NCBI GenBank assembly: GCA_017469745.1
Contig: JAFUFS010000051.1
Location: 15,222 to 47,221 of the forward strand
Length of the DNA stretch: 32,000 nucleotides
Direction: 5' to 3'
From: Bacteroidales bacterium
Lineage (GTDB): Bacteria; Bacteroidota; Bacteroidia; Bacteroidales; UBA932
Each line of letters starts with the position of its first letter. Positions within the stretch are counted from its first letter, which is position 1. A program made the position numbers and the translations under genes. Positions 1-32,000 of this stretch are shown here, piece after piece. Under the pieces are notes generated by a model that saw nothing but the letters and a program-made list of their open reading frames with translations, searched no databases and had not been told where the DNA came from.

Positions 1-440
1 TCTGGGCAGCTTGTGGCATCAACCGCGAAGACGGAAGACTGACAGCTCCGACAGCAATCAACAGCCAGGACATCCGGCTCTATGTCTGCCGCAAGGAAGG
101 TGCCTATGAATATATTGCCAAGGACAACGCCCTTGTCAAGGTAAGCGGCAAGGACCTTCGTCAGGATGTGGCGGCCGGCCAGGGGACTGTTGGAGAAGCT
201 CCCATGTTCCTCGTCCTGGTTGCCGATCTCAACAGGTACAACCGTCCCGGCCCAAGGACCGCCACCTTCGGTGCCATTGACTGCGGTTACGTGTCCCAGA
301 ACATCTGCCTGGCATGCGAGGCTCTCGGCCTTTCGACCGTCCCAAGGGCGATAATGAACCAGGATGTACTGAAAAAGGAGCTCGGCCTCAAGGAAGGCAT
401 GGAACTCCTTATCAATCATCCGGTTGGCTACAAGAAATAA
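1..440 (+). CDS. Nitroreductase-family protein, C-terminal fragment (5' end outside the window)
   Basis: Frame 3 is open from base 3 to TAA at 438-440. The translation (...INSQDIRLYVCRKEGAYEYIAKDNALVKVSGKDLRQDVAAGQG...APMFLVLVADLNRYN...FGAIDCGYVSQNICLACEALGLSTVPRAIMNQDVLKKELGL...INHPVGYKK) resembles the C-terminal half of FMN nitroreductase-fold proteins. Family assignment is by eye only. Confidence 0.65.
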   Translation, partial: WAACGINREDGRLTAPTAINSQDIRLYVCRKEGAYEYIAKDNALVKVSGKDLRQDVAAGQGTVGEAPMFLVLVADLNRYNRPGPRTATFGAIDCGYVSQNICLACEALGLSTVPRAIMNQDVLKKELGLKEGMELLINHPVGYKK

Positions 441-2329
441 TCAGGCTTTCAGTGTCCTGGCGGAATTAAGCACGGCCAGGACAAGGACTCCAACATCGGC
501 TACCACTGCCATCCACATGGTCGCAAGACCGGGGATGGCCAGGAGCAGGACAAGGACCTTCAGGGCAATCGAGAATGCAGTGTTCTCCTTAGCTATCCTG
601 AGGGTCTTTTTCGCTATCTTGATTCCCTCTGCGAGCTTGGAAGGCTTGTCGTCCATCAGCACCACGTCGGCAGCTTCAATGGCCGCATCTGAGCCGAGCG
701 CTCCCATTGCTATTCCTACATCTGCCCTCGCCAGGACAGGTGCGTCATTGATTCCGTCTCCGGCGAATGCCAGCTTCCTGCCTTCAGGTACTTCGGAGGC
801 CAGCCTTTCTACTTCCTCCACCTTGCCGTCGGGGAGAAGTCCGGCCTTATATTCATCGACTCCGGTGACTGAGGCGACTTCAGCTGCGACTTCCTCCTTG
901 TCTCCTGTGAGCATTACGGTCTTTCTGATTCCGCTTGCTTTCAATGCGCTGACGGCGGAAGCTGCATCGTCCTTGATCCTGTCGGAGACCACGATGTGGC
1001 CGGCATATTCACCGTCCAGGCTCACATGGACGATCGTTCCGCTCTTCTCGCAGTCCTTCCATGCAGCTCCGACAGCTTCCATCATCCTGCTGTTCCCGAC
1101 GCAGACATCATGGCCGTTCACCCTGGCCTTGACGCCCTGTCCGGCAACTTCCTCGACGGCTTCCACTGTGCATCCGTCCGCTTCTTCAGGATAAGCGTTC
1201 CTTAACGAGACTGCCACGGGGTGGGTTGAATATCTTTCCACATGGGCCGCGAGGTGGAGAAGCTCCTTTTCATCCAGCTTTTCAGGATGAACGGCGGTAA
1301 CCTCGAACACTCCTTGGGTGAGGGTGCCGGTCTTGTCGAAGACCACTGTGTCAAGCTTCGAAAGGGCCTCCAGATAATTGGATCCTTTCACCAGGATACC
1401 CTTTCTGGATGCTCCTCCGATTCCTCCGAAAAAGGCCAGAGGGATCGACACCACAAGGGCGCAGGGGCAGGAAACGATCAGGAAGGTGAGGGCCCTGTAG
1501 AGCCATTTGGCAAAGGTCCCTGCGAAATCGCCCGAAATCATCGGGGGAACGAAGGCCAGTACGAGGGCTGCGGCAACCACTATGGGGGTGTACACGCGTG
1601 CGAACCTTGTGATGAAGTTCTCGCTGGTGGATTTGTTGGAAGAGGCGTTCTCCACGAGGTCCAGGATCTTGGAGGCTGTAGACTCTCCGAATTCCTTGGT
1701 GACCCTGGCCCTGACCACTCCGGACAGGTTCACGCAGCCGGAGAGTATGCTGTCTCCTACGGAAATACCGCGGGGAACGCTTTCTCCGGTCAGGGCCACT
1801 GTGTCAAGGCTGGAACTTCCTTCAAGTACAGTTCCGTCCATAGGGACTTTCTCGCCGGGTTTCACCACTATTATTTCTCCGACCTTTACTTCTTCGGGGG
1901 AGACGCAGACCACTTCTCCGCCCCTTTCGACATTGGCAGTGTCCGGCCTGATGTCCATCAGTGATGAGATCGAATCCCTGCTTCTTCCTTCGGCCATCTC
2001 TTCGAAGAATTCTCCGACCTGGAAGAACAGCATCACGAAGACGGCTTCGGGAACTGGCTTTCAGCGCCTGGGAGGAAGCCGATGCAGAGGGCCCCGAGGG
2101 TGGCTATGCTCATCAGGAAGTCTTCGTCCAGCAGTTCTCCATGGAAGAGTTTCTCCGCAGCTTCCATAAGGGTTTCGCTGCCGGCGATGAGGTAGGGAAC
2201 CAGGAACAGAAGCAGTTCCTGCCACGTTTTAAGGTTTGCCGTCTTGCTTATCACGACAGCCGCTACCAGCAGCACTGCGCTCGCGACTATCTTCACCAAT
2301 CTCTCTTTGTTCTCCTTTTCCATTTTCAT
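441..2329 (-). pseudogene. P1B-type heavy-metal (Cd/Zn/Co-type, CPC motif) translocating ATPase, interrupted by a 1-nt frameshift (or sequencing error)
   Basis: Two adjacent minus-strand ORFs (2329..2033 and 2036..441) together give a complete ATPase. The N-terminal TM region ends ...GELLDEDFLMSIATLGALCIGFLPGAESQF. The second frame continues PEAVFVMLFFQVGEFFEE... and carries SCPCALV (CPC), DKTGTLT, STHPVA (HP) and GDGINDAP. The frames differ by one base at the GGG/CCC run at 2049-2051. The likely start is ATG 2329 (MKMEKENKERL). There is no N-terminal HMA domain. Confidence 0.8.
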
Positions 2330-2414
2330 TCTTTTTTCTTTCACTGCCAGTACAAAGGTCGGAAGAAAGGTGTGCAACCGGGTTGCAAAGTGAAAAAATT
2401 GCTATATTTAGAGT

Positions 2415-3239
2415 ATGAAAGAAGAAGTTAAGGTCGTGCTCCTGACGGGAGGCAGCAGCGGAATCGGGGCTGCGGCAGCCCGGCTGATGTGCCAGGCAGG
2501 AATGACAGTCTACGCGGCATCAAGGAGCGGAAAGGCCCCGGAAGGATATTCAGGAAACGGGAATATCTTTCCTGTGGTGATGGATGTCAATGACGAAGCT
2601 GCCATCCGGGAGGTGGTCGAAAGGATCCTTTCTGAGCAGGGAAGGCTCGACGCGGTGGTCTGCAATGCCGGGAACGGGATAGCCGGTCCAATTGAAGAAA
2701 CTTCGATCGAGGAGATCGAAACCCAGTTCAGGACCACTTTCTATGGAGTTGTCAAGACAATCGATGCCTGCCTTCCGGTGTTCAGGGAGCAGAAGCACGG
2801 TCGGGTGATCACCATCTCCTCAGTGGCTGCGGTGGCCCCGCTCCCTTACCAGGGATTCTATTCAGCAGTCAAGGCCGGCATCCTTAACCTCACCAAGGCC
2901 CTGGCGATAGAGACCAGGCCTTTCGGCATCCAGTGCTGCTCGATCCTGCCCGGAGATGTCCGGACCGGCTTCACTGCTGCAAGGAAAGTGGCTCTCAAGG
3001 CCCAGGCAGAAGATTCTCCCTATCGCAAGCGTACTGTCCGAGGCATTGCGGCCATGTCGAAGGATGAACAGGAGGGGATGGAGCCTGAGGTGATCGGAAA
3101 AGCCATCCTCAAGCAACTCAGAAGGCGGCGGATGCGGCCGGAGGTCACTCCGACATTCATCTACAGCCTGCTTGTGTGGGCCATCAGAAGATTCCCGCAG
3201 AGTTTCGTGCTCCGCGTGATCGGTAAATTATATTCATAG
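2415..3239 (+). CDS. Short-chain dehydrogenase/reductase (SDR) family oxidoreductase
   Basis: 274-aa ORF. It has the N-terminal Rossmann motif TGGSSGIG, the NAG motif (CNAGNG) and the catalytic YSAVKAG (YxxxK). Confidence 0.88.
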   Translation: MKEEVKVVLLTGGSSGIGAAAARLMCQAGMTVYAASRSGKAPEGYSGNGNIFPVVMDVNDEAAIREVVERILSEQGRLDAVVCNAGNGIAGPIEETSIEEIETQFRTTFYGVVKTIDACLPVFREQKHGRVITISSVAAVAPLPYQGFYSAVKAGILNLTKALAIETRPFGIQCCSILPGDVRTGFTAARKVALKAQAEDSPYRKRTVRGIAAMSKDEQEGMEPEVIGKAILKQLRRRRMRPEVTPTFIYSLLVWAIRRFPQSFVLRVIGKLYS

Positions 3240-3355
3240 AACAACTGTTCGTCGATCGATATTGGAGGTTCGTCGACTTGTTGGCTCCAGGGATTAAACC
3301 CAAAGCATAGTTGCTTGTCAAACAATCGGTTGAACCAATAAAACGAGATAAAAAA

Positions 3356-3937
3356 ATGAAAAGGACACTATTAATCGCAACAGCACTTTTGCTGTCAGTC
3401 GGTGCCTTCGCACAGGAGAACCGTCAGGGATTCCAGAGGCCCGATGAAGCTACCATGATCAAGATGCGCACTGAGCGCATGGCCCAGCAGCTCGGTCTCG
3501 ATGAGGCCCAGACTGCAAAGCTTCTTGAACTGAACCAGAAGTACCCCAATGCCATGATGGGAGGTCCCGGAGGCCCTGGTATGGGCAGACCGTCCAGAGA
3601 GGCAAGGGATGAGCAGAACGCGACAGACGAGAATGCCAACGGAAAGAAGGTAAAGAAAGCCAAGAAGGCCAAGAAAGCCGAGAAAGCCGAAGGTGAAACC
3701 AATGATCGCGAATCCAGGATGAAAGAAATGCAGGCTTCCATGGAGGCTTATGAGACTGAACTCAAGGGCATCCTGACGGAAGAGCAGTTCAAGACCTGGC
3801 AGGAGAACAGGAACAGGCGCCCTGAAGGACGCGGCCCCGGCGGTCCCGGTGGTCAAGGACGTCCCGGAGGCCGTGGAGGTTTCGGCCAGGGTGGTAACTT
3901 TGGCGGAGGAAACTTCGGCGGAGGAGAAGAATTTTAA
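3356..3937 (+). CDS. Secreted DUF4890/Spy-CpxP-like (LTxxQ) periplasmic protein with low-complexity Lys-rich and Gly-rich segments
   Basis: ATG 3356 gives the signal peptide MKRTLLIATALLLSVGAFA/QE. The track start TTG 3311 adds 15 non-signal residues, so I prefer 3356. Helical repeats include MRTERMAQQLGLDEAQTAKLLELNQKY and ILTEEQFKTWQENRNR. There is a KKAKKAKKAEKAE tract and a C-terminal GGPGGQGRPGGRGGFGQGGNFGGGNFGGG tail. Confidence 0.6.
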   Translation: MKRTLLIATALLLSVGAFAQENRQGFQRPDEATMIKMRTERMAQQLGLDEAQTAKLLELNQKYPNAMMGGPGGPGMGRPSREARDEQNATDENANGKKVKKAKKAKKAEKAEGETNDRESRMKEMQASMEAYETELKGILTEEQFKTWQENRNRRPEGRGPGGPGGQGRPGGRGGFGQGGNFGGGNFGGGEEF

Positions 3938-3943
3938 TAATAT

Positions 3944-5056
3944 ATGAAGAAACTCGGATTCGGACTTATGCGGCTCCCCATTGTGGATCCGCGCAACCCC
4001 AAATCTATAGACATCGACCATTTCAAGAAGATGGTCGATGTCTTCATGGATAGGGGATTCACTTATTTCGACACGGCGTACACCTACCATCAGAGCAAGA
4101 GCGAGTCGGCTTTCCGCGTCGCTGTCAAGGAGAGGTATCCTCGTGAAAGTTTCACCATCACGGACAAGATGCCCATGTGGGAAGTCCGGCAGGAGTCGGA
4201 CTATGAGCGTCTGTTCAAGGTCCAGCTGGAGCGGACCGGAGTGGACTATTTCGACTACTACTGGTTCCACACGCTCAACAAGGGCTATGTCGACGTCCTG
4301 GACAGGACCAACGGATGGGATTTCATGCTCAGGAAGCAGAAGGAAGGCCGGATAAAGAACATCGGTTTCTCCTTCCACGACGATTCCCCGACTCTCGAAC
4401 GTATCCTGAGGGAGCACCCTGAGATGGAACATGTCCAGCTTCAGATCAACTACGTCGACTGGGATTCACCGTCCATCGAATCAGGCAAGTGCTACGAACT
4501 CTGCGAAAAATACGGCCGCAAGGTGATCGTCATGGAACCTGTCAAAGGCGGTTCTCTCGCAACCGTCCCTGCGGAAGTGGAATCCATATTCAAGGAGCAT
4601 TCTCCAGAGGCGTCTCCTGCTTCGTGGGCGATCCGTTTCGCGGCATCCTTGCCGAACGTGATGATGGTCCTGAGCGGCATGAGCGAACTCTCACAGGTCG
4701 AGGACAACACTTCCTACATGCAGGATTTCAAGCCTCTTGACGAGGCTGAGCAGCTGATCATGGCCAGGGCGGCGGGGATCATCAAGAATTCCATCGCCAT
4801 CCCTTGCACTTCCTGCCACTACTGCACGGACGGCTGTCCGATGAACATAGCGATCCCTGAATATTTTGCCCTCTACAATTCCCTTAAACAGTTCGGAAAG
4901 ACTTCGGCCTTCAACAGCCGCTTCTATTTCAACCGCCTTTCAGAATACAGAGGGAAGCCATCAGACTGCATCGAGTGTGGCCAATGCGAGGAACATTGTC
5001 CCCAGCATCTGCCTATCATCAGCAATCTGAAGCTGGTAAAGGAAGAATACGAATAA
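3944..5056 (+). CDS. Aldo/keto reductase with C-terminal 4Fe-4S ferredoxin-type domain
   Basis: 370-aa ORF. The AKR-like N-terminus is MKKLGFGLMRLP...GFTYFDTAYTYHQSKSE. Two Cys clusters lie near the C-terminus: CTSCHYCTDGCP and CIECGQCEEHCP. Confidence 0.82.
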   Translation: MKKLGFGLMRLPIVDPRNPKSIDIDHFKKMVDVFMDRGFTYFDTAYTYHQSKSESAFRVAVKERYPRESFTITDKMPMWEVRQESDYERLFKVQLERTGVDYFDYYWFHTLNKGYVDVLDRTNGWDFMLRKQKEGRIKNIGFSFHDDSPTLERILREHPEMEHVQLQINYVDWDSPSIESGKCYELCEKYGRKVIVMEPVKGGSLATVPAEVESIFKEHSPEASPASWAIRFAASLPNVMMVLSGMSELSQVEDNTSYMQDFKPLDEAEQLIMARAAGIIKNSIAIPCTSCHYCTDGCPMNIAIPEYFALYNSLKQFGKTSAFNSRFYFNRLSEYRGKPSDCIECGQCEEHCPQHLPIISNLKLVKEEYE

Positions 5057-5066
5057 TCCTGCAGTC

Positions 5067-6227
5067 TCAGGAACGCCTGAACAACTTGTCGATCACCAGG
5101 GCGATGGCTCCGTCGCCGGTGACATTGCACGCTGTTCCGAAATTGTCCATCGTGATGTAGAGAGCGATCATCAGGGCCTGCTCCTGTTCTCCGAATCCGA
5201 GCATTGAAGCAAGCACACCAAGAGCTGCCATGATTGCACCTCCCGGTACTCCCGGGGCGGCTACCATCATCACTCCCAGCATCATGATGAAGCCCAGAAA
5301 CATCCAGAAATCGAACTGCATGCCCTGCATCATCATGAGGGCTACCGCGCAGGCTGTGATCTTGAGGCAGCTGCCGGAAAGATGGATCGTGGCGCAGAGC
5401 GGGACCGTGAATCCTGCGATCTCATCGCTGACACCGTTCTTCTTGGTACATTCCAGGGTCACGGGAATAGTGGCGGCTGAAGAAGAAGTACCCAGGGCGG
5501 TAAAGTAGGCCGGCAGCATCTTGCCAAGCAGTTTGAAAGGATTCCTGCGTACAATTCCTCCGGCAATGCTGTACTGGAAGACCAGCAGGAAGATGTGGAG
5601 CAGGAAGATCACTCCGATTATGGAGATGAAGACCTTTATCACGCCGAAGGCCTGGCCAGTGTAGGTCATGTTGAGGAATATGCCGAAGATGTAGACGGGG
5701 AGCAGGGGAATGATGACCACTTCGATGGCCTTCACGATTATGTCCTTGAACTCCTCGGAGAGTTTCTTTAGTTGGGGAGACCCGAAAAAGGCCATTCCCA
5801 GTCCCAAGGTGAATGCAAAGACCAGTGACGCCATGACGTCCACCATCGGTGGAATCTGGATGGTGAAGTAAGGCTCAAGGTTTTCGAATTCCGCTATCGA
5901 TGATGGTGTCGTGCCGCCGATGAGCTTAGGGAACACCGACACGCTCGTACCGTAAGACAGCAGACCCGCAAAGACAGTGTCGCAGTAGGCGATTATCACG
6001 GTGATAAGCAGCAGCTTGCCGGCTCCGTCCCCGATCTCTGCAATGGCCGGTGTGACCAGGCCGATGATGATCAGCGGGATCAGGAACTGAAGGAAGTTAC
6101 TGAATATGCTGTTGAAAGTTACGAAAAGCCGGACCATCGATTTCGGAAGGAACAGGCCGAAAACGATGCCCAGGATGATAGCGATAATGATCCGGGGAAG
6201 GAGCCCCAGGTGGAAACTTTTTTTCAA
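5067..6227 (-). CDS. Dicarboxylate/amino acid:cation symporter (DAACS) family transporter, SstT-like
   Basis: 386-aa polytopic membrane ORF. Matching segments are RRNPFKLLGKMLPAYFTALGTSSSAATIPVTLECT, VPLCATIHLSGS and DNFGTACNVTGDGAIALVID, which fit the conserved re-entrant loop regions of the Na+/serine-threonine and glutamate symporter family. Confidence 0.78.
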   Translation of the reverse strand: MKKSFHLGLLPRIIIAIILGIVFGLFLPKSMVRLFVTFNSIFSNFLQFLIPLIIIGLVTPAIAEIGDGAGKLLLITVIIAYCDTVFAGLLSYGTSVSVFPKLIGGTTPSSIAEFENLEPYFTIQIPPMVDVMASLVFAFTLGLGMAFFGSPQLKKLSEEFKDIIVKAIEVVIIPLLPVYIFGIFLNMTYTGQAFGVIKVFISIIGVIFLLHIFLLVFQYSIAGGIVRRNPFKLLGKMLPAYFTALGTSSSAATIPVTLECTKKNGVSDEIAGFTVPLCATIHLSGSCLKITACAVALMMMQGMQFDFWMFLGFIMMLGVMMVAAPGVPGGAIMAALGVLASMLGFGEQEQALMIALYITMDNFGTACNVTGDGAIALVIDKLFRRS

Positions 6228-6292
6228 GGTCAGGGAGTGTTATCAATTTCCACAAATATGGTGAATTTTCACCAATTATGGAACAGACACAA

Positions 6293-7579
6293 TCACGAGA
6301 AGCGCCTTGGAAGGCGGAAAAGGATGGAAAGGCACGCTACTCCCAGCAGTATGAATGGATAGAACAGGTAGGGAATGATCTCGGTGGCGGATATTCCTGT
6401 AAAGCCTGAGGCCATGAGAAGCTGGGCTCCGTAGGGGATCAGGCCCTGGACTGCGCAGGAGAAGGTGTCCAGGATGGAAGCGGTCTTTCTGGGATCGAGC
6501 TTGAAGCGGTCCGTGATGTCCTTGGCGATATGGCCGGTCGTGAGGATGGCAATGGTGTTGTTGGCGGTGCAGAGATTTGAGACACCGACCAGGGCGGCGA
6601 TGCTGAATTCAGCCCCTCTCTTGCCTTTTATGCCCTTGGTGAGACCCTTGATGATGAAATCCAGTCCTCCGTTCTGCCTGATCAGTTCGAGCATTCCTCC
6701 GGCAAGCATGGTTACGATGATCAATTCTCCCATGTCGGCTATTCCTTCACCTACGCTGCTGAGGAAGCCTGTCCATGTGAGTCCGTCGGCAAACCCGATT
6801 ATACCGCAAAGGGCGAGTCCGAGGGCCAGGACCACCAGGACATTGATCCCGCACAAGGCCAATATGATCACGCTGAGGTAGGGGATCAGCTTCACTATGC
6901 TGATTTCCCCGATTTCAGGTGAAACATCCATGTTCAGGCCGATCACGACGTAGATCGCCGCGACGATGATGGCTGCAGGTCCTGCTATCCAGATGTTAGC
7001 TTTGAATTTGTCGGACATCGAGCACCCTTGGGTCGTAGTTGCGGCGATGGTGGTGTCTGAGATGAAGGAAAGGTTGTCACCGAAGAATGCACCTCCTACG
7101 ATCAGGGCTATGATCATCTGTAGGGAAATGTCTGACTGTGAGGCTATTCCTGAAGCTATCGGGGCGAGAGCAACGATCGTACCCACACTGGTACCTACCG
7201 ACATCGAGATGAAGCAGGCGGCCAGGAACAAGCCGGCAAGGATAAACTTCCCGGGGAGTATCCTCAATGTAAGGTTGACCGTGGCTTCGACGCTTCCGAT
7301 GGCTTTTGCCGTAGAAGCGAAGGCTCCTGCCATTATGAATATCCAGATCATCAGGAGCACTTTCTTGTTGCCGGCTCCGGACGAGAATGCATCGATACGG
7401 TCGGAGATGCTGCCGGGAGTGATGATGACAGCGTAGACCGAAGCCAGAAGGAAAGCGGAAGCTACAGGGACCTTGTAGAAATCGCCGCAGACGAGCGAGG
7501 TCACAAGGTATGTCAGCAGGAACACTGCCAACGGGCTGAGGGCCAGCCAGCCATTCATTTTTTTAGTATTCTCGGGCAT
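6293..7579 (-). CDS. Na+/H+ antiporter NhaC-family membrane protein
   Basis: 428-aa polytopic ORF. FFGDNLSFISDTTIAATTTQG and the overall hydrophobic architecture resemble NhaC-family proteins. The start could instead be the internal Met (MNGWLAL). Confidence 0.65.
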   Translation of the reverse strand: MPENTKKMNGWLALSPLAVFLLTYLVTSLVCGDFYKVPVASAFLLASVYAVIITPGSISDRIDAFSSGAGNKKVLLMIWIFIMAGAFASTAKAIGSVEATVNLTLRILPGKFILAGLFLAACFISMSVGTSVGTIVALAPIASGIASQSDISLQMIIALIVGGAFFGDNLSFISDTTIAATTTQGCSMSDKFKANIWIAGPAAIIVAAIYVVIGLNMDVSPEIGEISIVKLIPYLSVIILALCGINVLVVLALGLALCGIIGFADGLTWTGFLSSVGEGIADMGELIIVTMLAGGMLELIRQNGGLDFIIKGLTKGIKGKRGAEFSIAALVGVSNLCTANNTIAILTTGHIAKDITDRFKLDPRKTASILDTFSCAVQGLIPYGAQLLMASGFTGISATEIIPYLFYPFILLGVACLSILFRLPRRFS

Positions 7580-7600
7580 CGTTTTTTGTTAAGTCGCTTG

Positions 7601-7608
7601 CAAATATA
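7601..7608 (-). promoter_or_regulatory. Candidate -7 box (TATATTTG, minus strand) for the NhaC-family gene
   Basis: TAnnTTTG match 22 nt upstream of ATG 7579. It is back to back with the divergent box at 7624-7631. Confidence 0.3.
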
Positions 7609-7623
7609 GGACTTTATTTTTCA

Positions 7624-7631
7624 TATCTTTG
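7624..7631 (+). promoter_or_regulatory. Candidate -7 box (TATCTTTG) for the DUF3298 lipoprotein gene
   Basis: TAnnTTTG match 24 nt upstream of ATG 7655. Confidence 0.3.
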
Positions 7632-7654
7632 TAAACTAACAGCTTTTAATCGCA

Positions 7655-8449
7655 ATGAAGAACTCGATCATAATCCCGATAGCGTTGCTCCTTGCCTTCA
7701 TGGGAGCTGTTTCGTGCAATAGGAGCGAGACAGTCATAAGTACCTATGAGAACCAGGTCGAGCAGAAACTCGAGCAGAGCGATTCCGCCGGAGTGACTGT
7801 CATCCAGAGCATTGAATATCTTGAAAGCATGGAAGGAGGCAAGTCCCTCTGTGCCAAGGTCAACAACCTAGTCGTCAGGTTCTGCTTCGGGGATTCGTAC
7901 GACGGGTACGAACTCCGTCCGGCTTCCGAGGATTATGCTGCATCCCTGGTGGACGACTACAAGAAGGATGCAGGAGAGACCTTTGACGAAGATTCGGAGT
8001 CTTACTGGGCTTACAACTGGTCTTACCTGATGGCAGGAAGGTTCTCCGATTCCTACGGGGACCTTCAGACCTACACCGTCTATTCCGAGAACTATCTGGG
8101 CGGAGCCCATGGCATGCAGTCCCTTATCCCTCACGTGATAAACCTGAGGACGGGGGAGGAAGTCACTGAGGAGGATTTCTTTGCAGAAGGCTATGAGGAA
8201 CCCGTCGCCGGCCTTATCCGCGATGCCCTCCAGAAGGAATGGGGCTCTCCGGATGATCCCAGTTCGACGTATTGCATGATGGAAGAAGAAGGGATGGTGC
8301 CGAACGGCTTCTACGGAGTATCCGAGGAAGGCGTCACCTGGTACTACCAGCCCTATGTCATTGCGAGCTATGCCCAGGGAGTGATTGAGGCAAAGGTCCC
8401 CTGGTACCTGCTGAAGCCCTATATCTCAAAGGAATTCTCCAAGTTCTGA
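7655..8449 (+). CDS. Lipoprotein with DUF4163/DUF3298-like (RsiV-type) domains
   Basis: The lipoprotein signal is MKNSIIIPIALLLAFMGAVSC. The YSENYLGGAHGMQS motif and the C-terminal YQPYVIASYAQGVIEAKVPW are typical of DUF3298 proteins. Confidence 0.6.
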   Translation: MKNSIIIPIALLLAFMGAVSCNRSETVISTYENQVEQKLEQSDSAGVTVIQSIEYLESMEGGKSLCAKVNNLVVRFCFGDSYDGYELRPASEDYAASLVDDYKKDAGETFDEDSESYWAYNWSYLMAGRFSDSYGDLQTYTVYSENYLGGAHGMQSLIPHVINLRTGEEVTEEDFFAEGYEEPVAGLIRDALQKEWGSPDDPSSTYCMMEEEGMVPNGFYGVSEEGVTWYYQPYVIASYAQGVIEAKVPWYLLKPYISKEFSKF

Positions 8450-8453
8450 TCCC

Positions 8454-10715
8454 TTATTCAGCCCAGCCTGTCTCGATGTTGGCGATGTTTCCGGCGATCC
8501 AGACGGTGTCCCCCTCCTGGAACACCAGGTCCGGTTCCGGATTCGTGATGAATTCGTCTCCGCGCAGCATGCTGATGACCATGCACTGATACTTCCTCAG
8601 CGCAGCGCTCCTGAGGGTCTTCCCGGTGAGGAAGGATTCATCTGTGAGGACCCTGGGTTCGATGCGGAATCCGTCGTCCACATTCTCCAGAGGAGCATCC
8701 TCCACAGAATCTGAAATCATATTCCTGAGCTTCTCCAGCTGGTCGGTGGTACCGACGGCAAGGAGGCGGTCTCCCGGGAAGAGCCTTACGTCTCCTGAAG
8801 GTATTGTGATGTTGATCGACCCTCTCTGGATCTTTATGATGTTGGCTCCGGACTTGTCACGAAGAGGAAGATCCTTAAGCTGCATGCCTGCAAAGCTGGA
8901 TTCCTGAGCGATGTTGATCGCCTCTGTCCGTACATCGTAGGTCGAAAGTTTCTGACGCACGGAAGAACTGACGGGCTTGCTCCTGCGTTCACTCTCCTCA
9001 CGCTCGTTGTAGTTCTGCAGGAACCTTTTTTCGAGTCCTGAATATTTGTGCATCGACTTCCTGGCGAAGAAGATGAAGGAGATTCCTGCAAGGATGATCG
9101 CGAGGACAGTCCATCCTGCGAGGTGGAAATAGGTCGACAGGACTCCCAGGATGATGCTTATCACGAGGAATGACCTGGCAAACACAAGTCCTGTGATAGG
9201 CCAGATGTTGCTGGGTTTCTCTTTCAGCAGCTTCGGGGCGCTCTTGCTGATGGACCCGGAATGGATGCCCATTCCGAAAAGGAATGGAGACATGGCAAGG
9301 AGGGTCACGGCTGCCTGGACGATATTCCTGACCGTCTGGCTGGCTGAAGGGAGTAGCTTTTCAGTAATATTCCCAAGATAAAGCCTTGATCCTATGTAGA
9401 TTGCGAGAATGATGACACCGTAGAGGAGTATCCTCGTGAAGTAAGCGACGAGGAGTTTCTTCCACTCGCTGTCCTCGGCGGCAGTGTGCTTTGAGGATGT
9501 CTTTGCAGAAGAGGAAAGGCGTTCAAGCCAGGATGCCGGGAGTTTCCTTTGAAGTAGCTCGTAGGTCGGCCCGGCGAGTTTCATCATGAATGGAGTGGTG
9601 AAAGTCGTGATGACGGAGACGGCGATGATTACGGGATAGATGAAATCCCTCATGACGCCCAAGGTACAGCCGACACCGGCGAGGATGAATCCGAATTCAC
9701 CGAGTTGTGCAAGGCTGAATCCGGTGTGGACCGAATTGTAGAGACCGTTGCCTGTGAGTATGATTCCGGCTCCGGCGAAAAGGATGTGGGTAATGATCAC
9801 CAGGACAGTGATGAGGAGGATAAGGGCCCAGTGCTCAACGATCACGGAAGGGGAGAGCATCATACCAACAGACACGAAGAAGATCGCTCCGAAAAGGTTC
9901 TTGATGGGTTCTACTATGTGGTCAATGTTTTCGCTTTCAGTCGTTTCTGCCAGGATGGATCCCATGACGAAGGCTCCGAGGGCTGAAGAGAAGCCGACTG
10001 CGGTCGCCAGGGAAACCATTGAAAAGCACAGGCCTATGCTGACGATAAGAAGGATCTCGTTGTTGAGGTATTTCTTTGCTTTCTGAAGTAGAGTCGGGAT
10101 CACGTAGATTCCTACAAGGAACCAAAGCAGGAGGAAGAAAACCAGCTTGACTATGTTCATGACAAGCTCCTTCCCGGCGAATGACTGGGACACGGCCATG
10201 GTGGAAAGCAGAACCATGAGGAGGATCGCAATCAGGTCCTCCACGACAAGGGTACCGAACACCATCCCTGCATAGGACTTGTTCTTGAGCCCCATGTCGT
10301 CGAACGACTTTATGACGACCATGGTGGAGGACATGGAGAGCAGGCCTCCGAGGAATACGCTTTCCATGACTGTCCAGTTCAGGGCTTGGGCTGTCACGAA
10401 GCCCAGGATGAAGACGCCCACGAATTTCACCAGGGCGGTCACGATGGCGCTGGAACCGACCTTCATCAGCTTCTTGAAACTGAATTCAAGGCCGAGACCG
10501 AACATCAGGAAGATGATGCCGATCTCCGACCATTGGTTCACCGTTTCCTGGCTGGAAATGCCGGGAAAGAAGTTAATGTTGGGACCGATCAGGAAACCGG
10601 CTATTATGTACCCTAAGATGAGCGGTTGCTTGAGGGCTTTCGATATTATCGTGAATATTCCTGCGGAGATCAGGATCACCGCGAGGTCTCGTACAAGATT
10701 GAGATCTTCGGACAT
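8454..10715 (-). CDS. CPA2-family cation:proton antiporter with two C-terminal RCK_C/TrkA_C domains
   Basis: 753-aa ORF. The N-terminus (DLAVILISAGIFTIISKALKQPLILGYIIAGFLIGP) is typical of Kef/YbaL-type exchangers. A second membrane block follows. The C-terminus has two RCK_C-like units (GMQLKDLPLRDKSGANIIKIQRG...FPGDRLLAVGT and GKTLRSAALRKYQCMVISMLRGDEF...FQEGDTVWIAG). Confidence 0.82.
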   Translation of the reverse strand: MSEDLNLVRDLAVILISAGIFTIISKALKQPLILGYIIAGFLIGPNINFFPGISSQETVNQWSEIGIIFLMFGLGLEFSFKKLMKVGSSAIVTALVKFVGVFILGFVTAQALNWTVMESVFLGGLLSMSSTMVVIKSFDDMGLKNKSYAGMVFGTLVVEDLIAILLMVLLSTMAVSQSFAGKELVMNIVKLVFFLLLWFLVGIYVIPTLLQKAKKYLNNEILLIVSIGLCFSMVSLATAVGFSSALGAFVMGSILAETTESENIDHIVEPIKNLFGAIFFVSVGMMLSPSVIVEHWALILLITVLVIITHILFAGAGIILTGNGLYNSVHTGFSLAQLGEFGFILAGVGCTLGVMRDFIYPVIIAVSVITTFTTPFMMKLAGPTYELLQRKLPASWLERLSSSAKTSSKHTAAEDSEWKKLLVAYFTRILLYGVIILAIYIGSRLYLGNITEKLLPSASQTVRNIVQAAVTLLAMSPFLFGMGIHSGSISKSAPKLLKEKPSNIWPITGLVFARSFLVISIILGVLSTYFHLAGWTVLAIILAGISFIFFARKSMHKYSGLEKRFLQNYNEREESERRSKPVSSSVRQKLSTYDVRTEAINIAQESSFAGMQLKDLPLRDKSGANIIKIQRGSINITIPSGDVRLFPGDRLLAVGTTDQLEKLRNMISDSVEDAPLENVDDGFRIEPRVLTDESFLTGKTLRSAALRKYQCMVISMLRGDEFITNPEPDLVFQEGDTVWIAGNIANIETGWAE

Positions 10716-10746
10716 AGGTGCTGCCGTCGTTGTGATTGATTACTCA

Positions 10747-10754
10747 CAAATTTA
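10747..10754 (-). promoter_or_regulatory. Candidate -7 box (TAAATTTG, minus strand) for the CPA2 antiporter gene
   Basis: TAnnTTTG match about 32 nt upstream of ATG 10715, in the 56-nt gap after the GH63-like gene. This suggests the antiporter is not part of the PUL transcript. Confidence 0.3.
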
Positions 10755-10771
10755 CAACAACGGCGGCGTTT

Positions 10772-15768
<4,997 letters not shown>

Positions 15769-16371
15769 CTATAGGTTACAAAACAATGTGACGAGGAATG
15801 GAACGCTGAAGTCAACGGTGAAACCGTGGAAGATCGATAGGATCACGAAGTCGTCGCCGCAGCATCGGGCTATGATTGGCAGGGTGGTGTCCATGGATGT
15901 CGCTCCTCCGGCAGAGATCGGAGCCAGCTTTCCGAACCATCTTGCCATAAGCGGAGCGCCCAGGAGGGTTATTATCTCCCTCATGATGTTTGCCAGCAGG
16001 GCCACTGTCCCTAGTTCAGTCCCCTTGAATTCATTTATGAATATGCTGGACAGGGAATAGTAACCGAAGCCGGAACCAACTGCAAGACAGTCAAGTACTG
16101 ACCTGGCCGGAAGGCAGATCGAGACTATGGCACAGCCCGCCAGGGTTCCCGTGATCGTCATCAACGGTAGCAGAAGGAGACGTGGATCCATTGATTTCAG
16201 GTCACGGAGTACCTTCGTGTCGTTGCCGAGGCTGATCCCGACGCAGAACATCAGTGCAAATAGGGCCCAGTGGCTTGCATCTCCTCCGATCAGGCTTTCC
16301 GGGACCAGCCCTGAAAGACCGGCAGCTATCCCTGCAATGAAGAACAGCAGGATGACAAGGCTGTTCTTCAT
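15769..16371 (-). CDS. LysO/YbjE (DUF340) family transporter, large subunit-like protein
   Basis: 200-aa membrane ORF (MKNSLVILLFFIAGIAAGL...FCVGISLGND...GGATSMDTTLPII), typical of the DUF340 lysine-exporter family. It lies 6 nt upstream of the GH2 start. Confidence 0.68.
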   Translation of the reverse strand: MKNSLVILLFFIAGIAAGLSGLVPESLIGGDASHWALFALMFCVGISLGNDTKVLRDLKSMDPRLLLLPLMTITGTLAGCAIVSICLPARSVLDCLAVGSGFGYYSLSSIFINEFKGTELGTVALLANIMREIITLLGAPLMARWFGKLAPISAGGATSMDTTLPIIARCCGDDFVILSIFHGFTVDFSVPFLVTLFCNL

Positions 16372-16640
16372 CTTCCCGTCCCGTGGTCAGCGTATTTCCA
16401 AAGAGCAAAAGCCGCCCCCATGCTCCCGGCAAGTCCCGACAGAGTCAGGGCCAGGGCTTCCAGCCCCAGGTCTTGCAGGTGTCCTATTATCCTTGGATCA
16501 GAACCGACTTCTATACCGATAAGCAAAAGAAGGATCCACACAAGCACCATGATGATTCGGGGAAGGATCTTGACCGGATGCTTCCTGAGCAGGACTCCGA
16601 AAGCTATCCCCGAGAGCAGGACGACGGCTATCTTCAGCAT
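16368..16640 (-). CDS. LysO/DUF340 family small membrane protein (N-terminal-type piece)
   Basis: 90-aa, three-helix ORF (MLKIAVVLLSGIAFGVLLRK...LLLLIGIEVGSD...). Its stop overlaps the next ATG as ATGA (16368-16371). It starts 6 nt after the SusD stop. Confidence 0.58.
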   Translation of the reverse strand: MLKIAVVLLSGIAFGVLLRKHPVKILPRIIMVLVWILLLLIGIEVGSDPRIIGHLQDLGLEALALTLSGLAGSMGAAFALWKYADHGTGR

Positions 16641-16646
16641 GATATT

Positions 16647-18167
16647 CTATTTGGCGAAATTGGGATTCTGCTCCCAATCTGGATTGAGTAGGAATTCCTT
16701 GTGAGGAATAGGGTAGAGGGTGTGCTTGGACGGGATGAAATTCTCGACATGAAGCTTGCCGTGTTCTTTCAAGGCGTCGCCCACTATTCCCCAGCGGATG
16801 AGATCGTACCACCTGATTCCTTCGAATGCCAGCTCGCAGGGACGTTCGACATCCTGGAGATGCTTCAGAACCTGTTCCTTGCTCATTCCTTCCTGGAGCG
16901 GGGGTACCTTTGCCCTGGCCCTAACCATGTTGATGTACCTTACAGCCTCATCGCTCTTCCCGTCATTGTTGAGGCATTCGGCGTACATCAGCAGGACGTC
17001 GGCATAGCGCAGGACCGGAATGTTGAAGGCACTGTAGTACCAGTCGGAACTTAGGGAAGGATCCCAGGTGTTGAACTTGTGCCAGTAGATGGACTCTGCA
17101 GGCAGGTAGTCGGTCCATTCTGCTCCTTCGGGCAGGAGGAAATACCTTGTACCCGGATCGTTGAACAGGATGGTTGAATAAACTCTCTGGCTGTAGTGAC
17201 CGTCCTCGGTAAGGTCTTTCTTCAGGGTTTCGAAAATCCACGGGGAGGGATAGGCCTCCTCATAACCGCCGTCCAGGTCTCCCGGGGACAGGTGTTCAGC
17301 GAGCTGGTTGTGCTCCCTCTTGCCTCCCTCGCGGTTGCCGCAGAACTGGATCTCGAAGATGGATTCCTTGGAATTCTTGTGCAGGCCGTCGAAGAGGTGG
17401 GCATAGTTGTCGAGCAGGGCGAACCGGCCCGATGAAATGATCTTTGAAAGCTCCGTCTCTGCTTTTGAGAGCTGGCCTGTGAACATGTAGTACTGGGCCA
17501 ATATTCCCTGGGCTGCATATCTCGTGGCCCTTCCGGCGTTGGCGGAATCCCACTCTTCCGGAAGATCACCCTGGATCTCGGTCAGCTCGCTCTCGATGAA
17601 ACTCCTTATGGCTCCGGGTGCGCTCTGGGGAGGAAAATACTCCTCTTCGGATCCTTCTATCTGCTTGGTGAACAGGGGGATCCTTTCCCCGAAATTCCTA
17701 AGCAGGCGGAAGTAGTAATAGGCCCTCAGGAAACGCGCTTCAGCAAGGGACCTGGCGAGAAGGTTCTGGTCCAGGCCTTCTATTCCAGGGATGTTGGAGA
17801 CACATTGGTTGCAGTAATTTATCCCGCTGTAGAGATTGTTCCACTCGTCATCGGTTACGTAGTTGGTCAGGTCGTTGGTGAAAGTGGCGATCTGGATCCA
17901 CTCGGCAACGTCAGGCCTGTAGACGACTTCGTCGCTGCGGATGTTGTCAGTGACCATGAACCTGTCCACGGTTGCAGCCCAGTAACGTGCCGGCTGTAGG
18001 GCGGCGTAGGCCGCCGTCAGTCCCTTGTTGATGTCGGCCTCGGAATGCCAGAACGAATCCGGGGTCAGGTAGTTGGGATTGCTCTTCTCGTCGAGGAACC
18101 CGCTGCAAGATACGGCAGCGAAGGCTGCTGCCAGCAGGACCGCCTTGTATATCCTTTTCATTTTCAA
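16647..18167 (-). CDS. susD: SusD/RagB-family nutrient-binding outer-membrane lipoprotein
   Basis: It has the lipoprotein signal MKMKRIYKAVLLAAAFAAVSC. FLRAYYYFRLLRNFG, YAECLN and RWYDLIRWG are hallmark SusD motifs. It lies 12 nt downstream of SusC. Confidence 0.88.
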   Translation of the reverse strand: MKMKRIYKAVLLAAAFAAVSCSGFLDEKSNPNYLTPDSFWHSEADINKGLTAAYAALQPARYWAATVDRFMVTDNIRSDEVVYRPDVAEWIQIATFTNDLTNYVTDDEWNNLYSGINYCNQCVSNIPGIEGLDQNLLARSLAEARFLRAYYYFRLLRNFGERIPLFTKQIEGSEEEYFPPQSAPGAIRSFIESELTEIQGDLPEEWDSANAGRATRYAAQGILAQYYMFTGQLSKAETELSKIISSGRFALLDNYAHLFDGLHKNSKESIFEIQFCGNREGGKREHNQLAEHLSPGDLDGGYEEAYPSPWIFETLKKDLTEDGHYSQRVYSTILFNDPGTRYFLLPEGAEWTDYLPAESIYWHKFNTWDPSLSSDWYYSAFNIPVLRYADVLLMYAECLNNDGKSDEAVRYINMVRARAKVPPLQEGMSKEQVLKHLQDVERPCELAFEGIRWYDLIRWGIVGDALKEHGKLHVENFIPSKHTLYPIPHKEFLLNPDWEQNPNFAK

Positions 18168-18179
18168 TCTGTTTTTATG

Positions 18180-21100
18180 TTAGAATCCGAATTTGATGCC
18201 TGCCATGTAGGTCCGGTAGAGAGGGTAGCCGCCGTAATCGACACCCATAGTGCCGTTTGAGGCTCCTGTAGTCACATCGTAGCCGGTGTACTTGGTGAGG
18301 GTGAAGAGTCTTCTGCCTCCGACATAGATCCTTAGGCTGCCAAGGCCGATTTTTTTGCATGTCCTGTCGGGAAGGTTGTAGCCAATCTGCAGGTTGTTCA
18401 GCCTCAGGAAGTCTCCGTTCTCGACAAAGCGGTCAGAGATCCTGTTGTTCCCGTTGGGATCACCGATGACGGCCCTGGGAATGTCGGTGTCGGGATTGTC
18501 CGGCCTCCATGAATTCAAGGCATCCTTACCGTAATTGAAGACCTGGTCCATCCTCTGGAGCTGGTACTTGGTGTAGTTGTATCTCTTTGCTCCCATGTTG
18601 CCGTAGAACTGGGCGCTGAGGTCGAAGGCCTTGTAGCGAAGGTAGACGTTGAATCCAAGGATGAGCTTCGGGTTGCCGGTGCCGACAAGTACCTTGTCGT
18701 CATTATCCAGCTGTCCGTCTCCGTTCTGGTCTACGAACCTGATGTCTCCGGGCTTTGCACTGGGCTGGAGGGGAATCCATGCACCCGTCTCGTCGGAATG
18801 TCCGTGGGACTTGTTGAATTCGTCCACTTCAGCTTGGCTGCGGAACAGCCCGTCGGTCTGGAAGACCCAAAATTCGCCGATCTCGGCTCCCACGTAGGTC
18901 CTGGCTGGACCATATTCATAGAGGTAGTCGGGATTGGACATCGAGACCAGTTTGCTCCGGTAATGGGAGAGGTTCAGGTCGAGGTCGTACTGGAAGTCCC
19001 TTCCGGAGTTGCCGTGGTATTCGACCTGGTACTCGAAACCGCTTGTCTTGAGTTCTCCGTCGTTCACGATCATCGCCGAGAATCCTGTACTGCTGCTTAT
19101 CTCCTTTGTCGAGAGCATGTCCCTGGTGTCCTTTAAGTAAGCATCGGCTGACATCTGCAGCTTGCCTCCGAGGAAGCCGAGATCGATTCCGATGTTGGAG
19201 GTGTATGTGGACTCCCATTTGATGTTGAGGGAGGGCAGGGAAGTGATTGCATAGCCGAGGCTGATGTCATTGAGACCGGCGAAAGGATAGTTCAGGCTGT
19301 TCGTAGCGGAGCTGAGGGTGGGAATGTACTGATAGTTTCCAATGCCCTGGTTGCCGAGTGCTCCGTAGCTGAGACGAAGCTTGAATGTTGAGACCGTCCC
19401 GGCCCAGGGCTCCCAGAATCTTTCGTTCGCTATGTTCCAGGCCAGAGATGCAGATGGGAAGAAACCCCATTTGTTGCCTTCGGCGAATCTGGAAGAACCG
19501 TCGTAACGGGCCGAGAACATGGCTATGTAGCGGTTGTCGTAGTTGTAGCCCAGACGGCCGAATGCCGAACGGAGTCCGTAGCGGCTGTGGCCTCCTCCCA
19601 CTGCGAAGTCTTTCTGACCATGCTCAAGGTAAGTCATGAGGTTGTTCTCGAACTTCTTGGCAAAAGCGCTCAGGTCGTAGTAGGAATAGTTTTCCTGCGA
19701 CACTCCCAGGAGGGCCGACACATTGTGTACTCCACCGAATGACCTGTCATAGTTGGAGGTGAGCTCCAGGAGGTAGCGGTTGCCCATGCTGCGCGATTCG
19801 CTGAGAGAAGCGTCCGGATTGGGCTTGAGAGCACCTATCTGGTAGGTTGGAGTGAAGACCTTTGAATGGGAGAAATTGAGGTTGTCGCTTCCCTGGAACT
19901 TCAGCACGAGGCCGTCCAGGGGGGAATACGAGATGTAACCCGAGGCGGAAAGTCCGTCGTAGCGGTTCTTGGTGTCGATCAACTTGTTGAAGGCCACAGG
20001 GTTGCCGGCGTCTGACATACCCATTCCGGCAACAGCTCCTCCGAAGCCTCCGTCGTTCTTCTCGTCGTAGACGAACACCAACGGCTCGATGTTGGTCACC
20101 TGGTACATTGTGTCGAATCCGGAACTCTCGACGGGGATTATGTCCTCATGGCCGAAATTGACGGATTCTCCTATCTTCCACCGGCCTCTCCTGACGTCTG
20201 AATTGAGTCGGAAGCCGTACTTGTCGGAACTGGTCGCAACGGCGATGCCCTGGATCTCTGAATAATAGCCCGAGAAGGCAACGTTCATGTTGCTGTTGCC
20301 TGCTACGTAGCCGACATCGTATTTCTGGGACAGGCCGACCTGGTAGTATTCCTTCTGCCAGTCCGTGTCGGCGAAGCGTGAAGGGTCGGCCTTGAAGGCT
20401 GAGATGTACGCTGGCCACCTCTCCTGAGGCTCTCCGGCGTTCTCCAGGGCCCATTGCCTGACTTTGACGAACTCGGCTGCGTTGCACATCTCCATTCGCT
20501 TGGGCAGGTCGTCGATACCGTAGTAGGCTGACATCGTGATCCTTGGCTCGGAAGCCTTGTCGCCCCTCTTCGTCTCGACCAGGATGACGCCTGCTGCAGC
20601 CCTTGCGCCGTAAATGGCCTGCGTGGCTGCATCCTTCAGAACCGAGATGGATTTGATGTCTTCCGGATTGAGGTATGACATTGATCCCGGGACTCCGTCG
20701 ATGACCACGAGGGGGGTGTTGTCGGATCCCCAGGAGGTGACTCCGCGGACCATCATGACAGGTTCAGAGCCGGGAGCTCCGGAAGAGAAGTTGACCGAAA
20801 GACCCGGGGCCATGCCCTGCAGGGCAGTCGAGGCATCTTCGGTCGCGATCTTCTCCAGTTTCTTCGAACTGACTGAGGCGACAGCTCCCGAAACGTCCTG
20901 CCTCTTCTGGCTTCCGTAGCCGATGGCCACGACTTCTTCCAGCATCTCGGCATCCGGCTCGAGAGTCAGGTCGAGTGCCGGTCCTTCGGCCTTGACTTCA
21001 ACTGTCTTGTAGCCGATCAGGGAGATGACAAGGACATCGCCCCTTGTCACGTTGATGGAATAGTTGCCGTCAAGGTCCGTGCTGGTACCTTGACCCGTAC

Positions 21101-21236
21101 CCTTGACGAGAACGTAGGCCCCGACAGCTCCGGAACCGGTCTCGTCCTTGATTTGTCCCTTGACATTGATAAGTTCCTGCGCCCCTGCGATGGTGGCTCC
21201 CAATGCCAGGATGATGGTTAACAGAATCCTTTTCAT
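18180..21236 (-). CDS. susC: SusC/RagA-family TonB-dependent outer-membrane transporter
   Basis: 1018 aa. After the signal peptide comes a CarboxypepD_reg-like start (INVKGQIKDETGSGAVGAYVLVKGT...TDLDGNYSI). A plug region follows (IAIGYGSQKRQDVSGAV, DGVPG), then a long barrel ending in the C-terminal aromatic residues (...AGIKFGF). There is no N-terminal anti-sigma signalling extension. Confidence 0.92.
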   Translation of the reverse strand: MKRILLTIILALGATIAGAQELINVKGQIKDETGSGAVGAYVLVKGTGQGTSTDLDGNYSINVTRGDVLVISLIGYKTVEVKAEGPALDLTLEPDAEMLEEVVAIGYGSQKRQDVSGAVASVSSKKLEKIATEDASTALQGMAPGLSVNFSSGAPGSEPVMMVRGVTSWGSDNTPLVVIDGVPGSMSYLNPEDIKSISVLKDAATQAIYGARAAAGVILVETKRGDKASEPRITMSAYYGIDDLPKRMEMCNAAEFVKVRQWALENAGEPQERWPAYISAFKADPSRFADTDWQKEYYQVGLSQKYDVGYVAGNSNMNVAFSGYYSEIQGIAVATSSDKYGFRLNSDVRRGRWKIGESVNFGHEDIIPVESSGFDTMYQVTNIEPLVFVYDEKNDGGFGGAVAGMGMSDAGNPVAFNKLIDTKNRYDGLSASGYISYSPLDGLVLKFQGSDNLNFSHSKVFTPTYQIGALKPNPDASLSESRSMGNRYLLELTSNYDRSFGGVHNVSALLGVSQENYSYYDLSAFAKKFENNLMTYLEHGQKDFAVGGGHSRYGLRSAFGRLGYNYDNRYIAMFSARYDGSSRFAEGNKWGFFPSASLAWNIANERFWEPWAGTVSTFKLRLSYGALGNQGIGNYQYIPTLSSATNSLNYPFAGLNDISLGYAITSLPSLNIKWESTYTSNIGIDLGFLGGKLQMSADAYLKDTRDMLSTKEISSSTGFSAMIVNDGELKTSGFEYQVEYHGNSGRDFQYDLDLNLSHYRSKLVSMSNPDYLYEYGPARTYVGAEIGEFWVFQTDGLFRSQAEVDEFNKSHGHSDETGAWIPLQPSAKPGDIRFVDQNGDGQLDNDDKVLVGTGNPKLILGFNVYLRYKAFDLSAQFYGNMGAKRYNYTKYQLQRMDQVFNYGKDALNSWRPDNPDTDIPRAVIGDPNGNNRISDRFVENGDFLRLNNLQIGYNLPDRTCKKIGLGSLRIYVGGRRLFTLTKYTGYDVTTGASNGTMGVDYGGYPLYRTYMAGIKFGF

Positions 21237-21283
21237 GAATATTACTTGATTAAGTGGTCACCCGAACCCCGGGCTTTCGACGG

Positions 21284-21291
21284 CAAAAATA
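21284..21291 (-). promoter_or_regulatory. Candidate -7 promoter box (TATTTTTG) for susC
   Basis: The minus-strand sequence TATTTTTG matches the Bacteroides TAnnTTTG -7 consensus. It lies about 48 nt upstream of ATG 21236. Confidence 0.3.
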
Positions 21292-21332
21292 CCGGTGCCC
21301 TCAATGGACGGCAAGAAAAGGATATCCCTCCC

Positions 21333-21375
21333 ATCTCTACAAACAGGGGGTGATAATGGAGTTTAATCTCTACAA
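21333..21375 (-). promoter_or_regulatory. Two exact 10-nt direct repeats (TTGTAGAGAT on the minus strand) upstream of susC; candidate activator site
   Basis: ATCTCTACAA occurs at 21333-21342 and 21366-21375 on the plus strand, 33 nt start to start. A degenerate third copy (cGTAGAGAa) lies at 21422-21431. All are upstream of the candidate -7 box at 21284-21291. Confidence 0.35.
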
Positions 21376-21432
21376 CTTTCGATGTGGATCAGTTGAAAAT
21401 CAAATTGTTGAGAATTACCCCTTCTCTACGGA

Positions 21433-22962
21433 TCAGATTTTCCCTAGGAAGTCGCTAAGATTGTCGCTGGCCTGGAGATTGAGCTTCTTGCGGAGACGGT
21501 ACCTGGCCATGTCGACGGATTTCGGTTCCATGGACATCATGAGTGAGATCTCCTTTGAGGACATTCCGATCCTGAGGAGCGAGGCAAGCCTTTTATCTGA
21601 GTTGGAAAGGTCCGGGTAGATGGATGAGAGTTTTGCGATGAAACCAGAGTTGATGTCATCTATCATCTTGTCGGCCTCGTCGTTTGTCCTGTTGAACTGG
21701 GAGATTGACGAATTGAGTTTCTTGAGGTGGCGCGTGGCTTCGTCCGAGTCCATCCCGTAGGCTTCCTTTATCCTGTCCTGGATGCCGGACAGGATCTCGT
21801 TTCGGCTGCGGACGTAGATTGCGAAGTTCTCAAGCTCTTTCTTGTTGAGATCCAGTTCCTTCTGCATCAGTTCCTTCTGCTTGTGGTTCGCTTTCCGGAA
21901 GACCCTGTAGGACACCGCCACCACGACACAGATCGCAGCCAGGATTGCGATGATTGCGGCCGCTATCTTCCTCCTAAGCCGGAACTCCCTTTCGCTCTGC
22001 TCCTGCTCTTTCCTGATGGTCTGGATGTTCTTTTCCATCAGGTTGACCTCGATGTTCTTCAGCCCTCCGGTCATGTCCTTGCTTTCGATCTGGTCCAGGA
22101 GGCTTTTCAGGTCCGAGTAGGCCCTGGAATACTCTCCCATGCCGGCATAGACCTCGGACCTGTAGCGGAGGTTGTCCATAGTCAGCTCCTGGGCGTTGGT
22201 CATGTCGGCGTAGACCTTTGCCTTTGAAAGGGCCTCCAGGGCGCTGGCATTGTCTCCTAGCCTCCTGTACTGGTAGCCGAGATTGTTGTAGTTCTCTCCG
22301 AGGACCCATGTCCTGCCGAGGGATTCGTTGATCGCTATCGCCTCCTTGAGCTGTTCGATTGTTGTGGCCGGATCCGCGTCGATGAAAGACATGTTGTTGA
22401 GATTCTGTGCGATCCCGATCTTGTTGCCTATGGCCCGGTTGAGCCTAAGGGACTCGGCGAAATACTTCCCGGCCATGCTATTGTCCGGTATCGCGATGTA
22501 GATCAGACCCTTGTTGTTGTTGCATCTCGCGATCGACGCCGTGTCCTTCCTATGTTCGGCAATGGCCTGAGCCTTCTCAAGGTACCTGAAGGCATGGTCG
22601 AAGTCCTTGATCTTCTGGTAGGAATAGCTTATGCTGAGGTAGATGTCGGCCATGAGGGAACTGTCCTCATCCGGGCAGTTCCTTTCAGCCTCGAGAAGAT
22701 ATTCATAACTGGTCACGTAATCGCCCATGTTGATGTAGGCATTTGCGATGAGGTACTGGGCTTCCGCGATCAGGGTCGGCTCCTTGGCCGAAGCCGCTTC
22801 CGTGAGTGCCTGCCCCGCGTGGTAGATTGCTTTGGCAGGATCCCGCGAGAGGTTCTCTCCTGCTTTGTCGAGGTGTTCGCGTACAGTCCATCCATCCTCC
22901 TTCGCAAGCAGCGGAAGAAGAGACAGGAAAAAAGCTATGAATATGGAAATGTATTTTTTCAT
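21433..22962 (-). CDS. Membrane-spanning TPR-repeat sensor fused to a C-terminal LuxR-type HTH (one-component regulator)
   Basis: 509 aa. It has an N-terminal signal/anchor (MKKYISIFIAFFLSLLPLLA) and about 270 aa of TPR-like repeats (AxxYxxxGxY patterns). A single internal TM follows (IAAAIIAILAAICVVVAVSY), then a coiled-coil and the LuxR/GerE HTH (SNSDKRLASLLRIGMSSKEISLMMSMEPKSVDMARYRLRKKL). Confidence 0.75.
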   Translation of the reverse strand: MKKYISIFIAFFLSLLPLLAKEDGWTVREHLDKAGENLSRDPAKAIYHAGQALTEAASAKEPTLIAEAQYLIANAYINMGDYVTSYEYLLEAERNCPDEDSSLMADIYLSISYSYQKIKDFDHAFRYLEKAQAIAEHRKDTASIARCNNNKGLIYIAIPDNSMAGKYFAESLRLNRAIGNKIGIAQNLNNMSFIDADPATTIEQLKEAIAINESLGRTWVLGENYNNLGYQYRRLGDNASALEALSKAKVYADMTNAQELTMDNLRYRSEVYAGMGEYSRAYSDLKSLLDQIESKDMTGGLKNIEVNLMEKNIQTIRKEQEQSEREFRLRRKIAAAIIAILAAICVVVAVSYRVFRKANHKQKELMQKELDLNKKELENFAIYVRSRNEILSGIQDRIKEAYGMDSDEATRHLKKLNSSISQFNRTNDEADKMIDDINSGFIAKLSSIYPDLSNSDKRLASLLRIGMSSKEISLMMSMEPKSVDMARYRLRKKLNLQASDNLSDFLGKI

Positions 22963-23000
22963 GGGCGGTTATCAGTCAAGGTAAAGGTACAACTTTTTTA

Positions 23001-23008
23001 TATATTTG
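23001..23008 (+). promoter_or_regulatory. Candidate -7 promoter box (TATATTTG) for the kinase-like/peptidase/PqqD/ABC operon
   Basis: Exact TAnnTTTG match about 20 nt upstream of ATG 23027, in the 64-nt gap between the divergent regulator gene and the operon. Confidence 0.35.
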
Positions 23009-23026
23009 CAGAATAATATTGTCGAT

Positions 23027-23905
23027 ATGCAGATCAAGGAAAAGTCATACAAGGTGGCGGGACACGTGTTCACGCTGAAGATGGAAGAGGACGATAAGCT
23101 TTGGAACGCCCTTGGCAACTACGAGCCTTTCGCGTGTGAGGCTGATTCCGATCCTGTGTTCACTCTCGAGCTTGTCCAAAAGGTTGAGACTGAGGGGAAG
23201 AAGGAACTTTATATCTCCGACCCTGAGGATGTCGAACAGAGGATTGACATCTACACCATGGAAGACGGCTACCTGTTCGAGATGGCTCCCTTCGGCAATG
23301 TGCCGGTGTGCGGTTGGCTCAGGGTGGATTCCGGTTTCACCACCGGTTCGCTCATGGTAGAAAAAGACAATCGCTTCTGCGTCAACAATGCCCTGATGCT
23401 GATGTATGCCTTCCGTACCGCGGATCTGGACACCCTTGAGATGCACGCCTCCGTGACCGTCAAGGACGGAAAGGGTTTCCTGTTCCTTGGCAAGAGCGGG
23501 ACCGGAAAGAGCACTCACAGCAGCCTCTGGCTTAAGAATATTCCCGGAACACATCTTTTGAATGACGACAATCCCATCGTGAGGATAGTTGACGGTCAGG
23601 TGAGGGTCTACGGCAGCCCTTGGAGCGGCAAGACCCCATGCTACCGCAATGAGGACTATCCGGCCGGGGCCTTCGTCAGGATCAACCGTGCTCCCTACGA
23701 TGCTATCCACAGGATGTCCATCCCCGAAGCTTTCGCATCGATTTCTTCGTCCTCGTCCGGCCTCAGGGCCATCCGGAGGATAGGAGACGGGCTCTATTCA
23801 ACACTGTCGTCGGTCGTCCAGACCGTGCCCTGCTATGTGCTCGACTGCCTTCCCGATGACGAGGCGGCCATAGTTTGTTCAAAGGAGGTTCTTGGCAATG
23901 CGTAA
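23027..23905 (+). CDS. HPr-kinase/phosphorylase C-terminal-domain-like P-loop protein (putative peptide/protein Ser kinase)
   Basis: I prefer ATG 23027 (MQIKEKSYKV...) over the track TTG 23006. The core HASVTVKDGKGFLFLGKSGTGKSTHSSLWLKNIPGTHLLNDDNPIVRI follows the HprK pattern H-x-S/V...G-x-G-x-L-x-x-G-x-S-G-x-G-K-S...L-x-x-DD. Confidence 0.6.
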   Translation: MQIKEKSYKVAGHVFTLKMEEDDKLWNALGNYEPFACEADSDPVFTLELVQKVETEGKKELYISDPEDVEQRIDIYTMEDGYLFEMAPFGNVPVCGWLRVDSGFTTGSLMVEKDNRFCVNNALMLMYAFRTADLDTLEMHASVTVKDGKGFLFLGKSGTGKSTHSSLWLKNIPGTHLLNDDNPIVRIVDGQVRVYGSPWSGKTPCYRNEDYPAGAFVRINRAPYDAIHRMSIPEAFASISSSSSGLRAIRRIGDGLYSTLSSVVQTVPCYVLDCLPDDEAAIVCSKEVLGNA

Positions 23906-24413
23906 GTTCGCCGAGTGGATCCTGAGGATGATGCGCCATGTCGTGCAGCCTTTCCTGAAGAAGCCTGCTTCTCCCGGAGTGGTTTCCGACAAGCGGACTA
24001 TCGGGGACGACAACTATTTCATGGCGGTACGCATGTTGCTTGACGAGGGTAAGGAAGTCCTGTTCACTCCCAAGGGCGACAGCATGCTGCCGTTCATCAA
24101 GAACGGACGCGATTCCGTGGTGCTGGCTTCGTTGTCCAGGCCGCTGGAAGTGGGAGACATAATCCTTGTCAAGATAGGCCCCAAGTACATCATGCACAGG
24201 ATTTTCGCCCTTGACGGAGACAGGATCACCTTGATGGGCGACGGAAACATAAAGGGCAAGGAGCACTGTACCTTGAAGGATGTGATCGGAATTGTGACCG
24301 AGATCCACAAGGAGAGCGGAAAGGTTGTCAAGCCCGGGAAAGGAAGGTTCTGGAGAGCCATCCGGCCGTTGAGATTATTTTTTTTGGTATTTTATAAAAG
24401 AGTGATATTATGA
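23898..24413 (+). CDS. S24/S26-clan serine peptidase (signal-peptidase/SipW-like)
   Basis: ATG 23898 overlaps the upstream stop (ATGCGTAA). It has the PKGDSMLPFIKNG nucleophile motif, then EVGDIILV and YIMHRIF (general-base region), and a hydrophobic C-terminal tail. Confidence 0.62.
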   Translation: MRKFAEWILRMMRHVVQPFLKKPASPGVVSDKRTIGDDNYFMAVRMLLDEGKEVLFTPKGDSMLPFIKNGRDSVVLASLSRPLEVGDIILVKIGPKYIMHRIFALDGDRITLMGDGNIKGKEHCTLKDVIGIVTEIHKESGKVVKPGKGRFWRAIRPLRLFFLVFYKRVIL

Positions 24414-24679
24414 GGATTATCGAAGGTTTCGTCCTTAGGCCCCTCGTCGGGGAGTACATAGTGATCGGTGAGGGAATCGCCCAGATCAACTTCAACAAGA
24501 TGGTTTCTCTGAACCCTACGGCCGCCTATCTTTGGGAAAGCGTCGAAGGCAAGGATTTCACAGTCGAAGACCTGACCAAGCTCCTTACCGACAAGTATGA
24601 AGTGACGGAGGAGCAGGCCGCCGCCGATGCCGCAGCCCTTGCGGCGAAATGGATCGAGGCCGGAATAGTCTCTGAATAG
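24410..24679 (+). CDS. PqqD-family protein (RiPP recognition element-type peptide chaperone)
   Basis: 89 aa with an ATGA overlap onto the peptidase stop. SLNPTAAYLWESVEGKDFTVEDLTKLLTDKYEVTEEQAAADAAALAAKWIEAGIV matches the PqqD-like pattern LN-x-TAA-x-W...G-x-x-T-V-x-(D/E)-(L/I)...Y-(E/D)-V. Confidence 0.75.
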   Translation: MRIIEGFVLRPLVGEYIVIGEGIAQINFNKMVSLNPTAAYLWESVEGKDFTVEDLTKLLTDKYEVTEEQAAADAAALAAKWIEAGIVSE

Positions 24680-24695
24680 TTTTACGTCCGGGACG

Positions 24696-26372
24696 ATGAA
24701 GGATTTCAAGACATGCATTAAGGGGCTCTGGAGGATGTCCAAGCCTGTGCTGGGAAGGGACCTTGTCACCGTCCTGATAGGAGGGGTACGCATTGCCGCC
24801 TCCCTCTCGTTCGTGTGGATCTGCAAACGTCTGGTGGACATTGCTACCGGTGTCAGTGACGTAGCTCTCGCACCTCACGTCTGGATAATGATCGGTATCA
24901 TCCTGACACAGATCATCTGCGGACTTGCATCCAATTACTGGGGCGCCTACAACACCATCAAGACTCGCAACCAGCTGAGACTCGGGATGTTCGCCCATGT
25001 GCTGAACTCCCGCTGGAATGGTCGTGAGGCCTTCCGTTCAGGAGACACGATCAACCGTCTTGAGGAGGACATCAGGGTTCTCACCGACCTTATCTGCGGC
25101 AGTTTTCCCGATGTGATCATCACCATCTGCCAGTTGCTTGCCGCTTCGGTCTACCTCTTGACGATGGCACCGTCGCTTCTCTGGGTCCTTATCATCCTGA
25201 TGGCTGCCGCCGTGATCGGCTCCAAGATGTATTTCAAGAAGATCCGTGAGCTTACGTCAAAGATACGCTCACTGGACAGCGAGGTTCAGCAGCTGGAGCA
25301 GGAGAATCTTCAGAACAGGGTTCTGGTCCTGACCCTTTTTGGCGTCGGGAATATAGTTTCGCGTCTCTCCGGTCTTCAGGAGACTATCAAAAAGAACACA
25401 ATCACCAGGCTCAATTACAATGCGGTTGCCAGGGGCTTCATGAACATCGGTTTCATGGGCGGATATGCCGCAGCCTTCCTTTGGGGAATATACGGCATCA
25501 AGTCCGGAGCGGTGACCTACGGTATGATGACCGCCTTCCTGCAGCTGGTCGGCCAGGTCCAGCGTCCTATTGCCAGCCTGGGTACGCAGGTACCTGCTTT
25601 CATCAAGGCGCTTACCTCGATAGAGCGTCTGCTGGAACTAGAGGACCTCAAGGTTGAGCGCTATCACGGTGACGTCCTCTTCGAAGGAGCCCCCGGGATC
25701 CGTGTCTCCGATGTCTCGTTCGCTTACTGTCATCCTGAGCGCAGCGAAGGATCTTCCAGTCGCAGCGAAGGATCTGCTCCTCGCCTCGTCCTCGACAACT
25801 TCTCCCACGACTTCGCTCCCGGTACGCTGACGGTAATCGCCGGTCCGACCGGAGTAGGGAAGAGTACCCTCACAAGGCTCATGCTTGGGCTGCTGCATCC
25901 GACAGAGGGAACCGTCAACCTATATTCCCGGAACGGCAAGTCCCACACTGCCGACGTGGACACTCGCTGCAATTTCACCTACGTTCCTCAGGGCAACAGC
26001 CTCCTAAGCGGTACGATCAGGGAGAATATGCTTCTGGTAAATTCGGAAGCTACTGATGAGCAGATCGTCGAGGCTCTAAAGCTGGCGGCTGCTGAGTTCG
26101 TGCTGGGTCTTCCCGACGGTCTTGACACGGTCTGCGGAGAGAGCGGCACAGGCCTTTCCGAAGGTCAGTGCCAGAGGATTGCCATAGCCAGGGCCCTGCT
26201 GCACCGTGGAGGAATCATGATCCTTGACGAGGCCACCTCCGCCTTGGATGTCGAGACCGAAGAACGTCTCCTCGACAACATCCACACCCATCTCGCCGGC
26301 GACAAGACCATCGTCTTCATCTCCCACCGTCCCGCCGCCACCCGTATCGCCGACGACGTCGTGAACCTGTAG
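24696..26372 (+). CDS. ABC exporter half-transporter (N-terminal 6-TM domain + C-terminal ATPase), no C39 peptidase domain
   Basis: 558 aa. Walker A is GPTGVGKST, the signature is LSEGQCQRIAIARAL, Walker B is ILDEATSALD, and the H-loop is FISHR. It carries an atypical insert, CHPERSEGSSSRSEGSAP, between NBD strands 1 and 2. Confidence 0.9.
   Translation: MKDFKTCIKGLWRMSKPVLGRDLVTVLIGGVRIAASLSFVWICKRLVDIATGVSDVALAPHVWIMIGIILTQIICGLASNYWGAYNTIKTRNQLRLGMFAHVLNSRWNGREAFRSGDTINRLEEDIRVLTDLICGSFPDVIITICQLLAASVYLLTMAPSLLWVLIILMAAAVIGSKMYFKKIRELTSKIRSLDSEVQQLEQENLQNRVLVLTLFGVGNIVSRLSGLQETIKKNTITRLNYNAVARGFMNIGFMGGYAAAFLWGIYGIKSGAVTYGMMTAFLQLVGQVQRPIASLGTQVPAFIKALTSIERLLELEDLKVERYHGDVLFEGAPGIRVSDVSFAYCHPERSEGSSSRSEGSAPRLVLDNFSHDFAPGTLTVIAGPTGVGKSTLTRLMLGLLHPTEGTVNLYSRNGKSHTADVDTRCNFTYVPQGNSLLSGTIRENMLLVNSEATDEQIVEALKLAAAEFVLGLPDGLDTVCGESGTGLSEGQCQRIAIARALLHRGGIMILDEATSALDVETEERLLDNIHTHLAGDKTIVFISHRPAATRIADDVVNL
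25737..25778 (+). repeat. Two tandem 21-nt units (core CGCAGCGAAGGATCT x2) in frame inside the ABC ATPase domain
   Basis: Unit 1 is GAGCGCAGCGAAGGATCTTCC (25737-25757) and unit 2 is AGTCGCAGCGAAGGATCTGCT (25758-25778). They share 16 of 21 nt, including a 15-nt identical core, and encode ERSEGSS/SRSEGSA. Confidence 0.8.
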
Positions 26373-26605
26373 GCCCTTTCTTGCCTGAAGCCGCATGCGG
26401 CCACTGTCCTTCATCCATCATCTGCCACATCCAGCGGCCATCTTCTTAACCATTCACAACCCGACAGTGCGGTTCTGTTACGGAATACTCTGATAATCTG
26501 AATATTAAGCAATTTAACCGTCTCGATTTTGAGACCGCTCAATTATACAATTGGCTGGTAATTAAATATTTACATCACAGCATTCCTTTCCCAGTTTTTA
26601 TTTAC

Positions 26606-26613
26606 TATTTTTG
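26606..26613 (+). promoter_or_regulatory. Candidate -7 promoter box (TATTTTTG) for the carbonic anhydrase gene
   Basis: TAnnTTTG match 28 nt upstream of ATG 26641, in an AT-rich 268-nt intergenic region. Confidence 0.3.
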
Positions 26614-26640
26614 TTCCACTAATCTTGGTGCAAAGTTTTT

Positions 26641-27183
26641 ATGATAGACGAAATCCTTCAGTACAACCGGGAGTTCGTGGCGAGAAAAGGCTACGAGCCG
26701 TTTATTACAGACAAATATCCTTCAAAGAAGCTTGCGGTGCTGACATGCATGGACACCCGCCTGACCGAGCTGTTGCCCAAAGCGCTCGGACTCAGGAACG
26801 GCGATGCAAAGATCATCCGCAATGCCGGAGGCCTGGTCCTGACTTCTACAGATTCAGCCATCCGCTCTTTGCTTGTAGGAATATATGAGCTTGGTGTTGA
26901 AGAGATTATGGTTGTCCATCATTCCAATTGCGGAGCCTGCCACATGTGCTTTGAAGAATTCAAGCCGCTGATGCTGGGAAGGGGAGTCTCCCCTGAAGCC
27001 ATTAAGGCTTTTGAAGAGGCCGGCTGTGACATTGAGGAATGGCTTGAAGGCTTCCATGACACCGAGGCTTCTGTCCGCCGTACTATGGCTGCGATCACCG
27101 GCCATCCACTTGTTCCAAAGGATGTTACCGTCCGCGGTTTCATCATAGATTCCGTCACCGGTGCTCTGACGGAACTTAAATAA
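26641..27183 (+). CDS. Beta-class carbonic anhydrase
   Basis: 180 aa. The zinc ligand and catalytic motifs are CMDTR (C-x-D-x-R) and HHSNCGA (H-x-x-C). The size and layout resemble short Cab-type beta-CAs. Confidence 0.82.
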   Translation: MIDEILQYNREFVARKGYEPFITDKYPSKKLAVLTCMDTRLTELLPKALGLRNGDAKIIRNAGGLVLTSTDSAIRSLLVGIYELGVEEIMVVHHSNCGACHMCFEEFKPLMLGRGVSPEAIKAFEEAGCDIEEWLEGFHDTEASVRRTMAAITGHPLVPKDVTVRGFIIDSVTGALTELK

Positions 27184-27312
27184 ACAGAAATTTTCAAAAG
27201 AAACCCCCTCCTAGGTCCGGTCGCCCCTTGGTGGTTTCCGGAAGATTTGGTAATCTTGCCAGCGAAAGGCCAGGCTTGACCTGACCTTATCCTTGACCTT
27301 AAACTTTAGATT

Positions 27313-28175
27313 ATGCAAATCTTTGCCAACCTGCTCCACGACGATACTTTCAAGATTGTCGTCGGGGCGCCGGGAAATGAGACCTGTTCTGTACTTCGGA
27401 AGAAGGGGAGCAGTTCATCGTAGAGATGCAGTTCTCTGGCCAGGCTACCTTCAAAGAACGGATGCTGGTGTACGCGACGTATCCGATCCGTGCGCAGATG
27501 GACAAGAGGCTGAAAGAAATAGAGAAACTGACATCAGGGGATGAAGAGGCTGCGGAAGCGAGTGGCAGGAAGCCCGACAAGATGTATTACGGCTTGCACC
27601 CGATCTATGTTATCAGCCTTCTGAACTTCAGTCTTCGTCATGAGAACAATGAGGCGTTGGACGAAGGGATGATCAGCCGGTATTCGATTCGGAATGACCG
27701 CAATGGAGAACTGATGACAGATGCACTGCACTTCATCTTTCTGGAACTTGGGCGGTTGGGCTTGAGGAAGAGGGACTACGCAAAGTGCAGGACACCGCTT
27801 CAGAAGATGGCATATTCGTTGAAATATATGCACGAGCTTGGCGCTGCTCCAGCAGGGTTCGAAGATGGGTTTCAACGGATGCTTTACAAGGCCAGCGAGC
27901 TGGCCGGAATGACACAAGAACAACGAAGACAATACGATAGAGCCATGACAACAAAGATTGACATAATTGCCCAGCAGGAATATGCCAGCGAGGAAGGACT
28001 CGCCGAGGGGCTCAAAAGAGGCCAAAGACAAGGTCGCCAGGAAGGTCGCGCAGAAGGTGCAGAACTCAAGTCTGAGGAGATTGCACGAAAGATGATTGAT
28101 TCGAACATTCCATATGAAACCATTAGATTATGCACAGGCCTATCAGATGCAAAGATCCGTAGCCTTATGGAATAA
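27313..28175 (+). pseudogene. Rpn-family recombination-promoting nuclease / PD-(D/E)XK putative transposase, N-terminal internal deletion plus frame change
   Basis: ATG 27313 gives MQIFANLLHDDTFKIVVGAPGNE, the family-typical N-terminus, then runs out of frame. The main frame opens only after TGA 27378-27380 with DLFCTSEEGEQFIVEMQFSGQATFKERMLVYATYPI..., which is the nuclease core. Roughly 45-50 aa that normally lie between the two pieces are missing. The C-terminus (EGLAEGLKRGQRQGRQEGRAEG...IPYETIRLCTGLS) is typical of the family. Confidence 0.62.
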
Positions 28176-28257
28176 ATTGAGCAATCAAACAATTAGACTC
28201 ACATATCCGTGCTTTCTAGGGCTTTTTTGCCTAGCAACCGCACCTGTAATAACGAAT

Positions 28258-28292
28258 CCGTGCTGTCAAGGTAGACCGGCACGGTGTTTTTT
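28258..28292 (+). terminator. Candidate rho-independent terminator downstream of the Rpn-like pseudogene
   Basis: A CCGTGC (28258-28263) / GCACGG (28279-28284) stem with a 15-nt loop is followed by TGTTTTTT. The stem is short and the loop is large, so the call is weak. Confidence 0.3.
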
Positions 28293-28554
28293 ATTATGTC
28301 TGTTCGGCCCGTTGTTCAGATCATTGTTGATAACTTTTTTTCATGATCATCCGGATGCAAAATCCACATTGGAGGCCCTTAATTTGAATCATTTTGATTA
28401 GCCACTTGCAGAACCTTCATTTTCTGTCCTTTAAGTGTAACTTAAAGATTTGGAATTCACCCGAAAAATTCATAAAAATGCAAGACTTTGGCTTTGAAAA
28501 ATTAACCGCATTTTTAGGCAAAATTTATTAATCATAAAATTCAAAATTTGTAGT

Positions 28555-28689
28555 ATGAAAAAGAAACTAATGTATGAAGTTCCCGACGCGGAACTGATCG
28601 AGCTGAAAGCTCAAGGAGTCTTTATGGCCTCAGTAGAAGGCGAGTCTATTCAATCACTCGAGTATGACTCTGATGAGTTGAATTGTTAA
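28555..28689 (+). CDS. Unannotated 44-aa ORF (below the ORF-track size cut-off): MKKKLMYEVPDAELIELKAQGVFMASVEGESIQSLEYDSDELNC
   Basis: It runs from ATG 28555 to TAA 28687-28689, 14 nt upstream of the lipoprotein ATG 28704 on the same strand. Its composition matches the AT-rich island. It contains a leader-like Y-x-x-P-x-x-E-L-I-E-L motif. There is no independent evidence that it is translated. Confidence 0.3.
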   Translation: MKKKLMYEVPDAELIELKAQGVFMASVEGESIQSLEYDSDELNC

Positions 28690-28703
28690 TTATGTGTAGA
28701 CTT

Positions 28704-30782
28704 ATGAAAAAGAATTTATTCTTCATAGCTAGCACCATCTTTATGGTTCTTGCTGTTACTAATTGTTCTAAAGAGATTATTGATCCTTCAAATGATAATG
28801 ACATTCAAAAGGGATCTTCTTTTGAGCTTATTGCCACACCAGTTGAGACAAGAACAGAGAATGATGGCATGAACACTAAATGGGTCAGCGGTGACGCGAT
28901 AAATGTGTTCCATGCTGAAGAAGAAACTACTAACTATGTTAGTGATGGCGAATTTATAATCACAGATGTTTCTACCAATCGATTCCAAGGAACTGTTTCT
29001 GAAACTCTTGAAGCTGACAAGAAGTATGATTGGTATATGTTCTATCCTTATAGCTCCCATATTACTACTCCCGCTAATACGAACGCTGGTTATACTGTTG
29101 TTGGTAGTAGGAATAATGGAAATCAGACGCAGGCTGGTAATAATAACAAGGCCCATATTGCGGGCCCCAATTATCCACTTATTGGAGTACTTCCCTCTGT
29201 TGCAAGTACGGAGGTTCCTAAAGTGAGCGTGAATCAGGTGTGTTCCTTCATAGAGTTTAATGTTAAGAATACTTCGAGTGAGGACCTTGTCGTTAAAAGT
29301 ATTGTCTTTACAGCCACGGAAGACATTGTTGGAACGTATTATATAAATTTCATCGATCCTGAGAATGTAGTGTTCACTCCCAGTACCAATGATGATGGAA
29401 CGTATACTTATGCCTCTGAGAAGGCGGTCCTGAATGTTACTGATGGAGAGACAATTGCTAATGGTAATAGCGCAGCCTTTTATATTGGAATAAAGCCTTT
29501 CAGTGTTTCTTCCGGAACGTTGAAGGTTGCTGTCAATGGGTATGAGAAGGAAATAAATATCACCAAGAGTACCTCATTCTCCGCAGGAAAAATCAAGAAG
29601 ATAAACTTCGATTATAACAAGGAGGCGGAAGTATTACCTGTTTATGACAATACTTCGGCAGACTATTCGACTGGCTTCGAGGATGGCTTTACTGCCGGAA
29701 CAGCTTACAACAATACGCTTGAGAAGCTTGATGGTCCAGAGAATGAGCAGTGGGCATCATACTACGGAACCGTTTCCACGAGTTCAAAACTCAATGGTAA
29801 TAATTCAATGCAAATGCGTTGGTATACTTCAGCTGCTAAAAATCTTGGATATGCCCGTACAAACTTTAAAGTTGCTAAAGTTGGTTCTGTCTCTTTCTCA
29901 GCGGCCGCCACTAACAATTTGAATCTTTCTCTGTTCTACATGACTGAAAAAGATGAAGATTGGGTTCTAGCTCAAACGTTTACCCTGACATCGACATCGA
30001 AGCAGTATAGTTATGAGTTCTCTTCTCCTATTGAGAATGCCCAGTTGAAATTCCAGATTGCTCTTCCTGCGACAAATCCTTCAAGCAATTCGAATGTGCG
30101 AATAGATGATGTTGTCGTTTCTAAGGATGTACCTGTTGTGGAACTGGCTTCCATCGCCATTACTAAGAATCCCACCAAGACTACGTATACCCTAGGTGAA
30201 GAATTTGTTTTTGACGGAGAGGTAACTGCTACCTATTCCGATGGGTCTACAGTCGTTGTTACTGATGATATTGAATCTGACGGCGCAACAGTAGTAGCTA
30301 CTGTGGGTGTAGATAAGACCGTTACTATCTCTTACACTGACGGTGAAATTACTAAGACTTCTACGTATGAGATTACTGTAAACGACCCTGATGCTTCTTA
30401 TATAGAGGTTCCTTCTCAGACGATCACCTTCTCTGAACTTGGGTATGACAATGGTGCCGAGGTAAGCCAGGTTGATGGGACCAACTGTGGCATAAACTTC
30501 AATAAGGGAACAAATTCTAATACGCCGAAGTATTATACCTCAGGTAATGCAGTTCGTGCATATGGTGGAAACTTCTTTATTGTTACAGTTGAAGAGGGTT
30601 ATCAGATCAGTTCCATAGAGCTGACCTTTGGCTCTAGCGATGGCTCAAATGCTATTACCACGGATAAGGGAACATATTCCGATGGTAAATGGACTGGTTC
30701 CGTTCAGAATGGAGGTTCAGTTACCTTCACTATCGGAGGAACCACTGGAAATAGGAGAATCAGTTCTATTAAGATTAACTGA
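28704..30782 (+). CDS. Large surface lipoprotein: fimbrillin-like N-terminal region, beta-sandwich (choice-of-anchor/CBM-like) domain, bacterial Ig-like domain, unknown C-terminal domain
   Basis: ATG 28704 gives the lipobox MKKNLFFIASTIFMVLAVTNC (the track start TTG 28683 is less likely). The Ig-like segment is LASIAITKNPTKTTYTLGEEFVFDGEVTATYSDGSTVVVTDD...TVTISYTDGEITKTSTYEITV. It ends at TGA 30780-30782, which is in frame with the next ORF. Confidence 0.7.
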   Translation: MKKNLFFIASTIFMVLAVTNCSKEIIDPSNDNDIQKGSSFELIATPVETRTENDGMNTKWVSGDAINVFHAEEETTNYVSDGEFIITDVSTNRFQGTVSETLEADKKYDWYMFYPYSSHITTPANTNAGYTVVGSRNNGNQTQAGNNNKAHIAGPNYPLIGVLPSVASTEVPKVSVNQVCSFIEFNVKNTSSEDLVVKSIVFTATEDIVGTYYINFIDPENVVFTPSTNDDGTYTYASEKAVLNVTDGETIANGNSAAFYIGIKPFSVSSGTLKVAVNGYEKEINITKSTSFSAGKIKKINFDYNKEAEVLPVYDNTSADYSTGFEDGFTAGTAYNNTLEKLDGPENEQWASYYGTVSTSSKLNGNNSMQMRWYTSAAKNLGYARTNFKVAKVGSVSFSAAATNNLNLSLFYMTEKDEDWVLAQTFTLTSTSKQYSYEFSSPIENAQLKFQIALPATNPSSNSNVRIDDVVVSKDVPVVELASIAITKNPTKTTYTLGEEFVFDGEVTATYSDGSTVVVTDDIESDGATVVATVGVDKTVTISYTDGEITKTSTYEITVNDPDASYIEVPSQTITFSELGYDNGAEVSQVDGTNCGINFNKGTNSNTPKYYTSGNAVRAYGGNFFIVTVEEGYQISSIELTFGSSDGSNAITTDKGTYSDGKWTGSVQNGGSVTFTIGGTTGNRRISSIKIN

Positions 30783-30789
30783 AGCGGAT

Positions 30790-30808
30790 CCGGAGGCGGA
30801 ACCTCCGG
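30790..30808 (+). other. GC-rich RNA hairpin 7 nt downstream of the in-frame TGA
   Basis: CCGGAGG (30790-30796) pairs with CCTCCGG (30802-30808) across the loop CGGAA. This is 7 consecutive Watson-Crick pairs, 6 of them G:C, inside otherwise AT-rich DNA. Confidence 0.55.
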
Positions 30809-30854
30809 GGGCCAGACGGCTACAGCAATAGTAACTACTGGTGATGCTACGGAC

Positions 30855-32000
30855 GTGAGTTCGTCAGGGGCAACCCTGACCGCTTCTTTCTCGGGAGTTT
30901 CAACCGTCAATAAGCCAACAGACGTCTTATTCAAATACGGAACCTCTTCAGACAATTTGAATCAGACAATCGGTGCGATTGAGTCGATTAATTCGGGAAG
31001 CGGTGATTTTACTGCTATCTTGACTGAACTCAGTAGTGGCACGGCTTATTATTTCCAGGCCTACATGACGGTCTGGGATGAGGAGGCCAACGAGTACAAG
31101 ACGATTTCCGGTGACGTAATTAAGTTCGAAACAAACCCGAAAGGCGAGACTGGAGTCCAGCGTGGCTATTATGAGTTGCCATCTATGAGCACTGTAAAGA
31201 ATGGTGAGTATCTTGTAAGCTCCACAGATCCTAATACCTACTTTGCCTATCACATGTGCGCCGGCGGAGAAACATATTCATTCAACGGCAAACTGATTAC
31301 GGCACGTAATTACACGGTTTGTTTCAGTGGCGAAGACCATGTTGCATATTGGGTAGCGGCTCCTAGACATACCATGTATAATGGGAACAACAGGACAGAT
31401 AATTACAAAGCTGACCCGGACATCCCAAGTGATGTGCAATATCAGGCTGATAAGATAGGAGATGGTTGCAACAGAGGCCATATCTTAGGATCTGCTGAAC
31501 GAGGTGTCTCCAGTGCTACGAATAATCAGGTTTTCTATTTCAGCAATATAGCTCCGCAATTGCAGTCTGGTTTCAATACAGGCGGAGGTGGGTGGAATGA
31601 ACTTGAGGATTGGGTAGACGGTCAAGTATGTGCTGATACGCTCTATCAGGTTGTCGGTTGCTATTTCAAAGACTATACTGATGGCTATAAAAACAGCGTC
31701 AAGGCCAAGAAAATCAGCTACGGTGGCAGAACCGATGTCAGTTTCCCGACCATGTTCTACTACGTGCTGATCCGTACTAAAAAAGGTAATTCTGGCAAGG
31801 CGTTGAAGGATTGTTCAGCTGATGAACTCAAGTGTGCAGCTTTCGTCCGTTCGCACACCAATAACCTTAAGGGGCAGAAAGTTACTTCTGCAGAGATGAT
31901 GAGTGTGGCTGACCTAGAGAAAATAACGGGTTTCACCTATTTCGTCAATGTCCCTAATGCGCCAAAGAACACGGTCAATGCTTCCGATTGGGGACTGTAA
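30855..32000 (+). CDS. DNA/RNA non-specific endonuclease (Serratia NucA / Endonuclease_NS family, beta-beta-alpha-Me) preceded by an Fn3/Ig-like domain; probably continuous with the upstream lipoprotein frame
   Basis: The active-site region is GCNRGHILGSAER (RGH motif), followed by FYFSNIAPQ and GGGWNELEDW. The stop TAA is at 31998-32000, the window end. The only available start is GTG 30855. There is no signal peptide, and the frame is open back to the TGA at 30780-30782, so the true 5' limit may be 28704. Confidence 0.8.
   Translation: MSSSGATLTASFSGVSTVNKPTDVLFKYGTSSDNLNQTIGAIESINSGSGDFTAILTELSSGTAYYFQAYMTVWDEEANEYKTISGDVIKFETNPKGETGVQRGYYELPSMSTVKNGEYLVSSTDPNTYFAYHMCAGGETYSFNGKLITARNYTVCFSGEDHVAYWVAAPRHTMYNGNNRTDNYKADPDIPSDVQYQADKIGDGCNRGHILGSAERGVSSATNNQVFYFSNIAPQLQSGFNTGGGGWNELEDWVDGQVCADTLYQVVGCYFKDYTDGYKNSVKAKKISYGGRTDVSFPTMFYYVLIRTKKGNSGKALKDCSADELKCAAFVRSHTNNLKGQKVTSAEMMSVADLEKITGFTYFVNVPNAPKNTVNASDWGL

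Follow-up and report, generated by a model that had tools for sequence, protein, structure and literature searches.

A ScmC, S24 peptidase, PqqD and ABC exporter operon of Bacteroidales and a conserved peptide family as its plausible substrate

The four-gene operon that spans positions 23027-26372 of a 32,000-nt stretch of Bacteroidales DNA, hereafter called the window and used for all positions given here, is the ABC-exporter form of an uncharacterised cassette that is common in rumen and gut Bacteroidales. We give about even chances to the explanation that the cassette serves the leader-dependent maturation of small ribosomal peptides, the operon being its variant with an ABC exporter. What is new in the present study is a conserved family of peptides with a YEAP leader, which is a plausible substrate of the cassette. 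The RiPP-like reading of the operon is strengthened but unproven; the sequence-only reading from which it came is confirmed in its observation and partly supported in its interpretation.

The operon and its four products

The operon is composed of gene 1 (23027-23905, 292 aa, ATG start), gene 2 (23898-24413, 171 aa), gene 3 (24410-24679, 89 aa) and gene 4 (24696-26372, 558 aa), all verified as open reading frames on the + strand of the window. Genes 1 and 2 overlap by ATGCGTAA at 23898-23905, genes 2 and 3 by ATGA at 24410-24413, and a 16-nt gap (24680-24695) separates genes 3 and 4, just as the sequence-only reading had described. The box it had placed in front of them, TATATTTG, of the Bacteroidetes -7-like TAnnTTTG type (23001-23008, + strand), is also present, 19 nt 5' of the gene 1 ATG and inside a 64-nt divergent intergenic region; it is a plausible promoter when judged from its position, which is the sole argument for that role because the window as a whole shows no enrichment of the motif (12 found vs 8.75 expected). 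A TTG at 23006 probably does not start gene 1, since the identical NCBI protein, P0001, has 292 aa.

Gene 1 is a member of the ScmC family (PF27840 'ScmC' is the precomputed Pfam family of its homologues), and its sequence and model lead us to predict that it functions as a two-domain P-loop phosphotransferase of the PEPCK/HprK fold. The motifs quoted for it earlier are present and invariant in 46 homologues, where H140-x-S142, G158-T-G-K-S-T163, N179-D-D-N-P183 and P198-WSGKTPCY206 are conserved throughout; SGTGKST and NDD resemble the Walker A and DD motifs that PEPCK and HprK carry. Profile searches gave no match to Hpr_kinase_C, and weak ones to PEPCK_ATP (4.7e-4), TIGR04249 ScmC (1e-4) and TIGR04352 HprK_rel_A (1.1e-4; 21.4 bits, cut-off 200). 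The best structural matches of the AF2 model (pLDDT 94.8) were ATP-PEPCK (E 2e-8), which covers both domains, and then HprK/P (E 4e-5). The earlier designation of gene 1 as HprK-like thus holds for the fold, but the family is ScmC, PEPCK is the best match and a paeninodin-type kinase is unsupported. PEPCK is a small-molecule kinase, and this match counts against phosphorylation of a peptide. Gene 1 has no hydrophobic segment, and a cytoplasmic location is predicted for its product. Single proteins joining ScmC and S24 are also found.

Gene 2 probably encodes a soluble serine peptidase of the S24/S26 fold whose Ser62 and His100 make up a pair of ER/SipW/SEC11 type, the activity being predicted from sequence and model. 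It matches Peptidase_S24 (1.6e-5; 25.0 bits, cut-off 23.3), TIGR02228 (5e-4) and, weakly, TIGR02754 sod_Ni_protease (0.05), and its model adopts the LexA/UmuD/SpsB/SipA fold. The motifs quoted earlier are again present, with S62, H100-R101 and M113-GDGN117 invariant in 33 homologues, and GnSMlP and lHRV align with SGSMEP and IVHRV of SEC11A. The proposal of an S24/S26, SipW-like peptidase is therefore sound as to the Ser/His pair and requires the correction that the protein is soluble, having neither a hydrophobic segment nor a membrane anchor. At 171 aa it compares with 139-149 aa in most homologues, and a basic-hydrophobic C-terminal helix is conserved in it.

The earlier assignments of the other two genes stand. 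Gene 3 is a stand-alone PqqD domain (PF05402, 2.6e-16 in a profile search), a fold of the RiPP recognition element type; its matches to the lasso PqqD, ScmD and PqqD models of NCBIfam are weak and all below cut-off (TIGR03859, 16.4 vs 46), TIGR04353 is not matched, and no hydrophobic segment was found. Gene 4 encodes a fused TMD and NBD exporter (ABC_membrane 3.7e-27, ABC_tran 2.5e-26) with 38 hydrophobic windows and, by profile search, no C39 peptidase domain; its best NCBIfam match is MsbA, far under the cut-off.

Distribution of the cassette

In about 120 fetched loci (ScmC identity 38-93%) we find a core of ScmC, S24 and PqqD whose junctions are tight or overlapping; behind it comes an ABC exporter or an NTP_transf_5 nucleotidyltransferase, or the two together. 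As to whether the four genes travel together, a check suggested in the sequence-only reading, among 60 related loci that extend far enough to either side, S24 adjoins ScmC in 59 and the identical four-gene order occurs in 32, so that the arrangement is far beyond chance, but the ABC gene is present in 39. The ABC gene is accessory, and the conserved core consists of ScmC and S24, mostly with PqqD, which some cassettes lack (L001-3, L024, L117). NTP_transf_5 joins the cassette in 12 of the 60 loci, and NTP5-type cassettes have no exporter. The cassette is an autonomous unit with unrelated flanks, the 350 immediate neighbours falling into 196 families. Among these neighbours of related cassettes no radical-SAM maturase was found, the CxxxCxxC matches being limited to a MiaB-like housekeeping gene and one archaeal SCM-type locus; a lasso cyclase or B2 protease was not seen beside the cassette in Bacteroidales either. 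The window contains no cyclase or B2 protease, in agreement with the earlier account, and no radical-SAM/SPASM gene.

A family of candidate precursor peptides

It had been stated that no precursor is visible, which is true within the operon, but a conserved candidate is encoded at 28555-28689 (+ strand), one of a family whose genes directly adjoin the cassette elsewhere in other lineages. This 44-aa peptide, MKKKLMYEVPDAELIELKAQGVFMASVEGESIQSLEYDSDELNC, has a conserved leader, in which Y7, P10 and E13 are invariant and M24 is found, and a hypervariable acidic tail, and it is a plausible substrate of the cassette. The family comprises 704 clusters, all of 35-53 aa, with the leader pattern MKK..YE[AV]PxAExIEL..M (Y, P and E invariant) and an abrupt loss of conservation at +17/+18 counted from the Tyr. 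The residues preceding this boundary are [VLF]-M, unlike the classical small -1/-3 signal-peptidase site. The tails contain ~25% Gly, ~12% Asp, ~17% Ser+Thr and ~1% Lys+Arg, with Ser or Thr in every member according to the family profile; because few peptides end in Ser (13/131), the paeninodin-type rule of a C-terminal Ser is not applicable. Conserved codons vary synonymously, which indicates that the gene is translated. The peptide and the products of genes 1-3 all lack a hydrophobic segment and should therefore encounter one another in the cytoplasm. The YxxP motif stands 17-18 residues ahead of the conservation boundary, and lasso leaders have the same spacing, with Y-17 and P-14 (PMC10368454). 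Besides PqqD, this is the sole small-ORF family that recurs across the loci.

In the window, the peptide gene lies 2.2 kb downstream of the operon, behind two unrelated genes that encode a carbonic anhydrase and a PD-(D/E)XK transposase-like protein. This distance favours an explanation that we consider unlikely, in which the cassette matures and exports a peptide encoded elsewhere in the genome and the YEAP peptide-lipoprotein pairs are mere syntenic neighbours in a few lineages. The same explanation is favoured by the lack of the peptide within the examined 2-10 kb at 45/50 ABC-type, 28/30 core-only and 5 NTP5-type loci with room, by L077 and L036, which carry NTP_transf_5 but no peptide, and by the synteny that NTP5-type loci share (Dus/Lnt upstream; a FadL-like gene, a TPR gene and LptC downstream). 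Adjacency is limited to two main lineages and single loci and could, therefore, partly reflect synteny. However, linkage takes at least five forms. In 9 NTP5-type loci, which were found via ScmC alone, the peptide gene lies 23-275 nt 3' of NTP_transf_5; in L102 it begins just where the ABC gene ends; in the window lineage it lies 1.7-5.3 kb downstream of the cassette; L018 has it inverted; and in L043 it is placed 6 kb upstream. L131 keeps cassette, peptide and lipoprotein together although the genes beyond the lipoprotein differ, no other small ORF recurs, and the peptide has the leader/core shape and YxxP expected of a PqqD client. The cassette was directly upstream in 6/6 look-ups begun from the peptide on a long contig.

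A gene for a 691-aa lipoprotein (28707-30782, + strand; lipobox ...AVTNC) starts 18 nt after the peptide gene, and each peptide gene of the family is directly followed by a lipoprotein gene with a related N-terminal domain of ~300 aa. Such an obligatory partner is left over by a simple RiPP model. No neighbour of the cassette is commoner than this lipoprotein family; in the NTP5 lineage the cassette also adjoins Lnt and envelope-biogenesis genes, and S. pyogenes SipA is among the structural matches of gene 2; these findings would suit a role of the cassette in the biogenesis of the adjacent surface lipoproteins, which are possibly fimbrillin-like, with gene 2 acting like SipA/LepA of Gram-positive pilus assembly and the peptide as a chaperone or strand donor. 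We regard such a role as decidedly unlikely because genes 1-3, without a signal peptide or membrane segment, cannot reach exported lipoproteins, gene 2 retains the catalytic Ser/His, unlike SipA, and most cassettes have no such lipoprotein nearby. The fimbrillin assignment is itself below threshold, one relative matching Mfa_like_1 weakly (1.7e-5) and the lipoprotein profile finding only 4eps_A in the PDB (E 0.02).

Discussion

If the cassette matures leader-bearing peptides, the PqqD protein would bind the leader (MKK..Y-E-A/V-P-x-A-E-x-I-E-L ... M) of a precursor of ~40-50 aa, here the product of 28555-28689, and the ScmC-family enzyme of the PEPCK/HprK fold might transfer a phosphate from ATP to Ser/Thr in the hypervariable, Gly/Asp/Ser/Thr-rich tail, a phosphate that relatives bearing NTP_transf_5 could decorate further. 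The soluble Ser/His S26-type peptidase would cut off the leader close to the conserved Met at which conservation stops, and the ABC transporter would export the linear modified peptide, which probably works with the surface lipoprotein encoded right behind the peptide gene. Besides the PEPCK match, the many loci without the peptide, the 2.2 kb that separate it from the operon in the window and the lipoprotein partner, this explanation has against it the [VLF]-M residues ahead of the boundary, the rarity of a terminal Ser, the cassettes that lack PqqD and the NTP5-type ones that lack an exporter. HprK-type kinases are known to phosphorylate lasso precursors prior to folding, and an NTP_transf_5-type enzyme adds a hexose to the phosphate (review PMC8498205); an internal Ser is also phosphorylated by a lasso kinase (PMC10368454).

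A non-peptide substrate is very improbable. ScmC would then phosphorylate a small molecule or a sugar, a nucleotide-sugar would be activated or transferred by NTP_transf_5, and the product, small or lipid-linked, would be flipped by the MsbA-like ABC protein, with regulatory roles left to PqqD and the peptidase. Such a scheme agrees with the match of PEPCK to both domains of gene 1, the sub-cut-off MsbA match of gene 4 and an operon without a precursor of its own. PqqD-family proteins, however, are known to serve as peptide-binding modules, no partner of ScmC is more constant than the protease, which is sometimes fused to it, and ScmC relatives occur in peptide-modifying radical-SAM/SPASM cassettes beside a small Cys-rich ORF. 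A regulatory or defence module in which the S24 protein cleaves itself as LexA does is scarcely credible. Although the top Foldseek matches of the gene 2 model are the LexA and UmuD C-domains, a DNA-binding domain is absent, the LexA-type Lys has given way to His, PADLOC gives only generic ABC ATPase similarity, and the cassette is chromosomal and syntenic, not in defence islands.

Among known systems, a close comparison is with phosphorylated or phosphoglycosylated lasso clusters (paeninodin, pseudomycoidin, Bsf), which contain an HprK-type kinase K, a B1 PqqD-like RRE, a D ABC exporter and an N nucleotidyltransferase (PMC8498205, PMC10368454). The operon shares with them an HprK/PEPCK-fold P-loop kinase, a stand-alone PqqD, an ABC exporter and, in its relatives, NTP_transf_5, as well as a leader YxxP 17-18 residues ahead of the putative leader/core boundary. 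In contrast, it has no Asn-synthetase-like cyclase, a Ser/His S26-type peptidase stands in place of the transglutaminase-fold B2, and its ScmC-family kinase, without an Hpr_kinase_C match, is not a recognised lasso kinase. The YEAP leader has Ala for lasso Leu(-12) and lacks a conserved Thr(-2), Ser is seldom the last residue of the tails, and the precursor gene is coupled to one for a lipoprotein.

The SynChlorMet (SCM) cassette of TIGRFAMs/NCBIfam, which has no assigned function, also pairs an ScmC-family protein (PF27840; TIGR04249) with a PqqD-like one (ScmD, TIGR04248), but includes two radical-SAM/SPASM proteins. Its classic arrangement is seen in a remote relative on a Woesearchaeota contig (L038), where a radical-SAM/SPASM gene is accompanied by a pair of PqqD genes and by a Cys/His-rich ORF of 55 aa that begins MKKKEWKKP. 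In the window and among the Bacteroidales neighbours of the cassette, S24, ABC and NTP_transf_5 partners stand instead of radical-SAM/SPASM genes, and the TIGR equivalog scores are far under cut-off (21.8 vs 125; 18.3 vs 100). The HPr-rel-A system, an uncharacterised proteobacterial neighbourhood, unites HprK-related kinase A (TIGR04352), PqqD (TIGR04353) and a nucleotidyltransferase, a trio like that of the NTP5-type relatives, but gene 1 scores far below the cut-off of its kinase model, gene 3 does not match its PqqD model, and the system is not known to include an S24 peptidase or the Bacteroidales peptide family. The small stand-alone PqqD and a short peptide with an N-terminal aromatic-x-x-Pro (WKKP in PqqA, YE[AV]P here) recall PQQ biosynthesis, from which the operon differs in having no PqqE, PqqB or PqqC and in its low TIGR03859 score.

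Gene 2 shares the S24/S26 fold with ER-type/SipW/SEC11 signal peptidases and with SodX, the cytoplasmic S26 protease of NiSOD maturation, and carries the same succession of motifs, G-x-S-M-x-P with the Ser, H-R with the His and then GDxN. Its type differs from them in being only ~140 aa long and free of a membrane anchor, and its E-values to all known members are marginal (0.015-0.1). By analogy, gene 2 would remove an N-terminal propeptide, as SodX does.

Organization of the operon and its surroundings

The four ORFs described in the sequence-only reading are all present on the + strand: gene 1 (23027–23905), gene 2 (23898–24413), gene 3 (24410–24679), and gene 4 (24696–26372). Their junctions were also as claimed, with the overlap ATGCGTAA at 23898–23905, an ATGA overlap at 24410–24413, and a gap of 16 nt before gene 4. 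The ATG at 23027 is likely the start of gene 1 because the identical NCBI protein, from a MAG registered as “Bacteroidales bacterium,” is 292 aa long. A promoter-like box, TATATTTG (23001–23008), lies within the 64-nt divergent intergenic region; its motif was found 12 times across the window against 8.75 expected, which is no enrichment, and therefore its position alone argues for a promoter. Pfam scans of all large ORFs in the window detected no Asn-synthase-like, transglutaminase-like, or radical-SAM genes, which bears out the reported absence of a cyclase and a B2 protease.

Elsewhere the window encodes transporters and a TPR-LuxR regulator, along with a polysaccharide locus of the SusC/SusD type that includes GH2 and GH63-like enzymes. 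The regulator (21433–22962, − strand) is a 509-aa one-component protein, divergent to the operon, in which a signal peptide and TPR repeats are combined with a single membrane segment and, at the C-terminus, a LuxR-type HTH; for its TPR part, Porphyromonas FimS gives the best match, in the periplasmic sensor region (8e-18, far below the cut-off). A regulator of this kind is found next to the cassette in 8 related loci, and in the window it also heads the adjacent SusC/SusD locus; as a part of the system it was set aside because it tracks local synteny. The transporter genes (P-type ATPase, DUF4890, SDF symporter, and Na+/H+ antiporters) occupy 1–10715 of the window, ~12 kb from the cassette, with the polysaccharide-utilisation locus (10772–22962) inserted between them, and they abut the cassette directly in several relatives (compared with loci L004–L006 and L011–L016). 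The interval downstream of the operon (26641–28175) carries a β-carbonic anhydrase gene (26641–27183) and a PD-(D/E)XK transposase-like gene (27426–28175), and relatives have an IS200-like gene in place of this content, which indicates a site of rearrangement.

Properties of the proteins encoded in the operon

NCBI names the product of gene 1 “hypothetical protein,” and its matches to curated models were all weak (PEPCK_ATP, 4.7e-4; TIGR04249 ScmC, 1e-4; TIGR04352 HprK-related kinase A, 1.1e-4). Its homologues have a precomputed match to a newer Pfam family, PF27840, which is named ScmC, and 46 of them share the invariant motifs H140-x-S142, G158-TGKST163, N179-DDNP183, and P198-WSGKTPCY206. 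Because neither gene 1 nor gene 2 had a significant sequence match among PDB chains, predicted structures were required. The AlphaFold model of gene 1 is confident (pLDDT 94.8) and matches ATP-dependent PEP carboxykinase across both domains (E 2e-8), followed by HprK/P (E 4e-5). Taken together, the model matches, the motifs, and the family hits identify gene 1 as encoding a compact P-loop phosphotransferase with a predicted PEPCK/HprK fold. The ScmC family is large, with 6,942 clusters at 50% identity at E≤1e-3 and 656 at E≤1e-30; its members with names come from uncultured Bacteroidales only, and cluster look-ups led to Bacteroidales MAGs alone, with no cultured organism among them.

The product of gene 2, named “S24/S26 family peptidase” by NCBI, clears the Pfam Peptidase_S24 threshold by a small margin (25.0 bits; cut-off 23.3), and its best NCBIfam match is the archaeal/ER-type signal peptidase. 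S62, H100-R101, and M113-GDGN117 are kept across 33 homologues, among which S62 and H100 are invariant. In profile alignments to PDB sequences with marginal E-values of 0.015–0.03, GnSMlP falls on SGSMEP and lHRV on IVHRV of SEC11A, and in the same marginal alignment LexA shares the Ser, while the His has no counterpart and the position of the LexA Lys holds no Lys. The AF2 model adopts the LexA/UmuD/SpsB/SipA fold. Signal peptidases possess a membrane segment, whereas no anchor was found in gene 2, in which no 19-residue window exceeds a Kyte-Doolittle value of 1.6. Its motifs resemble those of SEC11/SipW, and as a putative soluble remover of a propeptide it resembles the NiSOD maturation protease. 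Most homologues are 139–149 aa in length and begin ~30 residues later than the ORF in the window. Proteins that combine ScmC with the S24 peptidase occur in several clusters, and the metagenome proteins P0243, P0246, P0355, and P0269 are single polypeptides of this kind, 433–485 aa long; long LpxB-ScmC and TruB-ScmC “fusions,” on the other hand, look like gene-calling run-throughs.

Proteins of the PqqD fold are leader-binding modules. Gene 3 encodes such a domain (PF05402, 2.6e-16), although it scores only 17–20 bits against lasso-specific NCBIfam models whose cut-offs are 70–80. Gene 4 encodes an ABC_membrane domain (residues 33–291) and an ABC_tran domain (366–515) and no others, and so differs from peptidase-containing ABC transporters, which have an N-terminal C39 domain. 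Its nucleotide-binding domain contains a lineage-specific loop of variable length, HPERSEGSSSRSEGSAPR (25731–25784), which is shorter or absent in relatives and includes a 15-nt direct repeat, CGCAGCGAAGGATCT, at 25740–25754 and 25761–25775. The products of genes 1–3 are predicted from sequence to be cytoplasmic.

These results agree with the earlier assignments of gene 2 as an S24/S26, SipW-like peptidase, given the family profile, the fold, and the invariant Ser/His (not Lys) pair, of gene 3 as a PqqD/RRE-type protein, and of gene 4 as an ABC exporter without a C39 domain. For gene 1, described earlier as an HPr-kinase-type protein, the P-loop and DD motifs are kept, but the Pfam profile search gave no Hpr_kinase_C match and the predicted fold is closer to PEPCK than to HprK/P.

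Conservation of the cassette in relatives

Relatives were gathered via ScmC from genomes, metagenomes, and exact-protein look-ups, and the cassette genes were mapped by tblastn; the genome-contig scan with a single-protein query returned close relatives only, and more was gained from the alignment-based scan of metagenomes. In the 60 loci with room on both sides, the order ScmC-S24-PqqD-ABC predominates (32 loci), followed by the Paludibacteraceae-type S24-PqqD-ScmC and by ScmC-S24-PqqD-NTP_transf_5 (7 loci each), the bare trio (4 loci), and ScmC-S24-ABC without PqqD (3 loci), while 7 loci have other arrangements, including the nucleotidyltransferase and ABC genes together. The extra gene was assigned by Pfam to NTP_transf_5 (2.5e-32). 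Among uncultured Bacteroidales from rumen, horse gut, and human gut, the S24-PqqD-ScmC cassette occurs commonly.

Two genes per side of the cassettes amounted to 350 neighbours in 196 families, the commonest of which is the lipoprotein described below, and CxxxCxxC occurred among them only in a MiaB-like housekeeping enzyme and at the archaeal locus L038. This diversity, with no radical-SAM maturase or lasso partners in the Bacteroidales neighbourhoods, indicates that the cassette is autonomous. Its core is ScmC and S24 (plus PqqD), and in Bacteroidales it is an accessory to neither a lasso nor a radical-SAM cluster; such an accessory role would, according to the sequence-only reading, have been fatal to its proposal. 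In 10 loci, e.g., L004–L006, L013–L015, and L128, the gene that comes after the ABC gene encodes a secreted phosphoesterase of the calcineurin-like type (Metallophos, ~367 aa, signal peptide present). The placing of an extracytoplasmic phosphatase beside a putative phosphopeptide exporter is a noteworthy pairing, but the gene was set aside as a system part because it tracks local synteny, which is probably all that the adjacency reflects.

A candidate precursor peptide and its lipoprotein partner

No small ORF other than PqqD inside or beside the cassette is conserved in all lineages, and a precursor hidden in the operon was rejected for that reason. When intergenic small ORFs were clustered across loci, however, one family besides PqqD recurred, and in the window it is represented by a 44-aa candidate precursor, MKKKLMYEVPDAELIELKAQGVFMASVEGESIQSLEYDSDELNC (28555–28689, + strand). 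The earlier statement that no precursor is visible is true inside the operon, while a candidate exists in the window and in relatives. In nine ScmC-S24-PqqD-NTP5 loci (L055, L056, L057, L062, L063, L071, L072, L095, and L121), the peptide gene lies 23–275 nt after that of the nucleotidyltransferase, and in L102 it starts just where the ABC gene ends. For the lineage of the window, it is located 1.7–5.3 kb downstream of the ABC gene (the window, L007, L009, L010 twice, and L015, with L018 inverted), and in L043 it is 6 kb upstream. Look-up from the side of the peptide, for six members on long contigs, found the cassette directly upstream in all six. The family is linked to the enzymes in several lineages, yet it was not seen in the flanks of most cassettes examined.

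A profile search yielded 704 clusters of 35–53-aa members, all unannotated and without a match to Pfam and NCBIfam models. Across 131 members there is no variation at Tyr, Pro(+3), and Glu(+6) and almost none at Glu+1, Ala+2, Ala+5, Glu+9, and Met+17, whereas the tail from +18 is hypervariable (Gly 25%, Asp 12%, Ser 10%, Glu 9%, Thr 7%, and Lys plus Arg ~1%) and always contains at least one Ser or Thr. Synonymous variation in the conserved codons indicates that the ORF is translated. A different small ORF, MKKLYIQPNTQALPVVPMGSICIGSVHGKTSLRFGGGSDGSSDAVAPM, is found at L087 (4410–4556, + strand), 4 kb away from a cassette of the NTP5/S24/PqqD/ScmC type; the gene directly downstream of the ORF encodes a secreted protein of 1,097 aa. 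With its Y-x-x-P start, this ORF may belong to a divergent, second family of peptides.

A gene for a lipoprotein of 322–1,237 aa comes after each peptide gene, within ~10–70 nt, and this coupling is the main observation outside a simple RiPP model. At L131, the cassette-peptide-lipoprotein unit is intact although the genes beyond it differ. The lipoproteins have an N-terminal domain of ~300 aa in common and variable C-terminal parts (Ig-like domains or, in L128, a fused nuclease). Signals for a fimbrillin (Mfa_like_1, 1.7e-5, below the cut-off; 4eps_A, E 0.02) are only suggestive of a fimbrillin-like identity, but the scores stayed below threshold and the assignment was not adopted. In the window, the lipoprotein gene (28707–30782, + strand; 691 aa) precedes an Endonuclease_NS gene (30855–32000, cut by the window end), and the part of the window that holds these genes and the peptide gene (28001–32000) has a GC content down to 39–46%, against ~53% elsewhere. 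The peptide-lipoprotein-nuclease trio recurs in L126, and the fused lipoprotein of L128 follows a second peptide gene.

Discussion

The closest likeness to the cassette encountered in this work is the kinase/PqqD/NTase/ABC part of phosphorylated lasso clusters. The paeninodin-type cluster contains an Asn-synthetase-like cyclase (C protein), which is found neither in the window nor in the Pfam-annotated contexts of relatives, and a transglutaminase-fold B2, instead of which the S24/S26 peptidase occupies the adjacent position in the window; the cassette thus lacks both features that define a lasso cluster, while the counterpart of the PqqD-like RRE B1 is gene 3. Lasso precursors have a YxxPxL leader with Thr/Ile at −2, and their core carries Gly/Ala/Ser/Cys at its N-terminus and Asp/Glu at positions 7–9. 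The YxxP motif of the peptide family, which stands 17–18 residues ahead of the conservation boundary, has the same spacing as Y-17 and P-14 of lasso leaders (PMC10368454), but Ala takes the position of Leu, −2 is unconserved, and the core is hypervariable (PMC10368454). The uncharacterised SynChlorMet system (TIGR04248–04251) has a pairing of ScmC-family and PqqD proteins in common with the cassette. Its two PqqE-like radical-SAM/SPASM maturases are, however, missing from the window, and gene 1, though its homologues match PF27840, reaches only 21.8 bits against the TIGR04249 equivalog cut-off of 125. It is similarly distant from HPr-rel-A (21.4 bits against the TIGR04352 cut-off of 200, with TIGR04353 unmatched). 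Full-text literature searches turned up nothing published on the cassette of Bacteroidales or on the peptide family, nor any paper on “SynChlorMet,” and “ScmC” returned unrelated acronyms only.

A possible reading, which we hold with rather low confidence, is that Bacteroidales of rumen and gut make undescribed linear, leader-dependent modified peptides, in which ScmC would phosphorylate a Gly/Asp/Ser/Thr-rich core under the guidance of PqqD; the same ScmC-PqqD logic would in that case account for the long-orphan SynChlorMet and HPr-rel-A cassettes as well. The mechanism itself, which we regard as about as likely as not, is proposed by analogy in all its steps. HprK-type kinases phosphorylate lasso precursors prior to folding, and a nucleotidyltransferase attaches a hexose to the phosphate (PMC8498205), while one lasso precursor kinase targets an internal Ser (PMC10368454). 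In the cassette, PqqD would bind the YEAP leader, ScmC would phosphorylate a Ser or Thr of the tail, NTP_transf_5, where present, might decorate the phosphate, the soluble, cytoplasmic Ser/His signal-peptidase homologue would cut off the leader near the conserved Met, and the ABC protein would export the product. The genetic pairing of the peptide with a cognate surface lipoprotein would, within the low-confidence reading above, point to a function of the two at the cell surface, as a ligand, an assembly factor, or a signal. Several findings count against the mechanism: few of the peptide tails have a terminal Ser, the residues just ahead of the boundary do not resemble a classical signal-peptidase site, PqqD is missing in some cassettes, and NTP5-type cassettes have no exporter. 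The carbonic anhydrase and transposase-like genes that separate the operon from the peptide gene in the window, and the examined flanks of most cassettes (including those of L077 and L036), where such a peptide is lacking, also weigh against it, and a different, unlinked substrate is an alternative that we consider unlikely.

A role of the cassette in lipoprotein biogenesis seems improbable. In the NTP_transf_5 lineage (L122–L125, L131, and L134–L137), the cassette is divergent to the gene for the apolipoprotein N-acyltransferase Lnt (LNT_N and CN_hydrolase) and has genes for a FadL-like outer-membrane protein, LptC, and SurA downstream, neighbours that indicate a setting of envelope biogenesis in that lineage. 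A non-peptide substrate, for an enzyme whose model is closest to PEP carboxykinase, is given still less weight. A LexA-like regulatory or defence module, despite the shared fold and Ser, is scarcely credible, given that the His has no LexA counterpart, the Lys is absent, and a PADLOC search showed no similarity to defence systems beyond a generic resemblance of the ABC ATPase.

The chemistry of the cassette remains a proposal: the operon observation itself is confirmed, and its interpretation as lasso-type logic without a cyclase finds partial support and now gains a candidate precursor. With that candidate, one small peptide and three soluble proteins would suffice for a direct test of the hypothesis of peptide modification. 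To our knowledge, few RiPPs are known in this phylum. If the cassette does mature peptides, it would represent new RiPP-type chemistry, that of linear phosphopeptides, in this phylum, would open a first way into the function of ScmC and of further HprK-related kinase/PqqD modules, and would link the surface lipoproteins of dominant gut bacteria with small peptides that are secreted.

A remote relative (28% identity) on a Woesearchaeota contig, L038 (4547–8862), has an SCM-type cassette composed of PqqD, a radical-SAM/SPASM gene, a 55-aa Cys/His-rich ORF (MKKKEWKKPICEKVKLRQAEACGFGIGHCKLIHHHRRHHH..., starting with MKKKEWKKP), a ScmC-like gene, and a second PqqD. The 55-aa ORF, with its PqqA-like WKKP start, may be the long-missing SCM precursor.

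Follow-up and report, generated by a model that had tools for sequence, protein, structure and literature searches.

Organisation of the locus

The window analysed here is a 32,000-nucleotide stretch of a contig (JAFUFS010000051.1) from a Bacteroidales bacterium. It carries a four-gene cassette and, downstream on the same strand, a small gene for a 44-residue peptide (P0001) that directly precedes a lipoprotein gene (Table 1). An earlier reading of the letters alone (the sequence-only reading) was correct about the extent of the small gene, which runs from an ATG at 28555 to a TAA at 28687–28689, ends 14 nt before the ATG of the lipoprotein gene and starts 2,182 nt after the end of the exporter gene. 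Between the cassette and P0001 lie genes for a carbonic anhydrase and a PD-(D/E)XK protein.

Table 1 Features of the window and the evidence on which they were assigned.
Feature	Position	Strand	Evidence
HprK-like (ScmC-type) kinase	23027..23905	+	Weak NCBIfam/Pfam matches: HprK_rel_A, ScmC, PEPCK P-loop
Signal-peptidase-like (S24/S26 clan) presumed leader peptidase, archaeal/ER type	23892..24413	+	Peptidase_S24 and weak TIGR02228 sigpep_I_arch matches
Discrete PqqD-type leader-recognition protein (RRE)	24410..24679	+	PF05402, E 2.6e-16
MsbA-like ABC exporter, without peptidase domain	24696..26372	+	ABC_membrane and ABC_tran; best NCBIfam match MsbA_lipidA
Non-coding stretch, presumably promoter and 5' region shared by the peptide and lipoprotein genes	28435..28554	+	About 97-99% identical among species-complex strains
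Small gene, 44-residue precursor peptide P0001, stop included	28555..28689	+	Sequence, translation, family conservation, codon-level selection
Constant head, presumed leader, residues 1-26	28555..28632	+	Two alignments; position table of 52 peptides
Hypervariable acidic tail, presumed core or most of core, residues 27-44	28633..28686	+	Tail alignments, 52-peptide table
Partner lipoprotein, 692 aa	28704..30782	+	Lipobox signal peptide; AF2 model; Foldseek

Orthologues of the kinase are on record as PF27840 (ScmC). In 73 of them, five positions of the Walker A motif G-x-S-G-T-G-K-S-T (residues 155–163) are invariant and two are conserved in 95%, while the N-D-D at 179–181 is invariant; apparent ‘kinase’ frames of 746 residues arise from a GcpE gene that lies upstream and in frame. 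Residues S64, H102 and D117 of the peptidase are invariant in 19 orthologues. Among solved structures its closest relatives are SEC11C and SEC11A (E 3e-4); bacterial SPase and LexA rank behind them. The PqqD-type protein gives a profile match to TfuB1 (6jx3, E 3e-6), and its N35 and D73, invariant in 27 orthologues, align with N33 and D70 of LppB (9x8z chain B, numbering offset 18), the residues that hold the leader Pro and Tyr in the pathway for linear polyphosphorylated peptides (LPP), LppA/K/B/S/D/N, of Paenibacillus alginolyticus (Popov et al., Nat Commun 2026, PMC13381572). The exporter has 558 residues and no C39 domain, and its gene accompanies the other three at most of the 80 cassette loci. 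The cassette members retain their catalytic and binding residues.

The sequence-only reading had likened the head of P0001 to the leaders of lasso systems. PF13471, the lasso B2 protease, has no match in the 98.5%-complete genome, and neither B2 nor a macrolactam cyclase (Asn-synthetase-like C protein) was found among the nine open reading frames scanned between 23006 and 32000; the search for the cyclase was limited to the window because a housekeeping AsnB would confound a genome-wide search. These results speak against a lasso pathway, and on gene content the closest system is the cyclase-less LPP pathway. A nucleotidyltransferase (LppN, PF14907-type) was not found in the cassette, either in scans of the window frames or in the 80 cassette loci, and the one PF14907 match that the genome contains is on a different contig (C15:102795-103508).

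A family of small genes with a constant head and a hypervariable tail

Eleven metagenome proteins match P0001, and Pfam and NCBIfam scans of P0001 and nine relatives returned no family. The family profile has matches in 117 of 301 genomes of the same taxonomic family and matched 2,206 representative clusters, all short, in a library of 1.84 billion proteins. The family is unnamed, comprises more than 2,200 clusters at 50% identity and has relatives in rumen and gut Bacteroidales.

Conservation of the reading frame had been proposed as a check on the gene, and the frame is conserved: among 26 family members from 20 genomes the differences are biased towards synonymous ones, the mean nucleotide difference at codon positions 1, 2 and 3 being 0.51, 0.29 and 0.66, respectively. 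The invariant Tyr is encoded by TAT in 13 members and by TAC in 13, all four codons are in use for the invariant Pro, and there are no in-frame stops, compared with 68 and 92 in the other two frames. At the level of codons these statistics show selection acting on the protein, and on this evidence the open reading frame is a real gene. Conservation of the head inside the species complex was rejected as evidence of selection; the DNA is near-identical there, including 120 nt of non-coding sequence, and the claim therefore rests on the wider family only. P0001 is absent from the gene calls in the window. Gene callers overlook such 40-codon genes, so a whole layer of such peptides is missing from current annotations.

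The Tyr and Pro of a YxxP motif are present in 52/52 peptides, a count that is partly built in by an extraction pattern requiring both residues; their invariance in the 30-row alignment is independent of that pattern. In P0001 they are Tyr7 (codon 28573–28575) and Pro10 (28582–28584). The motif is followed by alternating acidic and hydrophobic residues, with Glu at Y+6 and Y+9 in 40 of the 52 peptides, and by a Ser at Y+18 to Y+20 in 49, which in P0001 is Ser26 (28630–28632; Y+19). The head consensus is Y-E-A-P-x-x-E-V-I-E-L-K-x-E-G-x-I-C-x-S. In agreement with the sequence-only reading, the head has the form of the YxxP leaders that PqqD-type proteins bind, and the PqqD-type protein of the window keeps the Asn and Asp of LppB. 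The Tyr-bearing paeninodin leader that had been given in support was not confirmed, and it conflicts with the WxxP of paeninodin-type leaders (PMC13381572). One relative (G190) has the head fused straight onto a 300-residue Fib_succ_major cargo without a signal peptide, which would support a head that acts as a leader in cis. It is the sole true fusion; frames of 198–337 residues around some other family matches are stop-to-stop artefacts, and the peptides there have 46–60 residues.

DNA identity among strains is lost at about codon 19–20. The tails of the 52 peptides have a median length of 17.5 residues and a mean net charge of -4.4, and are rich in Gly, Asn and Pro. An acidic, Ser-containing tail ending in Cys had been described for P0001; the acidity holds across the family, but 21 of the 52 tails have no Ser and only one ends in Cys, and the Ser-rich, Cys-ending tail is, by this comparison, a peculiarity of the P0001 allele. 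The conserved Ser is instead Ser26, at the head-tail junction. The core of LppA is phosphorylated at Ser3 and carries a conserved Ser at Y+18 (PMC13381572), and by analogy Ser26 is in the position of this phosphorylated residue. Family precursors have 38–60 residues, with up to 24 per genome.

The partner lipoprotein

A downstream gene starts at -32 to +45 nt in 24 of the 26 family members, the other two lying at contig ends. All four family members in this genome are paired with a lipoprotein gene, and so are the cassette-adjacent members. At least 22 of the 24 downstream genes encode a lipobox (21 by pattern match, together with the ..AVTNC of the window lipoprotein), while two of the downstream proteins (L035 and L038) have an ordinary signal peptide only. 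The suggestion that P0001 is a cofactor of a lipoprotein/nuclease locus thus stands for the lipoprotein, but the nuclease is not a conserved partner.

In the AlphaFold2 (AF2) model, the window lipoprotein consists of a type V pilin-like N-terminal domain (residues 30–305; bases 28791–29618), a disordered linker and beta-rich, Ig-like C-terminal domains, with a pLDDT above 90 over residues 60–300. The top Foldseek matches are BF1858 (E 6e-9), BACUNI_00621, BACOVA_04980, BF2867, PG0181 and Mfa4. At the sequence level, there is a weak Big_3 match, and a homologue (P0125) matches Pfam Mfa_like_1 at 43 bits. Pfam scans of ten partner lipoproteins were near-empty, giving one weak Mfa_like_1 match and one Fib_succ_major match. 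An HMM of the N-terminal domain matched only 3 of the 26 partners, and the shared fold was therefore tested by structure in two of them. The model of the second, from another contig (C43) of the same genome, gives the same pilin matches plus Mfa3; both are predicted to have the type V pilin fold although they have no sequence-level match to each other, and in both models the pilin-like domain is accompanied by adhesin-type domains. The alignment of partners contains a conserved T-K/R-T after the first strand, which hints at a pilin maturation site. The idea that the tail fills the pilin groove as a donor strand was considered and rejected, the tails being acidic, rich in Gly, Asn and Pro and not strand-like.

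Between strains the tail and the lipoprotein are replaced together. The link between peptide and lipoprotein is drawn only from gene order and this joint replacement, and physical linkage could yield both. The pairing was found in no paper, including PMC13381572, and searches of the literature returned no small peptide partner described for type V pilins.

Expression signals

The arrangement of the pair suits an alternative in which P0001 is a cis-acting upstream cistron: through coupling, re-initiation or arrest, its translation would set how the lipoprotein gene is translated or transcribed, and the peptide would have no function of its own. The gap between the genes is short (11–21 nt in most pairs) and holds no terminator. 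A GGAGG-type ribosome-binding sequence (unusual in this phylum) is found before the lipoprotein ATG in 14/25 pairs and before the peptide ATG in 1/25, and the 150 nt before the peptide ATG contain a Bacteroidetes -7 box (TAnnTTTG) at 14 of 26 loci in relatives, compared with 2.2 expected. The pair in the window, however, has no GGAGG, and coupling needs neither an invariant Tyr-x-x-Pro, nor a conserved Ser, nor a tail that is always acidic; the co-occurrence of the family with the cassette, its adjacency to it and the natural fusion of head to cargo are also left unexplained. We consider this alternative unlikely, and coupling may coexist with a function of the peptide itself. The upstream stretch in the window contains no exact -7 box, and an Rfam scan of 27900–28900 returned no family. 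A scan for sigma-70 promoters and terminators, which is ill-suited to Bacteroidetes promoters, gave no more matches than in shuffled sequence.

Association of the peptide family with the cassette

Among the 301 genomes of the taxonomic family, 107 have both the peptide and the kinase, 10 the peptide only, 32 the kinase only and 152 neither. The association is upheld inside each of five genera (Cochran-Mantel-Haenszel p = 6e-13, a value that exaggerates the strength of the association, because genomes of one family are not independent samples). Outside the family, a kinase orthologue is present in 20 of 396 genomes, and these include 8 of the 10 that are positive for the peptide, from six families. 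The 32 kinase-only genomes may reflect the limit of sensitivity of the peptide profile.

Proximity gives the same picture. In 1.54 Mb around 80 cassettes there are 21 family members, compared with 3.5 expected, and at eight loci a member on the strand of the cassette is no more than about 1.2 kb away from it, compared with 0.43 expected. Members are found right next to the cassette in at least five genera, in differing arrangements. Most members are distant from a cassette, those inside the 20-kb windows being 21 of about 370. The sequence-only reading had named P0001 a candidate substrate of the kinase/RRE/peptidase/exporter operon and had proposed co-occurrence with the operon and with the lipoprotein as a check. 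The family tracks both, and the phyletic pattern together with the adjacency in several genera argues for the candidate substrate. The substrate and lipoprotein-partner ideas are not mutually exclusive.

P0001 might nevertheless serve the pilin-like lipoprotein alone, perhaps as an escort in the cytoplasm or periplasm, and not be processed by the cassette; its nearness to the cassette would then be a coincidence or a result of shared ancestry. Pairing with the lipoprotein is more constant than nearness to the cassette, the syntenic loci examined are all from close relatives, and three genomes (99%, 96% and 92% complete), in which no kinase, PqqD or peptidase was found, keep high-scoring peptides. 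Against this, the peptide has no signal peptide and would need a dedicated exporter to reach the lipoprotein. Its head has exactly the two residues that are gripped by RREs of this type, and an association that holds within genera and across families, with a 6- to 18-fold enrichment beside cassettes, would be hard to explain. This too we regard as improbable.

Proposed pathway and role

The explanation that we consider probable, by analogy with the LPP pathway, is that P0001 is paired with the lipoprotein and is processed by the cassette into a small, linear, modified peptide of the LPP type. The head (residues 1 to about 23) would be the leader, and its Tyr7-x-x-Pro10 and the following beta-strand would be bound by the PqqD-type protein encoded 4 kb upstream. 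The bound peptide would be presented to the HprK-like kinase, with Ser26 the most likely site of phosphorylation, and to the Ser/His signal-peptidase-like protease, which would cut a few residues before Ser26. The MsbA-like transporter would then export the acidic product of 20 residues across the inner membrane. One cassette would serve the four precursors scattered over this genome, each probably co-transcribed and inherited with the lipoprotein gene that follows it. In the cell envelope the exported peptide most likely acts on its own lipoprotein or together with it, the two forming a matched pair, whether through binding, assembly or display.

Pherotype loci such as comQXP and agr are exchanged between strains as units, and the joint swapping of tail and lipoprotein resembles them; a hypervariable core behind a constant leader is also typical of RiPP antimicrobials and pheromones. 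The processed peptide could accordingly be secreted as a bacteriocin or signal and have no functional relation to the lipoprotein, with only a promoter in common, or the lipoprotein could be its immunity protein or receptor. We think this quite improbable: unlike known membrane-active bacteriocins, the tails are short and strongly acidic, contain much Gly, Asn and Pro and are generally free of Cys, and an ABC half-transporter in the inner membrane is not enough by itself to pass the outer membrane. As many as 24 precursors in a genome, with an adhesin-like lipoprotein for each, fit a structural partnership better than a signal. The remaining alternative, which the sequence-only reading had itself raised, is a chance, untranslated frame in an AT-rich spacer; such a frame would be short and missed by gene callers, as P0001 is, but it is scarcely credible in view of the protein-level conservation with synonymous turnover, the lack of in-frame stops and the size of the family.

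If the precursor is indeed matured by the cassette and paired with its lipoprotein, a more specific proposal can be made, which we offer tentatively and consider doubtful. The exported, probably phosphorylated acidic peptide would be a specific ligand or assembly cofactor of the adjoining type V pilin-like adhesin, the pairs would be strain-variable modules swapped by recombination within the constant head, and the single cassette would provide Bacteroidales surface adhesins with a maturation route not known before. This proposal, if true, would give a first biological role to the LPP class, whose products have no known function (PMC13381572). The LPP enzyme core, described only in 2026 and as ‘restricted to the Bacillota’, is present here in uncultured rumen Bacteroidales, with a very large precursor family. 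The tie between precursor and lipoprotein, with two modelled partners predicted to be pilin-like adhesins, yields a concrete hypothesis on the purpose of such peptides. It also suggests that type V pilin-like surface proteins, which have a bearing on adhesion and colonisation in gut and rumen Bacteroidales, have an accessory factor that has gone unrecognised.

Comparison with known systems

The cassette shares with the LPP pathway an HprK-like kinase, a discrete PqqD-type RRE, an archaeal-type Ser/His signal-peptidase-like peptidase and an MsbA-like exporter; like that pathway, it comes with no lasso B2 protease in the genome and no lasso cyclase among the window frames scanned. The precursors share an N-terminal YxxP leader, a conserved Ser some 18–19 residues beyond the Tyr and a C-terminus that varies strongly, and the RRE residues that hold the leader Tyr and Pro are conserved. 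The two differ in phylum, Bacillota there and Bacteroidota here, and in the nucleotidyltransferase LppN, which belongs to the core cluster there and is missing from the cassette here. Beyond YxxP and the Ser, the head departs from the LppA leader consensus, YxxPxVLxHQxIxFETxxS (PMC13381572). The LPP precursor lies inside its cluster, whereas the precursors described here are short, scattered and mostly far from the cassette, each directly before a lipoprotein gene that is predicted to be pilin-like in the two cases modelled.

In the systems for phosphorylated lasso peptides of the paeninodin and pseudomycoidin type, too, a [Y/W]xxP leader is read by a PqqD-type RRE; an HprK-like kinase, which phosphorylates a precursor Ser there, and an ABC exporter are shared as well. 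They differ in having a B2 protease, which has no match in this genome, and a cyclase, which was not found among the window frames scanned, in the class of leader peptidase and in a leader Trp in place of the Tyr found here. The phosphorylated Ser is C-terminal there, whereas the conserved Ser is at the head-tail junction here.

In the prochlorosins, ProcM serves many scattered ProcA precursors with a constant leader and hypervariable cores, and the economy of one machine for many scattered precursors is shared. Their lanthionine chemistry and enzymes are unrelated, however, and their precursors are not paired with lipoprotein genes.

With the type V pili (the FimA/Mfa1 superfamily, including Mfa3, Mfa4 and the BF1858-type ‘cell adhesion proteins’) the partner lipoprotein shares a lipoprotein signal and, in the models, a two-lobed fold. 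Type V pili polymerise through strand exchange mediated by a protease, with shaft and anchor subunits. The pilin-like domain is followed here by Ig-like or BspA-type LRR domains, and no shaft or anchor pilin genes adjoin the partner in the window.

Regulatory leader peptides and upstream cistrons such as TnaC, SecM and SpeFL are likewise very short open reading frames located a few bases before the gene that they accompany. The conserved part of the family described here is, by contrast, an RRE-type recognition motif, and the family tracks a cassette encoded elsewhere in the genome.

The small ORF and its neighbourhood

Re-translation of 28555-28689 (+), from ATG to TAA, gave the same 44 residues as the sequence-only reading, and the 14 nt that it placed between the stop of this ORF and the ATG at 28704 were confirmed. 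The ORF starts 2,182 nt 3′ of the stop of the ABC exporter gene, on the same strand, and the protein that begins at 28704 has 692 residues and a signal peptide with a lipobox at its end. Gene identities around the ORF were assigned with Pfam and NCBIfam.

Features around the small ORF in the window and further peptide genes of the same genome
Feature	Position	Strand	Assigned from	Partner lipoprotein
HprK-like kinase	23027-23905	+	Pfam/NCBIfam	
S24/S26-type peptidase	23892-24413	+	Pfam/NCBIfam	
PqqD	24410-24679	+	Pfam/NCBIfam	
MsbA-like ABC exporter	24696-26372	+	Pfam/NCBIfam	
beta-carbonic anhydrase	26641-27183		Pfam/NCBIfam	
PD-(D/E)XK (Rpn-type) protein	27426-28175		Pfam/NCBIfam	
small ORF	28555-28689	+	sequence, translation	
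lipoprotein	28704-30782	+		
non-specific endonuclease	from 30855		Pfam/NCBIfam	
further family member	C43:13992-14120			778 aa
further family member	C18:about 1826-1978			602 aa
further family member	C41:about 37296-37436			at least 163 aa

When 26373-28554 and 30855-32000 were compared with the corresponding loci of three relatives (L003, L007 and L011), the stretch from the exporter to GDPD was found to be a strain-variable island. The PD-(D/E)XK gene is missing in L011, the endonuclease gene is missing in L011 and shorter in L003, and a 309-aa gene (function unassigned) lies between the exporter and carbonic anhydrase genes in all three relatives and not in the window. A 509-aa TPR protein is encoded divergently from the kinase (21433-22962, minus strand) and occupies the same spot in the three relatives; in 80 other genomes no such gene was seen next to the cassette.

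A large family of short peptides

The window peptide (P0001) matches 11 metagenome proteins, 10 of which are identical to it over the first 18 residues while the remaining one differs at one residue; past residue 18 all 11 split into unlike acidic tails. The contigs of these matches carry the same locus from close relatives in rumen samples, so that alone they are weak proof of a gene. In the DNA alignment strains share about 98% identity over the 120 nt before the ORF and over its first ~19 codons, followed by an abrupt break inside the ORF that is a recombination boundary and not a mark of selection.

A first family profile picked up small open frames in further genera. A second, made from 30 members, matches 117 of the 301 genomes of the same taxonomic family, a single genome having as many as 24 copies; in a library of 1.84 billion proteins it matches 2,206 representative clusters, every one short. 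Codon-level conservation, which the sequence-only reading had proposed as a check, was found: across 26 members, drawn from 20 genomes, nucleotides differ by 0.51, 0.29 and 0.66 at the first, second and third codon position, the two codons of the invariant Tyr are used 13 times each, all four codons of the invariant Pro are in use, and there are no in-frame stops vs 68 and 92 in the other two frames. On sequence grounds, the wider-family profiles and the codon data settle that the small ORF is a genuine gene and belongs to a large family. None of the family members scanned matched a Pfam or NCBIfam model.

In 52 distinct members the constant N-terminal head has the consensus Y-E-A-P-x-x-E-[VIL]-[IVF]-E-[LVM]-K-x-E-G-x-[ILF]-[CAM]-x-S, with a Ser at Y+18..20 in 49 (S26 in the window). 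The tail has a median length of 17.5 residues, is rich in Asp, Gly, Glu and Asn, has a negative net charge in every member (mean -4.4) and in 35 of the 52 carries an aromatic residue within its last three positions. The Ser-rich tail ending in Cys, noted from the window alone, holds for that allele but not for the family, as the terminal Cys is unique to the window (1/52) and 21 tails are Ser-free, eight of which lack Thr as well. Only the junction Ser is a universal candidate phospho-acceptor. In one 70-residue member (P0133) a stretch of 26 residues over the head and early tail is directly repeated within the peptide, which may reflect a genuine tandem duplication or an error of assembly.

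Association with the kinase cassette

Peptide and kinase occur together in 107 of the 301 genomes; 10 carry the peptide without the kinase, 32 the kinase without a peptide match, and 152 lack both, profiles having limited power to detect peptides of 40 residues. As related genomes are not independent, the association was stratified by genus; it persisted in all five genera with good sampling, each tested singly (one-sided Fisher p 0.04 to 5e-6), with a Cochran-Mantel-Haenszel p of 6e-13 across genera, although kinship still inflates independence after stratification. In an order-wide sample (401 genomes, 137 families), 10 genomes outside the family are peptide-positive, and eight of these, from six families, fall within the 20 genomes that carry a strong kinase ortholog, vs 0.5 expected by chance. 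The suggested co-occurrence of peptide and cassette is thus observed both within genera and across other families.

In 80 genomes, picked on kinase score alone, the 20 kb surrounding the kinase show the four-gene cassette to be conserved. The 1.54 Mb surveyed around these cassettes hold 21 family ORFs vs 3.5 expected from each genome's own density, and at eight loci (0.43 expected) the ORF lies on the same strand within about 1.2 kb of the cassette. These ORFs occupy varied places (3′ of the exporter or of the peptidase, ahead of the kinase, or between exporter and kinase) in at least five genera. Kinase, PqqD and peptidase were not found in three genomes (99%, 96% and 92% complete) with high-scoring peptides; since the genomes are metagenome bins of uncultured rumen Bacteroidales, absences are soft.

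At two loci GcpE (IspG) and the cassette kinase share one open frame of 746-749 aa (L065:9593-11830, minus strand; L068:8193-10439, plus strand), through a fusion or the loss of a stop codon. The sole signal-peptidase-like match of G162, a genome with peptides and without kinase or PqqD, lies at C17:26713-27195 (-) and forms part of a 619-aa open frame, where it may be fused to another domain.

Pairing with lipoproteins

A gene of at least 100 codons starts -32 to +45 nt from the peptide stop in 24 of the 26 first-collected members, the other two lying at contig ends. At least 22 of the 24 downstream genes have a lipobox (21 by pattern match and the VTNC of the window); those of L035 and L038 have an ordinary signal peptide only. 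The genome of the window has one cassette and four family members, on contigs C7, C43, C18 and C41, each with a lipoprotein gene 2-20 nt downstream. This pairing supports the alternative of a lipoprotein partner, which had been raised beside that of a cassette substrate; the two ideas are compatible. Cassette-touching members also have lipoprotein genes directly after them, and in some genomes kinase, peptidase, PqqD, exporter, peptide and lipoprotein form one row.

A Bacteroidetes -7 box precedes the peptide gene at 14 of 26 loci (2.2 expected), and a terminator scan found none between peptide and lipoprotein genes; the two genes are probably one transcription unit. In 14 of 25 pairs (L013-L041) a GGAGG-type ribosome-binding sequence, a kind unusual in Bacteroidota, precedes the lipoprotein ATG by 4-20 nt, and only one of the 25 has such a sequence ahead of the peptide ATG. 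This bias hints at translational coupling or re-initiation. The window pair (28690-28703) has no GGAGG.

As the partner lipoproteins are very diverse in sequence, two of them were compared by fold. The AF2 model of the window lipoprotein has a mean pLDDT of 76.8 (>90 over residues 60-300), and its N-terminal domain matches BF1858, BACUNI_00621, BACOVA_04980, BF2867, PG0181 and Mfa4. These structures are of the type V pilin superfamily, and the modelled domain appears type V pilin-like; a homolog of the lipoprotein passes Pfam Mfa_like_1. The C43 partner gave no match to an HMM of the window domain, and its model has the same structural matches together with the tip pilin Mfa3; BspA-type leucine-rich repeats accompany its type V pilin-like domain. 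Among lipoprotein homologs the C-terminal parts differ, with Ig-like, fn3, LRR and lectin-type domains among those present.

Within the species complex, tail and lipoprotein are exchanged together while head and upstream DNA stay constant. Between the window and L011 the tails are 81% identical, the pilin-like domains 62% and the C-terminal parts unrelated (27%); where the tails of a pair are unrelated, its pilin domains are only 23-36% identical. The window/L011 pattern fits a match of tail to pilin domain, and physical linkage would account for it equally well.

Proposed pathway and comparison with linear polyphosphorylated peptides

Linear polyphosphorylated peptides (LPP) were described in Bacillota by Popov et al. 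2026 (PMC13381572). The precursor LppA has the motif YxxPxVLxHQxIxFETxxS and a variable C-terminus; an HprK-like kinase places several phosphates on core Ser3; LppB is a discrete RRE in which D70 holds the leader Tyr and N33 the leader Pro; and LppS is an RRE-dependent, archaeal-type signal-peptidase-like leader peptidase (Ser/His/Asp). The system also has an MsbA-like exporter and a nucleotidyltransferase (PMC13381572).

In the window cassette, S64, H102 and D117 of the peptidase are invariant among orthologs, and among solved structures the peptidase is nearest to SEC11C and SEC11A rather than to bacterial SPase or LexA. N35 and D73 of PqqD, also invariant, align with N33 and D70 of LppB (9x8z), the best solved match being the lasso RRE TfuB1. 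Walker A and N-D-D motifs are conserved across 73 kinase orthologs, and the exporter is MsbA-like by NCBIfam. No lasso B2 protease was found in the window's genome.

From the conserved Asn/Asp and the LppB structure, the PqqD protein would bind the head as a beta-strand via Tyr7 and Pro10; by analogy, the kinase would phosphorylate Ser26, and the Ser/His peptidase would cut a few residues before it. The ABC transporter may then carry the acidic product, about 20 residues, to the periplasm. Given the probable co-transcription, the peptide would most likely meet its own pilin-like adhesin in the envelope. A role of the head in cis-acting recognition or export is supported by a natural head-cargo fusion in another genome (G190, L016:1489-2472, plus strand), where a 327-residue ORF without signal peptide opens with a complete family head (..Y-E-T-P-Q-V-E-L-I-E-V..S-G) followed by a Fib_succ_major/Lcl_C domain, a type also present at the C-terminus of the partner lipoprotein of the L018 member.

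In the literature searched, neither the peptide family nor an LPP-like cassette from Bacteroidales is described, and no small peptide partner is reported for type V pilins; LPP is stated as restricted to Bacillota, and Bacteroidota and lipoproteins are unmentioned (PMC13381572). The window cassette matches the LPP system part by part in peptidase, RRE, kinase and exporter, but differs in having no nucleotidyltransferase, the only PF14907 (NTP_transf_5, LppN-like) gene of the genome lying at C15:102795-103508 (-), away from the cassette and all four peptide genes. The phosphorylated Ser of LppA is at Tyr+18, whereas the conserved Ser of the Bacteroidales family is at Tyr+19. By this comparison the peptide and cassette would form a variant of the LPP kind, outside the Bacillota range given in PMC13381572.

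Follow-up and report, generated by a model that had tools for sequence, protein, structure and literature searches.

A surface-type lipoprotein frame and the nuclease frame that follows it, at the end of a 32,000-nt stretch of a Bacteroidales genome (GCA_017469745.1, contig JAFUFS010000051.1, positions 15,222 to 47,221; hereafter the window), probably form a single gene with a programmed leaky UGA that would yield a short and a long isoform. Based on sequence comparisons, we put the probability of this reading at roughly 70%. The lipoprotein ORF (28704-30782) is closed by a TGA at 30780-30782, and one frame runs from it to the TAA at 31998-32000 with this TGA as its sole interruption, as the initial annotation had reported. 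Because the frame is shared and holds no further stop, the readthrough product would comprise 1098 codons. The nuclease is most likely made via deliberate readthrough, because the TGA and three downstream hairpins (H1, H2 and H3) are conserved in approximately 100 loci. Three alternatives had been offered at the outset, namely regulated readthrough with a short lipoprotein and a long lipoprotein-nuclease as its products, a recent nonsense mutation, and a sequencing error; only the first of them fits the comparative data.

Table 1. Positions of the protein and RNA features at the lipoprotein-nuclease junction, numbered within the window
Feature	Position	Strand	Basis or remark
Upstream ORF, 692-aa surface-type lipoprotein (short isoform)	28704..30779	+	ORF call, N-terminus, weak Big_3 match
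Signal peptide of the lipoprotein, including lipobox Cys21	28704-28766	+	N-terminus MKKNLFFIASTIFMVLAVTNC
-1 codon AAC (Asn)	30777..30779	+	second base A in 94/94 junctions
In-frame UGA, proposed recoding site	30780..30782	+	next base A (30783)
6-nt spacer AGCGGA, UGA to H1	30783..30788	+	last base A in 88/94 junctions
Gly/Ser/Thr linker (SGSGGGTSGGQTATA)	30783..30827	+	translated only upon UGA readthrough; residues 1-11 pLDDT below 50
Hairpin H1, 8 bp UCCGGAGG/CCUCCGGG, loop CGGAA	30789..30809	+	fold; 99% of cells paired
Hairpin H2, 4 bp GGCC/GGCU, tetraloop AGAC	30810..30821	+	abuts H1 directly; covariation
Fn3-like beta-sandwich domain	30828..31130	+	strands residues 16-116, pLDDT 80-95 (AlphaFold); weak Pur_ac_phosph_N (Fn3-like) match
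Hairpin H3, 7-bp core GUCAGGG/CCCUGAC, GNRA loop GCAA	30863..30880	+	81 nt past UGA, within SSGATLT codons
DNA/RNA non-specific endonuclease domain, His-Me finger	31278..31958	+	PF01223 at 8.4e-29
His codon of the nuclease NRGH motif	31479-31481	+	His-Me finger motif
TAA stop, long 1098-codon isoform	31998..32000	+	frame reading

The two protein parts and the proposed mechanism

The upstream protein begins with MKKNLFFIASTIFMVLAVTNC-SKE, in which inspection by eye located the Cys of an SPII lipobox. The remainder, after the signal peptide, consists of Ig-like and other beta domains, with the weak Big_3 match at residues 489-559. The host genome carries 17 SusD/RagB genes, and B. thetaiotaomicron was the sole match among the control genomes. 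The upstream ORF appears to encode a Bacteroidota SPII surface lipoprotein, presumably exposed at the cell surface.

For the downstream part, an AlphaFold model was obtained covering the 405 residues 3' of the TGA, from which point residues are numbered. The model predicted a disordered linker (residues 1-11) and a first Fn3-like strand at residues 16-26. The nuclease domain scored 101 bits against PF01223 (Endonuclease_NS; cut-off 23), Foldseek matched it to EXOG, EndoG and Serratia nuclease (E 1e-12 to 1e-10), and G232, H233, N255 and N265 were invariant among the 32 nuclease sequences compared. These results assign the domain to the Endonuclease_NS family of non-specific nucleases, with predicted activity. 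The initial annotation had described the nuclease as lacking a signal peptide, and we likewise detected none after the TGA in this locus or on the downstream module at any of 94 related junctions. The first ATG/GTG/TTG start 3' of the TGA is GTG 30855; initiation there would truncate Fn3 strand 1 in the model because this codon is residue 25, which bears out the earlier expectation that such a start would cut the first strand.

We propose that the UGA stops most ribosomes, giving a lipoprotein of ~690 aa whose SPII signal peptide would direct its export, followed by lipidation. In a minority of ribosomes, a near-cognate tRNA would decode the UGA in competition with RF2, most likely inserting Trp on the model of leaky UGA in E. 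coli, and in-frame translation would continue through the Gly/Ser linker and the Fn3-like domain into the EndoG/Serratia-type non-specific nuclease. The resulting product of ~1100 aa would allow the nuclease to leave the cell on the export signal and lipid anchor of the upstream protein. The recoding signal would begin with a context of weak termination, NAN-UGA with any base but U after it. A 6-nt spacer would then set the 8-bp GC hairpin H1 at the mRNA channel entrance with the UGA in the A site, and the stacked 4-bp tetraloop hairpin H2 and, ~80 nt downstream, the GNRA hairpin H3 would complete the signal. We infer the occurrence and level of readthrough, as well as its stimulation by the hairpins, from sequence. 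Such a device may keep down the amount of a potentially harmful nuclease, or hold the binding-only and nuclease-bearing forms of the surface protein at a constant ratio.

Conservation of the stop, its context and the RNA hairpins

The TGA-N6-hairpin-nuclease layout recurred in same-genus genomes and in metagenomes, at 94 distinct junctions in all. This count overstates independence because the loci are interrelated, and the pattern searches recover just the commonest hairpin type. The results showed an in-frame TGA at all 94 junctions and never TAA or TAG. The -1 codon was NAN in 94/94, against an A background of 37% in TGA-ended long ORFs of this genome, and the +4 base was A in 62, C in 19, G in 13 and T in none, while T makes up 34% in the genome background. 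The site therefore has the makings of a leaky stop, with UGA, a +4 base other than U and an A before the stop. UGA is the leakiest stop codon; readthrough is promoted by an A ahead of the stop and by C or A at +4, and in viruses and eukaryotes also by 3' structures (PMC7026636, PMC5289835, PMC7918605).

A second sample comprised ~85 Fn3-nuclease loci from same-genus genomes, picked without regard to hairpins. Nineteen of these modules were free of a signal peptide, and all 19 lay directly behind a stop, which was TGA and in frame with a long (or contig-end-cut) lipoprotein ORF in every case (19/19 for both). The remaining loci had their own lipobox or were continuous fusions; ordinary lipoprotein nucleases carrying their own signal peptide also occur in same-genus relatives. 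Additionally, a search with the H1 sequence as query and the TGA left out placed a TGA exactly 9 nt upstream of H1 in 19/20 exact genome matches and 69/72 exact metagenome matches. H1 is not obligatory, because 4/19 nuclease-sampled junctions do without it (linker type SSPTPQATA) and seemingly use a different, more distal structure. The stop is dispensable for a working fusion as well, because stop-free continuous fusions occur among relatives (L020, L023-L025).

At every one of the 94 junctions the downstream module was Endonuclease_NS. The modules were open over 262-552 codons and had diverged down to ~30% identity, and their dN/dS of 0.07-0.16 (dS 0.85-2) indicates that they evolve under purifying selection. 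The Fn3 motif was in frame with the TGA in 65/65 junctions, despite seven linker lengths. Thus both the stop and the frame across it are conserved, and the sequences downstream bear the mark of coding constraint.

The GC hairpin described earlier as lying 7 nt past the TGA was recovered as CCGGAGG-CGGAA-CCTCCGG at 30790-30808, and with a further U.G pair it is 8 bp long (30789-30809). Across junctions, the H1 sequence was near-invariant, synonymous sites included, and the UGA-to-H1 spacing was N6 in every junction with the H1 hairpin motif. The initial annotation had suggested checking whether the TGA is conserved jointly with its hairpin, which it is, and whether the hairpin covaries; H1 itself is near-invariant, and covariation was seen in H2 and H3, two hairpins the annotation had not noticed. 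H2 showed both-side changes at 3/4 pairs and was paired in 62/69 metagenome junctions with highly varied stems. Taken together, H1 and H2 reached 99.2% pairing, 33 cells were compensatory, and their covariation score was 0.345 compared to 0.095 in shuffles (0/500 shuffles reached 0.345). In H3, pairing over the inner 7 pairs was ~99%, three of these pairs had 8-22 both-side changes, and the score was 0.281 compared to 0.111 (0/500 shuffles reached 0.281). Folding energy was -19.2 kcal/mol at TGA loci compared to -11.8 at the equivalent protein positions of TGA-less homologues; for the protein motif at H3 it was -20.3 kcal/mol at TGA loci compared to -8.1 in TGA-less homologues, in which this motif forms no hairpin. 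Structure is much weaker without the TGA in both comparisons. The covariation of H2 and H3 points to a conserved 3' RNA structure of the kind expected in programmed readthrough.

The hairpins were also considered as an intrinsic transcription terminator, and this was rejected: they are GC stem-loops without a U tract. No T run follows H1 and H2, where GGCCAGACGG stands instead, and a T-rich tail behind H3 is weak in this window and occurs in just 6/65 junctions.

Weighing of alternative explanations

The nuclease might be encoded by a separate gene and translated through reinitiation after termination or from a non-canonical start close to the junction, with the hairpins governing coupling or mRNA stability. 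Tight coupling of adjacent genes is frequent in bacteria, GTG 30855 is available in this window, and an ATG/GTG/TTG lies in the first 25 codons past the TGA at 38/94 junctions. However, 56/94 junctions have none of these codons in that interval, and ATG is found at only 1/94. Reinitiation is indifferent to frame, yet the frame is kept at 94/94 junctions and at 65/65 across the different linker lengths. A non-specific nuclease started separately would remain in the cytoplasm because it has no signal peptide, and in the model GTG 30855 would yield a damaged Fn3 domain. The junction is GC-rich and structured, the opposite of a Bacteroidota start context, and neither the constant TGA nor the lack of T after it is explained; we consider two genes very unlikely. 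A recombination joint is also unlikely, though slightly less so. Here the TGA and palindromic H1 would bound an exchangeable nuclease cassette, its module silent or activated by rearrangement, and the near-invariance of H1 could also stem from recombination at a shared joint. The H1 nucleotides are invariant against 83 different kinds of upstream C-terminal pentapeptide over the 94 junctions, the last upstream domain of this window is common to just 9/94, and the upstream partners elsewhere bear Fn3, BACON, PKD, CHB_HEX_C and OB-fold domains. An orthologue (L122), in a metagenome-assembled genome from sheep abomasum, shares 78% identity upstream and has kept the TGA and H1, with H2 compensated, yet its Fn3 is of another subtype than that of this window. 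The locus has a GC content of 40-47% compared to 53% for the genome, and a PD-(D/E)XK transposase-like ORF adjoins it. A silent cassette, however, needs neither a frame match nor a dN/dS near 0.1, H2 and H3 covary like RNA helices and not like DNA repeats, and each locus holds one cassette, with no donor array observed. Module shuffling fits alongside readthrough and is no substitute for it.

A recent nonsense mutation that made a pseudogene of a 1098-codon fusion, or an error of sequencing or assembly at 30780-30782, would fit a lone stop within the frame in a draft, 66-contig assembly of metagenome style, and relatives do include intact fusions. Both ideas had been raised at the start and neither survives the comparison: the identical TGA recurs at the identical domain boundary in 94 distinct junctions and in independent assemblies, including that of the sheep abomasum orthologue, TAA and TAG never take its place, long open frames under purifying selection follow it even in modules of ~30% identity, and the RNA structure is specific to TGA-bearing loci. 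We regard them as extremely improbable. Just as improbable is a selenocysteine at the UGA with H1 as bacterial SECIS, or a TGA reassigned in this lineage, even though an in-frame UGA with a nearby stem-loop is the hallmark of bacterial selenoproteins. The search for Sec machinery covered tRNA-Sec, selA and selB. In this genome, 98.5% complete, Aragorn found no tRNA-Sec or tRNA(UCA), no selA was found, and the best match to the selB model reached 195 bits, below the 242-bit cut-off, in a 418-aa open frame that is EF-Tu-like by length; a genome search with RF01852 gave nothing above cut-off. The genome thus does not encode the tRNA-Sec, SelA and SelB that mark a selenoprotein gene, and AlphaFold places the UGA in a disordered inter-domain linker rather than at a redox site. 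The genome uses TGA as an ordinary stop, because it closes 258/876 long ORFs (~30%) and RF2 with its SPF motif is encoded. That other genes end in TGA, and that global reassignment is unlikely, had been argued before from this window, where a 1017-aa minus-strand ORF closes with TGA at 12709-12711.

It is possible, though improbable, that the three-hairpin module works in the manner of a SECIS but serves a standard amino acid, bound by a dedicated factor or by the ribosome. H1 (UCCGGAGG-CGGAA-CCUCCGGG) resembles a sequence-specific recognition site, because it is near-invariant in sequence while H2 and H3 are conserved only in pairing. If so, the UGA would be decoded efficiently, perhaps conditionally, and bacteria would have in this module a portable recoding cassette, always found with nuclease modules.

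Relation to known recoding systems and significance

Programmed UGA readthrough, as favoured here, has its closest described counterparts in the 3'-structured systems of viruses and eukaryotes, such as the MuLV gag-pol pseudoknot, the UGA and stem-loop of alphaviruses and Colorado tick fever virus, and Drosophila hdc (PMC7026636, PMC13517186; Firth et al. 2011, cited in those reviews). The present locus shares with them a leaky stop in a weak context, which is UGA in many of them too, a spacer of ~6-8 nt before a stable structure, an extended 3' structure, and a predicted minor C-terminally extended isoform bearing an enzymatic domain. It differs in its bacterial host, with 70S ribosome and RF2, and in being a chromosomal cellular gene; in place of a MuLV-type pseudoknot it has the plain hairpins H1, H2 and H3, and its readthrough is predicted. 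The initial annotation had treated 3' structures as classic stimulators of readthrough, which is true in viruses, in eukaryotes and for bacterial SECIS elements but is not established for Sec-independent bacterial readthrough.

Like bacterial SECIS genes of the E. coli fdhF type, the locus has an in-frame UGA with a conserved stem-loop within ~10 nt, inside coding sequence, and annotation pipelines cut such genes in two. Unlike in SelB-dependent recoding, the host genome is without selA, selB and tRNA-Sec, the UGA lies in a flexible linker, and decoding would be by a near-cognate standard tRNA competing with RF2. In bacteriophage Q-beta, a leaky UGA extends the coat protein to the A1 readthrough protein with Trp inserted, and in both Q-beta and Bacillus subtilis no determinant beyond context is known; the B. 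subtilis enzyme is reportedly levansucrase. This readthrough-extended enzyme (Chambert et al. 1992) is listed in PMC7026636. The proposed event resembles these cases as Sec-independent UGA readthrough on bacterial ribosomes, with a minor, functionally distinct long isoform and an influence of the base after the stop, but differs in its conserved, covarying three-hairpin element at ~100 cellular loci. As for the nuclease, it shares PF01223, the His-Me finger fold and the RGH motif with surface nucleases of the Endonuclease_NS family (Serratia NucA / EndoG / EXOG); unlike surface-anchored relatives, it lacks both a start and a signal that belong to it, and could reach the surface only as a lipoprotein extension.

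Our literature search found no paper on this lipoprotein-UGA-nuclease arrangement and no experimentally established precedent for hairpin-stimulated, Sec-independent readthrough in bacterial cellular genes, and we know of no proven case. To our knowledge, programmed stop-codon readthrough is seen as viral or eukaryotic; bacterial genes very rarely show it, the exceptions being selenocysteine and a few leaky stops that depend on context only. In ~100 cellular genes of a gut or rumen Bacteroidota genus, a conserved covarying RNA element lies behind a conserved UGA; if the readthrough reading is true, bacterial chromosomal genes would here have their first structured Sec-independent readthrough signal, with a mechanism open to testing on 70S ribosomes. 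Annotation pipelines that split such genes produce a nuclease without a signal peptide and with a wrong start, and an element of ~40-100 nt setting a fixed isoform ratio could become a Bacteroides expression tool. For the bacteria themselves, the arrangement suggests a way to restrict a potentially self-damaging nuclease while exporting it on the signal and anchor of another protein, with likely uses in extracellular DNA/RNA scavenging or biofilm turnover.

The in-frame TGA and its recurrence

The sequence between the lipoprotein and the nuclease was as the initial annotation had described it: an upstream ORF closed by TGA, its continuation in the same frame to a distant TAA, a GC hairpin just past the stop and a GTG as the first available start.

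Features of the lipoprotein-nuclease locus and of related genes in the same genome (G000; C + number, contig)
Feature	Position	Strand	Description
PF12784-matching ORF	27426-28175	+	249 aa; match 1.4e-13
Upstream ORF	ATG 28704 to TGA 30780-30782	+	Lipoprotein-type N-terminus MKKNLFFIASTIFMVLAVTNC...
Readthrough frame	28704 to TAA 31998-32000	+	1098 codons when read through
Module after the TGA			SGSGGGTSGGQTATA, a beta-rich domain, then PF01223 DNA/RNA non-specific endonuclease (8.4e-29)
Hairpin H1	30789-30809		Contains the initially annotated CCGGAGG-CGGAA-CCTCCGG, 30790-30808
Hairpin H2	30810-30821		GGCC-AGAC-GGCU, 4 bp plus tetraloop, directly after H1 (RNAfold)
GTG	30855		Earliest possible start after the TGA
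Hairpin H3	30863-30880		GUCAGGG-GCAA-CCCUGAC, ~80 nt after the UGA, within codons of the conserved S-x-GATL-x-G motif
RF2 gene	G000:C28:36392-37582		Intact, with SPF motif
tRNA-Trp(CCA)	G000:C43:35914-35985		G.U pair atop 5-bp anticodon stem

The 405 residues downstream of the TGA were modelled with AlphaFold (32 homologues, mean pLDDT 78): residues 1-11 came out as disordered and residues 16-116 as an Fn3-like sandwich (pLDDT 80-95), and the C-terminal domain matched EXOG, EndoG and the Serratia nuclease. In this model the GTG is residue 25, inside strand 1 of the sandwich, so that a start there would indeed cut into the first Fn3-like strand.

The window (C7:15222-47221) belongs to a 2.38-Mb genome of 53% GC and 98.5% completeness, and 17 SusD/RagB genes place the organism in Bacteroidota. 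The GC content of the whole locus (28000-32000) was 35-47%, compared to 50-58% in the 6 kb before it and 53% in the genome, a composition that suggests horizontal acquisition; H1 and H2 stand out within this low-GC locus as a GC-rich island. Directly upstream lies an ORF matching PF12784, a PD-(D/E)XK nuclease family transposase. It covers only profile positions 101-227 and may be truncated, and it would fit surroundings that are mobile or prone to recombination.

When relatives were searched in six frames with the readthrough protein, several matches crossed one TGA. We sampled ~85 Fn3-nuclease loci from genomes, most of them metagenome-assembled, of the same genus, which is very rich in species, and walked upstream in frame from each nuclease match. 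The results showed that 19 modules lacked a signal peptide of their own and started directly behind a stop, which was TGA in 19/19 and in every case shared its frame with a long lipoprotein ORF (429-1384 aa; a contig end truncates one of them), these loci being related to one another. The remaining loci carried their own lipobox after TAA, TAG or TGA, or were continuous stop-free fusions. In none of the ~85 loci did a module lacking a signal peptide follow TAA, TAG or a gene in another frame.

Hairpins linked to the TGA

TGA-N6-TCCGGAGGCGGAACCTCCGGGG was identical even at synonymous sites in 9 of the 19 TGA-anchored junctions. H1 variants at the same position had other sequences and still formed GC hairpins (CCGGCG-GCGG-CGCCGG, CCGGCG-GAGG-CGUCGG and CCGCC-GGG-GGCGG). 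When the hairpin was searched for with the TGA left out of the pattern (401 genomes of the genus, ≤1 mismatch), 27 matches were found, compared to 4 for a reversed control pattern; TGA stood exactly 9 nt upstream in 22 of the 27 and in 19 of the 20 exact matches. The exact 22-mer occurred on 72 metagenome contigs, with TGA at -9 in 69; the other three were rejected as junctions, being linkers in unrelated high-GC proteins. The sole exact genome match without TGA (locus L115, G285:C9:16878-19897) was likewise discarded, as it falls in another reading frame of an unrelated gene. This 20-nt match lies near base 1500 on the reverse strand, in the N-terminal part of an ORF resembling, by eye, a lytic-transglycosylase lipoprotein (MKKEVHTIAVLV...GLMQMMPETARWLG), and may be either a chance match or a transferred fragment. 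TGA-N6-H1, counted for the H1 sequence type only by pattern searches that favour the commonest hairpin type, was present in 24 of the 401 genus genomes and was not found in 200 genomes sampled from 166 other genera of the order. A phage origin was rejected, as H1 had no match in viral contigs.

Four of the 19 nuclease-sampled junctions lacked H1 and carried the linker SSPTPQATA (L094, L078, L019 and L092). By eye, these showed a nested hairpin pair 10-45 nt after the UGA, with outer stem CUCCG...CGGAG and inner stem CUAC/GUAG, the latter varying to CGACCG/CGGUCG and CAC/GUG. This arrangement could represent the same signal in a second structural form.

To describe H1 and H2 across junctions, we aligned the 22 that share a register, leaving out ten with other hairpin types. 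The two hairpins were paired in 99.2% of cells. H1 was unvarying except for two A-to-G changes that preserve G.U pairs, while three of the four H2 pairs showed changes on both sides, giving the stems GGCC/GGCC, GAGG/CCUC, GGGC/GCCC, GGAG/CUCC, GGCA/UGCC, GAUG/CAUC and GUAG/CUAC. The covariation score of H1 and H2 was 0.345, compared to 0.095 after shuffling (reached in 0/500) and at most 0.058 in slid controls. The H2 changes impose covarying amino acids on the linker (E..L, D..I, V..Y, G..S, G..A and G..P), pointing to selection on the RNA rather than on the peptide. H2 also paired in 62 of 69 metagenome junctions. For H3, the codons GGGGCAACCCTG were found in 48 of 65 junctions, the inner seven pairs were ~99% paired, three pairs had 8-22 both-side changes, and the covariation score was 0.281 compared to 0.111 (0/500). 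The hairpin noticed at first is thus present as part of a larger element, and compensatory changes, which the initial annotation had proposed to look for in that hairpin, were found in H2 and H3, with the H1 sequence nearly invariant.

At the same protein positions, homologues without the TGA had much weaker structure. The 45-nt linker folded at -19.2 kcal/mol in TGA loci and -11.8 kcal/mol in homologues lacking the TGA (n = 19 vs 60; Mann-Whitney p = 4e-8, which overstates independence because the sequences are related), and the H3 stretch at -20.3 and -8.1 kcal/mol, respectively. Rfam returned no known RNA family at E values up to 10. A classical terminator was rejected, as neither H1 nor H2 is followed by a U tract, and just 6 of 65 junctions had a T-rich tail behind H3. 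The window's own H3 was flagged by a simple terminator scan (7-bp stem, GCAA loop, T-rich tail CGCTTCTTTC) and may also attenuate transcription there.

The joint was also compared with that of L122 (JAFVGH010000099.1, 1720-4089), on a 4.1-kb contig of a sheep-abomasum metagenome-assembled genome whose label, 'Fibrobacter sp. RGIG5144', is probably a binning error. Its lipoprotein, a 78% identical orthologue, ends in the same ...SIKIN-TGA, followed by an H1 that differs at one loop position and by an H2 whose stem is compensated (GAUG-GAAA-CAUC), so that stop and hairpin are kept together. The Fn3 domain behind them is of another subtype, far less similar than the upstream part, and modules therefore seem to have been exchanged at the joint. 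Such exchange does not conflict with readthrough and could partly account for the uniformity of H1.

Stop context, coding constraint and alternative explanations

We pooled 94 distinct junctions to assess the stop context and the partners. The base after the TGA was A in 62, C in 19, G in 13 and T in none, while T is the commonest base (34%) after ordinary TGA stops of the genome. The preceding codon was NAN in 94/94 (background 37%), and the final spacer base was A in 88/94. Endonuclease_NS lay downstream in 87; six of the other seven were cut by contig ends, and one was divergent with its RGH motif kept. The upstream partners were diverse: 83 different C-terminal pentapeptides were found, the window's last upstream domain was common to only 9 junctions, and the domains recognised by Pfam, in four partners, were Fn3, BACON, PKD, CHB_HEX_C and an OB-fold nucleic-acid-binding domain. 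In L104, L106, L108 and L121, the TGA-H1-H2 linker runs straight into a nuclease of another Endonuclease_NS subfamily, with no Fn3-like domain, so the signal goes with nucleases generally rather than with a single module.

Pairs of downstream modules had dN/dS of 0.07-0.16 at dS of 0.85-2, where synonymous sites are near saturation. The Fn3 motif G[AV]T[LV]x[GA][ST] was in the frame of the TGA in 65/65 junctions with seven linker lengths (22-29 codons), and repeated indels therefore preserved the frame across the stop. These sequence patterns indicate translation of the downstream module as a continuation of the upstream ORF. A sequencing error or a fresh nonsense mutation, both raised at the outset, is rejected by this constraint together with the recurrence of the in-frame TGA. 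Independent initiation of the nuclease, or reinitiation after the stop, would not require the frame constraint seen in all 65 junctions, and its product would be a cytoplasmic non-specific nuclease lacking an export signal; an ATG occurred within 25 codons past the TGA in 1 of the 94 junctions. Reassignment of the code, already considered unlikely, was rejected: TGA terminates 258 of 876 long ORFs, and RF2 is intact. The RF2 gene runs as a single continuous ORF and lacks the programmed +1 frameshift site that many bacteria have in it. When all ORF pairs of the genome separated by an in-frame stop were scanned, none of this type was found besides the window locus, so the phenomenon is not genome-wide. 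Selenocysteine insertion was also rejected, as the genome had no tRNA-Sec or tRNA(UCA), no selA and no selB above the cut-off, and the UGA falls in a disordered linker.

Proposed decoding of the UGA

We propose readthrough of the UGA with stimulation by the hairpins. When the UGA occupies the A site, the 6-nt spacer would set the base of H1 ~13 nt away from the first base of the P site, where the mRNA entrance and the helicase site lie. Known frameshift and readthrough stimulators share this geometry. The part played by 3' structures in readthrough has been treated previously (PMC7026636), a NAN-UGA with A, C or G as the next base is a weak-termination type of context in bacteria and eukaryotes (PMC7026636, PMC5289835), and leaky UGA is decoded as Trp in E. 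coli and Salmonella (PMC7918605). A weaker top pair of the tRNA-Trp anticodon stem is reported to increase UGA reading (PMC13092985); tRNA-Trp(CCA), the only tRNA-Trp found in the genome, has a G.U pair there, a possible suppressor-like feature. Full-text literature searches found no description of a UGA-hairpin-nuclease system, and a general survey of in-frame stops in prokaryotes (PMC7918605) mentions neither hairpins nor nucleases nor Bacteroidota.

RF2 and a near-cognate tRNA would compete at the UGA, and the hairpins would tilt the balance between them, yielding mainly the short lipoprotein and, as a minor product, a long lipoprotein-Fn3-nuclease, the latter exported and anchored through the upstream signal. 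The TGA was never replaced by a sense codon among H1-bearing junctions, with intact fusions occurring elsewhere, which argues for selection to limit the long form or to keep the short one.
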